Source: Arthrobacter halodurans (GTDB lineage Bacteria; Actinomycetota; Actinomycetes; Actinomycetales; Micrococcaceae). Taken from it: a stretch of 24,000 nucleotides of DNA. Each line of letters opens with the position of its first letter. Within the stretch, counting starts at the first letter, position 1. The notes beneath the pieces are model-generated. The model was not told where the DNA came from, did no database searches, and worked only from the letters and a program-made list of their open reading frames with translations. Shown piece after piece: positions 1-24,000 of this stretch. The position numbers and the translations under genes were made by a program. Location of the stretch: the NCBI RefSeq assembly GCF_041877255.1, contig NZ_JBHDLJ010000016.1, forward strand, positions 31,789 through 55,788. The letters are read 5' to 3'.

Positions 1-1043
1 ACCGCGGCCGGGTCGTCGAGGCCGGGCCGGCCCGCCGGCTGCTCGAGGACCCGCAGCACCCGTACACGCGGTCCCTGGTCCGGGCGGCCCCGTCCGTCGC
101 GGCGGTGCGGCTGCGGCCCGAGGCCTATTCCGGTCCCGCGGCCGACGCGGAACCGGCCGTCCCCGAGGGGGACCCCGGGTCGGGCGCCGTCGTCGTGGCC
201 CGAAAGCCCGAGACGCTCCGCGTGTCCGGGGCGACCGACCGCGACGCGGGCAACATCGTCGAGATCCGCGACCTCAACAAGGTCTACAGGCGGCGCGGCT
301 CCAAGGAGGACTTCTACGCCGTCAAGGACGTCACCCTGGACATCCCGCGCGGCTCCACGGTCGCGATCGTCGGGGAATCCGGGTCCGGCAAGACCACCAC
401 CGCGCGGATGCTGCTCAAGCTGATCGAGCCGACAAGCGGCACCATGACCTTCGACGGCATGGACGTGGCCACGCTGTCCAAGACGCAGCTGAGGGACTTC
501 CGGCAGCGCGTGCAGCCCGTCTTCCAGGACCCGTATTCCTCGCTGAATCCGATGTTCACGATCGGCCGGATCGTCGAGGAGCCGCTGGCCACCTACCACC
601 GCGGCAACGGCAGGGAGCGGGCCGCGCGGGTGCGCGAACTGATGGACCAGGTGTCCCTGCCGCACTCGATGCTCCGCCGCTACCCGGCCGAGCTCTCCGG
701 GGGGCAGCGCCAGCGCGTGGCGATTGCCCGCGCCCTGGCGCTAAAGCCGGAGCTGATCGTCTGCGACGAGCCGGTGTCGGCCCTCGACGTGCTGGTCCAG
801 GCCCAGATCCTCAAGCTCCTCGGGGACCTGCAGGCCGAGCTGGGGCTGAGCTACCTCTTCATCTCCCACGACCTGGCGGTGGTGCGCCTGATCTCCGACT
901 ACGTCTGCGTCATGAAGGACGGCGAGCTGGTGGAGGCGGCGAGCTCGGAGGAGATCTTCACCAACCCCCGCCACCCGTACACCCGGCGGCTGCTGGCCTC
1001 CATCCCGGGCAACGAGCTCGACATCGATCCGGATGCCGCCTAA
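1..1043 (+). CDS. ABC transporter ATP-binding protein, dipeptide/oligopeptide type; 3' part of a fused two-ATPase-domain protein (5' end outside window)
   Basis: The frame starting at nt 3 is open from the window edge and reads RGRVVEAGPARRLLEDPQHPYTRSLV, the C-terminal tail of a preceding ABC domain. It continues without a stop into a linker and a second full ABC domain. That domain has Walker A GESGSGKTT, signature LSGGQRQR, Walker B LIVCDEPVSALD, H-loop ISHDL and the oligopeptide-type C-terminal motif HPYTRRLL. Stop codon TAA at 1041-1043. Confidence 0.9.
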   Translation, partial: RGRVVEAGPARRLLEDPQHPYTRSLVRAAPSVAAVRLRPEAYSGPAADAEPAVPEGDPGSGAVVVARKPETLRVSGATDRDAGNIVEIRDLNKVYRRRGSKEDFYAVKDVTLDIPRGSTVAIVGESGSGKTTTARMLLKLIEPTSGTMTFDGMDVATLSKTQLRDFRQRVQPVFQDPYSSLNPMFTIGRIVEEPLATYHRGNGRERAARVRELMDQVSLPHSMLRRYPAELSGGQRQRVAIARALALKPELIVCDEPVSALDVLVQAQILKLLGDLQAELGLSYLFISHDLAVVRLISDYVCVMKDGELVEAASSEEIFTNPRHPYTRRLLASIPGNELDIDPDAA

Positions 1044-1317
1044 CCGGGGCCCCGCCCCCGCGGACGACGCCGAACCCCCGGAGCCCGAGGGCTTCGGCTT
1101 CCGAACCGGCGTGCGCAGCGCGCGCGTGGCGTTCGGCACCGCGGCGTTCCTGCTGGCCATGGCCACGGTCCTGCTGGTGCTCGGCGCCGTCCTGGCGGTG
1201 CAGGCCCGGGCGTGGTGGGGACTCGCCGCGCTGGCGCTGCTCGAGCTCTGCTTCGTCGGGGCGTTCGCGGCCCTCGCCGCGCGCGCCCGCGCCCGCCGCG
1301 GCCGCCGCGGCCGCTAG
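1033..1317 (+). CDS. hypothetical small membrane protein (two predicted TM helices, Arg-rich tail)
   Basis: The ATG at 1033 overlaps the ATPase stop by 11 nt. Third codon positions are almost all G/C, as expected for real coding in this genome. Two hydrophobic stretches are present (AAFLLAMATVLLVLGAVLAV and GLAALALLELCFVGAFAAL). I recognise no family. Confidence 0.4.
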   Translation: MPPNRGPAPADDAEPPEPEGFGFRTGVRSARVAFGTAAFLLAMATVLLVLGAVLAVQARAWWGLAALALLELCFVGAFAALAARARARRGRRGR

Positions 1318-1325
1318 GCGGGCCG

Positions 1326-2294
1326 CTACCGCTGGCGGGACTTGGGGTCCAGCGCCTCGCGCAGCGACTCGCCCAGGAGGGTGAAGCCCAGCGCGGTGAT
1401 GGCGATGCAGATGCCAGGCAGGAAGGCCAGCTGCGGCGCGATCCCCAGCTCGGCCTGCGCGTAGGTGAGCATGCGTCCCCACTCCGCGGTCTGCGGCAGG
1501 CCGCCGCCGAGTCCCAGGAAGGACAGCGCCGCGGCGTCGATGACGGCGGTGGCGAGGGTCAGCGTGGCCTGCACGATGACCGGTCCCACGGAGTTCGGCA
1601 GCAGGTGGCTCATGGTGATGGTCCGCCGGCTCAGCCCGAGGGTCTGCGCTGCCAGGATGTAGTCGGCGCCCTTCTGCTGCAGCATCGAGGAACGCAGCAG
1701 CCGGGCGAAGATCGGCACCGCCGAGACGCCGATGGCGATCATCACGGCGTAGGTCCCCTGCCCCAGCAGCGCGGCGATGGACACGGCCAGCAGCAGGTTC
1801 GGCACGGAGAGCAGGATGTCGACGAAGCGCATGATCACGTTGTCGACCCAGCCGCCGATACCGCCGGCCAGCAGTCCGAGCACCATGCCGCCGACGAGCC
1901 CCATGGCCGTGGACACGACGCCGATCGTGAGCGAGGCCTGGGCGCCCCAGATCAGCTTTGAGAGCACGTCGCCGCCGAAGCGGTCCAGCCCCAGCGGATA
2001 CTCGGGCAGCTCGCCCGGTCCGGGGATGTGGGTCGGGGTGATCTCCGTGCGCCCGGGGAGGTCGTCGCCGCCGTATGGGGCCAGGAACGGCGCCAGCACG
2101 GCCACGACGATGAACAGCAGGACGATCACGGCACCCGCGACGGCGGCGGGGTTGCGGCGCAGCCGCGTGAAGGCGTCGCGCCAGACGCTGGTGCCCTTGG
2201 CCGCGGGCCCGTCGGCGGGCGTGGGGACGGCGGGGCCGTCGCCCGCGGGGGTCAGGTCGGATCCGCCGGGGGCGGGGGGAAGAGTCATGCTCAT
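1326..2294 (-). CDS. ABC transporter permease, DppC/OppC-like (peptide/nickel family)
   Basis: The real start is MSMTLPP at the ATG 2294-2292, which forms an ATGA overlap with the stop of the upstream permease gene. The upstream 182 codons of the 504-aa track ORF are Arg/His/Pro junk. The protein has an N-terminal TM helix, then the BPD-transporter core (VDILLSVPNLLLAVSIAALLG ... AAQTLGLSRRTITMSHLLPNS). 322 aa. Confidence 0.9.
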   Translation of the reverse strand: MSMTLPPAPGGSDLTPAGDGPAVPTPADGPAAKGTSVWRDAFTRLRRNPAAVAGAVIVLLFIVVAVLAPFLAPYGGDDLPGRTEITPTHIPGPGELPEYPLGLDRFGGDVLSKLIWGAQASLTIGVVSTAMGLVGGMVLGLLAGGIGGWVDNVIMRFVDILLSVPNLLLAVSIAALLGQGTYAVMIAIGVSAVPIFARLLRSSMLQQKGADYILAAQTLGLSRRTITMSHLLPNSVGPVIVQATLTLATAVIDAAALSFLGLGGGLPQTAEWGRMLTYAQAELGIAPQLAFLPGICIAITALGFTLLGESLREALDPKSRQR

Positions 2295-3295
2295 TGCACA
2301 CGCACCCTCGGGTCGATGAAGCCGTAGGACACGTCCACCAGCAGGTTGATCAGCGAATAGAGGATCGCGATGAAGATGATGAAGCCCTGGAGGACGGGAT
2401 AGTCCAGCGTGAAGATGGCGTCCCGCAGGAACCTCCCGATGCCGTTGAAGGCGAACACCGTCTCGGTGAGCACCGCCCCGGAGATCAGCAGCCCCAGCTG
2501 CAGGCCGATCGTGGTGGTCACGGGCAGCATGGCGTTGCGCAGGATGAACCGGTTGCGGATGATCTTCTCGGTCAGCCCCTTGGCCCGCGCCGTGCGCACG
2601 TAGTCGGCGTTCATGACCTCCAACACGGAGGCGCGCGTGATGCGCACGATGATCGCCAACGGGATGGTGCCCAGCGCGATGCCGGGCAGGACGAGGTGCA
2701 TGAAGGCGTCCCACGCCGCGTCCCACTCGCGGGTGAGCAGCCCGTCGAGGACGTAGAAGTCCGTGATGTGGGTGGCGTCGATCCTCGCGCTCTGCCGGCC
2801 GTCGGTGGGGAACCACGGGAGCTGGATGGCGAAGAGCCACTTGAGGATGAACGCCAGGAAGAAGACCGGGACGACGATCCCGAGCAGCGAGAGCACCACC
2901 GAGGAGTGGTCCTGCCAGCGCCCGAGGTTCCGTGCCGCCCAGTAGCCCATCGGGATGCCGACGCCGATCGCGAAGACCAGGGCGATGACGGCGAGCTCGA
3001 CGGTGGCCGGGAAGCGCGTGCCGAACTCCTCCAGCACGGAGCGCCCCGTCTGCAGGCTGACGCCGAAGTCGCCGCTGAGGAGCTTGCCCATGTACTGGAA
3101 GTACTGCTCGACCAGCGGCCTGTCGAAGCCGTACGCGGCGTTGACCCGCGCCACCGCCTCGGGGGTGGCCTTGTCGCCGAGCAGGGCGGTCGCCGGACCG
3201 CCGGGGAGGTTGCGCACCCAGAGGAACAGCAGGATGGACAACCCGATGAGGGTGGGGATCAGCAGCGATATTCGCCGACCGATGACTCTGAGCAC
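2291..3295 (-). CDS. ABC transporter permease, DppB/OppB-like
   Basis: The 334-aa ORF starts MLRVIGRRISLLIPTLIGLSILLFLW, the typical DppB N-terminus. It carries the EAA-loop region ADYVRTARAKGLTEKIIRNRFILRNAMLP. Confidence 0.92.
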   Translation of the reverse strand: MLRVIGRRISLLIPTLIGLSILLFLWVRNLPGGPATALLGDKATPEAVARVNAAYGFDRPLVEQYFQYMGKLLSGDFGVSLQTGRSVLEEFGTRFPATVELAVIALVFAIGVGIPMGYWAARNLGRWQDHSSVVLSLLGIVVPVFFLAFILKWLFAIQLPWFPTDGRQSARIDATHITDFYVLDGLLTREWDAAWDAFMHLVLPGIALGTIPLAIIVRITRASVLEVMNADYVRTARAKGLTEKIIRNRFILRNAMLPVTTTIGLQLGLLISGAVLTETVFAFNGIGRFLRDAIFTLDYPVLQGFIIFIAILYSLINLLVDVSYGFIDPRVRVQ

Positions 3296-3324
3296 AGCGG
3301 CCTCTCGTCGGTGGTGGAAAGGGC

Positions 3325-3352
3325 GCGGCGGCGGGTCCCCACCCGCCGCCGC
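3325..3352 (-). terminator. intercistronic GC-rich stem-loop between the SBP and permease genes (attenuator or mRNA-stabilising hairpin)
   Basis: Perfect 12-bp inverted repeat gcggcggcgggt (3325-3336) / acccgccgccgc (3341-3352) with a 4-nt loop cccc. On the minus-strand transcript only a short UUU run follows, so this is at best a partial terminator. Confidence 0.5.
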
Positions 3353-3365
3353 ACCCCTCGGTTTC

Positions 3366-5057
3366 CTACTTGTTCAGCGTGATCTCGTTGAAGACCTCGT
3401 CGTTCACCGGGCTGGTCGGGTAGGAATCGACCCGCTCGTTGAACGCCAGGGACGGGGCCGGGTGGGCCAGCGGGATCGCCGGCACGAACTCGGCGATGTC
3501 CGCGTTGATCTCCTCGTACAGCGGGGTCTGCTCCTCGAGGACCGGGACGCCGCGGGCGTCGGCGATCTTCTTGAACAGCTCCGGGTTGTCGAAGCCGTAC
3601 TCGAGCTTCTCGCCGCCGAAGAAGACGCCGACGAAGTTGTCGGTGTCGTTGTAGTCGCCGGTCCAGCCGAGCAGGTGCAGTCCGTGGTCCTCGCTCCCCT
3701 GGATCCGGTCCAGGTAGTCCGGGCTCCACTTGTTCGGCTGCGGGTCGACCTTGATGCCGACCTCGGCGAGCTGGGCGGAGATGTTGGTGAAGATCTGCTC
3801 CGGCGTCGGCATGTAGGGGCGCGAGATGCCGGTCGGGTAGTTGAACTGGATCGTGAATCCGTCGGCGTAGCCGGCCTCGGCCAACAGCTCCTTGGCCTTC
3901 TCGGGGTCGTAGTCGTAGGTCGCGACGTCCGGGTTGTAGCCGTTGACCGAGTCCGGGATGAACTCGATGGCCTTCTTCGTGCCCTCGGGGAGGGTCTGCT
4001 TGATGAGCGCGTCCTTGTCGATCGCGTGGGAGATGGCCTGGCGGACCTTGACGTCCTGGAGCTCCTCCACGGCCTGGTTCAGGCCCAGGTACAGGATGGT
4101 GAACGGATCGCGGGCCATGATCTTGTAGCCGGCGTCGGTCAGTGCGGTGGTGTCCGCGGGCGCGACCAGGTCGTAGCCGTCGATCTCGCCGGCCTCGAGC
4201 GACTGGCGGCGGGCCACCGGGTCGTCGATCACGCGGAAGATGATCTTGTCGATCTGGCCCTTCTCGCCCCAGTAGTCCTCGTTGTAGGACAGCTCGACCT
4301 GCTGGCCGGTCTCCCACTTGTCGAACTTGAACGGTCCGGTGCCCACGGGGTTGCCGGTGGCGTACTCGGAGAGCACGGGGGCCTCGGCGGAGCCGCTGAT
4401 CTCGTCGGCCTTGAACTTCTCCAGCGCCTCGGGGGACTGCATCGCGAAGGCCGGCAGGGACAGCGCGGCGACGAAGCCGGCGAACGGCTTGGCCAGCTTG
4501 ATCTGGGCCTCCGTCGGAGACACGGCCTCGCAGGACTCGTAGACCGCGTTCTCCGGCGCGTCCGCGAAGCCCTTGAACAGGTTCCCGTAGTAGTAGGCCA
4601 CGGTCTCGGCCTGCTGGATGCCCTTGAAGTTGTACCAGCGGTCGAAGTTGAAGCAGACGGCCTCGGCGTTGAATTCCGTCCCGTCGTGGAACTTCACGCC
4701 CTCCTTGAGCTTGAAGTCGTAGGTCAGGCCGTCCTCGGAGTTCGTCCAGGACTCGGCCAGCAGCGGCGCGGGGTCCGCGGTGCCGGACTCGGTGCCCACG
4801 AGGCCCTCGAAGATCTGGCGGCTGACGCGGAACGACTCGCCGTCGGAGGCGTACGCGGGATCCAGGGACTTCGGGTCGGAGGACGCGGCGAAGATGAAGG
4901 TCGGGTTCACGTCGCCGTCCGCGCCCGCGCTGGCGCCGGCGTCGTCGCGCTGGCTCTCGGCGCAGCCGCTGAGGACCAGCGCGCCGATCGCGAACGCGGT
5001 GGTGATGGCCGCAAAGCGGCGGGGTGCCGTCCGCTTCGGCTTGCCATTGTGGGTCAT
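3366..5057 (-). CDS. ABC transporter substrate-binding lipoprotein, family 5 (peptide/nickel)
   Basis: I place the start at the ATG 5057-5055 (MTHNGKPKRTAPRRFAAITTAFAIGALVLSGCAES). It is preceded by AGGAGAA and gives a lipobox LSGC. The body is SBP_bac_5-like (FIFAASSDPKSLDPAY ... WTGDYNDTDNF). 563 aa. Confidence 0.9.
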   Translation of the reverse strand: MTHNGKPKRTAPRRFAAITTAFAIGALVLSGCAESQRDDAGASAGADGDVNPTFIFAASSDPKSLDPAYASDGESFRVSRQIFEGLVGTESGTADPAPLLAESWTNSEDGLTYDFKLKEGVKFHDGTEFNAEAVCFNFDRWYNFKGIQQAETVAYYYGNLFKGFADAPENAVYESCEAVSPTEAQIKLAKPFAGFVAALSLPAFAMQSPEALEKFKADEISGSAEAPVLSEYATGNPVGTGPFKFDKWETGQQVELSYNEDYWGEKGQIDKIIFRVIDDPVARRQSLEAGEIDGYDLVAPADTTALTDAGYKIMARDPFTILYLGLNQAVEELQDVKVRQAISHAIDKDALIKQTLPEGTKKAIEFIPDSVNGYNPDVATYDYDPEKAKELLAEAGYADGFTIQFNYPTGISRPYMPTPEQIFTNISAQLAEVGIKVDPQPNKWSPDYLDRIQGSEDHGLHLLGWTGDYNDTDNFVGVFFGGEKLEYGFDNPELFKKIADARGVPVLEEQTPLYEEINADIAEFVPAIPLAHPAPSLAFNERVDSYPTSPVNDEVFNEITLNK

Positions 5058-5236
5058 GGCTTCTCCTGTGGGTCGAGTGGTGGCACCGGCGGCCGTCTCA
5101 GTCGCCACGCTCCCGAGGACGGAAGGCTGGTGCATGTGTGAGCCTAGTCTCATGCAGCGTGTGTTTCACGCATCCACGGGCACGTCACACCCCGTTCGTG
5201 TCACGATTCGGTCACGGCCGCCCCTCCCGGCGGGCG

Positions 5237-6883
5237 CTACCGGGCGCGGCGCGCGGTCCAGGCGAGGTATCCGCCGAGCGCGCCGACCCCGCCGACCCCG
5301 GCGCGGAACAGCGCTTGCGGCCAGTGCCGCCACCGCCGCGGCTGGGCCCCCACGAGCTCGCCGACGGCGGTGATGAGCGCGGCCGTGACGACGCCGACGA
5401 CGATGCGGTTCCCCGTCCGTTCCACCCGGTCCATCAGCCGGTCCAGCTCCGCCGCCCGCAGGTGCACGTCGAACCCTCCGCGCTCGAGCACGTCGCTGAG
5501 CCGGCGGATCAGGTCGGGGGCGTCGGACCCCAGCCGCAGGCCCTCCAGGGTCAGCCGCTTGAGCCGCTCCGCGATCGCCGCGGGCGAGTAGGACTCGCGG
5601 ACGAGCCGGCGGGTGAACGGCGCGAGGGCCTCCGTCAGCTCGAACTCCGGGTTCACCTGCTTCCCCAGGCCGTCGGCCATGACCAGCATCTTCGCCAGCA
5701 GGGCCGCGTCCCGCGGCAGCCGCAGCCGGTCGCGGCGCAGCAGCCCCACCACCTCCAGGATCGCGGGGGCCAGGGGGACCTCGGAGAGCGGCCTGCCGAC
5801 GTAGCGCGCCAGCATCCGGCCCAGCGACCGCTCCAGCTCCTCGAGGTCCGCGGACGCCGACGCCCCGCACATCCGCGCCAGCGACGCAGCGAGCCGGCGC
5901 TCGTCGCGCTCCACCACCGCCACGAGCGCCCGGACGAGCTGGGCGCGGAACTCCTCGTCGATGTGGCCGACCATGCCGAAGTCGATCACGCCCAGGCTCC
6001 CGCCCGCCTCGACGAAGAAGTTCCCCGGATGCGGGTCGGCGTGGAAGAACCCGTCCTCGAAGACCATCTTCAGCAGGGCCTCGCAGGCACGGGACGCGAG
6101 CTCGTCGGTGTCCATCCCGGCGGCGCGCAGCGCCGCGGCGTCGTTGATCTTGATGCCGCGGATCCGCTCGAGCACGAGGACGCGTGACGTGGTGGCCTCC
6201 CAGAGGACCCGCGGCACGTGGATGCCGGGCACGTCGGCGAAGTTCTCCGCGAAACGCTCGGCGTTGCGGGCCTCCCGCAGGTAGTCGAGCTCGGCGCGCA
6301 GGGTGTCGGAGAACTCCTCGACCAGCGACGCGACGCCGAAGGCCGCGACGGCCGTCGAGGCCCGCTCGGCCCGCTTGGCCAGTTCCGCCAGGACCTCCAG
6401 GTCCAGGTTGATCTGTTCCACGACGCCGGGGCGCCGGACCTTCACCACGACGTCGACGCCGCCAAGCCGGGCGAGGTGCGCCTGGCCGATGGAGCCGGTC
6501 GCCAGCGGGGACTCGGCCATGGACTCCAGCAGCGGCCCTGCCGCGGCGCCCAGCTCGTCGCGGACCACCGCCCGGAGGTCCTCGACGGCCACGGGCGTCG
6601 ACGCGTCCTGCAGCTTCGCCAGCTCCGCGGCGTAGGCGGGCGGCAGGAGGTCCGGGCGCGTGGAGACGATCTGGCCGAGCTTGACGTAGACGGCGCCGAG
6701 GTCCTCCAGGGCCAGCCGCACCCGCTCCGGCAGGGAGGAGTCCCCGTCCGGCGGCGCGGGGTGGCGGGCCAGCGGGTTCCGCGGCACGTGGTGCTCCAGC
6801 TGCAGGTAGGCCAGCGCGAAACCCAGACCGTGCCGCGTCAGCGTCTGCACGATGTCCAGGAAGCGGTCCCGCCGCGCACTCAT
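5237..6883 (-). CDS. ABC1/AarF/UbiB-family atypical kinase with C-terminal TM segments
   Basis: The 548-aa ORF starts at an ATG. ABC1 motifs are present: GSIGQAHLARL..VVVKVRRPG, ELDYLREARNAERF, HADPHPGNFFV and IDFGMVG. Two C-terminal hydrophobic helices follow. Confidence 0.9.
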   Translation of the reverse strand: MSARRDRFLDIVQTLTRHGLGFALAYLQLEHHVPRNPLARHPAPPDGDSSLPERVRLALEDLGAVYVKLGQIVSTRPDLLPPAYAAELAKLQDASTPVAVEDLRAVVRDELGAAAGPLLESMAESPLATGSIGQAHLARLGGVDVVVKVRRPGVVEQINLDLEVLAELAKRAERASTAVAAFGVASLVEEFSDTLRAELDYLREARNAERFAENFADVPGIHVPRVLWEATTSRVLVLERIRGIKINDAAALRAAGMDTDELASRACEALLKMVFEDGFFHADPHPGNFFVEAGGSLGVIDFGMVGHIDEEFRAQLVRALVAVVERDERRLAASLARMCGASASADLEELERSLGRMLARYVGRPLSEVPLAPAILEVVGLLRRDRLRLPRDAALLAKMLVMADGLGKQVNPEFELTEALAPFTRRLVRESYSPAAIAERLKRLTLEGLRLGSDAPDLIRRLSDVLERGGFDVHLRAAELDRLMDRVERTGNRIVVGVVTAALITAVGELVGAQPRRWRHWPQALFRAGVGGVGALGGYLAWTARRAR

Positions 6884-6892
6884 GCCGCCACC

Positions 6893-7198
6893 CTACACAA
6901 CGAGCCGCGCCAGCGCCGCGGCCGCGGCCCCGGCCAGGACGACGACGAGGAACGGCGCGCGGAGCGCCAGCGCGGCTGCGGCCGCGAGCAGGGCCGCCAG
7001 CCGCGCGTCCACCGCGAGCGACTGGCCGGCGGCGAACGCGTTGACCGCCGTCAGCGACGCCAGCAGCCCGATGGTCAGCGTGCCTGCCGTCCGCGTCACC
7101 CGCGGGTGGTCCAGCACGCGGCCGGGCACGAGGTAGCCGAGCAGCTTCGTCGCGTAGGCGGCCGCGCAGGCGAGCAGAACCCATCCCCAGAGGCTCAT
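6893..7198 (-). CDS. azlD: AzlD-family branched-chain amino acid transport protein
   Basis: Only the last 101 codons of the 608-aa track ORF look real (MSLWGWVLLACAAAYATKLLGYLVP...). The protein is small and hydrophobic, of AzlD type. Its ATG 7198-7196 overlaps the azlC stop as ATGA. Confidence 0.8.
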   Translation of the reverse strand: MSLWGWVLLACAAAYATKLLGYLVPGRVLDHPRVTRTAGTLTIGLLASLTAVNAFAAGQSLAVDARLAALLAAAAALALRAPFLVVVLAGAAAAALARLVV

Positions 7199-7809
7199 CC
7201 CCCGCCCTCCCCCGCGGCCGGGGCGTGGCGCCGGGGGTACGGGTCGACGTCGGGCTCCAGCCCCTCGTCCGCGCGCCCGCGCCCGAACCAGCCCCAGAGA
7301 CCGGCCACGAGGGCGGCGACGAGGATCGGCACCCCGGGAGGGGCCACGGGCACGGCGAGCACGGTCACCACGGCGCAGACGACGGCGATCGCCACCGGCT
7401 CGCGGGCGCGCAACCGCGGCCAGAGCAGCGCGAGGAAGGCGGCGACGGCGGCCCCGTCCAGACCCCACGCCCGCGGGTCTCCGAGCGCGTCGCCCAGGAG
7501 CGCGCCGGCGACCGTGAAGAGGTTCCACATCGCGAAGACGCCGATGCCGGCGACCCAGAACCCCCGGCGCTGTTCGTCCGGGTCCAGCTGGCCGGAGGCC
7601 GTGGCGGCGGACTCGTCGATGGTGAGCTGCGCGGCGACGGGCCGGCGCCACCCGGCGGGCCGGAGCAGCGCGTTGAGCTGCATCCCGTAGACCGCGTTGC
7701 GCACCCCCAGCAGCGTGGCGGCGCCGAAGGCCGCCGAGCCCGCGCCTCCGCCCGCGACGACCCCCGACGAGGCGCGGCGCCGCGAGCACCACGCGGCACA
7801 GGAGCGCAA
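7195..7809 (-). pseudogene. azlC: AzlC-family protein, apparently 5'-truncated
   Basis: Similarity to AzlC starts only at the mid-protein motif LLGVRNAVYGMQLNALL and runs to the C-terminus. The first ~30 codons are non-hydrophobic and overlap the 5' end of the divergent AI-2E gene. The usual ~60-80 N-terminal residues (two TM helices) have no room upstream. Confidence 0.55.
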
Positions 7810-8881
7810 GGGCCAGGTCCACTGGACCGACAGCCTGAGTTGGGCCGGCGAGCGCGCGCGCCAGATCCTGCTGCTGCTGGTCCTCGCGGCGGTGCTGGTC
7901 TACGGGCTGCTCAAGGTCACGCTCGTGGTCATCCCGGTGTTGCTGGCGCTGATCCTGGCCGCGGCCACCACCCCGCTGGTGCGCTGGTTGCGGCACCGCG
8001 GGTGGCGGGAAACGCCGGCGACCACCGGCACGTTCCTGGCGCTCATCGCGGTCTTCGCCGGCGTCGTGGCGGGCGTCGTGCTCACCATCCGCAGCGAATG
8101 GTCCACGCTGGCCGAGCGCGCCAGCCGGCGGTTCGACGAACTCGCGGCGGTGCTGCAGGACGGCCCGCTGCCCGTCGACGAGGCATCGCTCGAGAACCTC
8201 GGGACCGCCGCGCGGGACTTCGCCACCAGCAGCGCCGCCGGCGGGCGGGCGACCGACAGCCTGTTCGTCGCCACCGAGCTGCTCACCGGCTTCATCCTCA
8301 TGGCGGTGGTCCTCTTCTTCCTGCTCAAGGACGGGCACCGGATCTGGGCGTTCTGCCTCATCCCCTTCCGCGGCCGGCAGCGCGCCAAGATGCGCCTTGC
8401 CGGGATGGCGGGCATCGACGTGCTCGGTGGGTACGTCCGCGGCACCGCGATCGTCGCGCTCGTCGACGCCGTGCTGATCGGCGCCGCGCTCTTCGTCCTC
8501 CAGGTCCCGCTGGCCGCGCCGCTCGCCGTCGTCGTGTTCGTCGGCGCGTTCATCCCGCTGATCGGCGCCACGGCGGCGGGCGTCCTGGCGGCGGTCGTCG
8601 CTCTCGTCGCCAACGGGCCGGTCGTGGCGCTCATCGTCGCCGCCGTCGTCGTGCTGGTCAACCAGCTGGAGGGCAACCTGCTCCAGCCCGTGGTGATGGG
8701 CAAGACCCTGAGCGTCCACCCGCTGGTCATCCTGCTCGCGCTGACGGCCGGCACCGTCCTGGCCGGGATCATCGGCGCCATCCTGTCGGTGCCGCTCACC
8801 GCCGTCGCCTGGGCGATCGCGAAGATCTGGATCGGCGACCGCTTCGGTGCGCGCGCGTCGGCCGCGGGCGCGGACGGCTAG
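7697..8881 (+). CDS. AI-2E family transporter (PerM/YhhT-like)
   Basis: Multi-TM protein with typical family blocks (VIPVLLALILAAATTPLVRWLRHRG, FLLKDGHRIW, FIPLIGATAAGVLAAVVAL, NQLEGNLLQPVVMGKTLSVHPLVILLAL). The start is uncertain: TTG at 7697 or GTG at 7715. No later start codon occurs before TM1. Confidence 0.85.
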   Translation: MRTPSSVAAPKAAEPAPPPATTPDEARRREHHAAQERKGQVHWTDSLSWAGERARQILLLLVLAAVLVYGLLKVTLVVIPVLLALILAAATTPLVRWLRHRGWRETPATTGTFLALIAVFAGVVAGVVLTIRSEWSTLAERASRRFDELAAVLQDGPLPVDEASLENLGTAARDFATSSAAGGRATDSLFVATELLTGFILMAVVLFFLLKDGHRIWAFCLIPFRGRQRAKMRLAGMAGIDVLGGYVRGTAIVALVDAVLIGAALFVLQVPLAAPLAVVVFVGAFIPLIGATAAGVLAAVVALVANGPVVALIVAAVVVLVNQLEGNLLQPVVMGKTLSVHPLVILLALTAGTVLAGIIGAILSVPLTAVAWAIAKIWIGDRFGARASAAGADG

Positions 8882-8907
8882 GCTACTCCCCAGACGAGGG
8901 AGGCCCG

Positions 8908-10266
8908 ATGCGGCGCAACGTGTTCACCCGGACCCGCCAGGCCCTGCGGTCGGAGCTGTGGCCGGTTCCGACGCTGGCCGTCGTGGCCGCGATCGCCCTG
9001 GGCGTGGCGTTGCCGCAGCTCGACGCGGCCCTCGACGGCCGGACGGCGGACTCCGTCTCCCGCTACCTCTTCGGCGGCGGGCCGGAGGCGGCCCGCTCGG
9101 TCCTCGAGTCGATCGCCGGGTCCCTCATCACCGTCACCTCCCTGACGTTCTCCCTGACCGTCGTGACGCTGCAGCTGGCGAGCAGCCAGTTCTCCCCGCG
9201 CCTGCTGCGCACCTTCACGGGCGACCGCTTCGTCCACGTGACGCTGGCCCTGTTCCTGGCCACCTTCTCCTACGCGCTGACGGTCCTGCGCACGGTGCGC
9301 ACCGCACCGGAGGCCGGGCAGGCCTTCGTCCCCGAGATCTCGGTGACGTTCGCGTTCGTCCTGGCGGTCGCGAGCGTCCTCGCGCTGGTGCTCTTCCTGG
9401 CCCACCTGACCCGGGAGATCCGCGTGGAGACCATGATGATGCGCGTCCACGCGGAGACGAATTCCGTGATGCGGCACGCCTACCCCGAGGACGCCGCGTC
9501 CGGGCCCGGGCCGGTCCCGTCGCGGCCGCCGGCCGGCACGGACACCATCGAGGCGGAGAAATCCGGCTTCCTCACCTCCGTCGACACCAGCGCGATCCGC
9601 TCGGCGGCCCGCGAGGCCGGCGCCGTCGTCGCGGTCGACCGCGGCCCCGGGTCGTCGCTGGTCCGCGGCACGCCCTTCGCCACGTTCTGGCCGGCGGACG
9701 GCCGGCTGGCGCTCGCGGCGGACGACGCAGAGCGGTTGCGGCGCGCGGTCAACGCGGCCATCGGCACCGGCCCGGAGCGGACGGCCGCCGAAGACGTCGG
9801 ATTCGGGCTGCGCCAGCTCGCGGACGTCGCCGCCAAGGCGCTCTCCCCCGGCATCAACGACCCGACGACCGCCGTCCACGCGCTGGGCCACGTCTCGGAT
9901 CTGCTGTGCCGGCTCGCGGAGCGCCGGGTCGGCCCGCTGCTGGTGGCCGACGACGACGGGGGAGGCGGCGTGCGCGTCGTCGTGTCCCGGCCCGGCTTCG
10001 CGGAACTGCTGGATCTCGGCGTCGCGCAGGCCCGGCAGTACGGGATCGACGACCCGGACGTCGCCGCCCGGATCCTGGAGCTGCTGCGCGAGGTCGCCTG
10101 GTGCGACCGCTCCGGCTCGCACACGGCGGCCCTGCGGGACCAGCTGGCGCGGACCCGCGAGGCCATGGCCGCCGCCGCGTACGGAAGCGCCGAGCGCGGC
10201 CGCCTCGAGGCGCTGGGCGGCGCCGTGGGGGACGCGTTGCGCGGCCCGGGCGCAGGCTCCGCCTAG
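8908..10266 (+). CDS. DUF2254 domain-containing membrane protein
   Basis: ATG at 8908 preceded by GAGGGAGG. The N-terminal region is typical of DUF2254 (LESIAGSLITVTSLTFSLTVVTLQLASSQFSPRLLRTF), followed by a soluble C-terminal domain. The first 561 codons of the 1013-aa track ORF are shadow sequence. 452 aa. Confidence 0.8.
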   Translation: MRRNVFTRTRQALRSELWPVPTLAVVAAIALGVALPQLDAALDGRTADSVSRYLFGGGPEAARSVLESIAGSLITVTSLTFSLTVVTLQLASSQFSPRLLRTFTGDRFVHVTLALFLATFSYALTVLRTVRTAPEAGQAFVPEISVTFAFVLAVASVLALVLFLAHLTREIRVETMMMRVHAETNSVMRHAYPEDAASGPGPVPSRPPAGTDTIEAEKSGFLTSVDTSAIRSAAREAGAVVAVDRGPGSSLVRGTPFATFWPADGRLALAADDAERLRRAVNAAIGTGPERTAAEDVGFGLRQLADVAAKALSPGINDPTTAVHALGHVSDLLCRLAERRVGPLLVADDDGGGGVRVVVSRPGFAELLDLGVAQARQYGIDDPDVAARILELLREVAWCDRSGSHTAALRDQLARTREAMAAAAYGSAERGRLEALGGAVGDALRGPGAGSA

Positions 10267-10976
10267 CCGGCAGGGTCCTCGTGACCGGCAAACTCCGCGT
10301 GGGCCGCGTCGTAGCGCACCTTGAGGGCCCCTCGCTTGATCTTGACCTCCAGGACGCGCACGTCGCGCAGCAGCGAGAGATCGCCGACGTGCGTCCCGCC
10401 GCAGGGTTCCGCGTTCACGCCCTCGATCGTCACCGTGCGCACGCCTTCGGCATCGGTGCGGCTCGTCACGGCGCCGCCGGCGGCGACGAGACCGTCGACC
10501 CGCTCCTGCAGCTGGGCCCTGACGGCCTCGCGCAGCTCCGGCGTCGCGAGTTCCCCGCGCAGCCCGGCCGGGTCGAAGTCGAGGCGGGCCTGGCCGGGGT
10601 AGTGGCTGTGCCCGGTGTGCGTCCAGCCCCGCTCCTCGCCGGCGAATCCGAGCAGGTGCCCCGCGGTGTGGAGCGCGGCGTGCAGGAGCCGCGTCGCGGG
10701 CTCGACGGCGGTGACGACCCTCGAGCCGACGCGCGCGCTCTCCGCGCCGGGCTCCGCGACCAGCGCGACGAGCCCGCCCTCCCGCCGCTCCGGCGCGACG
10801 GCGACGCCGTCGACCCGGCCCTCGTCCGACGGCTGGCCGCCGCCGCGGGGATGGAAGATGTTCGGGCTCACGGCGATCCACGGCGTCCCGTCGGCTCCGG
10901 TCCCGGCGGCGAGGACCTCGGCGGCGGTCTCGAAGAGGTACGTGTCCGCGAAATACCGGTGGTCTTGGTGGCTCAT
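10263..10976 (-). CDS. alanyl-tRNA editing protein, AlaX-M-like (Thr/Ala-tRNA synthetase second additional domain)
   Basis: 237 aa. N-terminal FHPRGGGQPSDEG, the zinc-binding HxxxH-type block HTAGHLLG and the CGGTHV motif are all present. Confidence 0.8.
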   Translation of the reverse strand: MSHQDHRYFADTYLFETAAEVLAAGTGADGTPWIAVSPNIFHPRGGGQPSDEGRVDGVAVAPERREGGLVALVAEPGAESARVGSRVVTAVEPATRLLHAALHTAGHLLGFAGEERGWTHTGHSHYPGQARLDFDPAGLRGELATPELREAVRAQLQERVDGLVAAGGAVTSRTDAEGVRTVTIEGVNAEPCGGTHVGDLSLLRDVRVLEVKIKRGALKVRYDAAHAEFAGHEDPAG

Positions 10977-10986
10977 CCCAGCGAGT

Positions 10987-11835
10987 CTAGCGACGCGCGA
11001 GGCGCTCCTTCACGTGGGCGGGCCGGTTGCTGGTGAACTCCGACACCCCGAGGTCGGCCAGGAAGTCGATGTCGTCGTCCTCATCCACGGTCCACACGCG
11101 CAGGCGGATCCCCGCCGCCAGCCAGCGCCGCGCCGTCTCCGCGTTCTGCCGCACCCACGCGATGCCCGGCCCCGCCAGCCCGGCGCGCCCGGCCTCCAGC
11201 TGGCTCACGCCGCCCTCCAGCGCACGCCGCACGATGTACGTGGCCAGCGCCCCTCCGACGGGGCCGAACTCGTCGAGGAGGTCCTCGTCGACGCCGGTCA
11301 CCAGCTGGCACAAGGCGTGGACCGGGACCTCGCGCGACAGGTGGTCGATGCTGCCGGGGTCGAAGCTCATGAGGGAGACCGTCAGCGTCCCGAGCCGCGA
11401 GGTCGCGGGGTCCCATCCGAGCCCCCGCAGTTCCTCCAGGACACGCCGCTCGAGATCGCGGCCGAACGGGCTGGGGTGCTTGAGCTCGATCGCCAGTCCC
11501 AGGTCCCGGCCGGACTCCAGCATCAGCCCGACGAGTTCCGCCAGCGTCACCAACTGCTGCGAGCGGGCGCCGAACCGCTCCGGAATCCGCGCCCCCTTCC
11601 AGGAGGACACGTCCAGCGCGCGCAACTGCCGGAGCGTGAGTTCCGCGACGTCGCCGGTTCCGGTGGAGGTCCGGTCCACCGTGTCGTCGTGGAGGCACAC
11701 GACCTCCAGGTCGCGCGTCAGGTGCACGTCGCATTCGATGCCGTCCGCGCCCTCGGCGACGGCCTGCAGGAAGGCCGCCCGGGTGTTCTCGGCGAAGGCC
11801 AGGCTGGATCCGCGGTGCGCGTAGACGGTATGCAT
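10987..11835 (-). CDS. glycerophosphodiester phosphodiesterase (GDPD family)
   Basis: 282 aa, starting at an ATG. The sequence YAHRGSSLAFAENTRAAFLQAVAEGADGIECDVHLTRDLEVVCLHDDTVDRTS is the canonical GDPD catalytic N-terminus. Confidence 0.88.
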   Translation of the reverse strand: MHTVYAHRGSSLAFAENTRAAFLQAVAEGADGIECDVHLTRDLEVVCLHDDTVDRTSTGTGDVAELTLRQLRALDVSSWKGARIPERFGARSQQLVTLAELVGLMLESGRDLGLAIELKHPSPFGRDLERRVLEELRGLGWDPATSRLGTLTVSLMSFDPGSIDHLSREVPVHALCQLVTGVDEDLLDEFGPVGGALATYIVRRALEGGVSQLEAGRAGLAGPGIAWVRQNAETARRWLAAGIRLRVWTVDEDDDIDFLADLGVSEFTSNRPAHVKERLARR

Positions 11836-11892
11836 GCCCCAAAACTACTATCGTGGACCGTCGGGGGCGCGCCGCGCGAGGGAGGACACCGG

Positions 11893-13143
11893 ATGGGCAT
11901 CACGACCGACGAAGAGCGGGCCGCGGCGCTGCGCCGCATGAAGCGCGTGGCCACCGGGCTGCTCGTGGCCATGGCCGCGGTGTTCTCGGTCGCCTTCGCG
12001 CTGCAGGACCGCTACCCGTGGCTCGAGTACGTGCGCGCCGCGGCGGAGGGCGGCATGGTGGGCGCGCTGGCCGACTGGTTCGCCGTCACCGCCCTGTTCC
12101 GGCACCCGCTGGGCCTCCGGATCCCGCACACCGCCATCATCGCCCGCAAGAAGGACCAGATCGGCGAGAGCCTCGGCGGGTTCGTCCAGGAGAACTTCCT
12201 CTCCGACGCCGTCGTGACCGAGAAGGTGGGCAACCTGCGGTTCGCCGCGGCCGCCGGCGCGTGGCTGGCGCGGCCGGCGGGCGCGGAACGCGTCGCCCGG
12301 GAGGGAGCGACCGCGATCCGCGGACTGCTCGACGTCCTCGACGACGAGGACGTCCTGCGGCTCGTCGAGTCGCTCGCGCGCCAGCACATGCTCGCCCCGC
12401 AGTGGTCCTCCACGCTGGGACGGATCCTGGAGACGGTGGTCCGCGACGGACACCACCGGCAGCTGGTGGATCTCGTGGCCGACCGCGCCGGCGCGTGGGT
12501 CGCCGCGAACCGCGAGACCGTCGTCGGGCTGGTGTCCGACCGCTCGCCCTCGTGGCTCCCCGGCATGCTCGACCACCTCGTGGGCGACCGGGTGCACCGG
12601 GAGCTGGGGAAGTTCATCGCGGCCGTGCGCGCCGATCCGGACCACGCGGTGCGCCGCAGCGTGGACGCCTGGCTCGCGGCGTTCGCGGCCGACATGCAGC
12701 GCGACCCCGACACCATCCAGAAGGTCGAGCGACTCAAGCACTCCGTCCTCGGCGATCCGCAGCTGCGCGAACTGGCGGCCACCGGCTGGTCCAGCGTGAA
12801 GGCCGCGCTGGTGGACGCCGTGGAGAACCCGGAGTCCGAGCTGCGGCGGTCGTTCGTGCGGGCCGTGGCGGACTTCGGTCGCCGGCTCAGCACGGACGAG
12901 CGCCTCGCCGGCAAGGTGGACGCCTGGATCGCCGGCGCGGCGACCTACCTGGTGCGCACCTACCGCGGGCAGATCGCGGGCGTGATCCAAGAGACCGTCG
13001 CGTTGTGGGACGGTGAGGAGACCAGCCGGAAGATCGAGCTGCAGGTCGGCCGCGACCTCCAGTTCATCCGGATCAACGGCACCGTCGTCGGCGCGCTGGC
13101 CGGCCTGGCGATCTACACGACGGCGAGCGCGCTCCTCGCGTGA
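11893..13143 (+). CDS. DUF445 domain-containing membrane-associated protein
   Basis: ATG at 11893 after GAGGGAGGA. GALADWFAVTALFRHPLGLRIPHTAIIARKKDQIGESLGGFVQENFL is the DUF445 signature region. A C-terminal TM helix is present. 416 aa. Confidence 0.8.
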   Translation: MGITTDEERAAALRRMKRVATGLLVAMAAVFSVAFALQDRYPWLEYVRAAAEGGMVGALADWFAVTALFRHPLGLRIPHTAIIARKKDQIGESLGGFVQENFLSDAVVTEKVGNLRFAAAAGAWLARPAGAERVAREGATAIRGLLDVLDDEDVLRLVESLARQHMLAPQWSSTLGRILETVVRDGHHRQLVDLVADRAGAWVAANRETVVGLVSDRSPSWLPGMLDHLVGDRVHRELGKFIAAVRADPDHAVRRSVDAWLAAFAADMQRDPDTIQKVERLKHSVLGDPQLRELAATGWSSVKAALVDAVENPESELRRSFVRAVADFGRRLSTDERLAGKVDAWIAGAATYLVRTYRGQIAGVIQETVALWDGEETSRKIELQVGRDLQFIRINGTVVGALAGLAIYTTASALLA

Positions 13144-13182
13144 GCGGCGGCACCGCGCGCGTCGTCCCCGGCCCCGCGCCCG

Positions 13183-13902
13183 CTACAGCAGGCCCCCGAC
13201 GACGTTCGCGATCCGTGGCGACGGGCTCACGCCGAACTCGGCCTTGAGCCGCTCGGAGAAGTCCTCGTACACGCGGATCATCTTGGCCTGGTCGCCCTCG
13301 GCCCGGTAGGTCTCGAGCAGGAGCCGGTGCGCGTTCTCCCGCCACGGGTCGATGTCGACGGCGCGGAGGGCGGCCTCCTTGGCCCGCTCGATCTCCCCCG
13401 CCGCGAGGCATTCCGCGGAGAGCCGTTCGAGGACGGTCAGCCGCATGCGTTCCCAGCGGTCCTGCTCCGCCAGCACCCAGTCCTCGTACCAGCCCGGCAA
13501 CAGTTCGGCGTCGCTCAGCAGCGCCAGCAGCTCGCCGCGTTCGCGGGATCCCCGGGAGACGTCCGCGGCATGGGCGCGACGGCGGATGTCGTCGGCGTCC
13601 ACCACGACGTCGGCGGACAGGGCCATCGGCTGCATCCCGCCGCCGGGGACCAGGCCGCCGGAAAGGAGCCCCGGCAGCTGGTGGTTGATGGTCCAAATGG
13701 TCTCCCGCAGGCTGCCCGTGGCCTGCTTCTCCGTGCTGTTGGGCCAGAGGAGCCCGGCCAGGAGGGCCCGCGGCTGTGGTCCCCGCAGCGCGAGGGCCGT
13801 GATCAGGCGCTGCTGCCGAAGTGTGACCTTGACGGGTTTGCGGCGGTGCAGCAGGCGCCACGTGCCGACGATCTCGACGTCCCAAGACTGTGTGTTCATC
13901 AT
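13183..13902 (-). CDS. SARP/AfsR-family transcriptional activator (OmpR-type winged helix plus BTAD domain)
   Basis: 239 aa. The N-terminus has the SARP DNA-binding pattern (VEIVGTWRLLHRRKPVKVTLRQQRLITALALRGPQPRALLAGLLWP...SLRETIWTINHQLP). The C-terminal BTAD part reads ELLPGWYEDWVLAEQDRWERMRL...IDPWRENAHRLLLETYRAEGDQAKMIRVYEDFSERLKAEFGVSPSP. Confidence 0.85.
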   Translation of the reverse strand: MMNTQSWDVEIVGTWRLLHRRKPVKVTLRQQRLITALALRGPQPRALLAGLLWPNSTEKQATGSLRETIWTINHQLPGLLSGGLVPGGGMQPMALSADVVVDADDIRRRAHAADVSRGSRERGELLALLSDAELLPGWYEDWVLAEQDRWERMRLTVLERLSAECLAAGEIERAKEAALRAVDIDPWRENAHRLLLETYRAEGDQAKMIRVYEDFSERLKAEFGVSPSPRIANVVGGLL

Positions 13903-14066
13903 TCAATGCCCCAAGCGATATCCAGCGTCGTCCTGCCAGCCGTCCGGCGCGCGCTCCCCAGGCGCCCGTGGAGGTAGAAATTTCCCGCTCATCCTTCACC
14001 ATCCAGCATTGGCAGGGACCGGACCAAAGTCAACAGTTGTGAAGGCCGTGACGCAACACGCGGGTA

Positions 14067-14110
14067 ATAACGCACGGATAACAGCCGTGTAACGGGAGAG
14101 AGGTTCAACT
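14067..14110 (+). promoter_or_regulatory. candidate SARP operator and promoter upstream of the aspartate kinase gene
   Basis: Three direct repeats ATAACG (14067), ATAACA (14078) and GTAACG (14089) sit at exact 11-bp spacing, followed by TCAACT at 14105-14110. The same layout recurs at 15574-15617. The region lies 46-89 bp upstream of the ATG at 14156, in a lower-GC divergent intergenic region. Confidence 0.55.
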
Positions 14111-14155
14111 GCAAGTGCATTGACAAGCATTAAACACGGGGACCAGGAGATAGCC

Positions 14156-15559
14156 ATGCCGTACATCGCCCACTCAAGCAGTTCCGGGCCTACGGCCCAC
14201 CCTCTCGGCGCTGCGGAGGGCACGCTTCCCCTGGGCCGGGCGAGCATCGTGGTGCAGAAGTTCGGCGGGTCGTCCGTCGCCGACGCGACGGCGATCCGGC
14301 GCGTCGCCCGGAGGGTGCTCCAGACCCACCAGTCCGGCCACCCGGTCGTCGTCGTCGTCTCCGCCATGGGCGACACCACCGACGAGCTGCTGGACCTGGC
14401 GGCGCGCGTGACCGACACGCCGAAGGCCCGCGAGCTCGACCTGCTGCTCTCCAGCGGCGAGCACGTCTCCGCTTCCCTGCTCGCCCTCGCGCTCGCGGAC
14501 CTGGGCGCGCGGGCGCGGACCTTCACGGGGGCCGACACGGGCCTGCTCACGGACGACACGCACGGCACGGCCCACGTGGTCTCCGTCGACCCGCGCCGCA
14601 TCCGGGCCGCGATCGAGCGCGGCGAGATCCCGATCGTCGCCGGATTCCAGGGGAGGTCCCGGAGGACACGCGAGGTCACCACGCTCGGCCGCGGGGGGTC
14701 CGACATCACGGCCATCGCCCTCGCCGCCGCCCTCAACGCCTCGGTGTGCGAGATCTTCACGGACGTCGACGGGGTGTTCACCGCGGATCCCCGCGTGGTC
14801 CCCACGGCCCGCAAGATCGACACGATCTCCAGCGAGGCGATGCTCGAGCTCGCGGCCTGCGGGGCCAAGATCCTGCACGTGCGCTGCGTCGAGTACGCGC
14901 GGCGCTTCGGGGTCACCCTCCACGTCCGCTCCTCGTTCACGCCGGGCGAGGGCACGGTGGTCCTTCCCGGCGCACCGGCGGTCCTGGTCGATCCGACGGG
15001 CAAGGCGCCCGAGGACGGGATCGTGTCCGCCATCGCCGTGGAGCGCTCGACGGCGAAGATCACCCTCGGCGGCGTCCCCGACGTCACCGCGGCCGCTGCC
15101 CTGCTGGCGGGCGTGGCCGCCCGGGCGAGGCTGCGGATCGACATGGTCGTCCAGCGACCCGCCGCCGGGGACGGGGACCACGCGAGCATCGCCTTCACCG
15201 TTCCCGCGGCGGACGGGCGGCACGTCATGGACGAGCTGGCCACGCGCCGGCCGGTCGCGCGCTTCCGGTCGCTGCACTACGACGACCGCGTGGGGATCCT
15301 GTCGCTCGTGGGCCACGGCATCCGCCACGACGCCGCACTCTCGTCCCGCTTCTTCCGCTCGCTCGCGGAGGCCGGTGTCAACATCGACGTAATTTCCGCA
15401 TGCGAGTCGCGCGTCAGCGTGATGGTCGATGAGGGTTCGCTGGACGTCGCCTGCGAGGCGCTGGCGCGGGCCTTCCCCGGCGGCCCGCCGAGGGACCGCC
15501 AGCCGGGACGCGCCCCGTCCCACGCGGCGGGCCGCATCCACGCGCCGGCGGCCGGTTAG
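14156..15559 (+). CDS. ask: aspartate kinase (cluster-situated paralog)
   Basis: ATG at 14156 after CCAGGAGA. Kinase core motifs are VVQKFGGSSV, VVVVSAMGDTTDELL, LLSSGEHVSASLLALAL, LGRGGSDITAIALAAAL, TDVDGVFTADPRVVP and AACGAKILHVRCVEYA. Two ACT-like regions follow. The protein also has a ~30-aa N-terminal and a ~30-aa C-terminal extension. 467 aa. Confidence 0.9.
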   Translation: MPYIAHSSSSGPTAHPLGAAEGTLPLGRASIVVQKFGGSSVADATAIRRVARRVLQTHQSGHPVVVVVSAMGDTTDELLDLAARVTDTPKARELDLLLSSGEHVSASLLALALADLGARARTFTGADTGLLTDDTHGTAHVVSVDPRRIRAAIERGEIPIVAGFQGRSRRTREVTTLGRGGSDITAIALAAALNASVCEIFTDVDGVFTADPRVVPTARKIDTISSEAMLELAACGAKILHVRCVEYARRFGVTLHVRSSFTPGEGTVVLPGAPAVLVDPTGKAPEDGIVSAIAVERSTAKITLGGVPDVTAAAALLAGVAARARLRIDMVVQRPAAGDGDHASIAFTVPAADGRHVMDELATRRPVARFRSLHYDDRVGILSLVGHGIRHDAALSSRFFRSLAEAGVNIDVISACESRVSVMVDEGSLDVACEALARAFPGGPPRDRQPGRAPSHAAGRIHAPAAG

Positions 15560-15573
15560 GCGGGCGCCCGGAA

Positions 15574-15617
15574 CCAACGCACCGATAACGCCGCAATAAC
15601 GCCGCCGTCCATCAAAT
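15574..15617 (+). promoter_or_regulatory. candidate SARP operator and promoter upstream of the transaminase-synthetase pair
   Basis: Three direct repeats CCAACG (15574), ATAACG (15585) and ATAACG (15596) sit at exact 11-bp spacing, followed by TCAAAT at 15612-15617. The offset from the third repeat is 14 nt, the same as at 14067-14110. The block AACGCAC(C/G)GATAAC is shared between the two sites. Confidence 0.55.
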
Positions 15618-15718
15618 GAAGGCTTGGCGGTCCGTCCCCGGGGAGGGGCGAACCGCTCGGCAGCTCCAGCCAGCGTCGAAGGAAGTCGGGGGAAACCCGA
15701 CGCAAGGAGGAAACCACC

Positions 15719-17110
15719 ATGACCGCACAACCCGAAGTCGCCACCCTGGCCGGCCTCACGGCCCCGGACGTCTCGGGCCCCGTGCCCGGGCCGAAGTCCG
15801 CGCAGATGCTCGCGCGGCAGGCGGCGCGCGAATCGAACGCGCGCAGCTACCCGCGGCGCCTGCCCATCGCCATCGACGAGGCGCACGGGAGCTTCGTGCG
15901 CGACGTCGACGGCAACGTCTTCATCGACTTCCTTGCCGGTGCCGGCGTGCTGTCCCTCGGGCACAACCATCCCGAACTCGTGGCCGTCGCCACGGAACAG
16001 CTCGGCAGGCTCACCCACGGGTTGGACTTCCCCACGCCGGCAAAGGAGGCGTTCACCGACGCCCAACTGTCGATGCTGCCCGCGGCCATGCGCGAACGCA
16101 CGAAGATCCACTTCTGCGGCCCGACCGGCGCCAACGCCGTCGACGCCGCGGTCAAGCTCTGCAAGACGGCCACCGGACGGGGCGACATCGTGGCGTTCCG
16201 GGGTGGCTTCCACGGGGCCAGCGCCGTCGGCATGGCCCTCACCGGGCTGGTCGAGCAGAAGGCCCCGGTCCCCAACGGCGTTCCCGGCGTGCACTTCTTC
16301 CCGTTCCCGTATGCCGCCCGCCCCCCGTTCGGCGGGACCCCGGAGGATTGCGGCCGGCTTTGCGCCGACTACTTCGAAAACGCGCTGCGGGACGACCATG
16401 GCGGGGTGGCCCTGCCCGCCGCGGTGATCCTTGAACTGGTCCAGGGCGAAGGCGGCGTCATCCCCGCCCCCGTGGAATTCGTCCAGCGCGTCAGGGCCGT
16501 GACCCGGGAGCTGGGGATTCCGCTGATCGTCGACGAGGTGCAGACCGGCTGCGGGCGCACCGGCACCTGGTTCGCGTTCGAGCAGTACGGGATCGAACCG
16601 GACGTCATCGTGGCCTCCAAGGCCCTCAGCGGCCTCGGAACACCGGTCGCGCTGATCATGTACGACAAGTCGTTGGACGTCTGGGCCCCCGGCGCGCACA
16701 CCGGAACGTTCCGCGGCAACCAGCTGGCCTTCGCCGCGGGCGCCGAGGCCGTGCGGATCTTCCGGCGCGACCGCGTGCTGGAGAACGTGCGGGAACAGGG
16801 CGAGCGCATCGGCGGGCTCTTCGGCGCCCTCCGCGACCTGCCGTGGGTCCTCGAGGTGCGCGGCCGGGGCATGATGTGGGGCATCGAACTGGTCGACCCG
16901 CTCGACGGGCAGCCCGACGGCGCGCTGGCCCGCGCGGTCCAGGACCGCCTGTTGCAGGAGGGCCTCATCCTGGAGACCGGTGGCCGCGGCGGCGGCGTGG
17001 TGCGCCTCCTGCCGCCCCTGAACTCCAGCTCCGAGGTGGTCGAGACGGCCTGCCGGCTGATCATCGACGCCGTGACGGAGCTCGGGGCGGAGCGGGCGGT
17101 CGCGCCATGA
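15719..17110 (+). CDS. ectB: diaminobutyrate--2-oxoglutarate transaminase (EctB/Dat/PvdH family, class III PLP aminotransferase)
   Basis: ATG after AAGGAGG. 463 aa. The protein is collinear with EctB along its length: SNARSYPRRLPIAI, IDFLAGAGVLSLGHNHP, HGLDFPTPAK, GPTGANAVDAAVKL, LVQGEGGV, DEVQTGCGRTG, the PLP-lysine region ASKALSG and HTGTFRGNQLAF. Confidence 0.88.
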   Translation: MTAQPEVATLAGLTAPDVSGPVPGPKSAQMLARQAARESNARSYPRRLPIAIDEAHGSFVRDVDGNVFIDFLAGAGVLSLGHNHPELVAVATEQLGRLTHGLDFPTPAKEAFTDAQLSMLPAAMRERTKIHFCGPTGANAVDAAVKLCKTATGRGDIVAFRGGFHGASAVGMALTGLVEQKAPVPNGVPGVHFFPFPYAARPPFGGTPEDCGRLCADYFENALRDDHGGVALPAAVILELVQGEGGVIPAPVEFVQRVRAVTRELGIPLIVDEVQTGCGRTGTWFAFEQYGIEPDVIVASKALSGLGTPVALIMYDKSLDVWAPGAHTGTFRGNQLAFAAGAEAVRIFRRDRVLENVREQGERIGGLFGALRDLPWVLEVRGRGMMWGIELVDPLDGQPDGALARAVQDRLLQEGLILETGGRGGGVVRLLPPLNSSSEVVETACRLIIDAVTELGAERAVAP

Positions 17111-20100
17111 CGATGCTCGCCGGTGGCCCCGGGGACCAGCTCCAGGGGACCGTCCTGGGGGCCCCGGAGGCCGACGACGCGATCCGGTGGAGGCCGGGGC
17201 AACGTCTGGACACACTCTTCGAGGAGCGGTGCGACGCCCTGGCGGCCGCGGGGAGGTCCGCGCAGCTCGCCGTCGACTCCCCGGACGCCACCCTCACGTA
17301 CGGCGAGCTGGACGCGGCGGCCAACCGGCTGGCCCGCTACCTCGCGGCGCAAGGCGCGGGTCCCGGCACGAGGGTCGCGCTGCTCTTCGACCAGCCCGTC
17401 CGCTCCTACGTGGCGCTCCTGGCCGTGCTGAAGACGGGCGCGGCCTACGTCCCGCTCGACGCGGGCTTCCCGGAGGACCGGCTCGCCTACATCGTCGGGG
17501 ACGCGGGCGTCAGCCTGGTGCTGACACTGTCCCACCTCCGTGCGAAGCTGCCGCGGATCGCCGCGCGGACGCTGTGCCTGGACGAGGAGGACCCGGCGGT
17601 CGCCCGCCAGGATCCCTCCCGGCCGGCGCGGGAGGCCGTCGGTGCGACCGCCGGCGAGCTCGCCTACATCATCTACACCTCCGGGTCCACGGGACGCCCC
17701 AAGGGGGTCGCCGTGGACCACCCGAGCATCTGCAACTTCGTGCTCGTGGCCGCGGAAACCTACGGCTACGAACCCGGGGACCGCGTCTACCAAGGCATGA
17801 CGATCGCGTTCGACTTCTCGGTCGAGGAGATCTGGGTGCCGTGGATGGTGGGGGCCACGCTGGTGCCCAAGCCCGGGGGCTCCGCGCTCCTGGGCATGGA
17901 CTTGAGCGACTACCTGCAGGAGCGCCGCATCACCGCCATGTGCTGCGTCCCGACGCTGCTGGCCACCCTGGACGAGGACCTCCCCGGGCTGCGCTTCCTG
18001 CTGGTCTCCGGCGAAGCCTGCCCGAAGGACCTGGTCACGCGCTGGCACCGGCCGGGGCGCCGCTTCCTGAACGTCTACGGCCCCACCGAGGCCACGGTGA
18101 CCGCGACGTGGGACGTGGTCCATCCGGACAAGCCCGTCACGCTCGGCGTGCCGCTGCCGACGTACTCCGCCGTGATCCTGGACCCCGAGGAGGCGCGAGC
18201 GCTGCCCGCGGGCGAGCTCGGGGAGATCGGCATCGCCGGGATCGGCCTCGCCCGGGGCTACGTCAACCGCGACGATCTCACCGAGCGGGCGTTCATCCCC
18301 GACTTCCTCGGGATCGAGAACAACCCGTCGGGGAGGATCTACCGCACCGGCGACCTGGGGCGGTTCACGCCCGAGGGCACCATCGAGTACCTCGGCCGGA
18401 TCGACACGCAGGTGAAGATCCGCGGCTACCGGATCGAGCTGTCGGAGATCGAGTCGGTGCTCCTCGAGCACCCCGCGATCGCCCTCGCCGTCGTGGACAC
18501 CCACAGCCCGGCGCCCGGCGTCGTCGAGCTCGCCGCCTACTACACCCTGCGCGGGGACGCCGCGGGGCTGGACGAGGCCGAGCTGGACCGCGCGCTCCGC
18601 GAGCGACTGCCCGCGTACATGGTGCCCGCCTACCTCGACCGGCTCGACACCATCCCCCTGATGCCCAGCGGCAAGGCGGACCGGAAGAACCTTCCGGCCC
18701 CGACCGCCCGGCGCGCGGGCGGCAACGCGGCCGCGTACGTGCCCCCGGAGACGGATGCCGAACGCGCGCTGGCCGAGCAGCTGGGCGCCGTCCTGGGCCT
18801 AGAGCGGCCCTCGGTCGACGCGCACTTCTTCGACGACCTCGGGGCCAACTCGCTGCTGATGGCCCACTTCTGCGCCGGGATCCGCAGGCACACGGATCTT
18901 CCCTCGGCGGCCATGCAGGACGTGTACCAGCAGCCCACGCTCCGGCGCCTCGCGGCGATGCTGGAGGCCGAGCGGATGGCCGCCGAGCTCGCGTCCGCGG
19001 GCGCGGAACCGGCCGCGCCTCCCGCCCCCCGGCCGGCCCCGAGCTCGCTCAAATACACGCTCACGGGCGCGGCGCAGCTGCTGTTCTTCCTCGGCTACAC
19101 CACCTACGCGGCGCTCCTGCTGGTCTTCTCCTTCACGTGGGTCTCCGCGGCCCCGACGCTGTTCGAGCTCTGGCTGCGCAGCATCGCGTTCGGCGCCGGC
19201 ATGTTCGTGGTCCTGACGATCACGCCCGTGCTGTTCAAGTGGGCCCTTGTGGGGCGCATGAAGCAACAGGTGATCCCACTCTGGGGGCTGGGCTACCTGA
19301 GGTTCTGGATCGTCCGGCTGGTGACCCGGGCCAGCCCCATGGCCGCGTTCGTCGGATCCCCGCTCTATGTCGTCTACCTCCGAATGCTCGGCGCCAGGAT
19401 CGGCAAGGGCGTCTCCATCTTCTCCCGCATCGTGCCCGCCTGCCCCGACCTCATCAGCATCGGCGAGGGCACCGTCATCCACAAGAACGCCGTTATGCTC
19501 GGCTACCGCGTCCGCCGCGGCGTGATCGAGACGGGCCCGGTCACGATCGGCAACAACGTCCTGGTGTCCCAGAAGACGGTCTTCGACATCGGCACCGCCA
19601 TGGGCGACGACTCGCAACTGGGCCACGCGTCCGCGCTGCACGAGGGGCAGTCGGTGCCCGCCGGCGAGGTCTGGCACGGATCGCCCGCCGTCCCCGCGGC
19701 CACGAGCTACGCGCGGATCCGGCCCCGGCGCTGCGGGACCCGCCGCCGCGTGGTCTTCAGCGCCTTCCAGCTCTTCAACCGGCTGGTGCTGGTCGTGCCC
19801 GGCGGCCTAATCCTGCTGGCCGGGCTGCTGCCGGGCTACCTTGAGACGGGGCACCTCGAACCCACGAACCCGCTGTTCTACCTCGACGCGGCGCTCCTGT
19901 CGCTGGCGCTCTTCATCGGCGGCATGGTCAGCGGCCTAGTCGCCGTGCTCACGGTCCCGCGGCTGCTCAACCTCGCGACGCCGGCCGAGACCACCTTCCC
20001 GCTCTACGGGATCCGCTACGCGCTCCACCGCATGGTCCTGGCGCTGACAAACATCAAGCCGTACCTGACACTCTTCGGGGACAGCTCGTACATCGTCCAC

Positions 20101-21192
20101 TACCTCAAGGCGTTGGGGTGGGACCTCGGCAAGAAGATCGACCAAACGGGGTCCAACTTCGGTCCCGGCGTGGCCCACGACTCCCCGTACCTCAGCAAGG
20201 TCGGCTACGGCACCATGGTCTCCGACGGCCTGAACATGATGAACGCGGAGTACACGAGCACGTCGTTCCGGCTCTCGGTCGTGGAGATCGGCGACCGCAA
20301 CTTCCTGGGCAACGACATCACCTGGCCCATCGCGTCCCGGGTCGGCGAGAACTGCCTCCTGGGCACCAAGGTCCTCGTGCCCATCGACGGGCCGGTCCGC
20401 CGCGACGTCGGGCTCCTCGGCTCGCCGGCGTTCGAGATCCCCCGCTCCGTCCAGCGTGACAGCCAGTTCGACGACCTGAAGCTGGAGGACGCCAAGAGCC
20501 GGCTGCTCCCGGCCAAGAACCGGCACAACATCGGTTCCATGGCCCTGTATCTGGCCCTGCGCTGGTTCCAGCTCTTCTCGGCGACCGTCATCGGCGCGCT
20601 CTCCGTCGCGCTCTACGACGTGCTGGGCGTGCTCGCCGTCGGCGCCGGGACGCTCATCTTCCTGGTCTATGGCATCCTCCTGTCCGCCTTCGCGGAGCGG
20701 GCGGTGCTGGGGTTCGGGCGGCTCGAGCCGCGGTTCTGCTCCATCTACGACCCCTACTTCTGGCACCACGAGCGCCTGTGGAAGCTGCTCGGCGGGGCGC
20801 CGTTCACGGGGACCCCCTTCCGGCCCATGGTGTGGCGCCTCTTCGGCGTGAAGGTCGGCAAGCGCCTCTACGACGGCGGAGGCGGCCTGGTGGAAAAGAC
20901 CCTGGTCTCGATCGGCGACGACTGCGAGCTGAACGAGGCGTCCATCCTGCAGGGGCACTCCCTGGAGGACGGAACCTTCAAGTCGGGCCACATCACGCTC
21001 GGGAACGGCTGCACGATCGGGGTCGCCGCCTTCATCCACTACGGGGTGAACCTGCAGGACGGCGCGGAAGTGGCGGCTGACTCGTTCCTGATGAAGGGCG
21101 AGGACCTGCCGGTGGACAGCCTCTTCGGCGGCAACCCGGCCCGCGAGCTGGATCCGGCCCGGCAGCTGCGGCGCGTGGCGGCGACCGCCTAG
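17107..21192 (+). CDS. Pls-like single-module NRPS (homopoly(amino acid) synthetase architecture): A domain, PCP, then three repeats of two TM helices plus a hexapeptide-repeat domain
   Basis: The ATG at 17107 overlaps the transaminase stop as ATGA. 1361 aa. A-domain cores are YGELDAAANRLA, LAYIIYTSGSTGRPKGV, FDFSVEE, NVYGPTE, GELGIAGIGLARGY, YRTGDL, GRIDTQVKIRGYRIEL and PSGKADRK. The PCP carries DDLGANSL. The region downstream has six hydrophobic helices in three pairs, alternating with three left-handed-beta-helix/acetyltransferase-like domains. Confidence 0.9.
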   Translation: MTMLAGGPGDQLQGTVLGAPEADDAIRWRPGQRLDTLFEERCDALAAAGRSAQLAVDSPDATLTYGELDAAANRLARYLAAQGAGPGTRVALLFDQPVRSYVALLAVLKTGAAYVPLDAGFPEDRLAYIVGDAGVSLVLTLSHLRAKLPRIAARTLCLDEEDPAVARQDPSRPAREAVGATAGELAYIIYTSGSTGRPKGVAVDHPSICNFVLVAAETYGYEPGDRVYQGMTIAFDFSVEEIWVPWMVGATLVPKPGGSALLGMDLSDYLQERRITAMCCVPTLLATLDEDLPGLRFLLVSGEACPKDLVTRWHRPGRRFLNVYGPTEATVTATWDVVHPDKPVTLGVPLPTYSAVILDPEEARALPAGELGEIGIAGIGLARGYVNRDDLTERAFIPDFLGIENNPSGRIYRTGDLGRFTPEGTIEYLGRIDTQVKIRGYRIELSEIESVLLEHPAIALAVVDTHSPAPGVVELAAYYTLRGDAAGLDEAELDRALRERLPAYMVPAYLDRLDTIPLMPSGKADRKNLPAPTARRAGGNAAAYVPPETDAERALAEQLGAVLGLERPSVDAHFFDDLGANSLLMAHFCAGIRRHTDLPSAAMQDVYQQPTLRRLAAMLEAERMAAELASAGAEPAAPPAPRPAPSSLKYTLTGAAQLLFFLGYTTYAALLLVFSFTWVSAAPTLFELWLRSIAFGAGMFVVLTITPVLFKWALVGRMKQQVIPLWGLGYLRFWIVRLVTRASPMAAFVGSPLYVVYLRMLGARIGKGVSIFSRIVPACPDLISIGEGTVIHKNAVMLGYRVRRGVIETGPVTIGNNVLVSQKTVFDIGTAMGDDSQLGHASALHEGQSVPAGEVWHGSPAVPAATSYARIRPRRCGTRRRVVFSAFQLFNRLVLVVPGGLILLAGLLPGYLETGHLEPTNPLFYLDAALLSLALFIGGMVSGLVAVLTVPRLLNLATPAETTFPLYGIRYALHRMVLALTNIKPYLTLFGDSSYIVHYLKALGWDLGKKIDQTGSNFGPGVAHDSPYLSKVGYGTMVSDGLNMMNAEYTSTSFRLSVVEIGDRNFLGNDITWPIASRVGENCLLGTKVLVPIDGPVRRDVGLLGSPAFEIPRSVQRDSQFDDLKLEDAKSRLLPAKNRHNIGSMALYLALRWFQLFSATVIGALSVALYDVLGVLAVGAGTLIFLVYGILLSAFAERAVLGFGRLEPRFCSIYDPYFWHHERLWKLLGGAPFTGTPFRPMVWRLFGVKVGKRLYDGGGGLVEKTLVSIGDDCELNEASILQGHSLEDGTFKSGHITLGNGCTIGVAAFIHYGVNLQDGAEVAADSFLMKGEDLPVDSLFGGNPARELDPARQLRRVAATA
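17209..18700 (+). other. adenylation (A) domain of the synthetase
   Basis: Core motifs A1-A10 were read directly from the translation. The A10 lysine lies in PSGKADRK (nt 18664-18687). Boundaries are approximate. Confidence 0.85.
18736..18966 (+). other. peptidyl carrier (T/PCP) domain of the synthetase
   Basis: ETDAERALAEQLGAVLGLERPSVDAHFFDDLGANSLLMAHF. The predicted phosphopantetheine-attachment Ser codon is tcg at 18850-18852 (residue 582). Confidence 0.8.
19045..21189 (+). other. membrane-embedded C-terminal polymerisation region (TM1-2, C1, TM3-4, C2, TM5-6, C3)
   Basis: TM pairs lie at about 19060-19260, 19750-19970 and 20527-20715. Hexapeptide-repeat domains lie at about 19381-19690 (LGARIGKGVSIF...VWHGSPA), 20101-20445 (LGWDLGKKIDQTG...LLGSPAFEIPR) and 20833-21150 (FGVKVGKRLY...LFGGNPAREL). 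No HHxxxDG condensation motif and no GxSxG thioesterase domain were seen. Confidence 0.75.
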
Positions 21193-22271
21193 TCGTCCGT
21201 CCCGGCCTCGCCCAAGGCAAGTGTCGCGTGCATGAGGGCGTCCGCCATCGTCTCCAGGACCTCCGGGTCGACGTTGCCCAACGTGTCGCAACTGCGGTGG
21301 TAGCAGGAGTCGTACTTGTCGCCGGGCGTACCGCCGAACGCCGCGGCCTCGGGGTCGGACTTGGACCCCTCGTCCCCCGTGAAGAGGCCGCCGGACGGGA
21401 TGTCCCGGTCCAGGAAGGCCTGGTAGTCGGACCCGCCGTCGAACTCCGTGGGTCCCGCCAGGACGCCCGCGGCGGAGAAGTGGTCCAGGAACACCCGCTC
21501 GATCTCCCCGGAGCCGTTCGGGAGGCGGCCGCCATAGTCCGACCCGTCGCCGTCGTAGACCAGGACGACGCCGTTCGGCGAGCCCACCATGTCCAGGTTC
21601 AGGTACGCCAGGTGCTGTTCGGCCTGCTCGTCGGAGAGCCCGTCGACATAGTGCTCCGAGCCGTACAGGCCGTCCTCCTCGCCACCCCAGAAGGCGAAGC
21701 GGATCCTGTTGGGCGGGACCGTGCCCGATGCGGCCAGCCGCACGGCCACCTCCAGCACCGCCGCGACCCCGCTGCCGTTGTCGTTGATGCCCGGGCCCCG
21801 CGCCACCGAGTCCAAGTGCGCCCCGAGGACGACCGTGCGGGAGGCGTCGCCGGCCGTGTCGGCGACGATGTTGAACGTCTCGATGTCCCTGTCGCGCCGG
21901 CCCTCGTGGCTGAATCCCTGGCGCACCGGGTCGTAGCCGGCGCCGCGCAGGCGGTCCTCCACGTACGCCGCCGAGGCCTCGTAGCCTCCGGTGCCCGACG
22001 CCCGGTTCCCGCCGTTGGCGTCGGCCGCCTCCTGCAGGGCCTCGAGATGCGCGCGCAGCCCCGCTTCGCCCACGCCGGCCCGCAGCTCCGCGCTGTCCGG
22101 GGCCGTGCCGATCTCGATCCCGGGCCGGGACGAGCACCCGGTCAGCACGAGTGACGCCGTCGCGGCGGCGGCGAGCCAGGGGGCGGCGGCGTGCCAGGGG
22201 GCGGCGGCGTGCCAGGGGGCGGCGGGGGCGCGGCGGCGTGTCGACCGTCGGTGGGTGGGGCGGCGTGTCAT
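21189..22271 (-). CDS. M28-family zinc aminopeptidase, predicted lipoprotein
   Basis: 360 aa, starting at an ATG. The signal peptide has a lipobox LVLTGCSS. M28 metal-ligand blocks are present (VVLGAHLDSV, GINDNGSGVAAVLE, FAFWGGEEDGLYGSEHY, LNLDMVGSPN), as is the C-terminal CYHRSCD. Its stop shares the tetranucleotide CTAG with the synthetase stop. Confidence 0.88.
   Translation of the reverse strand: MTRRPTHRRSTRRRAPAAPWHAAAPWHAAAPWLAAAATASLVLTGCSSRPGIEIGTAPDSAELRAGVGEAGLRAHLEALQEAADANGGNRASGTGGYEASAAYVEDRLRGAGYDPVRQGFSHEGRRDRDIETFNIVADTAGDASRTVVLGAHLDSVARGPGINDNGSGVAAVLEVAVRLAASGTVPPNRIRFAFWGGEEDGLYGSEHYVDGLSDEQAEQHLAYLNLDMVGSPNGVVLVYDGDGSDYGGRLPNGSGEIERVFLDHFSAAGVLAGPTEFDGGSDYQAFLDRDIPSGGLFTGDEGSKSDPEAAAFGGTPGDKYDSCYHRSCDTLGNVDPEVLETMADALMHATLALGEAGTDD
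22176..22225. repeat. 18-bp tandem repeat (2 perfect units plus a partial third) inside the peptidase signal-peptide coding region
   Basis: ccagggggcggcggcgtg occurs at 22176-22193 and again at 22194-22211, and 14 nt of a third copy follow from 22212. On the minus strand it encodes AAPWHA-AAPWHA-AAPWLA. Confidence 0.85.
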
Positions 22272-22497
22272 CGGGGCTCCGCGGATCGGCGTGGTGTCGC
22301 TCGTGCTGCGGTCACCCTATGCGGCCGGACGGCCCTTGGAAACACCGGGTGTTGACGGCGGCCGTCGCCGCGGTACGCCTCACGGTGCATGCGAAGATCA
22401 TCCGCAAGTGTCATTCCCCGCGGGGCCCTCCTCGCTAGGCTCGGTTGAACGGACGGGGACCAGGCCCTCCCCTTCACGCCACCCGAGAGGAACCCCC

Positions 22498-22971
22498 ATG
22501 ATCGACGCGCTGCAGGACTTCACCTCGTCGCTGGCCCCCGTGTTGCAGTGGGCGGGGGTGATGCTGGTGGCCGCGATCCCGTTCGTCGAGTCCTACTTCG
22601 GTTCGGTGATCGGCGTGCTCGCCGGAATGAACCCCGCGATAGCGATCGTCGCGGCCATCGTGGGCAACGTGGCCTCGATGCTGGTCTTCGTGCAGAGCGC
22701 GCACGGCGTGCGGTCCAAGGTGGTTGGCGGCAAGGAGCCCCGCGAACCCTCCGCCCGTCGGCAGAAGCTGCGCGCGCAGTTCGACAAGTACGGGGTTGCC
22801 GGCGTGAGCCTCCTGGGCCAGACCATCCTGCCCAGCCAGATCACCTCGGCCGCGATGGTCTCTTTCGGGGCGTCGAAAAACTCCGTGATCCTGTGGCAGT
22901 GCATTTCCATCGTGATCTGGGGCGTTGCCTTCGGCGTCCTCGCCGTCCTCGGCGTCTCGCTCGTCGGCTGA
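22498..22971 (+). CDS. small membrane protein, putative small multidrug export family (Sm_multidrug_ex-like)
   Basis: ATG at 22498 after GAGAGGA. Only the last 157 codons of the 326-aa track ORF look real. There are four hydrophobic segments. AAIPFVESYFGSVIGVLAGMNPAIAIVAAIVGNVASMLVF resembles the family signature. Confidence 0.6.
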   Translation: MIDALQDFTSSLAPVLQWAGVMLVAAIPFVESYFGSVIGVLAGMNPAIAIVAAIVGNVASMLVFVQSAHGVRSKVVGGKEPREPSARRQKLRAQFDKYGVAGVSLLGQTILPSQITSAAMVSFGASKNSVILWQCISIVIWGVAFGVLAVLGVSLVG

Positions 22972-23071
22972 TCGGCCGACCGCGCCGCGGGCGCGCGGAC
23001 TTGCTAGGGTCGAGACCGTAGTCCCCGCCCGGCACCAGCCGACGGGCGGTCCCACCAGCGGAAGGGCGAGC

Positions 23072-23644
23072 ATGGACGCGGTCGCCGATCTCAGCGATCC
23101 GGCACTGGTCGCCCGGGCCCAATCGGGCGATCTCGACGCCTTCGAGGAACTCGTGCGCAGGTACCAGCGCGGGATCCTGCGGTTCTGCCGCGGCATGTTG
23201 GGCAACGGGCCGGACGCGGAGGACGCCGTCCAGGACGTCCTGCTCACCGCGTGGCGACGGTTACCGACCCTACGCGCGACGGAGGCGGCCTCCACCTGGC
23301 TCTACCGGATCGCCTCCCACCGCTGCATCGACGCCCTCAGGAAGCGGCGGCCCGACGGCGGCGACCCCGCCGAGCGCGAGGCGTCGCAGACCGGCAGCGA
23401 GGCCAGCCGACGCCTCCCCGCGGGGCCCGAGGGCGCGGCGGAAACACGGCTGGCCCTCGACGCGTTGCGCGGGCATCTCGCCGCACTGCCCGACACCCAG
23501 CGCGAAGCCTGGACCCTGCGCGAGGTCCAGGGAATGAGCTATCAGGACATCGCGCGGATCACCGGAGAACCACTAGCCACCGTGCGCGGGCGCATCGCCC
23601 GCGCACGCACGGCCCTGGCCGAAAGGATGGACTCGTGGAAATGA
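23072..23644 (+). CDS. ECF-type RNA polymerase sigma-70 family factor
   Basis: ATG at 23072. 190 aa. Region 2 reads FEELVRRYQRGILRFCRGMLGNGPDAEDAVQDVLLTAWRRL...WLYRIASHRCIDALR. Region 4 reads LPDTQREAWTLREVQGMSYQDIARITGEPLATVRGRIARAR. Confidence 0.9.
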   Translation: MDAVADLSDPALVARAQSGDLDAFEELVRRYQRGILRFCRGMLGNGPDAEDAVQDVLLTAWRRLPTLRATEAASTWLYRIASHRCIDALRKRRPDGGDPAEREASQTGSEASRRLPAGPEGAAETRLALDALRGHLAALPDTQREAWTLREVQGMSYQDIARITGEPLATVRGRIARARTALAERMDSWK

Positions 23645-24000
23645 CCACAGGACCCCGGGGCGTGCCGGCGTGCGACCGGTCCGAGGAAGACGTCTGGGAA
23701 CGCCTCGATCTCCCGCCCGACGGGCACGAGGCCTCCTGCCCGCACTGCCAGGAGCAGCGACGGCGCCTGCAGCCGCTCCTCCAGGCCACGCGGGGGCTGC
23801 GGGGCACCCCCGAGCAGGAGACCGAGGAGGACGCCGTGCTCGAGCGGGTCCGCCGCTCGGTCATGGACGGCATCCGCGCCGAGATCCGCCGCGGCCGCCG
23901 CATCCGCGTGCGGCTCACCCCGCGCGGCCCCGTCGACGTCAGCGTCTACGTGCTGAACGAGGTCATCCGCCGCGCCGCCGACACGATCGACGGGATCGAA
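23641..24000 (+). CDS. putative anti-sigma factor with a ZAS-like zinc motif and the start of an Asp23/Gls24-like domain (3' end outside window)
   Basis: This ORF is absent from the ORF track because it has no stop within the window. I translated it by hand. The ATG at 23641 overlaps the sigma stop as ATGA. It reads MTTGPRGVPACDRSEEDVWERLDLPPDGHEASCPHCQEQRRRL..., which contains H-x3-C-x2-C. The later sequence VDVSVYVLNEVIRRAADTIDGIE is Asp23-like. Confidence 0.6.
   Translation, partial: MTTGPRGVPACDRSEEDVWERLDLPPDGHEASCPHCQEQRRRLQPLLQATRGLRGTPEQETEEDAVLERVRRSVMDGIRAEIRRGRRIRVRLTPRGPVDVSVYVLNEVIRRAADTIDGIE

Follow-up and report, generated by a model that had tools for sequence, protein, structure and literature searches.

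Two clusters for poly-2,4-diaminobutyrate (poly-Dab) have been characterised. The gamma-poly-L-Dab cluster of Streptomyces celluloflavus is given as pldA-dat-ask in PMC8117764, which relates it from Yamanaka 2020. For the gamma-poly-D-Dab cluster of Streptoalloteichus hindustanus, the account in PMC8225329, citing the same work, lists the synthetase PddA, the racemase PddB, the transaminase Dat (PddC) and the aspartate kinase Ask (PddD). The epsilon-poly-L-lysine synthetase Pls of S. albulus (PMC8117764, PMC8506220) is built as A-T-(TM pair + soluble domain) x3; it is accompanied by neither dat nor ask, and a neighbouring peptidase gene, PldII, is thought to be self-protective. In Arthrobacter and Pseudarthrobacter, antiSMASH 'NAPAA' regions are routinely reported and are common to Micrococcaceae strains (PMC11078813, PMC12025171). 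Genome-mining papers report this Arthrobacter-type cluster without naming its product, and in the literature searched we found no report of poly-Dab from Arthrobacter.

The locus of Arthrobacter halodurans described here lies in a window of 24,000 nucleotides (the whole stretch of DNA analysed; contig NZ_JBHDLJ010000016.1). It belongs to the same class as the NAPAA regions, with a Pls/PosA-family synthetase at its core, and its evidence points to Dab. It has the same three functions as pldA-dat-ask and, like that cluster as PMC8117764 relates it, no racemase; the order is ask-dat-synthetase here versus synthetase-dat-ask there. A preceding sequence-only reading had considered the compact operon, with dedicated ask and ectB-like supply genes under SARP control, to be potentially new. 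This claim falls, since both characterised clusters, in the accounts cited above (PMC8225329, PMC8117764), already possess ask and dat. Thus the locus is most likely a new example of a known poly-Dab-type cluster, seen in other actinomycetes, and not a new system. That it represents a SARP-activated cluster for a cationic L-Dab homopolymer with its own precursor supply, we consider fairly probable. Poly-Dab is most likely the product, as the sequence-only reading had proposed, because the A-domain code, the family and synteny of the transaminase, and the absence of racemase, ectA and ectC all favour it.

Gene Content of the Locus

The locus comprises the following features:

13183..13902, minus strand: small SARP-family transcriptional activator, 239 aa, predicted N-terminal OmpR-type winged helix plus BTAD
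14066..14110, plus strand: candidate SARP-dependent promoter of ask, repeats AATAACGCACG GATAACAGCCG TGTAACGGGAG, 6-bp spacer, -10-like TCAACT (14105-14110)
14156..15559, plus strand: pathway-specific aspartate kinase (ask), 467 aa, divergent ACT regulatory region, RBS aggag
15573..15617, plus strand: candidate SARP-dependent promoter of dat-NRPS, repeats ACCAACGCACC GATAACGCCGC AATAACGCCGC, 6-bp spacer, -10-like TCAAAT (15612-15617)
15719..17110, plus strand: L-2,4-diaminobutyrate:2-oxoglutarate transaminase, Dat subfamily, 463 aa
17107..21192, plus strand: Pls/PosA-family synthetase (NRPS), 1361 aa
17248-18675, plus strand: A domain of the synthetase (Pfam and NCBIfam)
18766-18963, plus strand: T domain of the synthetase (Pfam and NCBIfam)
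19066-21141, plus strand: C-terminal membrane polymerase region of the synthetase, three TM pairs and three soluble domains
21189..22271, minus strand: SGAP-type M28 aminopeptidase, predicted lipoprotein, candidate hydrolase for trimming of the polymer or self-protection

The gene models of the sequence-only reading are exactly those obtained from GC3 frames and an ORF list of the window: all five genes are real, and their coordinates and family assignments hold. Every one of the five ORFs is intact with a strong GC3 coding signal. The dat stop and the NRPS start overlap as ATGA (17107-17110), again as first read, and a palindromic CTAG (21189-21192) serves as convergent stop for both NRPS and peptidase.

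The window and the 7 kb that follow it downstream contain neither asd nor an obvious exporter, in line with the earlier observation. A small membrane protein (22492-22971) was considered as exporter and rejected: it scores 23 against PF06695 (cutoff 30.7), and no related locus has a homologue. Over 27 kb, 17 kb on the upstream side and 10 kb on the downstream side, ectA, ectC, a racemase and a DapF/PddB-like gene are absent; SbnA/SbnB-type Dap genes and a lysine aminomutase are absent from the window and 7 kb beyond. Within the latter range every coding region was assigned to families other than that of PddB-type racemases. Genes for a racemase, a phosphopantetheinyl transferase (PPTase) and Asd could, or must, reside in other parts of the genome.

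Precursor Supply

The transaminase belongs to Aminotran_3 and passes the TIGR00709 'dat' model (445.9, cutoff 401.6), while it stays below the cutoff of the EctB equivalog TIGR02407 (352.8 vs 552.2). It had been read as an EctB-family enzyme; the Dab-forming type stands, but the subfamily is Dat. Ectoine synthesis is rejected, since ectA and ectC are absent from the 27 kb and the EctB equivalog model fails, and the earlier preference for a Dab homopolymer is upheld. The enzyme is 68-70% identical to the dat products of two PldA-type clusters, L006 and L007, which stand as proxies for the characterised poly-Dab clusters, and 76% identical to that of a further locus, L092. Synthetases of the window's clade adjoin one of two transaminases, the Dat type seen here or a true EctB equivalog (TIGR02407 about 630, cutoff 552) with only 38% identity to the window Dat. 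Two unrelated lineages for the same reaction thus adjoin the clade and were recruited independently.

The ask product combines AA_kinase and ACT domains, scores 440 bits against the aspartate-kinase equivalog NF005155 (cutoff 346) and is 47% identical to the Ask of L006/L007. It aligns to C. glutamicum LysC (3AAW, E 2e-116), yet in its ACT ligand loops KPG reads VTA and HPG reads DAA. We take these positions to be the feedback site, going by the mutation positions of C. glutamicum. The dedicated Ask is probably relieved of Lys/Thr feedback, as judged from these substitutions. The ask gene adjoins the synthetase gene in seven sampled relatives and is fused to it in one; the sequence-only reading had asked how far the triad of ask, transaminase and synthetase is conserved, and a dat-ask-synthetase core indeed recurs in most sampled relatives.

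The SARP Regulator and Its Candidate Boxes

In the regulator, Pfam detects BTAD (64 bits) and misses the winged helix. The latter is present in the AlphaFold model (pLDDT 94.6), which superposes on the SARP domain of AfsR (8K60/8HVR; 245 columns, TM 0.76) and also matches EmbR (2FEZ); at the level of the model, the SARP fold is confirmed. Identity to the AfsR domain is only about 23%, and the DNA-binding domain invisible to Pfam sets the window protein apart. Hosts differ as well, with Micrococcaceae or Microbacteriaceae for the window-type SARP and Streptomyces for AfsR.

Both ask and dat-NRPS are preceded by a set of three direct repeats of 11 bp, whose core is RTAAC; after a spacer of 6 bp comes a -10-like hexamer. 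ATAAC-N6-ATAAC has two matches (0.00 expected), the triple TRACR pattern also two (0.02 expected), and TRF finds a tandem repeat of 11 nt at 15585-15605. In the fetched loci, 1.6 Mb in all, the triple repeat turned up in the four SARP-bearing polymer-synthetase loci and nowhere else. All sites there precede biosynthetic genes in the same orientation, and each is accompanied by a -10-like hexamer whose register does not vary. The window hexamers, putative -10 elements 6 bp after the last 11-mer, keep the register of the relatives' sites. According to the published SARP rule, direct repeats are 11 or 22 bp apart and the 3' repeat is about 8 bp from the -10 (PMC10936776), which the repeat geometry fits if the hexamers are taken as -10 elements. 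The afs box (PMC10936776; 8K60, 8HVR) shares the 11-bp (one helical turn) spacing of its direct repeats, which there overlap the -35 and stand at a short, constant interval from a weak -10; however, it has two repeats against three with an RTAAC core here. The RTAAC triple repeats appear to be a new, previously unreported set of SARP boxes to which the regulator would bind.

Scans around the cluster revealed neither sigma-70 promoters nor intrinsic terminators. An Rfam scan of the window was empty and thus gives no indication of a riboswitch or leader ahead of ask. The proposed SARP control gains from the fold and from the repeats at ask and dat-NRPS, but as a general trait it fails: the linkage is confined to few relatives, and most Arthrobacter relatives are without SARP. 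Near L006 and L007 no SARP was seen, in contrast to the window. The A. ramosus homologue adjoins a glycosyltransferase operon.

The Synthetase and Its Predicted Product

The synthetase is 100% identical to a protein of A. halodurans, so that the window comes from Arthrobacter and from no Streptomyces-type host. Pfam and NCBIfam identify AMP-binding, PP-binding and the TIGR02353 'Pls/PosA family' region, the latter at full length (636.8 bits, cutoff 423.1; profile positions 3-695 of 695). PF00501, PF13193 and PF00550 are the sole NRPS domains, and Pfam finds neither a condensation nor a thioesterase domain. The profile check suggested earlier (TIGR02353, PF00501, PF00550) thus matched throughout. 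Motifs A3, A4, A5, A7, A8 and A10 are present. In the hydropathy plot three hydrophobic pairs (residues about 658-710, 893-950 and about 1143-1201) bound three soluble blocks, with five of the six helices clearly detected by Kyte-Doolittle. Both lines agree with the A-T-(2TM + soluble domain) x3 architecture first read from the sequence, which is that of S. albulus Pls.

In a neighbour-joining tree of the A-domain core, PddA and PldA types group together, and the window clade is their sister, outside the characterised clade. The core is 55-56% identical to PldA and PddA (about 55% for PddA) and equally 56% to a Dap synthetase; the PddA and PldA reference fragments were rebuilt from a machine-read supplementary figure, making these identities and the tree placement approximate. 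A protein search with the rebuilt fragments gave only fragments under 550 aa. Identity to Pls is 43% in the core, and to the synthetases of L006/L007, which carry the exact PldA code and fall in a different clade, 43-47% in the A domain and about 29% in the C-terminal region. The window synthetase appears to belong to a large, hitherto uncharacterised clade, new as a sister of PldA plus PddA. As it stands outside the PldA/PddA clade, its product remains a prediction.

A broader reading builds on this placement. The clade, near-universal in Micrococcaceae (our homologue search; PMC11078813), might be a third and very widespread Dab-type one whose divergent C-terminal region gives a new product, be it in linkage, chain length or attachment, maybe with a housekeeping or stress role instead of an antibiotic one. 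In some species a small SARP would then govern, through RTAAC triple repeats, differing polymer-synthetase clusters, a PALP-linked split system as well as Dab-type ones. We regard this as a tentative possibility. A reading in which the enzyme activates Dab but makes something other than a free gamma-linked homopolymer of the known sort, be it an alpha-linked chain, a short oligomer or a chain attached to the envelope, with a physiological, non-antibiotic role, seems rather unlikely to us. The low C-terminal identity to PldA-type enzymes speaks for it, as does a distribution unusual for an antibiotic, and some relatives are flanked by additional acyltransferase or glycosyltransferase genes or carry a second A-like domain. 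However, TIGR02353 matches end to end with the three-pair topology of Pls, no acceptor-modifying gene is conserved across loci, and characterised family members all release free isopeptide polymers (PMC10522769).

The choice of monomer can be read from the pocket. The A-domain specificity code is DFECLSVVT(K), and 110 of the 120 closest homologues have the same code. The acidic residues at positions 1 and 3, which bind the diamino acid (PMC10522769), are present in the motif FDFSVEEIW (D235, F236, E239). Published codes (PMC10522769 Supp. Table 2) are DFECLSAVTK for L-Dab (PldA), DFECLSCVSK for D-Dab (PddA), DFEYVGTVTK for Dap, DAESIGTVVK for Lys, the code of Pls, and DMEHNGTVSK for Orn. The window code fits the Dab-type DFECLS-x-V-(T/S)-K, matching PldA at 8/9 and PddA at 7/9 positions (the DFECLS pocket is common to all three). 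The one difference from PldA is at position 7, to which PddA adds a second at position 9. With V where PldA has A and PddA has C, position 7 resembles neither characterised Dab enzyme; position 9 is T as in PldA, where PddA has S.

This bears on stereochemistry. In the known pair it is set by A-domain selectivity together with a free racemase (PMC8225329), so that the polymer could be poly-D-Dab if the A domain picks the D isomer like PddA and a racemase is encoded elsewhere or went unrecognised. The equal distance of the window enzyme from PddA and PldA and its residue at position 7 would allow this. Nevertheless, we judge it distinctly improbable: in all reported PddA-type loci the gene for PddB, a PLP-independent racemase, is translationally coupled to the synthetase gene (PMC8225329), whereas here dat is coupled; no DapF-like gene occurs within the 27 kb or in any of nine sampled relatives; and position 9 is that of PldA. 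An L-Dab polymer, earlier proposed as the simplest guess because no racemase was visible, is probably correct.

Very unlikely, in our estimate, is the polymerisation of Dap, Orn, Lys or beta-Lys with dat and ask serving another purpose. In the A-domain core the Dap synthetase is just as near (56.3%) as the Dab enzymes are, and according to the PosA paper sequence makes it difficult to distinguish the groups for Dab, Dap and beta-Lys. Yet positions 4-6 read C-L-S as in both Dab enzymes, against Y-V-G (Dap), S-I-G (Lys) and H-N-G (Orn), the dat stop overlaps the NRPS start, SbnA/SbnB-type genes and lysine aminomutase are missing from the window plus 7 kb, and two Dab-forming transaminase lineages co-occur with the clade. 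A Dap polymer in particular is rejected on the absence of SbnA/SbnB-type genes from that range and on positions 4-6.

The M28 Peptidase

The convergent gene encodes an M28 enzyme (Pfam, 156 bits) that matches keratinase KP1 (8AC9, 1e-73) and S. griseus aminopeptidase (1CP7, 1e-59). In the alignment to both, the metal-ligand motifs GAHLDS, NDNGSG, GGEEDG, NLDMVG and CYHxxCD are conserved, and a lipobox LTGC (residues 43-46) predicts a lipoprotein. Homologues with 44-55% identity, two of them with lipoboxes, occur in the clusters L086, L087, L088 and L006; the gene recurs in those of A. pigmenti, Planctomonas, Arthrobacter sp. PM3 and one PldA-type Streptomyces, one PldA-type locus having an M28 peptidase 45% identical to ours. 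As an analogy, PldII in the Pls system is also encoded beside the synthetase. The enzyme is a candidate for acting on the polymer in trimming, turnover or self-protection.

That the cluster is silent or decaying and makes no product is hardly to be expected: C. variabile Pls did give none under standard conditions (PMC8117764) and our promoter scan found no sigma-70-like -35/-10 pairs, but all five ORFs with their strong GC3 signal and the catalytic motifs of synthetase and peptidase are intact, and SARP-dependent genes are expected to have weak core promoters (PMC10936776).

Proposed Pathway and Significance

For the preferred poly-L-Dab product, the following route can be envisioned. The dedicated, probably feedback-relieved Ask would drive aspartate to aspartyl-phosphate, a housekeeping Asd encoded elsewhere would yield aspartate semialdehyde, and the Dat-type transaminase would convert the latter to L-Dab. 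The translationally coupled, membrane-bound Pls-type synthetase would adenylate L-Dab and load it onto its T domain. Its three C-terminal domains would polymerise iteratively, with the gamma amine of the side chain presumably forming the link as it does in known polymers, and the synthetase would release the polymer at the membrane, outside of which the lipoprotein M28 aminopeptidase may act on it. By binding the triple 11-bp repeats in place of a -35 at P(ask) and P(dat-NRPS), the small SARP would co-activate supply and polymerisation. The analysis directly shows the genes and their synteny, the domain architecture, the specificity code, the fold of the regulator and the conserved repeats; the monomer with its stereochemistry and linkage, the binding by SARP, the desensitised Ask and the substrate of the peptidase are inferred.

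The known picture of how such polymers form is unchanged by this locus. What it chiefly adds is an on-switch that can be read clearly. The conserved SARP boxes can be put to practical use, because overexpression of the one small activator should turn on the promoters of supply and polymerase alike. If the prediction is confirmed, the 'NAPAA' cluster of nearly every Arthrobacter-type genome would make poly-Dab and not the often-assumed epsilon-polylysine, and poly-Dab production would extend beyond a few filamentous actinomycetes.

Predicted Product of the Locus

By its pocket and its gene context, the large synthetase of the window is predicted to be a poly-Dab (2,4-diaminobutyrate) synthetase. 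It is 100% identical to a protein of Arthrobacter halodurans, which makes its host one of the Micrococcaceae rather than a Streptomyces-type actinomycete. In this high-GC DNA (0.67-0.77), gene calling by third-codon-position GC and open reading frames recovered all five genes that the sequence-only reading had placed here, and Pfam and NCBIfam upheld their families:

13183-13902, minus strand, SARP-like regulator
14156-15559, plus strand, aspartate kinase (Ask)
15719-17110, plus strand, class-III transaminase
17107-21192, plus strand, NRPS of 1361 aa (the synthetase)
21189-22271, minus strand, M28 peptidase

The noted ATGA overlap of NRPS start and transaminase stop is present, and a palindromic CTAG stop is common to the NRPS and the convergent M28 peptidase.

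The Pls-type architecture claimed earlier was borne out by an end-to-end match to TIGR02353 ('Pls/PosA family'; 636.8 bits, cutoff 423.1) and by the hydropathy profile, in which three hydrophobic pairs set apart three soluble blocks. The A domain has the full set of core motifs, with the Stachelhaus code DFECLSVVT(K). Published codes of characterised enzymes are DFECLSAVTK for L-Dab (PldA), DFECLSCVSK for D-Dab (PddA), DFEYVGTVTK for Dap, DAESIGTVVK for Lys, DMEHNGTVSK for Orn and DGESVSVVNK for beta-Lys (PMC10522769). The pocket of the window's enzyme is of the Dab type, with one change against PldA and two against PddA, and, like the L-specific PldA, has T at position 9. An identical code occurs in 110 of the 120 closest homologues, which stem from Arthrobacter, Streptomyces, Pseudonocardia, Kibdelosporangium, Blastococcus and others.

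Translational coupling to a racemase gene, pddB, marks the synthetase of the D-Dab system and is found in every homologous locus reported (PMC8225329). Since the coupled gene in the window is dat, and a PddB/DapF-like gene was found neither in the window, nor downstream of it, nor in any sampled relative, L-Dab would be the simpler reading of the stereochemistry. Alternatively, a racemase may be supplied from elsewhere in the genome, outside the window and the downstream stretch.

Gene Context and Two Transaminase Lineages

Neighbourhoods of relatives carrying the same synthetase code give independent evidence for the Dab reading. A class-III transaminase lies directly upstream of the synthetase in every one sampled. 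Aspartate kinase adjoins the synthetase in Kibdelosporangium, Pseudonocardia, Arthrobacter sp. PM3, Planctomonas and A. pigmenti, is fused to its C-terminus on a forest-soil contig, and is absent near it in one sampled Streptomyces. The survey of the kinase-transaminase-synthetase triad suggested earlier revealed a widespread dat-ask-synthetase core among the sampled relatives.

The transaminase had been read as an EctB-family, Dab-forming enzyme; the predicted function stands, while the protein is of the Dat type (~463 aa) shared with Pseudonocardia, Kibdelosporangium, Streptomyces and PldA-type clusters (68-76% identity). Mainstream Arthrobacter, Planctomonas and A. pigmenti instead carry the true EctB equivalog (~423 aa; TIGR02407 about 630, cutoff 552), only 38% identical to the window's enzyme. 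Both lineages hold the same position beside one synthetase clade, the Dat type at 15719-17110 of the window and the EctB equivalogs as follows:

5160-6431 of L086, Arthrobacter sp. PM3
4920-6191 of L087, Planctomonas
5219-6541 of L088, A. pigmenti

That two different Dab-forming enzymes have been recruited beside one synthetase clade is the strongest contextual argument for Dab as the monomer. Apart from A. halodurans, the Dat type was seen in Pseudonocardiales and Streptomyces, pointing to a mosaic origin of the A. halodurans cluster.

Relation to Characterised Poly-Dab Enzymes

For the comparison with CHARACTERISED enzymes, two PldA-type loci from Embleya sp. (L007) and Streptomyces sp. (L006) served as stand-ins for PldA; both have the exact PldA code and the published gene order synthetase-dat-ask. 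Compared to the window, their Dat proteins are 68-70% and their Ask proteins 47% identical, while A-domain identity of the synthetases is only 43-47% and that of their C-terminal regions about 29%. A neighbour-joining tree was built on a 157-residue A-domain core, with fragments of the PddA, PldA, Dap, Lys, Orn and beta-Lys synthetases rebuilt from the published alignment as references. PddA grouped with the PldA types and the window's clade was sister to both, its core being 55-56% identical to the rebuilt PddA, PldA and Dap fragments alike. By pocket and context, the enzyme hence resembles a poly-Dab synthetase, but the tree, of the kind proposed earlier, placed it outside the characterised PldA/PddA clade.

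Several relatives carry variant synthetases. On the forest-soil contig (L005, 3770-9268; P0104), synthetase and C-terminal Ask were predicted as a single protein of 1832 aa, which would be a Rosetta-stone-type fusion or else stem from an assembly frameshift. Four homologues (P0071, P0073, P0076, P0077) have a fused 4'-phosphopantetheinyl transferase domain. The A. pigmenti synthetase P0075 (L088, 8001-13487) and P0074 are about 400-450 aa longer, as their normal A-T-membrane module is preceded by a further, divergent region resembling an A domain (34-35% identity to that of the window's synthetase). In the split variant of A. mobilis (L091, 1-4835, minus strand), a PALP (SbnA-like) enzyme comes first, followed by a stand-alone protein of two tandem T domains and a Pls-type membrane region (44% identical to the window's) and then by the A domain on a separate gene; this variant may serve to make a polymer of the Dap type or another one.

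Accessory Genes and Surroundings

The catalytic half of Ask aligns well with LysC of C. glutamicum. In the regulatory half (residues about 290-400), Pro-Gly is gone from both ACT ligand loops (KPG to VTA, HPG to DAA), and the residues aligned to LysC S301, T308 and T311, which we take to be feedback-resistance sites, are all Ala. This suggests, as a lead, altered feedback control of the window's Ask. Other cluster-linked Ask paralogues are likewise divergent across the ligand-loop region.

In the M28 enzyme, which is similar to S. griseus aminopeptidase and to keratinase KP1, the alignment shows intact metal-ligand motifs, and a lipobox is present. Homologues (44-55% identity) occur in the clusters of Arthrobacter sp. 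PM3, Planctomonas, A. pigmenti and a PldA-type Streptomyces, those of the first two also with lipoboxes. By analogy to the Pld/PldII degrading enzymes that adjoin pls (PMC8117764, PMC8506220), we infer a putative role in polymer trimming or self-protection. At the 5' end of the M28 gene (22164-22225, minus strand), a tandem repeat of 18 nt (3.4 copies, 97% match) gives rise to three APWHAA units, N-terminal and ahead of the lipoprotein signal; the start codon may be mis-set, or the n-region of the signal peptide may be variable.

A 4-nt overlap of the synthetase 3' end with a convergent gene is found in the window (M28; listed region 21189-22192) and in Arthrobacter sp. PM3 (L086, 12281-12284), where the convergent gene encodes an MMPL-family transporter, a possible exporter candidate without counterpart in the window. 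All other coding regions of the window were assigned to families: Opp-type ABC transporter, ABC1 kinase, AzlCD, AI-2E transporter, DUF2254, AlaX-like protein, glycerophosphodiesterase, DUF445, a small membrane protein, and an ECF sigma factor with its likely anti-sigma factor. The 7 kb past the right edge comprise an Asp23-type stress operon, a hydrolase and a cyclase-like gene. Directly downstream of the cluster (window 23072-24000; 15966-19748 of L001, the extended A. halodurans locus) lie the ECF sigma factor, the likely anti-sigma factor and an Asp23/DUF6286/CsbD stress-protein operon. Racemase/epimerase, ectA, ectC, asd and a convincing exporter are missing from the window and these 7 kb, and so is a PPTase. 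For the small membrane protein (22492-22971, plus strand, about 159 aa), the match to PF06695 (small multidrug export) stayed below threshold; as none of the related loci has a homologue, this protein probably does not belong to the cluster.

A Candidate SARP Regulon

Pfam reported a BTAD domain alone and no DNA-binding domain in the regulator. We aligned 41 homologues and predicted its structure (pLDDT 94.6). Since the model superposes over its full length on the AfsR SARP domain in promoter complexes (8K60, 8HVR; TM 0.76) and on EmbR, the regulator is a genuine small SARP.

Three 11-bp direct repeats precede ask (AATAACGCACG GATAACAGCCG TGTAACGGGAG) and dat (ACCAACGCACC GATAACGCCGC AATAACGCCGC), with a -10-like hexamer 6 bp past each set (TCAACT and TCAAAT, respectively). 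ATAAC-N6-ATAAC matched twice against 0.00 expected, the triple-repeat pattern twice against 0.02. Only four of the 92 fetched loci (1.6 Mb) carry the triple repeat:

A. halodurans, upstream of ask and upstream of dat
Planctomonas, upstream of dat
Arthrobacter sp. GCM10027362, three sites: upstream of ask, upstream of dat and facing the contig end
A. mobilis (L091), 4977-5002 and 9830-9855, one directly upstream of the PALP-synthetase operon

These are exactly the loci with a homologue of the window's SARP beside a polymer-synthetase cluster. Each site points the same way as the biosynthetic genes, and the sites form a gap-free alignment. By the published rule, SARP targets are direct repeats spaced by 11 or 22 bp, of which the 3' one lies about 8 bp from a weak -10 (PMC10936776); the candidate boxes fit this geometry. 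A promoter scan of the box-bearing regions found no sigma-70-type -35/-10 pair, consistent with activator dependence.

SARP linkage is not universal, as none lies near the cluster of Arthrobacter sp. PM3. In A. mobilis, IS110/DDE transposases separate the PALP-synthetase operon from the SARP gene, with triple RTAAC boxes at both. In A. ramosus (L090), a SARP homologue (42% identical) is divergent from a glycosyltransferase operon, and the shared promoter region holds two GTAAC repeats 11 bp apart (9791-9806, minus strand) and a CATGCT hexamer in the register of the window. Thus, the SARP family and its candidate box are not restricted to polymer clusters.

Novelty of the Cluster

The compact operon with dedicated ask and ectB-like genes, earlier thought possibly new, is not, since both characterised poly-Dab clusters have these supply genes. 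Regions of the antiSMASH class 'NAPAA' are routinely flagged in Micrococcaceae genomes, without product assignment. The remaining novelty is modest and consists of a predicted producer of poly-Dab in Arthrobacter, its apparent membership of a large uncharacterised sister clade to PldA/PddA, the ask-before-dat order shared with Arthrobacter sp. GCM10027362, and a candidate SARP-box regulon.

Follow-up and report, generated by a model that had tools for sequence, protein, structure and literature searches.

The 253-bp intergenic region upstream of the aspartate kinase gene ask carries three same-strand repeats of the form RTAACR, which follow each other in steps of exactly 11 bp and are followed, at a fixed distance, by a −10-like hexamer. 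We propose, with a probability of roughly three in four, that these repeats are the operator of the SARP-family activator encoded divergently from the same region, that this activator works by the mechanism termed "sigma adaptation", and that it serves a biosynthetic cluster for a poly-diaminobutyrate-like product. The evidence comes from the repeat array itself and its conservation in orthologous loci, from the statistics of the same motif throughout a subfamily of related regulators, from a second operator of the same design within the window (the whole stretch of 24,000 nucleotides that was analysed), and from the predicted fold of the regulator.

The intergenic region extends from 13903 to 14155, between the SARP-like gene on the minus strand and the ATG of ask at 14156 on the plus strand. 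The words ATAACG, ATAACA and GTAACG, with their 11-bp spacing, and the hexamer TCAACT had been picked out here in the first-pass annotation, and all four are present exactly where they had been placed (Table 1), the hexamer starting 16 bp after the start of the third repeat. When the repeat is read as a heptamer, TAACGGG has its last base at 14096 and is separated by 8 bp from TCAACT, which starts at 14105; this gap is subject to a register uncertainty of 2 bp, the A at −11 being missing. The element had been drawn as extending over 14051–14110; within this span the repeats and the hexamer are borne out, whereas 14051–14066 contains no in-phase element. A GTGACG word is found at 14048, at a distance of 19 bp from repeat 1 and out of phase. 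The repeats are not heptamers of the classical TCGAGxx type, and the suggestion that the repeat differs from that classical word is substantiated by the RTAACR consensus that was obtained across the family.

Table 1. Positions of the operators, promoter elements and genes discussed in the text (coordinates of the window).
Feature	Position	Strand	Remarks
SARP-family activator (239 aa), proposed binder of the repeats	13183–13902	−	Pfam BTAD PF03704, E = 2.5e-17, residues 122–234
Ordinary promoter of the SARP gene itself	14005–14033	−	−35 TTGACT 14033–14028, 17-bp spacer, −10 AATGCT 14010–14005
Repeat 1, distal direct repeat	ATAACGC 14067–14073 (ATAACG 14067–14072)	+	T 14068 predicted at −49
Repeat 2	ATAACAG 14078–14084 (ATAACA 14078–14083)	+	T 14079 predicted at −38
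Repeat 3, promoter-proximal	GTAACGG 14089–14095 (GTAACG 14089–14094)	+	T 14090 predicted at −27
−10-like hexamer TCAACT	14105–14110	+	Alternative overlapping register AACTGC 14107–14112
Predicted transcription start	14117 ± 2 nt	+	Inferred; A enriched at offset +27 across family sites
ask, pathway-specific aspartate kinase (467 aa), putative first regulated gene	14156–15559	+	Pfam AA_kinase and ACT; NCBIfam aspartate kinase
Second operator	15574–15601	+	CCAACG 15574 (degenerate), ATAACG 15585, ATAACG 15596; 11 bp apart
−10-like hexamer TCAAAT, second promoter	15612–15617	+	16 bp from the last repeat, start to start
Diaminobutyrate–2-oxoglutarate transaminase	15719–17110	+	NF005393, 2.5e-153
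Pls/PosA-type single-module synthetase	17107–21192	+	TIGR02353, 4e-191; start overlaps transaminase stop

The triple pattern TAAC-N7-TAAC-N7-TAAC occurs once in the 24-kb window and in none of 100 dinucleotide shuffles, and the pair TAAC-N7-TAAC is found three times as against 0.00 expected, all three occurrences lying within two intergenic regions. RTAACR hexamers as such are not enriched in the window (6 found versus 4.9 expected), and five of the six belong to two phased arrays. In the strictest chance test, in which only the AT-richer 253-bp intergenic region was shuffled and any 4-mer repeated three times was accepted, such a triplet arose in 0.5% of the shuffles at 11 bp, in 1.4% at 10–12 bp and in 8.7% at 5–24 bp. 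The array went undetected by a repeat finder that requires exact seeds (seed 6), as its copies share just 4–5 exact bases. By itself, the array pattern is suggestive only; it is placed beyond chance by its conservation in orthologues and across the subfamily, which is decisive.

Scanning one genome per species yielded 80 loci that encode relatives of the regulator with 38–55% identity, all of them from Arthrobacter, Zafaria, Crystallibacter, Sinomonas, Cryobacterium, Mycetocola and similar Micrococcales and none from Streptomyces; the source organism, too, is related to Arthrobacter and is not a Streptomyces. The divergent arrangement of SARP gene, ask and aminotransferase gene is kept in six loci (L001, L005, L008, L015, L016 and L017), and decayed copies are found in four: the kinase gene is truncated in L004, transposases are present in L003 and ask is internally deleted in L013 and L014. 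For the footprint, 10 orthologous or decayed-orthologous SARP–ask intergenic regions were aligned, with SARP identities of 46–55%. All 10 spacers contain two or three R-T-R-A-C repeats at 11 bp, together with T[CG]AACTG, whose distance from the last repeat is 16 bp, start to start. The invariant columns of the 10 sequences are confined to TAAC in repeats 2 and 3 and to T.A.C in the hexamer, and the rest diverges; the core of repeat 2 is invariant throughout, whereas in repeat 3 this holds for the T, A and C, the second A being nearly so, and repeat 1 reads GTGAC in some orthologues. The only other conserved block in the alignment is the ribosome-binding site of ask with its ATG. Phylogenetic footprinting had been put forward as a check on the operator, and its outcome is that repeats and hexamer alike are conserved in the orthologous loci.

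The same word was then counted over 978 kb of pooled sequence around the 80 SARP-subfamily loci and the window, taking same-strand pairs at spacings of 4 to 40. There are 111 TAAC–TAAC pairs at 11 bp, 24 at 22 bp, which represent the outer two of three repeats, and 0–12 at every other spacing, and eight control words of equal composition give no peak at 11 bp. When 87 distinct sites are aligned by their last TAAC, the consensus of the repeats is R-T-A-A-C-R and, counted from the T of this last TAAC, there is a T at +15 (47 of 87), an A at +16 (39 of 87), a T at +20 (68 of 87) and an A at +27 (41 of 87). Among the 63 independent sites that remain when identity beyond the cores is kept below 60%, 57% have a T at +15 and 73% a T at +20, compared with about 15–20% at neighbouring offsets. 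This pattern of offsets corresponds to a TAnnnT −10 hexamer lying 8 bp after the heptamer, with a purine start 7 nt further on, and the fixed-distance −10-like hexamer that had been noted about 8 bp after the heptamer at ask thus recurs with the same geometry in the orthologues and across the family. A third, upstream repeat is present in about a third of the family sites (TAAC at −22 in 17 of the 63 de-duplicated sites).

The sites are found preferentially beside the regulator genes. Within 500 bp upstream of the SARP gene they reach a density of 0.73 per kb per locus, versus about 0.03 in the far flanks, a concentration of about 25-fold, and 32 of 37 upstream sites are directed away from this gene. 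Of the 69 full-length loci, 49 have one strict site or more and the other 20 have no strict TAAC pair. According to ORF and Pfam spot checks, the genes that follow the sites in other loci encode a non-specific endonuclease, astacin-like and S8 proteases, an alpha/beta hydrolase, a family 2 glycosyltransferase, an FG-GAP protein and a histidine kinase. In metagenomes, the pattern TAAC-N7-TAAC-N6-GTAACG-N10-T-N4-T matches at least 120 loci, mostly low-GC sequences with unrelated TGTAACG-type arrays; among the matches listed, 15 have a GC content of at least 0.58 and one of these (L113) encodes a family SARP, most of the contigs being 1–4 kb long. At least one high-GC metagenome contig (L184, of 10.5 kb) has a perfect triple site, and no SARP gene was found on it.

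In the light of these comparisons, the notion that the array arose by chance in an intergenic region richer in AT can be given practically no weight. It could appeal to the fact that RTAACR words are not enriched in the window as a whole and that some 4-mer triplet at some spacing turns up in 8.7% of the local shuffles, but it is refuted by the comparative data, namely the conservation in orthologues, the spacing spectrum, the second site and the family-wide matrix described below.

The gene that diverges from the repeat region had been read as that of a SARP, and this assignment is upheld by its BTAD domain, by a profile match to AfsR and by the full SARP fold of the model. BTAD is the only domain that Pfam finds in the regulator, with no match to Trans_reg_C, and a profile of the N-terminal 108 residues retrieved nothing at E ≤ 1 from the PDB sequences. 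The family profile, on the other hand, matches AfsR (8HVR_I) over positions 9–237 with an E value of 6.8e-14. The AlphaFold2 model of the regulator, based on an alignment of 30 sequences, has a pLDDT of 92.3 and a pTM of 0.86, and its N-terminal part consists of strands 7–10 and 16–19, helices 28–40, 45–52 and 58–75 and strand 93–95. As judged from the fold of this model, the N-terminal domain is an OmpR-type winged helix, the sequence of which is strongly divergent. The best structural match of the model is the SARP domain of AfsR in a transcription initiation complex (8K60_I), with TM scores of 0.77/0.74 over 243 columns; EmbR (2FEZ) likewise gives a TM score of 0.77 over about 245 columns, and the remaining matches are partial matches to TPR structures. 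Cryo-EM structures for the SARP-dependent promoters of Streptomyces are available as 8HVR, 8K60 and 8JKE. The DNA-binding region of the regulator, with RQQRLI..LAL, LLWP and GSLR, hardly varies within the subfamily, as would be expected if its members read the same DNA motif; since the recognition helix and the repeat sequence are both nearly invariant across the 80 loci, no covariation between them can be read.

The SARP gene itself has an ordinary −35/−10 promoter with no such repeats, and of the 19 close relatives that were examined, 17 show the corresponding pattern TTGAC[AT]-16/17-nAnnCT. The operator is located between the two divergent genes, 34 bp upstream of the −35 of this promoter, and the adjacent SARP might thus bind there mainly on behalf of its own gene, as an autoregulator or repressor, and not for the activation of ask. 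This is quite improbable: the repeats are oriented towards, and phased to, the hexamer on the ask side and not the SARP promoter, which is complete on its own, and the same design is found at 15574–15617, where there is no divergent regulator gene. From the co-location of protein and site we infer that it is the adjacent SARP that binds the repeats, and its effect at ask would be activation rather than repression.

At ask, the position of a −35 element is occupied by CAGCCG on inspection of the sequence, and a scan of 13800–14300 for sigma-70 promoters and terminators gave no match, which fits, if weakly, a promoter that depends on an activator. The earlier view that the repeats stand in place of a −35 element agrees with both results. 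TTGACA at 14120 was considered as a −35 and rejected, as there is no −10 at 16–19 bp downstream, the word is unconserved in the orthologues and it lies 3′ of the predicted start. A search of 13850–15800 against Rfam at E ≤ 1 returned no RNA family, which lends no support to a riboswitch or leader in either of the two 5′ regions.

The ask-type hexamer is kept as T[CG]AACTG, with C or G at the place (−11) where the near-universal A of a −10 element would be expected. Across the family, an A at the second position of the hexamer is found in less than half of all sites, and many sites read T-n-n-A-C-T-G (TTTACT, TCTACT, TTGACT and TCCACT). Since the usual A is missing from the second position of TCAACT, the exact register of the −10 at ask is uncertain. 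On one possible reading it is a deliberately weak −10, retaining only the T at −12 and the T at −7 and fully dependent on the activator; on another, also possible, the −10 is shifted by 2 bp (nACTGn), similarly to the CACTGT that serves as the −10 of afsS (PMC10936776), and the gap to the repeat is then 10 bp. Alternatively, a different sigma factor may act at this hexamer.

A different reading of the hexamer is that T[CG]AACT is the −35 of an alternative sigma factor of the ECF type (GAAC-like), with the repeats serving as an upstream enhancer. In L015–L017, however, just 24 nt separate the hexamer from the ATG, and these include a GGGAGG ribosome-binding site, so that no room is left for a spacer, a −10 and a start and the hexamer cannot be a −35 there. 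Moreover, the same offset carries a canonical TAnnnT family-wide (TACGAT, TATGTT and TACATT), and no conserved element is found 16–18 nt downstream in the orthologues. We therefore regard this reading as highly improbable, even though TGAAC and TCAAC are similar to the −35 motifs of ECF factors, the hexamer has no A at −11, where one would be expected, and a gene for an ECF sigma factor is located further on in the window, at 22925–23644.

The second site (15574–15617) has a geometry identical to that of the ask promoter and lies 102 nt before the ATG of the aminotransferase gene. A position weight matrix that was trained solely on the other loci, with the window excluded, gives 38.9 bits at 15597 for the second site and 36.7 bits at 14090 for the ask site, with a shuffle maximum of 13, and no other match in the 24-kb window passes. 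In L001, L005 and L008, the space between ask and the gene for the aminotransferase contains an equivalent site, and in L015 a site precedes the separately placed synthetase gene. With this second operator, the regulon within the window would consist of ask and the aminotransferase–synthetase operon.

The gene order was derived from GC3 frame analysis together with Pfam and NCBIfam scans, and the public record GCA_054511335.1 has the same gene calls, with 467 aa for ask and 463 aa for the aminotransferase. From this gene content, the product of the cluster is probably a poly-diaminobutyrate-like cationic polymer. The cluster resembles the pddA–D cluster for poly-D-Dab of Streptoalloteichus hindustanus (PMC8225329) in having a PddD-like kinase, a PddC-like transaminase and a membrane-bound PddA-like synthetase. 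It differs from the pdd cluster in lacking a DapF-like PddB racemase coupled to the synthetase, since none of the predicted genes that were scanned showed a DapF-like domain and it is the aminotransferase gene, not a racemase gene, that overlaps the start of the synthetase gene; it further differs in the presence downstream of an M28 peptidase gene, which lies on the opposite strand and is convergent with the synthetase gene. Without a PddB racemase, a polymer of L-Dab is more likely. We found no report of a SARP or of a SARP operator for the pdd cluster.

Taken together, the following sequence of events may be envisaged for the SARP operator. Two or three SARP protomers would line up head to tail along one face of the DNA, in place of the missing −35 element, and, by analogy with AfsR, would offer a docking surface for region 4 of sigma and for the RNA polymerase core. 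The polymerase would then open the weak −10-like T[CG]AACT and start near 14117, a position that is predicted from the spacing of the family sites. The second operator would in the same manner drive the genes for the diaminobutyrate aminotransferase and the Pls-like synthetase. As it is of the same design, one regulator would switch on both the precursor supply, which presumably runs from Asp via aspartyl phosphate and aspartate semialdehyde to 2,4-diaminobutyrate, and the polymerization.

The main rival, and a serious one, is that the repeats are bound by another winged-helix regulator of the head-to-tail type, most likely GlnR or else a member of the OmpR/PhoB family, in which case formation of the polymer would be tied to nitrogen status. 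The boxes of GlnR (gTnAc-n6-GaAAC) have the same 11-nt period, are bound head to tail by winged-helix domains and flank or overlap a poor −35, and the GTAAC found here fits the gTnAc of the a-site (PMC10235972). The regulated genes, furthermore, consume aspartate and amino groups, and the triple site of L184 lies on a contig of 10.5 kb on which no SARP gene was found. GlnR boxes, however, combine two different half-sites, a and b, in units of 22 bp and belong to a global nitrogen regulon, whereas the present sites are homotypic: the third, unconstrained repeat is again TAAC and not GAAAC, T (33) being more frequent than A (21) and GAAAC not being favoured. The present sites are also concentrated at SARP genes, from which they point away, they keep a constant distance from the −10, as is known of SARP promoters, and no nitrogen-assimilation gene was seen among the targets that were spot-checked in other loci. 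For these reasons we consider control by GlnR or a similar regulator unlikely and prefer the divergently encoded SARP as the binder.

The finding may reach beyond the present cluster. The chances seem to us evenly balanced that there is a Micrococcales-wide code, in which a divergent SARP subfamily, recognizable by RQQRLI..LAL/LLWP/GSLR, reads RTAACR at −27, at −38 and sometimes at −49 and performs an AfsR-like sigma adaptation for biosynthetic clusters as well as for secreted nucleases, proteases and glycosyltransferases, often via T-n-n-A-C-T-G. Were this true, SARPs would be general promoter adaptors in non-streptomycete actinobacteria and not antibiotic-specific regulators. A search of the accessible literature found no characterization of this SARP subfamily, which is annotated in hundreds of genomes of the Arthrobacter group, nor any study of SARPs in this lineage, and the motif provides a concrete and testable recognition sequence for the subfamily; the family-wide motif and the position weight matrix are useful products in themselves, as the matrix allows a regulon to be predicted from sequence alone. 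The geometry of sigma adaptation known from AfsR, with its T's at −27 and −38, would be extended to a distant lineage with a different DNA word, and this different word should help in working out how the recognition helices of SARPs read DNA.

A heptamer of the TCGAGxx type is typical of many SARPs, although not of all, and its absence here therefore counts against a shared specificity and not against the SARP mechanism. In known SARP promoters, as a rule, 8 bp separate the 3′ repeat from the −10 and the repeats have a period of 11 or 22 bp, and in the afsS promoter Arg92 of AfsR reads T-27 and T-38 of the afs box (PMC10936776). The ask promoter resembles the Streptomyces promoters controlled by ActII-ORF4 and DnrI and by AfsR at afsS in its 11-bp repeats on the same strand, which replace or overlap the −35, and in the distance of about 8 bp between the proximal repeat and a weak −10; as in the afs box, there are invariant T's at what are here predicted to be −27 and −38, and as with the Streptomyces SARPs the regulator is cluster-situated and combines the wHTH and BTAD folds. 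The differences lie in the core of the repeat, which is RTAACR in place of TCGAGxx or an afs/PHO-like box, in the hexamer T[CG]AACTG, which has no A at −11, in an N-terminal domain too divergent for a sequence match in Pfam or the PDB, in the hosts, which belong to the Micrococcaceae and Microbacteriaceae, and in the genes that follow, since the relatives of this regulator precede genes for secreted hydrolases besides biosynthetic genes. The repeat word and the bacterial group are thus new, whereas the type of switch and its mechanism are those already known from the SARPs of Streptomyces.

In the window, a second putative operator of the same design as the first (the RTAACR repeats upstream of ask) is placed between the stop codon of ask and the ATG of the diaminobutyrate aminotransferase gene at 15719. 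Its TCAAAT lies 16 bp from the start of the last repeat, and it is followed by a putative 5′ leader of around 95 nt, in which no Rfam match was found. The divergent SARP-family regulator gene, the product of which is the proposed binder of these repeats, has an ordinary promoter of its own, and the pattern TTGAC[AT]-16/17-nAnnCT is kept in 17 of 19 close relatives. Since no TAAC repeats are present in this promoter, there is no sign of autoregulation of the regulator via the TAAC motif. The spacer between the regulator gene and ask also contains a pair of short sequences, GCATTGGCA and GCATTGACA, at a distance of 111 bp, the former overlapping the −10 element of the regulator promoter and the latter overlapping the predicted ask start site. 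GCATTGACA is not conserved in orthologues, and the pair is therefore probably due to chance.

Features of the window and of related loci
Feature	Locus	Position	Strand	Description
Second putative operator	Window	15574–15617		CCAACG, ATAACG, ATAACG at 11 bp spacing, then TCAAAT
Regulator promoter	Window	14005–14033	Minus	TTGACT-17 bp-AATGCT
GCATTGGCA	Window	14006–14014		
GCATTGACA	Window	14117–14125		
ask N-terminal extension	Window	14156–14248		
Gene cluster	Window	14156–22271		
M28 peptidase gene	Window	21189–22271	Minus	Tail-to-tail 4 bp overlap with the end of the synthetase gene
T-n-n-A-C-T-G	Window	14105–14112		
T-n-n-A-C-T-G	L034, L045, L051, L053, L062, L065, L066, L072–L074			Family sites
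Back-to-back TAAC arrays	L073	~8174–8207	Opposite strands	Facing divergent genes; likewise L074, L079, L066
Decayed cluster copy	L003	5180–5764 and 2895–3794		
Decayed cluster copy	L004	5158–5727		
Decayed cluster copies	L013, L014	Upstream regions		
tmRNA and orphan regulator	L010	5353–5720		
tmRNA and orphan regulator	L011	5374–5741		
tmRNA and orphan regulator	L012	4429–4795		
TGTAACG-type repeats	L125, L130, L164, L123, L096, L144			Low-GC metagenome contigs, examples

At the −10 position of many promoters of the family (the TAAC arrays at loci encoding relatives of the regulator), TAnnnT is replaced by T-n-n-A-C-T-G, and the expected −11 A is missing. This element may be an nACTGn element shifted by 2 bp, like the CACTGT of the AfsR-dependent afsS promoter of Streptomyces (PMC10936776), or may be the sign of a different sigma factor. 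The back-to-back arrays would drive the divergent genes for an alpha/beta hydrolase and an astacin-like metalloprotease, and an additional TAAC array is found in such loci upstream of a nonspecific endonuclease gene. The predicted targets of this SARP subfamily seem to extend beyond biosynthetic genes to secreted hydrolases. Among the metagenome matches listed, L081–L200, TGTAACG-type direct repeats with the same 11 bp period are numerous in low-GC contigs, where GTTAC or a TAnnnT hexamer often comes next; a different family of head-to-tail winged-helix regulators may bind them.

In the decayed copies, the regulator and the putative operator remain beside a truncated or internally deleted ask, or beside transposase genes, and the cluster seems to occur patchily and often in eroded form. 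The tmRNA gene is a classic integration hot spot, and the location of three orphan regulator genes immediately downstream of it therefore suggests arrival on a genomic island.

The window ask encodes an N-terminal extension of around 30 residues ahead of the canonical VVQKFGG motif. The orthologues retain the start codon and the ribosome-binding site of ask, but not the sequence of the extension. A role in polymer degradation or self-protection is possible for the M28 peptidase, and the predicted product of the cluster is likely to be an L-Dab or related cationic polymer. Although it differs from the poly-D-Dab cluster of Streptoalloteichus hindustanus (PMC8225329) in that it is without the coupled DapF-like racemase, the window cluster contains counterparts of pddD, pddC and pddA.

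Follow-up and report, generated by a model that had tools for sequence, protein, structure and literature searches.

The locus described here raises the question of whether the gap between an aspartate kinase gene (ask) and the transaminase gene behind it carries a regulated promoter of its own. A first-pass annotation had noticed that a module of three repeats and a -10-like hexamer, found upstream of ask, recurs inside this gap, and it had proposed an internal regulated promoter for the transaminase-synthetase pair. The window, that is, the whole stretch of 24 kb that was analyzed, has the composition of actinobacterial DNA with 72% G+C. Genes were delimited by GC3 framing together with Pfam and NCBIfam scans. 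They lie in the order SARP-family regulator, ask, transaminase, and synthetase, the regulator pointing away from the other three. The features to which the text refers are as follows.

13183..13902, minus strand: gene of a small SARP-family activator (239 aa), divergent to ask; the open reading frame is backed by the GC3 frame and by a Pfam BTAD match
14067..14094, plus strand: SARP box 1, 5′ of ask, with ATAACG at 14067, ATAACA at 14078, and GTAACG at 14089 (11-bp spacing)
14105..14110, plus strand: -10-like hexamer TCAACT of box 1, 16 nt from the start of repeat 3
14156..15559, plus strand: pathway-specific aspartate kinase gene ask (467 aa), with Pfam AA_kinase and ACT domains
15574..15601, plus strand: SARP box 2, with CCAACG at 15574-15579, ATAACG at 15585-15590, and ATAACG at 15596-15601 (11-bp spacing)
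15612..15617, plus strand: -10-like hexamer TCAAAT of box 2, 16 nt from the start of repeat 3
15624..15718, plus strand: predicted leader of the transaminase-synthetase transcript, about 95 nt, placed from the hexamer position
15685..15701, plus strand: 6-bp hairpin GTCGGG-GGAAA-CCCGAC, 2 nt before the ribosome-binding site
15704..15710, plus strand: ribosome-binding site AAGGAGG of the transaminase gene, whose ATG is at 15719
15719..17110, plus strand: diaminobutyrate--2-oxoglutarate transaminase gene (463 aa), Pfam Aminotran_3, E=8e-82
17107..21192, plus strand: gene of a Pls/PosA-family single-module synthetase (1361 aa), Pfam AMP-binding and PP-binding
21189..22271, minus strand: M28 peptidase gene, Pfam Peptidase_M28, E=1.2e-45, convergent to the synthetase gene

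The three biosynthetic genes are assigned by profile matches above the respective cut-offs. Ask matches the NCBIfam aspartate kinase model NF005155 with 440 bits (cut-off 346), the transaminase matches TIGR00709 with 445.9 bits (cut-off 401.6), and the synthetase matches TIGR02353, the "Pls/PosA family NRPS" model, with 636.8 bits (cut-off 423.1). The synthetase consists of an A-T module followed by a C-terminal membrane/tandem domain; the Pfam scan found A, A_C, and PP-binding domains, with neither a C nor a TE domain. The start codon of the synthetase gene and the stop codon of the transaminase gene overlap in the tetranucleotide ATGA. With these family assignments, both modules do stand 5′ of biosynthetic genes, as had been claimed, one before ask and the other before the transaminase and synthetase genes.

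In Streptoalloteichus hindustanus, according to PMC8225329, the pdd cluster is that of γ-poly-D-2,4-diaminobutyrate, with the enzymes PddA-PddD; herein PddB is the racemase, PddC the transaminase, and PddD the pathway-specific Ask. Because the pdd enzyme set consists of a pathway-specific Ask, a diaminobutyrate (Dab) transaminase, and a synthetase of the Pls type, the genes in the window are a predicted poly-diaminobutyrate-type cluster with a divergent regulator. The predicted monomer is probably L-Dab, since neither a PddB-like racemase nor a DapF-like domain was found among the ORFs scanned beside the cluster. The M28 peptidase is possibly a further member, although its membership is uncertain; the motif scan of the window detected no SARP box 5′ of its gene. 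On the other flank, a DUF445 protein gene on the plus strand ends at 13143 according to the database gene call.

The regulator shows a clear domain assignment in its C-terminal part, where residues 122-234 match the Pfam family BTAD (PF03704) with E=2.5e-17 and 64 bits against a cut-off of 22.1. For the N-terminal part, an OmpR-type DNA-binding domain (DBD; Trans_reg_C) gave no Pfam match even at E<=1, NCBIfam had no match to this segment, and a phmmer search of the PDB sequences with the regulator as query reached AfsR at a marginal E=0.0025. Sequence profiles alone gave nothing on the family of the N terminus, which was settled by structure prediction and fold search. The segment itself is conserved across an alignment of 34 homologues, with the pattern RQQRLItALAL-G-rPR--LAGLLWPdSse-QA-GSLR-siW. 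The AlphaFold2 model, computed from the homologue alignment, has a pLDDT of 94.2 and a pTM of 0.88. Foldseek against the PDB at E<=0.001 returned six matches only, all of which are the AfsR SARP domain or EmbR. The AfsR SARP domain in transcription-initiation complexes (8k60_I/J, 8hvr_I) superposes with TM 0.76-0.77 over about 243-247 columns, and EmbR from Mycobacterium tuberculosis is matched in the entries 2fez and 2ff4. These alignments run over the full length, covering about 243 of 239-250 residues. Because of this full-length fold match to the AfsR SARP domain and EmbR, the modeled regulator is classed as a "small SARP" composed of an OmpR-type DBD and a BTAD, the DBD being assigned by fold match only. 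The homologues of the regulator belong to one clade, most members of which come from Arthrobacter and other Micrococcaceae.

Both modules, 14067-14110 before ask and 15574-15617 in the ask-transaminase gap, point in the same direction on the plus strand. The gap module begins 14 nt past the ask stop codon. Its three repeats and its hexamer were re-read from the sequence at the positions and with the 11-bp spacing previously given for them; the first repeat, CCAACG, is degenerate. The block AACGCAC(G/C)GATAAC is likewise present in both modules, as reported. The equal offset of the hexamer in the two modules also holds, whereas its value does not: instead of 14 nt, it measures 16 nt from the start of repeat 3 to the start of the hexamer, which corresponds to a gap of 10 nt. 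The pattern RTAACR-N5-RTAACR-N5-RTAACR was then searched on both strands of the 24 kb with up to three mismatches. It matched twice, at the two modules and nowhere else, and 100 dinucleotide-preserving shuffles contained no match. A two-repeat version with at most one mismatch matched only inside the two modules, with 0.06 matches expected. The judgment that two such modules are not a product of chance therefore stands.

If the regulator reads this module, the two should be found together, and a survey of related actinobacterial DNA, about 1.36 Mb in all, found the module almost only beside homologues of this SARP. A search of genome contigs with the transaminase yielded 80 loci, nearly all with an adjoining Pls-type synthetase. 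Only 5 of the 80 (L001-L004 and L006, from Arthrobacter and Crystallibacter) have the arrangement of the window, with a SARP gene divergent to ask and the transaminase gene behind it. The box, at no more than one mismatch, is present in 5/5 transaminase loci that bear the SARP and in 0/75 without it (Fisher p=4e-8). Herein, the SARP-ask gap holds a three-repeat RT(A/G)ACR module in all five, and the hexamers at +16 are TGAACT, TCAACT, TCATAC, TCAACT, and TATAAG in the order of the loci. One further locus, L036, has a weak module-like match with two mismatches and no detectable SARP.

A metagenome search with the SARP alignment added further box-bearing loci (within the range L085-L146). Four of these, L085-L087 and L094, also carry the box in the SARP-ask gap, and in L105, L121/L124, L123, L138, and L146 the box lies beside SARPs that are only 35-44% identical to that of the window. 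In Arthrobacter mobilis (L081), a module of ATAACG/ATAACA/ATAACG and TCCACT is located directly 5′ of an operon for a PALP enzyme and a split Pls-type synthetase, and a second box adjoins the SARP gene. Near the SARP homologues L083 and L084 (A. mangrovi, ENA contig), neither a box nor a synthetase was found. Where enough flanking sequence is available, a co-oriented ORF lies within about 20-155 nt 3′ of nearly every module. Two modules, L081 at 5003 and L001 at 8170, stand right before operons far from any other box.

The layout of the module can be compared with the published rule for this family. SARP targets are built of direct repeats at a spacing of 11 or 22 bp, 8 bp separating the 3′ repeat from the -10, and a poor -35 is overlapped; each repeat is bound by one protomer next to its neighbor, and the protomers touch the beta flap, beta′, sigma region 4, and the alpha-CTD, by which weak promoter elements are compensated, and three-repeat sites are described for DnrI, ActII-ORF4, VlmI, and FdmR1 (PMC10936776, PMC11301090, PMC10972967). 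The -10 of the afsS promoter is a suboptimal CACTGT (PMC10936776). Across 23 non-redundant modules of the present type, the 11-bp periodicity holds, and the hexamer begins 16 nt from the start of repeat 3 in every one of them, its positions having lain outside the search pattern. At this fixed offset, T at +16 is found in 23/23 modules, A at +19 in 18/23, T at +21 in 19/23, and G at +22 in 17/23, giving the consensus T-[C/G]-[A/C]-A-[A/C]-T-G. The distance from repeat 3 to the hexamer is 8 bp if the repeat is written as the heptamer TAACRNN and 9 bp if written as RTAACRN. Counted back from the hexamer, a -35 would fall on repeats 2 and 3. With its 11-bp phasing, about 8 bp to the hexamer, and no -35, the module fits the known SARP architecture by analogy.

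The hexamer itself is only -10-like (TNNANT). Because the canonical A at position 2 of a -10 is missing in most of the 23 modules, its register or identity as a -10 is uncertain, and the true register may lie 2 nt away. Counted from the hexamer as it stands, transcription of ask would start near 14117-14119 and that of the transaminase-synthetase transcript near 15623-15626.

The gap module is kept in relatives of the window. Orthologues of box 2 occupy the ask-transaminase gap of L001 (at 5867), L086 (at 1840, minus strand), and L094 (at 2765, minus strand), reading ATAACA/GTAACG/GTAACA in L001, ATAACG/GTAACG/GTGACA in L086, and ATAACG/GTAACA/GTAACA in L094, each followed by TCCAAT at the identical offset. 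These loci are well diverged from the window, with an identity of 53-56% for the SARPs, taken over the full tblastn match, and of 59-66% for the Ask proteins. In the alignment of the four, the repeat cores have 10/18 invariant columns and the hexamer 5/6, compared with 4/20 in the spacers within the module and 19/86 in the leader. L001 and L094 have a third module further downstream, making three modules per cluster. In L002-L004 and L006, the ask-transaminase gap is short or without a box, and only the ask-proximal box is found; a long gap is kept only in those lineages that have the gap box. The predicted internal promoter is hence a trait of one sub-lineage and not essential to such clusters, because the latter four loci do without it.

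L086 has a perfect GC hairpin of 15 bp (z -4.5) that follows the ask stop codon and precedes the box. Because this terminator-like hairpin separates ask from the box, the L086 transaminase gene would have to rely on a promoter of its own. The window contains no hairpin between the ask stop codon and box 2 (z +1.7), and scans of 13800-15800 revealed neither an intrinsic terminator nor a sigma-70 promoter of the TTGACA/TATAAT type. The negative scans agree with a promoter that depends on an activator, and also with transcription reading through from ask.

The internal promoter put forward in the first-pass annotation is thus supported by the SARP fold of the regulator, the co-occurrence of box and SARP, and the conservation of the gap box, and furthermore by the L086 hairpin between ask and the module and by the lack of a sigma-70 promoter and a terminator in the window gap. 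Judged from sequence comparison and modeling, 15574-15617 is, with a probability of roughly three in four, a SARP-dependent promoter inside the operon that lacks a -35 and depends on the activator. The inferred binding site of the SARP is 15574-15611, from which it would activate transcription starting at about 15624. In this model, the small SARP (gene at 13902..13183) would bind the three RTAACR direct repeats as a side-by-side oligomer, its protomers being one helical turn apart. The promoter-proximal protomers would take the place of the missing -35 and recruit the RNA polymerase holoenzyme to the weak -10-like TCAAAT. The transcript would begin with the leader of about 95 nt and continue into the translationally coupled transaminase and synthetase genes. 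The same SARP would drive ask by way of the twin box. Since no terminator lies between ask and box 2, read-through is likely; transcription from the internal promoter would probably come on top of it and not replace it, raising transaminase-synthetase expression above the level supplied from ask.

Other explanations of the gap module have to be weighed against this reading. That the twin modules are alike by chance, or are a functionless recent local duplication, is hardly credible. AT-rich hexamers do stand out by eye in DNA of 72% GC, but the shuffles remained empty, and only about 4e-5 exact matches are expected in all DNA scanned by an i.i.d. estimate. A recent duplication is opposed by the little sequence that the two modules have in common beyond the repeat cores and the hexamer, and both variants by the retention of the module across genera. 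Unlikely, although less so, is a box 2 that binds the SARP without being a promoter, with ask, transaminase, and synthetase transcribed only from about 14.1 kb; box 2 could then be an auxiliary operator that acts cooperatively or by looping with box 1, a roadblock or antitermination point, or a remnant of an earlier gene order. The poor quality of the hexamer as a -10 speaks for such a site, as do the four relatives without an internal box and the fact that read-through alone could serve the downstream genes, with no terminator or strong hairpin before box 2. Against it stand the orientation shared with box 1, the identical hexamer offset and near-invariance of the hexamer over four diverged loci, the long gap kept only where a box is present, the terminator-like hairpin immediately 5′ of the L086 box, and the modules of L081 and L001 that head operons remote from other boxes. 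As to the protein that reads the repeats, GlnR boxes combine a GTnAC-type a-site with a GaAAC b-site, and the GTAAC/GTGAC cores at 11-nt spacing resemble the former; the product would be a nitrogen-rich polymer. AfsR and PhoP compete for one repeat site at afsS (PMC10972967), which provides a precedent for a GlnR- or PhoP-type regulator of the OmpR family acting on the module, alone or in competition with the SARP. Such a reader is nonetheless very improbable: the module is missing from all 75 homologous transaminase-synthetase loci without the SARP, even though global regulators of this kind are widespread in actinobacteria, it follows the SARP homologues into unrelated gene contexts, and no alternation with a GaAAC b-site is seen in the 23 modules.

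Control could also be exerted within the leader, as its hairpin had been suggested to modulate translation or mRNA stability. The hairpin is present as described, ending 2 nt before AAGGAGG, and its perfect, GC-rich 6-bp stem has a dG of -11.8 kcal/mol in a 27-nt segment, with z -3.6 versus shuffles. The orthologous leaders (L001, L086, and L094) have a purine-rich ribosome-binding site at the same place. In the hairpin columns, however, they retain 4/6 pairs, interrupted by mismatches, and no compensatory change or covariation is found in the stem among these three. The folding z-score of the whole leader is -1.68 in the window and +0.07, +0.97, and -0.13 in the three orthologues. A conserved structured leader was ruled out, none of the four folding better than shuffles, and so was a riboswitch or known leader RNA, no Rfam family matching 13000-18000 at E<=1. 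The ribosome-binding site moreover stays unpaired in the minimum free energy fold. The suggested role, in which the hairpin would control how translation of the transaminase gene is initiated or how stable its mRNA is, finds no support in conservation or covariation and is quite unlikely.

New in this system are the recognition sequence RTAACR, the diverged Arthrobacter-like clade of small SARPs, and Pls/PosA-type cationic polymer clusters as the target. A literature search on Arthrobacter SARPs, which did not extend to the motif itself, found nothing relevant. A broader reading may be offered tentatively, and it is rather doubtful as a whole: the RTAACR ×3 box, combined with the T-[C/G]-[A/C]-A-[A/C]-T-G element at its fixed offset, might be the operator code of a previously uncharacterized, Micrococcaceae-centered small-SARP clade. 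Polycationic peptide clusters of the Pls/PosA type with differing monomers (Dab by way of ask and the transaminase here, probably Dap by way of the PALP enzyme in A. mobilis) would have this clade as their master switch. Each cluster would have two or three box-dependent promoters, and the SARP would let RNA polymerase use a -10 without the near-essential -11 adenine.

Little is understood of how homopoly-amino-acid (Pls-type) synthetase clusters are regulated, and many of these clusters are silent. An activator and a box that are both defined, together with two promoters per cluster, would constitute a directly testable handle for switching on production, one route being SARP overexpression or box transplantation, and the motif may also be used for regulon prediction in Arthrobacter-like genomes. 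The SARP repeat/-10 architecture, known in detail from Streptomyces, is extended herein to a diverged clade whose recognition sequence is new, and an unusual -10-like element is flagged; a new regulatory principle is not revealed.

SARP boxes, and several SARP-dependent promoters per cluster, are textbook knowledge for Streptomyces antibiotic clusters. The promoters of ActII-ORF4, DnrI, RedD, and AfsR/afsS (the "afs box") consist, as here, of direct repeats 11 bp apart, and DnrI and ActII-ORF4 have three-repeat sites as well. As is predicted here too, the 3′ repeat is located about 8 bp from a weak -10 (in the window, 8 or 9 bp, depending on how the repeat is read, from a hexamer that is only -10-like), with the box replacing the -35, and the Streptomyces SARPs are cluster-situated, combine an OmpR-type DBD with a BTAD fold, and serve several promoters per cluster. 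The differences concern the host, which is an Arthrobacter-like member of the Micrococcaceae, the DBD, which is too diverged for Pfam Trans_reg_C, the conserved hexamer, which lacks the -11 A, and the repeat. One Streptomyces SARP repeat, TCGAGCG, is unlike RTAACR. Another is CGTT(T/C)ATCG (PMC10972967), compared with RTAACR here.

Among biosynthetic systems, pdd is alike in combining a pathway-specific Ask, a diaminobutyrate-2-oxoglutarate transaminase, and a Pls-type synthetase (PMC8225329, in the part drawn on here). It differs in its gene order and in having the PddB racemase, which has no counterpart among the ORFs scanned here; SARP control is not described in that part of the paper, whereas the cluster in the window comes with a SARP gene. 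The ε-poly-L-lysine synthetase Pls and other Pls/PosA enzymes share with the present synthetase the A-T module and the TIGR02353 terminal domain without classical C/TE domains. Compared with Pls, the precursor genes of the window (ask and the Dab transaminase) point to Dab and not to lysine, and the regulation proposed here is by a cluster-situated SARP with two boxes.

The hexamer that follows the SARP-box repeats at a fixed offset conforms to T-[C/G]-[A/C]-A-[A/C]-T-G as its consensus (14105-14111 and 15612-15618 in the window, together with 21 other modules). Since just two of the 23 modules have the canonical -11 adenine, this hexamer represents either an unusual -10 element or one whose register is shifted by 2 nt.

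Two of the related loci with a box between ask and the transaminase gene, L001 and L094, contain a third module of three RTAACR repeats (L001 8170-8213; L094 462, minus strand), with TCCAAT at +16. It is located 3' of the transaminase gene and of an ORF encoding a 212-aa HExxH lipoprotein (L001 7501-8139), which is zinc-metalloprotease-like. The module is followed by a 24-codon ORF (L001 8299-8372) that overlaps the next, GTG-initiated ORF, and both contigs stop at this point. In L086, another such relative, a perfect 15-bp GC-rich hairpin (~1880-1920, minus strand; MFE -48.9 kcal/mol, z -4.5) directly follows the ask stop codon and precedes the transaminase box. It looks like a terminator lacking a T-tract or an mRNA-end structure, and the window has no counterpart of it. 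Next to the window's synthetase gene lies another gene:

21189-22271, minus strand, M28-family peptidase gene, convergent with the synthetase gene and overlapping its end by 4 nt

This gene has no SARP box; its product may act in polymer breakdown or in self-protection.

Crystallibacter degradans SF27 carries two paralogous SARP-ask-transaminase loci in a single genome (L003 and L004, on contigs s9 and s11); in L004, a Pls-type synthetase gene is found upstream of SARP and convergent with it, and in L003, as well as in the further locus L006, there is no synthetase at a distance of up to 6 kb from the transaminase. The SARP homologues of L083 and L084 (Arthrobacter mangrovi and an ENA contig; 53% identity) are flanked by two GCS2-family genes, with no box, ask, transaminase, or synthetase nearby, and appear to be orphan regulators remaining after cluster loss.

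Directly 5' of the transaminase gene in a Propionibacteriaceae MAG (L036 5854-5892), there is an element weakly resembling the box, GAAACG/ATAACA/ATAACC, with two mismatches; tblastn detected no SARP at this locus. L091 (1940-2120, minus strand) contains at least nine tandem 11-nt units, AGTA(A/G)CGC(C/A)G(C/G), which look like an expanded series of SARP-box units; four 13-nt units, AGCGTCCACCCGC, come after this array, and a SARP homologue with 44% identity is encoded ~3 kb away. In Arthrobacter mobilis (L081, 3732-10000), the SARP box recurs at 5003 (minus strand), 5' of an operon for a PALP enzyme and a split synthetase of the Pls type, and IS110-type and DDE transposase genes (5103-7794) separate this operon from the SARP-proximal box (9856, minus strand). 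The PALP-enzyme/synthetase cluster is possibly of the poly-diaminopropionate type.

Follow-up and report, generated by a model that had tools for sequence, protein, structure and literature searches.

The analysed window is a stretch of 24 kb from Arthrobacter halodurans, and its features are collected in Table 1. An aspartate kinase gene (ask), a diaminobutyrate-2-oxoglutarate transaminase gene (dat) and a large synthetase gene follow one another in this order, the kinase and the transaminase lying directly upstream of the synthetase. The start codon of the synthetase gene at position 17107 shares the sequence ATGA with the stop of the preceding transaminase gene, and this 4-nt overlap suggests that the genes for the supply of 2,4-diaminobutyrate (Dab) are co-transcribed with the synthetase. 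The M28 metallopeptidase gene is convergent with the synthetase gene, and the stop codons of the two overlap. Over its full length, the synthetase shows 100% identity to the database entry [quoted passage not shown].

Table 1. Genes and protein features of the synthetase locus (positions within the window; aa, residues of the encoded protein).
Feature	Position	Strand	Basis and remarks
BTAD-domain protein	13183..13902	-	Pfam BTAD 2.5e-17; divergent from ask
Pathway-linked aspartate kinase (ask / PddD-like)	14120..15559	+	Pfam AA_kinase and ACT, NF005155
Diaminobutyrate-2-oxoglutarate transaminase (dat / PddC-like)	15719..17110	+	Pfam Aminotran_3, TIGR00709
Pls/PosA-family synthetase, A-T-[2TM-LbH]x3, 1361 aa	17107..21192	+	ORF and translation
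Adenylation domain	17248..18675	+	Core aa 48-385 (AMP-binding), C-terminal subdomain aa 447-523 (AMP-binding_C); Pfam, TIGR01733 (424 bits)
Carrier (T/PCP) domain	18766..18963	+	Pfam PP-binding 6.4e-8, aa 554-619
Membrane helix pair 1	19045..19248	+	TM1 aa 647-680, TM2 aa 685-714; hydropathy and AF2
C1 left-handed beta-helix domain	19381..19689	+	aa 759-861; AF2, PDB sequence matches, Foldseek
Membrane helix pair 2	19738..19971	+	TM3 aa 878-913, TM4 aa 922-955; hydropathy and AF2
C2 beta-helix domain	20101..20445	+	aa 999-1113; AF2, hhalign
Membrane helix pair 3	20485..20706	+	TM5 aa 1127-1168, TM6 aa 1175-1200; hydropathy and AF2
C3 left-handed beta-helix domain	20833..21150	+	aa 1243-1348; AF2, acetyltransferase matches, hhalign
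M28 metallopeptidase, lipoprotein signal (LTGC lipobox)	21189..22271	-	Pfam Peptidase_M28 1.2e-45

The predicted phosphopantetheine-attachment residue of the carrier domain, Ser582, is encoded by nucleotides 18850-18852 within the motif LGANSL, exactly where an earlier note on this DNA had located it; in relatives of the synthetase the motif reads LGANSL or LGADSL. The absence of an HHxxxDG motif and of a thioesterase, also claimed there, agrees with a regular-expression scan of the protein, which detected neither HHxxxDG nor GxSxG, and with the Pfam analysis, which detected neither a condensation nor a thioesterase domain. Hexapeptide matches stayed below the Pfam threshold.

The hydropathy profile of the synthetase shows peaks at aa 658-676, 692-710, 893-911 and 930-948, and a double-length peak at aa 1156-1203. 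In the AlphaFold2 (AF2) model of aa 640-1361 (pLDDT 87.8, pTM 0.88), six long helices are arranged as three pairs (pair 1, H8-41 and H46-75; pair 2, H239-274 and H283-316, model numbering), and the broad hydrophobic stretch is divided into two helices, TM5 and TM6. The count of six, based on hydropathy and the AF2 model, thus matches the three hydrophobic helix pairs described previously, and the limits of the three beta-helical blocks in the model agree with the domains proposed at 19381-19690, 20101-20445 and 20833-21150. The closest PDB folds found with Foldseek are left-handed beta-helix acetyltransferases; C1 matched gamma-carbonic-anhydrase-like proteins and hexapeptide transferases by PDB sequence (E=2e-4), and C3 matched maltose and galactoside O-acetyltransferases (PDB sequence, Foldseek). 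Profile-profile comparisons with hhalign indicated that the repeat units are homologous (U1-U3, E=7e-20, 99.2%; U1-U2, E=1e-7, 94%; U2-U3, E=3e-5), C2 being the most diverged of the three. Hexapeptide-repeat acyltransferases (maltose O-acetyltransferase 3HJJ, streptogramin acetyltransferase 1MR7 and type-B chloramphenicol acetyltransferase) share with each C domain the fold (with Foldseek E-values between 3e-5 and 1e-3 and target-based TM-scores of about 0.45-0.55) and the trimer-like packing, although sequence identity is only 16-24%. In the synthetase, however, three diverged copies lie in one chain with membrane helix pairs between them, and the donor would be a carrier-bound aminoacyl thioester instead of an acyl-CoA.

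The synthetase matched TIGR02353 over aa 654-1345 with 636.8 bits, well above the cut-off of 423.1, as expected if its C-terminal domains belong to the Pls family. It is a membrane-bound single-module member of the known Pls/PosA (epsilon-polylysine-synthetase) family, and since the A-T-[2TM-LbH]x3 plan defines the cationic homo-poly(amino acid) synthetases of this family, it does not represent a new design. The founding member is Pls, the epsilon-poly-L-lysine synthetase of Streptomyces albulus, reportedly described by Yamanaka et al. in 2008. Pls (A-domain structure 7WEW) follows the same domain plan, with three tandem domains, six membrane helices and neither C nor TE domains. Its pocket region is about 45% identical to that of the A. 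halodurans synthetase; Pls differs in having a PldII peptidase as its neighbour instead of dat and ask. PosA, the delta-poly-L-ornithine synthetase of Acinetobacter baumannii whose name the NCBIfam family model bears, contains the same module of six helices and three beta-helices in its published AF2 model (PMC10522769). Its pocket region is about 44% identical, but it is encoded by a single-gene operon in a proteobacterial host.

Within the family, the synthetase sits in a separate, uncharacterised clade, apart from the gamma-poly-Dab synthetases PldA and PddA; identity between the two clades amounts to 42-51% over the A-T domains and to 27-40% over the C-terminal portion. Neighbour-joining (NJ) trees gave a three-way split without resolution between the synthetase clade, the PldA/PddA clade and the diaminopropionate (Dap) enzyme, so the substrate is not fixed by phylogeny alone.

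The specificity code was extracted with a MAFFT alignment to the verified GrsA sequence (1AMU), and the pocket could be aligned without gaps to PosA (8G95) and Pls (7WEW). The resulting code, DFECLSVVTK (D236, F237, E240, C279, L299, S301, V323, V331, T332 and K523), is identical to the one previously read by hand. When the query was scored together with its 120 top-ranking database matches, 116 of these 121 sequences had this code. The Asp and Glu at code positions 1 and 3, respectively (GrsA 235 and 239), are constant in every cationic homo-poly(amino acid) synthetase characterised so far, and the Glu binds the side-chain amine in these enzymes, as seen for the equivalent of Glu240 in the PosA crystal structures 8G95-8G98 (PMC10522769). 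This is in line with the suggestion in the earlier note that Glu239 is compatible with a cationic side chain, and the alignment-based code points to a basic, not a non-basic, substrate. Phe at code position 2 marks the Dab and Dap enzymes and was proposed to restrict the chain length to these monomers (PMC10522769). The published codes are DFECLSAVTK for L-Dab, DFECLSCVSK for D-Dab, DFEYVGTVTK for Dap, DAESIGTVVK for Lys (Pls), DMEHNGTVSK for Orn (PosA) and DGESVSVVNK for beta-Lys; Ala at position 2 of the Pls code gives Lys room, and PosA has Met there. As a control, our pipeline recovered the published codes from the genomes of Streptomyces celluloflavus and Streptoalloteichus hindustanus.

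The code of the A. halodurans synthetase shares nine of ten residues with that of the gamma-poly-L-Dab synthetase of S. celluloflavus, the sole difference being Val for Ala at position 322. Moreover, a Kitasatospora sp. GP82 synthetase located inside the PldA clade and followed by a dat gene has exactly the code DFECLSVVTK. These two results do not support the previous view that the substrate could not be read off and that the pocket might be a distinct solution. In the earlier note, the code had been compared not with codes of the Pls family but with the Lys, Orn and Dab modules of multi-modular NRPSs, in which the acidic residue occupies another position.

The adjoining genes for the aspartate kinase and the Dab transaminase indicate the substrate independently of the code; they were not used in the earlier note's finding. 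The transaminase scored 445.9 bits against the TIGR00709 "dat" model (cut-off 401.6) and is 66-70% identical to those adjoining PldA-type synthetases of Streptomyces, Embleya and Kitasatospora. The kinase scored 440 bits against NF005155 (cut-off 346) and is 46-57% identical to kinases of PldA-type clusters; its true start may lie near 14240, because the family models match only from aa 42. Poly-Dab clusters in the literature comprise synthetase, dat and ask (PMC8117764, PMC8225329); the locus has the same gene content as the pldA-dat-ask and pdd clusters already known. Among the six clade loci examined, the window included, the transaminase adjoins the synthetase in four and the kinase in three; one relative (P0104) is a synthetase-aspartate kinase fusion, and both genes are absent beside the synthetase in two close relatives, Zafaria and Ornithinimicrobium. 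With its counterpart in Arthrobacter sp. PM3, the A. halodurans transaminase shares only 38% identity.

Based on the characterised relatives, the synthetase is probably a gamma-poly-L-Dab synthetase that would work iteratively, with L-2,4-diaminobutyrate as its most likely monomer, a reading to which we assign a probability of roughly 0.7. The closest known counterpart is PldA, the gamma-poly-L-2,4-diaminobutyrate synthetase of S. celluloflavus (BCD58482.1; Yamanaka et al. 2020, as cited in PMC8117764 and PMC10522769). Both share the A-T-[2TM-LbH]x3 plan and clusters with dat and ask and no racemase. The PldA cluster differs in its order (synthetase-dat-ask), and its host is a Streptomyces instead of a Micrococcaceae species; the enzyme has Ala at position 322 and belongs to a different clade, and the A. 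halodurans cluster additionally has a linked gene for an M28 lipoprotein peptidase.

A gamma-poly-D-Dab product would imply an adenylation domain taking D-Dab and a racemase gene at another place in the genome to supply it. The model for such a system is PddA of S. hindustanus (WP_083959783.1), which has the same architecture, is 42% identical over aa 60-861, shares eight of ten code residues and lies in a cluster that likewise contains dat (PddC) and ask (PddD). However, the Dab racemase gene pddB, like its homologues, shows translational coupling to pddA (PMC8225329), whereas the scan of the window ORFs gave no DAP_epimerase/PddB-like candidate, so that a racemase gene would have to lie beyond it. 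The synthetase also lacks the PddA-specific His237, Cys322 and Ser331, having Ser at 237 and Thr at 331 as the L-type enzymes do, and we consider the D configuration quite unlikely. The formation of beta-poly-L-diaminopropionate, as by the Streptomyces albulus PD-1 enzyme, appears the least likely of all, even though the two ends of that enzyme's code are the same (D-F-E at 1-3, V-T-K at 8-10), the trees do not separate it from the other two groups, and its pocket region is nearly as similar (58% identity, from a machine-read OCR sequence, vs 60% for PldA). Code positions 4-7 read CLSV instead of YVGT (six of ten overall), the genes adjoining the synthetase belong to the Dab pathway, and the window contains none of the cysteine-synthase and ornithine-cyclodeaminase homologues that make Dap (PMC4668381).

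It is unlikely, too, that the Val322 pocket takes a different cationic monomer, known or new (Orn, Lys, beta-Lys, Arg, Dab with a hydroxyl or methyl group, or a mixture), which would yield a polymer yet undescribed. Such a specificity would fit the separate position of the clade, the Val at position 322 and the two members without dat and ask; the literature searched ties no experimentally established substrate to DFECLSVVTK, and an automatic predictor once assigned "Val" to DFECLSVVT-. On the other hand, the near identity to the L-Dab code, the occurrence of the same variant beside dat inside the PldA clade, the proposed effect of Phe at position 2 and the apparent co-transcription with the Dab supply genes all argue for Dab. 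Finally, the gene might be silent or inactive in A. halodurans, or its product might be a short oligomer or Dab transferred to another acceptor. Homologues are often unexpressed in the laboratory, the polymer of Corynebacterium variabile was seen only after gene transfer to a Streptomyces host (PMC8117764), and the window contains no phosphopantetheinyl transferase, which some relatives carry fused or adjacent. Nevertheless, we regard this as very unlikely, as the ORF is intact with a GC3 typical of coding sequence, no catalytic motif is missing, nor are the A10 Lys and the Ser of the carrier domain, and the many invariant columns of the C-terminal module over 50 sequences indicate purifying selection.

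For gamma-poly-L-Dab synthesis, the following pathway can be proposed. The cluster aspartate kinase and a housekeeping aspartate-semialdehyde dehydrogenase would provide aspartate semialdehyde, which the co-translated transaminase would convert to L-Dab. The adenylation domain would hold Dab with Asp236 at the alpha-amine and Glu240 at the gamma-amine, Phe237 shortening the pocket to fit the short side chain, and form Dab-AMP, from which Dab would be loaded as a thioester onto the phosphopantetheine of Ser582. In the membrane-embedded C-terminal module, whose six helices and three beta-helix domains are predicted to pack as a pseudo-trimer, attack on this thioester would come from a gamma-amine, supplied either by free Dab or by a growing chain that is likewise free. 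Repeated attack would release gamma-linked poly-Dab of mixed chain lengths without a thioesterase. The M28 lipoprotein is a candidate peptidase for self-protection or for trimming or degrading the polymer extracellularly, and the equivalent cluster of Arthrobacter sp. PM3 also holds an M28 gene, whose product is 55% identical. Judging only from its position, the BTAD-domain protein is a possible regulator of the pathway.

The longest open reading frame over the interval runs from 16843 to 21192 on the forward strand of the window, whose G+C content is about 72%. GC3 analysis and the sequence itself place the start at the ATG at 17107, which shares the tetranucleotide ATGA with the stop codon of the upstream gene, and the resulting product of 1361 aa matches the database entry [quoted passage not shown] from end to end at 100% identity. 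A start at the GTG at 16843 (1449 aa) was rejected, because it would create a 268-nt overlap with the transaminase gene and because the database entry begins at 17107. The N-terminal part of the protein comprises an adenylation (A) domain, which scored 424 bits with TIGR01733 against a cut-off of 317, and a carrier (T) domain, in which the phosphopantetheine-attachment residue is Ser582 (nt 18850-18852, in the motif LGANSL). No condensation (C) or thioesterase (TE) domain was found in the synthetase by Pfam, the motifs HHxxxDG and GxSxG were absent from it in a motif scan, and its hexapeptide matches in Pfam were sub-threshold only. A fragment of a canonical NRPS was also considered and rejected, since the reading frame is complete and C and TE domains are absent.

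Features of the synthetase (aa positions) and of the adjacent genes (nt positions in the window)
Feature	Position	Strand	Evidence and remarks
Aspartate kinase gene (ask)	14120-15559	+	AA_kinase and ACT; NF005155, 440 bits against 346
Class-III aminotransferase gene (dat)	15719-17110	+	TIGR00709 "diaminobutyrate-2-oxoglutarate transaminase family", 445.9 against a cut-off of 401.6
AMP-binding core	aa 48-385		Pfam, 1.4e-79
AMP-binding_C	aa 447-523		Pfam
PP-binding	aa 554-619		Pfam
Beta-helical block, first	aa 759-861		AlphaFold2 model
Beta-helical block, second	aa 999-1113		AlphaFold2 model
Beta-helical block, third	aa 1243-1348		AlphaFold2 model
M28 metallopeptidase gene	21189-22271	-	Lipoprotein signal, lipobox LTGC; convergent, stop codons overlap those of the synthetase at 21189-21192

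The C-terminal part matched TIGR02353, the NCBIfam model for the terminal domain of the "Pls/PosA family non-ribosomal peptide synthetase", with 636.8 bits against a cut-off of 423.1, and the match (aa 654-1345) covered model positions 3-695 of 695. The synthetase is a member of the Pls/PosA family of cationic homo-poly(amino acid) synthetases, with an A domain followed by a T domain, no C or TE domain, a terminal part of about 700 aa matching TIGR02353, Asp235 and Glu239 (GrsA numbering), six membrane helices and three mutually homologous left-handed beta-helix (LbH) domains, C1-C3. This family, whose founding member is the epsilon-poly-L-lysine synthetase, has been defined by the lack of C and TE domains and by six membrane helices around three tandem acetyltransferase-related domains (PMC10522769, PMC8117764, PMC4668381), so that the features listed as unusual in the earlier note are the published definition of the family. 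When the C-terminal module alone was compared by HMMER with 1.84 billion cluster representatives, 714 clusters (50% identity) reached E<=1e-30. In five of these representatives, of 1362-2309 aa (P0243, P0246, P0249, P0277 and P0314), a Pls-type terminal module lies near the N-terminus, with hundreds of residues after it (for example, at residues 103-829 of 1412), which suggests either other domain orders or gene-calling artefacts.

Hydropathy analysis of the C-terminal module revealed four clear hydrophobic helices and one hydrophobic stretch of double length, and an AlphaFold2 model of aa 640-1361 (input alignment of 50 sequences; pLDDT 87.8, pTM 0.88) contained six long helices forming three pairs, each pair being followed by a short strand, two to three helices and a beta-helix. 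Both analyses support the six membrane helices, in three pairs, that had been read from the sequence. The best Foldseek matches in the PDB were left-handed beta-helix acetyltransferases and gamma-carbonic anhydrases, including maltose O-acetyltransferase 3HJJ (E=2.7e-5), streptogramin acetyltransferase and type-B chloramphenicol acetyltransferase; a sequence search with the module found the same LbH families, weakly. Profile-profile comparison of the three repeat units (U1-U3) using hhalign gave 99.2% (E=7e-20) for U1-U3, 94% (E=1e-7) for U1-U2 and 73% (E=3e-5) for U2-U3, indicating that the units are diverged copies of each other. No experimental structure of the polymerase module was found, by sequence or fold, in the PDB copy searched. 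Taken with the Pfam and motif scans, these results bear out the earlier description of an A domain, a T domain, no C or TE domain and three helix-pair/LbH units, including the nucleotide coordinates proposed for the latter, which coincide with the beta-helical blocks of the model.

For the analysis of the adenylation pocket, the GrsA reference was checked against the PDB 1AMU sequence and then aligned with the synthetase using MAFFT. The ten Stachelhaus residues are D236, F237, E240, C279, L299, S301, V323, V331, T332 and K523, which gives the code DFECLSVVTK, identical to the one previously read by hand. By the 1AMU, PosA and Pls alignments, D236 and E240 occupy code positions 1 and 3 (GrsA 235 and 239), and because the alignment of the pocket region with the solved A domains of PosA (8G95-8G98) and Pls (7WEW) is gap-free, the Glu at 239 is a hallmark of the family and no peculiarity. 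According to the PosA study, conservation of code positions 1 (Asp) and 3 (Glu) extends to all these synthetases, the Glu binds the side-chain amine in the PosA crystal structures, and position 2 has been proposed to set the chain length, with Ala for Lys, Met for Orn and Phe for 2,4-diaminobutyrate (Dab) or diaminopropionate (Dap) (PMC10522769). The Lys, Orn and Dab modules of multi-modular NRPSs, with which the code had been compared, are the wrong reference set, and the codes of the Pls family apply instead. The part of the earlier interpretation that proposed a cationic substrate and a Pls-like architecture was upheld, but the suggestion that the pocket is a distinct one from which no substrate can be deduced was not.

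Codes of characterized Pls/PosA family enzymes (from Supplementary Table 2 of the PosA study, PMC10522769) and their agreement with DFECLSVVTK
Enzyme	Code	Substrate	Agreement
PldA, S. celluloflavus	DFECLSAVTK	L-Dab	9/10 positions; mismatch, V323 for Ala
PddA, S. hindustanus	DFECLSCVSK	D-Dab	8/10 positions
S. albulus PD-1 enzyme	DFEYVGTVTK	L-Dap	6/10 positions
Pls, S. albulus	DAESIGTVVK	Lys	
PosA, A. baumannii	DMEHNGTVSK	Orn	
S. hindustanus enzyme	DGESVSVVNK	beta-Lys	

The exact code DFECLSVVTK was found in 116 of 121 sequences, namely the query and 115 of its best 120 database matches, and the other five contained DFECLSVVSK (three), DFECLSTVTK (one) or an alignment gap at position 331 (one). 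These 120 matches, which are 55-66% identical and belong chiefly to Arthrobacter and related Actinomycetota (Arthrobacter, Pseudarthrobacter, Planctomonas, Zafaria, Streptomyces, Phytohabitans, Kibdelosporangium and others), all fall in the clade of the query. Loci of the characterized type were fetched by scanning GTDB genomes for the peptide EEIWPAW[IV]AGATL[IV]AGP as a degenerate DNA pattern, which gave 30 loci, including those of S. celluloflavus NRRL B-2493 and S. hindustanus DSM 44523. The loci were fixed 8-kb blocks, in which PldA ends after about 340 aa, PddA lacks its C-terminus and pddB lies outside; code extraction on these two genomes gave back the published codes. DFECLSAVTK was present in 23 of the 30 loci, including that of S. 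celluloflavus, whose Lys517 position lies beyond the block. The synthetase of Kitasatospora sp. GP82 (1486-5700 of locus L011, forward strand), which is followed by a dat gene, carries DFECLSVVTK inside the PldA-type clade; this clade also holds PldA and PddA, the two characterized Dab enzymes, so that either Ala or Val can stand at position 322 within it. Two loci from Candidatus Dormiibacterota MAGs (L023 and L029), a candidate phylum without cultured producers, encode DFECLGTVTK, which combines traits of the Dab (CLS) and Dap (..GT) codes.

In tblastn comparisons with PldA-type synthetases, identity was 42-51% for the A-T part of the synthetase and 27-40% for its C-terminal part, and neighbor-joining trees separated its clade from that of PldA. 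Because of this separation and of the 42-51% identity, we treat it as a functional analogue or a paralogous clade and not as a PldA orthologue. When the 157-aa pocket fragments of PldA and PddA, transcribed from a supplementary figure, were aligned and used as a query against the protein database, only short fragments of up to 274 aa were returned. In the literature searched, no paper was found that links DFECLSVVTK to an experimentally established substrate. A 2018 endophyte survey reported A-domain amplicons with DFECLSVVT- that had been called "Val" automatically (PMC7256872), which is a mis-assignment of the family's code by standard predictors, and a 2026 preprint on a different Pls/PosA family synthetase, from Arthrobacter equi and perhaps of the query's clade, leaves its product undecided.

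The ask and dat genes lie directly upstream of the synthetase gene on the same strand, and the end of dat overlaps the synthetase start. The S. celluloflavus cluster has the order pldA-dat-ask, and that of S. hindustanus contains pddA, pddC (dat) and pddD (ask) (PMC8225329, PMC8117764); the clustering with dat and ask is thus common to the query locus and the PldA cluster. By tblastn, the transaminase is 66-70% identical to the dat products encoded after the PldA-type synthetases of Streptomyces, Embleya and Kitasatospora. Among five loci of close relatives examined, the gene order was M28 peptidase-aminotransferase-aspartate kinase-synthetase-MMPL transporter in Arthrobacter sp. PM3, aminotransferase-kinase-synthetase in Kibdelosporangium aridum and aminotransferase-synthetase in Streptomyces sp. 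8N706, whereas in Zafaria and Ornithinimicrobium the synthetase stood alone. The class-III aminotransferase of Arthrobacter sp. PM3 (L001, 5160-6431) is only 38% identical to that of the window, compared with the 66-70% for the Streptomyces, Embleya and Kitasatospora dat products, and the transaminase gene appears to have entered such clusters repeatedly or to have been swapped between them.

The best explanation of the locus, with a probability of roughly 0.7, is a gamma-poly-L-Dab synthetase of the Pls/PosA family. A Dap product would share the Phe at code position 2, and the neighbor-joining trees of the A domain and of a 160-aa pocket region left a three-way split of the query's clade, the characterized Dab enzymes and the Dap enzyme unresolved, the Pls, PosA, beta-Lys and Dap reference sequences of the pocket tree having been transcribed, with errors, from figure text; these groups have been described as hard to tell apart by sequence (PMC10522769). 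On the other hand, Dap is made via homologues of cysteine synthase and ornithine cyclodeaminase (PMC4668381), and none of these Dap-forming homologues was found in the window. As for a D-Dab product, the PddA type has a translationally coupled, PLP-independent, DapF-like racemase, PddB, whereas the query has a convergent M28 peptidase gene downstream, and the Cys322 and Ser331 of PddA are both absent from the query. No match to a DapF/PddB-like racemase (DAP_epimerase) was obtained by Pfam scans of the plausible ORFs of the 24-kb window; the scan covered every ORF with coding GC3 and assigned a family everywhere in coding space except at about 22.3-22.9 kb. The L configuration is favored because no racemase was found in the window and because residues 237, 322 and 331 follow the L-type, unlike the His, Cys and Ser of PddA. 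Much less probably, the clade, which is widespread in Arthrobacter and other Actinomycetota and only 42-51% identical to any characterized enzyme, might make a polymer that departs from plain gamma-poly-L-Dab, for instance in its monomer, stereochemistry, linkage or range of chain lengths. PddA of S. hindustanus (L017) has His at GrsA 237 (FDFH), where L-type enzymes have FDFS or FDFA, and a Chloroflexia MAG homologue (L020; code DFEGLSCVTK) shares this His, which is possibly an extra marker of D-Dab selectivity.

For a gamma-poly-L-Dab synthetase, a mechanism can be proposed from the list of parts and its match to the characterized systems, each step being drawn by analogy with Pls, PosA, PldA and PddA. 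Aspartate kinase and a housekeeping semialdehyde dehydrogenase, followed by Dat, would supply L-Dab, which the A domain would adenylate, Asp236 holding the alpha-amine and Glu240 the gamma-amine. Dab would then be loaded onto Ser582, and in the membrane module the gamma-amine of a free acceptor, either monomer or chain, would attack the thioester. Iteration of this attack, as the template-free isopeptide polymerization of a diamino acid expected of the family, would yield gamma-poly-Dab with no need for a thioesterase.

Cationic isopeptide polymers act against microbes; epsilon-polylysine is sold as a food preservative, and antifungal and antiviral activities have been reported for poly-Dab. 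The enzyme is of an already known kind. The locus provides a sequence-based product prediction (Dab) for a large, uncharacterized clade of synthetases, which is of practical value because automatic predictors mis-assign the code DFECLSVVTK. Even if the product is poly-Dab, a large clade of soil Arthrobacter would thereby gain its first assigned cationic isopeptide polymer, and such a polymer could be part of what makes these bacteria active against fungi or viruses. The prediction is testable and involves no new principle, leaving the picture of how such enzymes work unchanged.

The M28 lipoprotein encoded downstream is 55% identical to that of the Arthrobacter sp. PM3 cluster (L001, 3672-4703) and, by analogy with Pld/PldII, which are comparable peptidases for polylysine (PMC8117764), is a plausible candidate for an enzyme of polymer trimming or degradation, or of self-protection. 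Additional domains were observed in several protein relatives: an aspartate kinase (AA_kinase and ACT) fused to the synthetase C-terminus in P0104 (1832 aa), a C-terminal phosphopantetheinyl transferase (ACPS) domain in P0071, P0073, P0076 and P0077 (about 1600-1680 aa), and an extra, apparently degenerate, N-terminal adenylation domain in P0074 (1739 aa) and P0075 (1828 aa). By position only, a BTAD-domain protein (13183-13902, reverse strand), divergent from ask, and an ECF sigma factor (22925-23644, forward strand), beyond the peptidase gene, are candidate cluster regulators. The window also contains, at 3-5153, an Opp/Dpp-type peptide ABC transporter set (ATPase on the forward strand, two permeases and a family-5 solute-binding protein on the reverse strand) and, further along, genes for an ABC1 kinase, a partial AzlC, an AI-2E transporter, DUF2254, an AlaX-like tRNA_SAD protein, GDPD and DUF445; all of these resemble housekeeping genes with no relation to the cluster.
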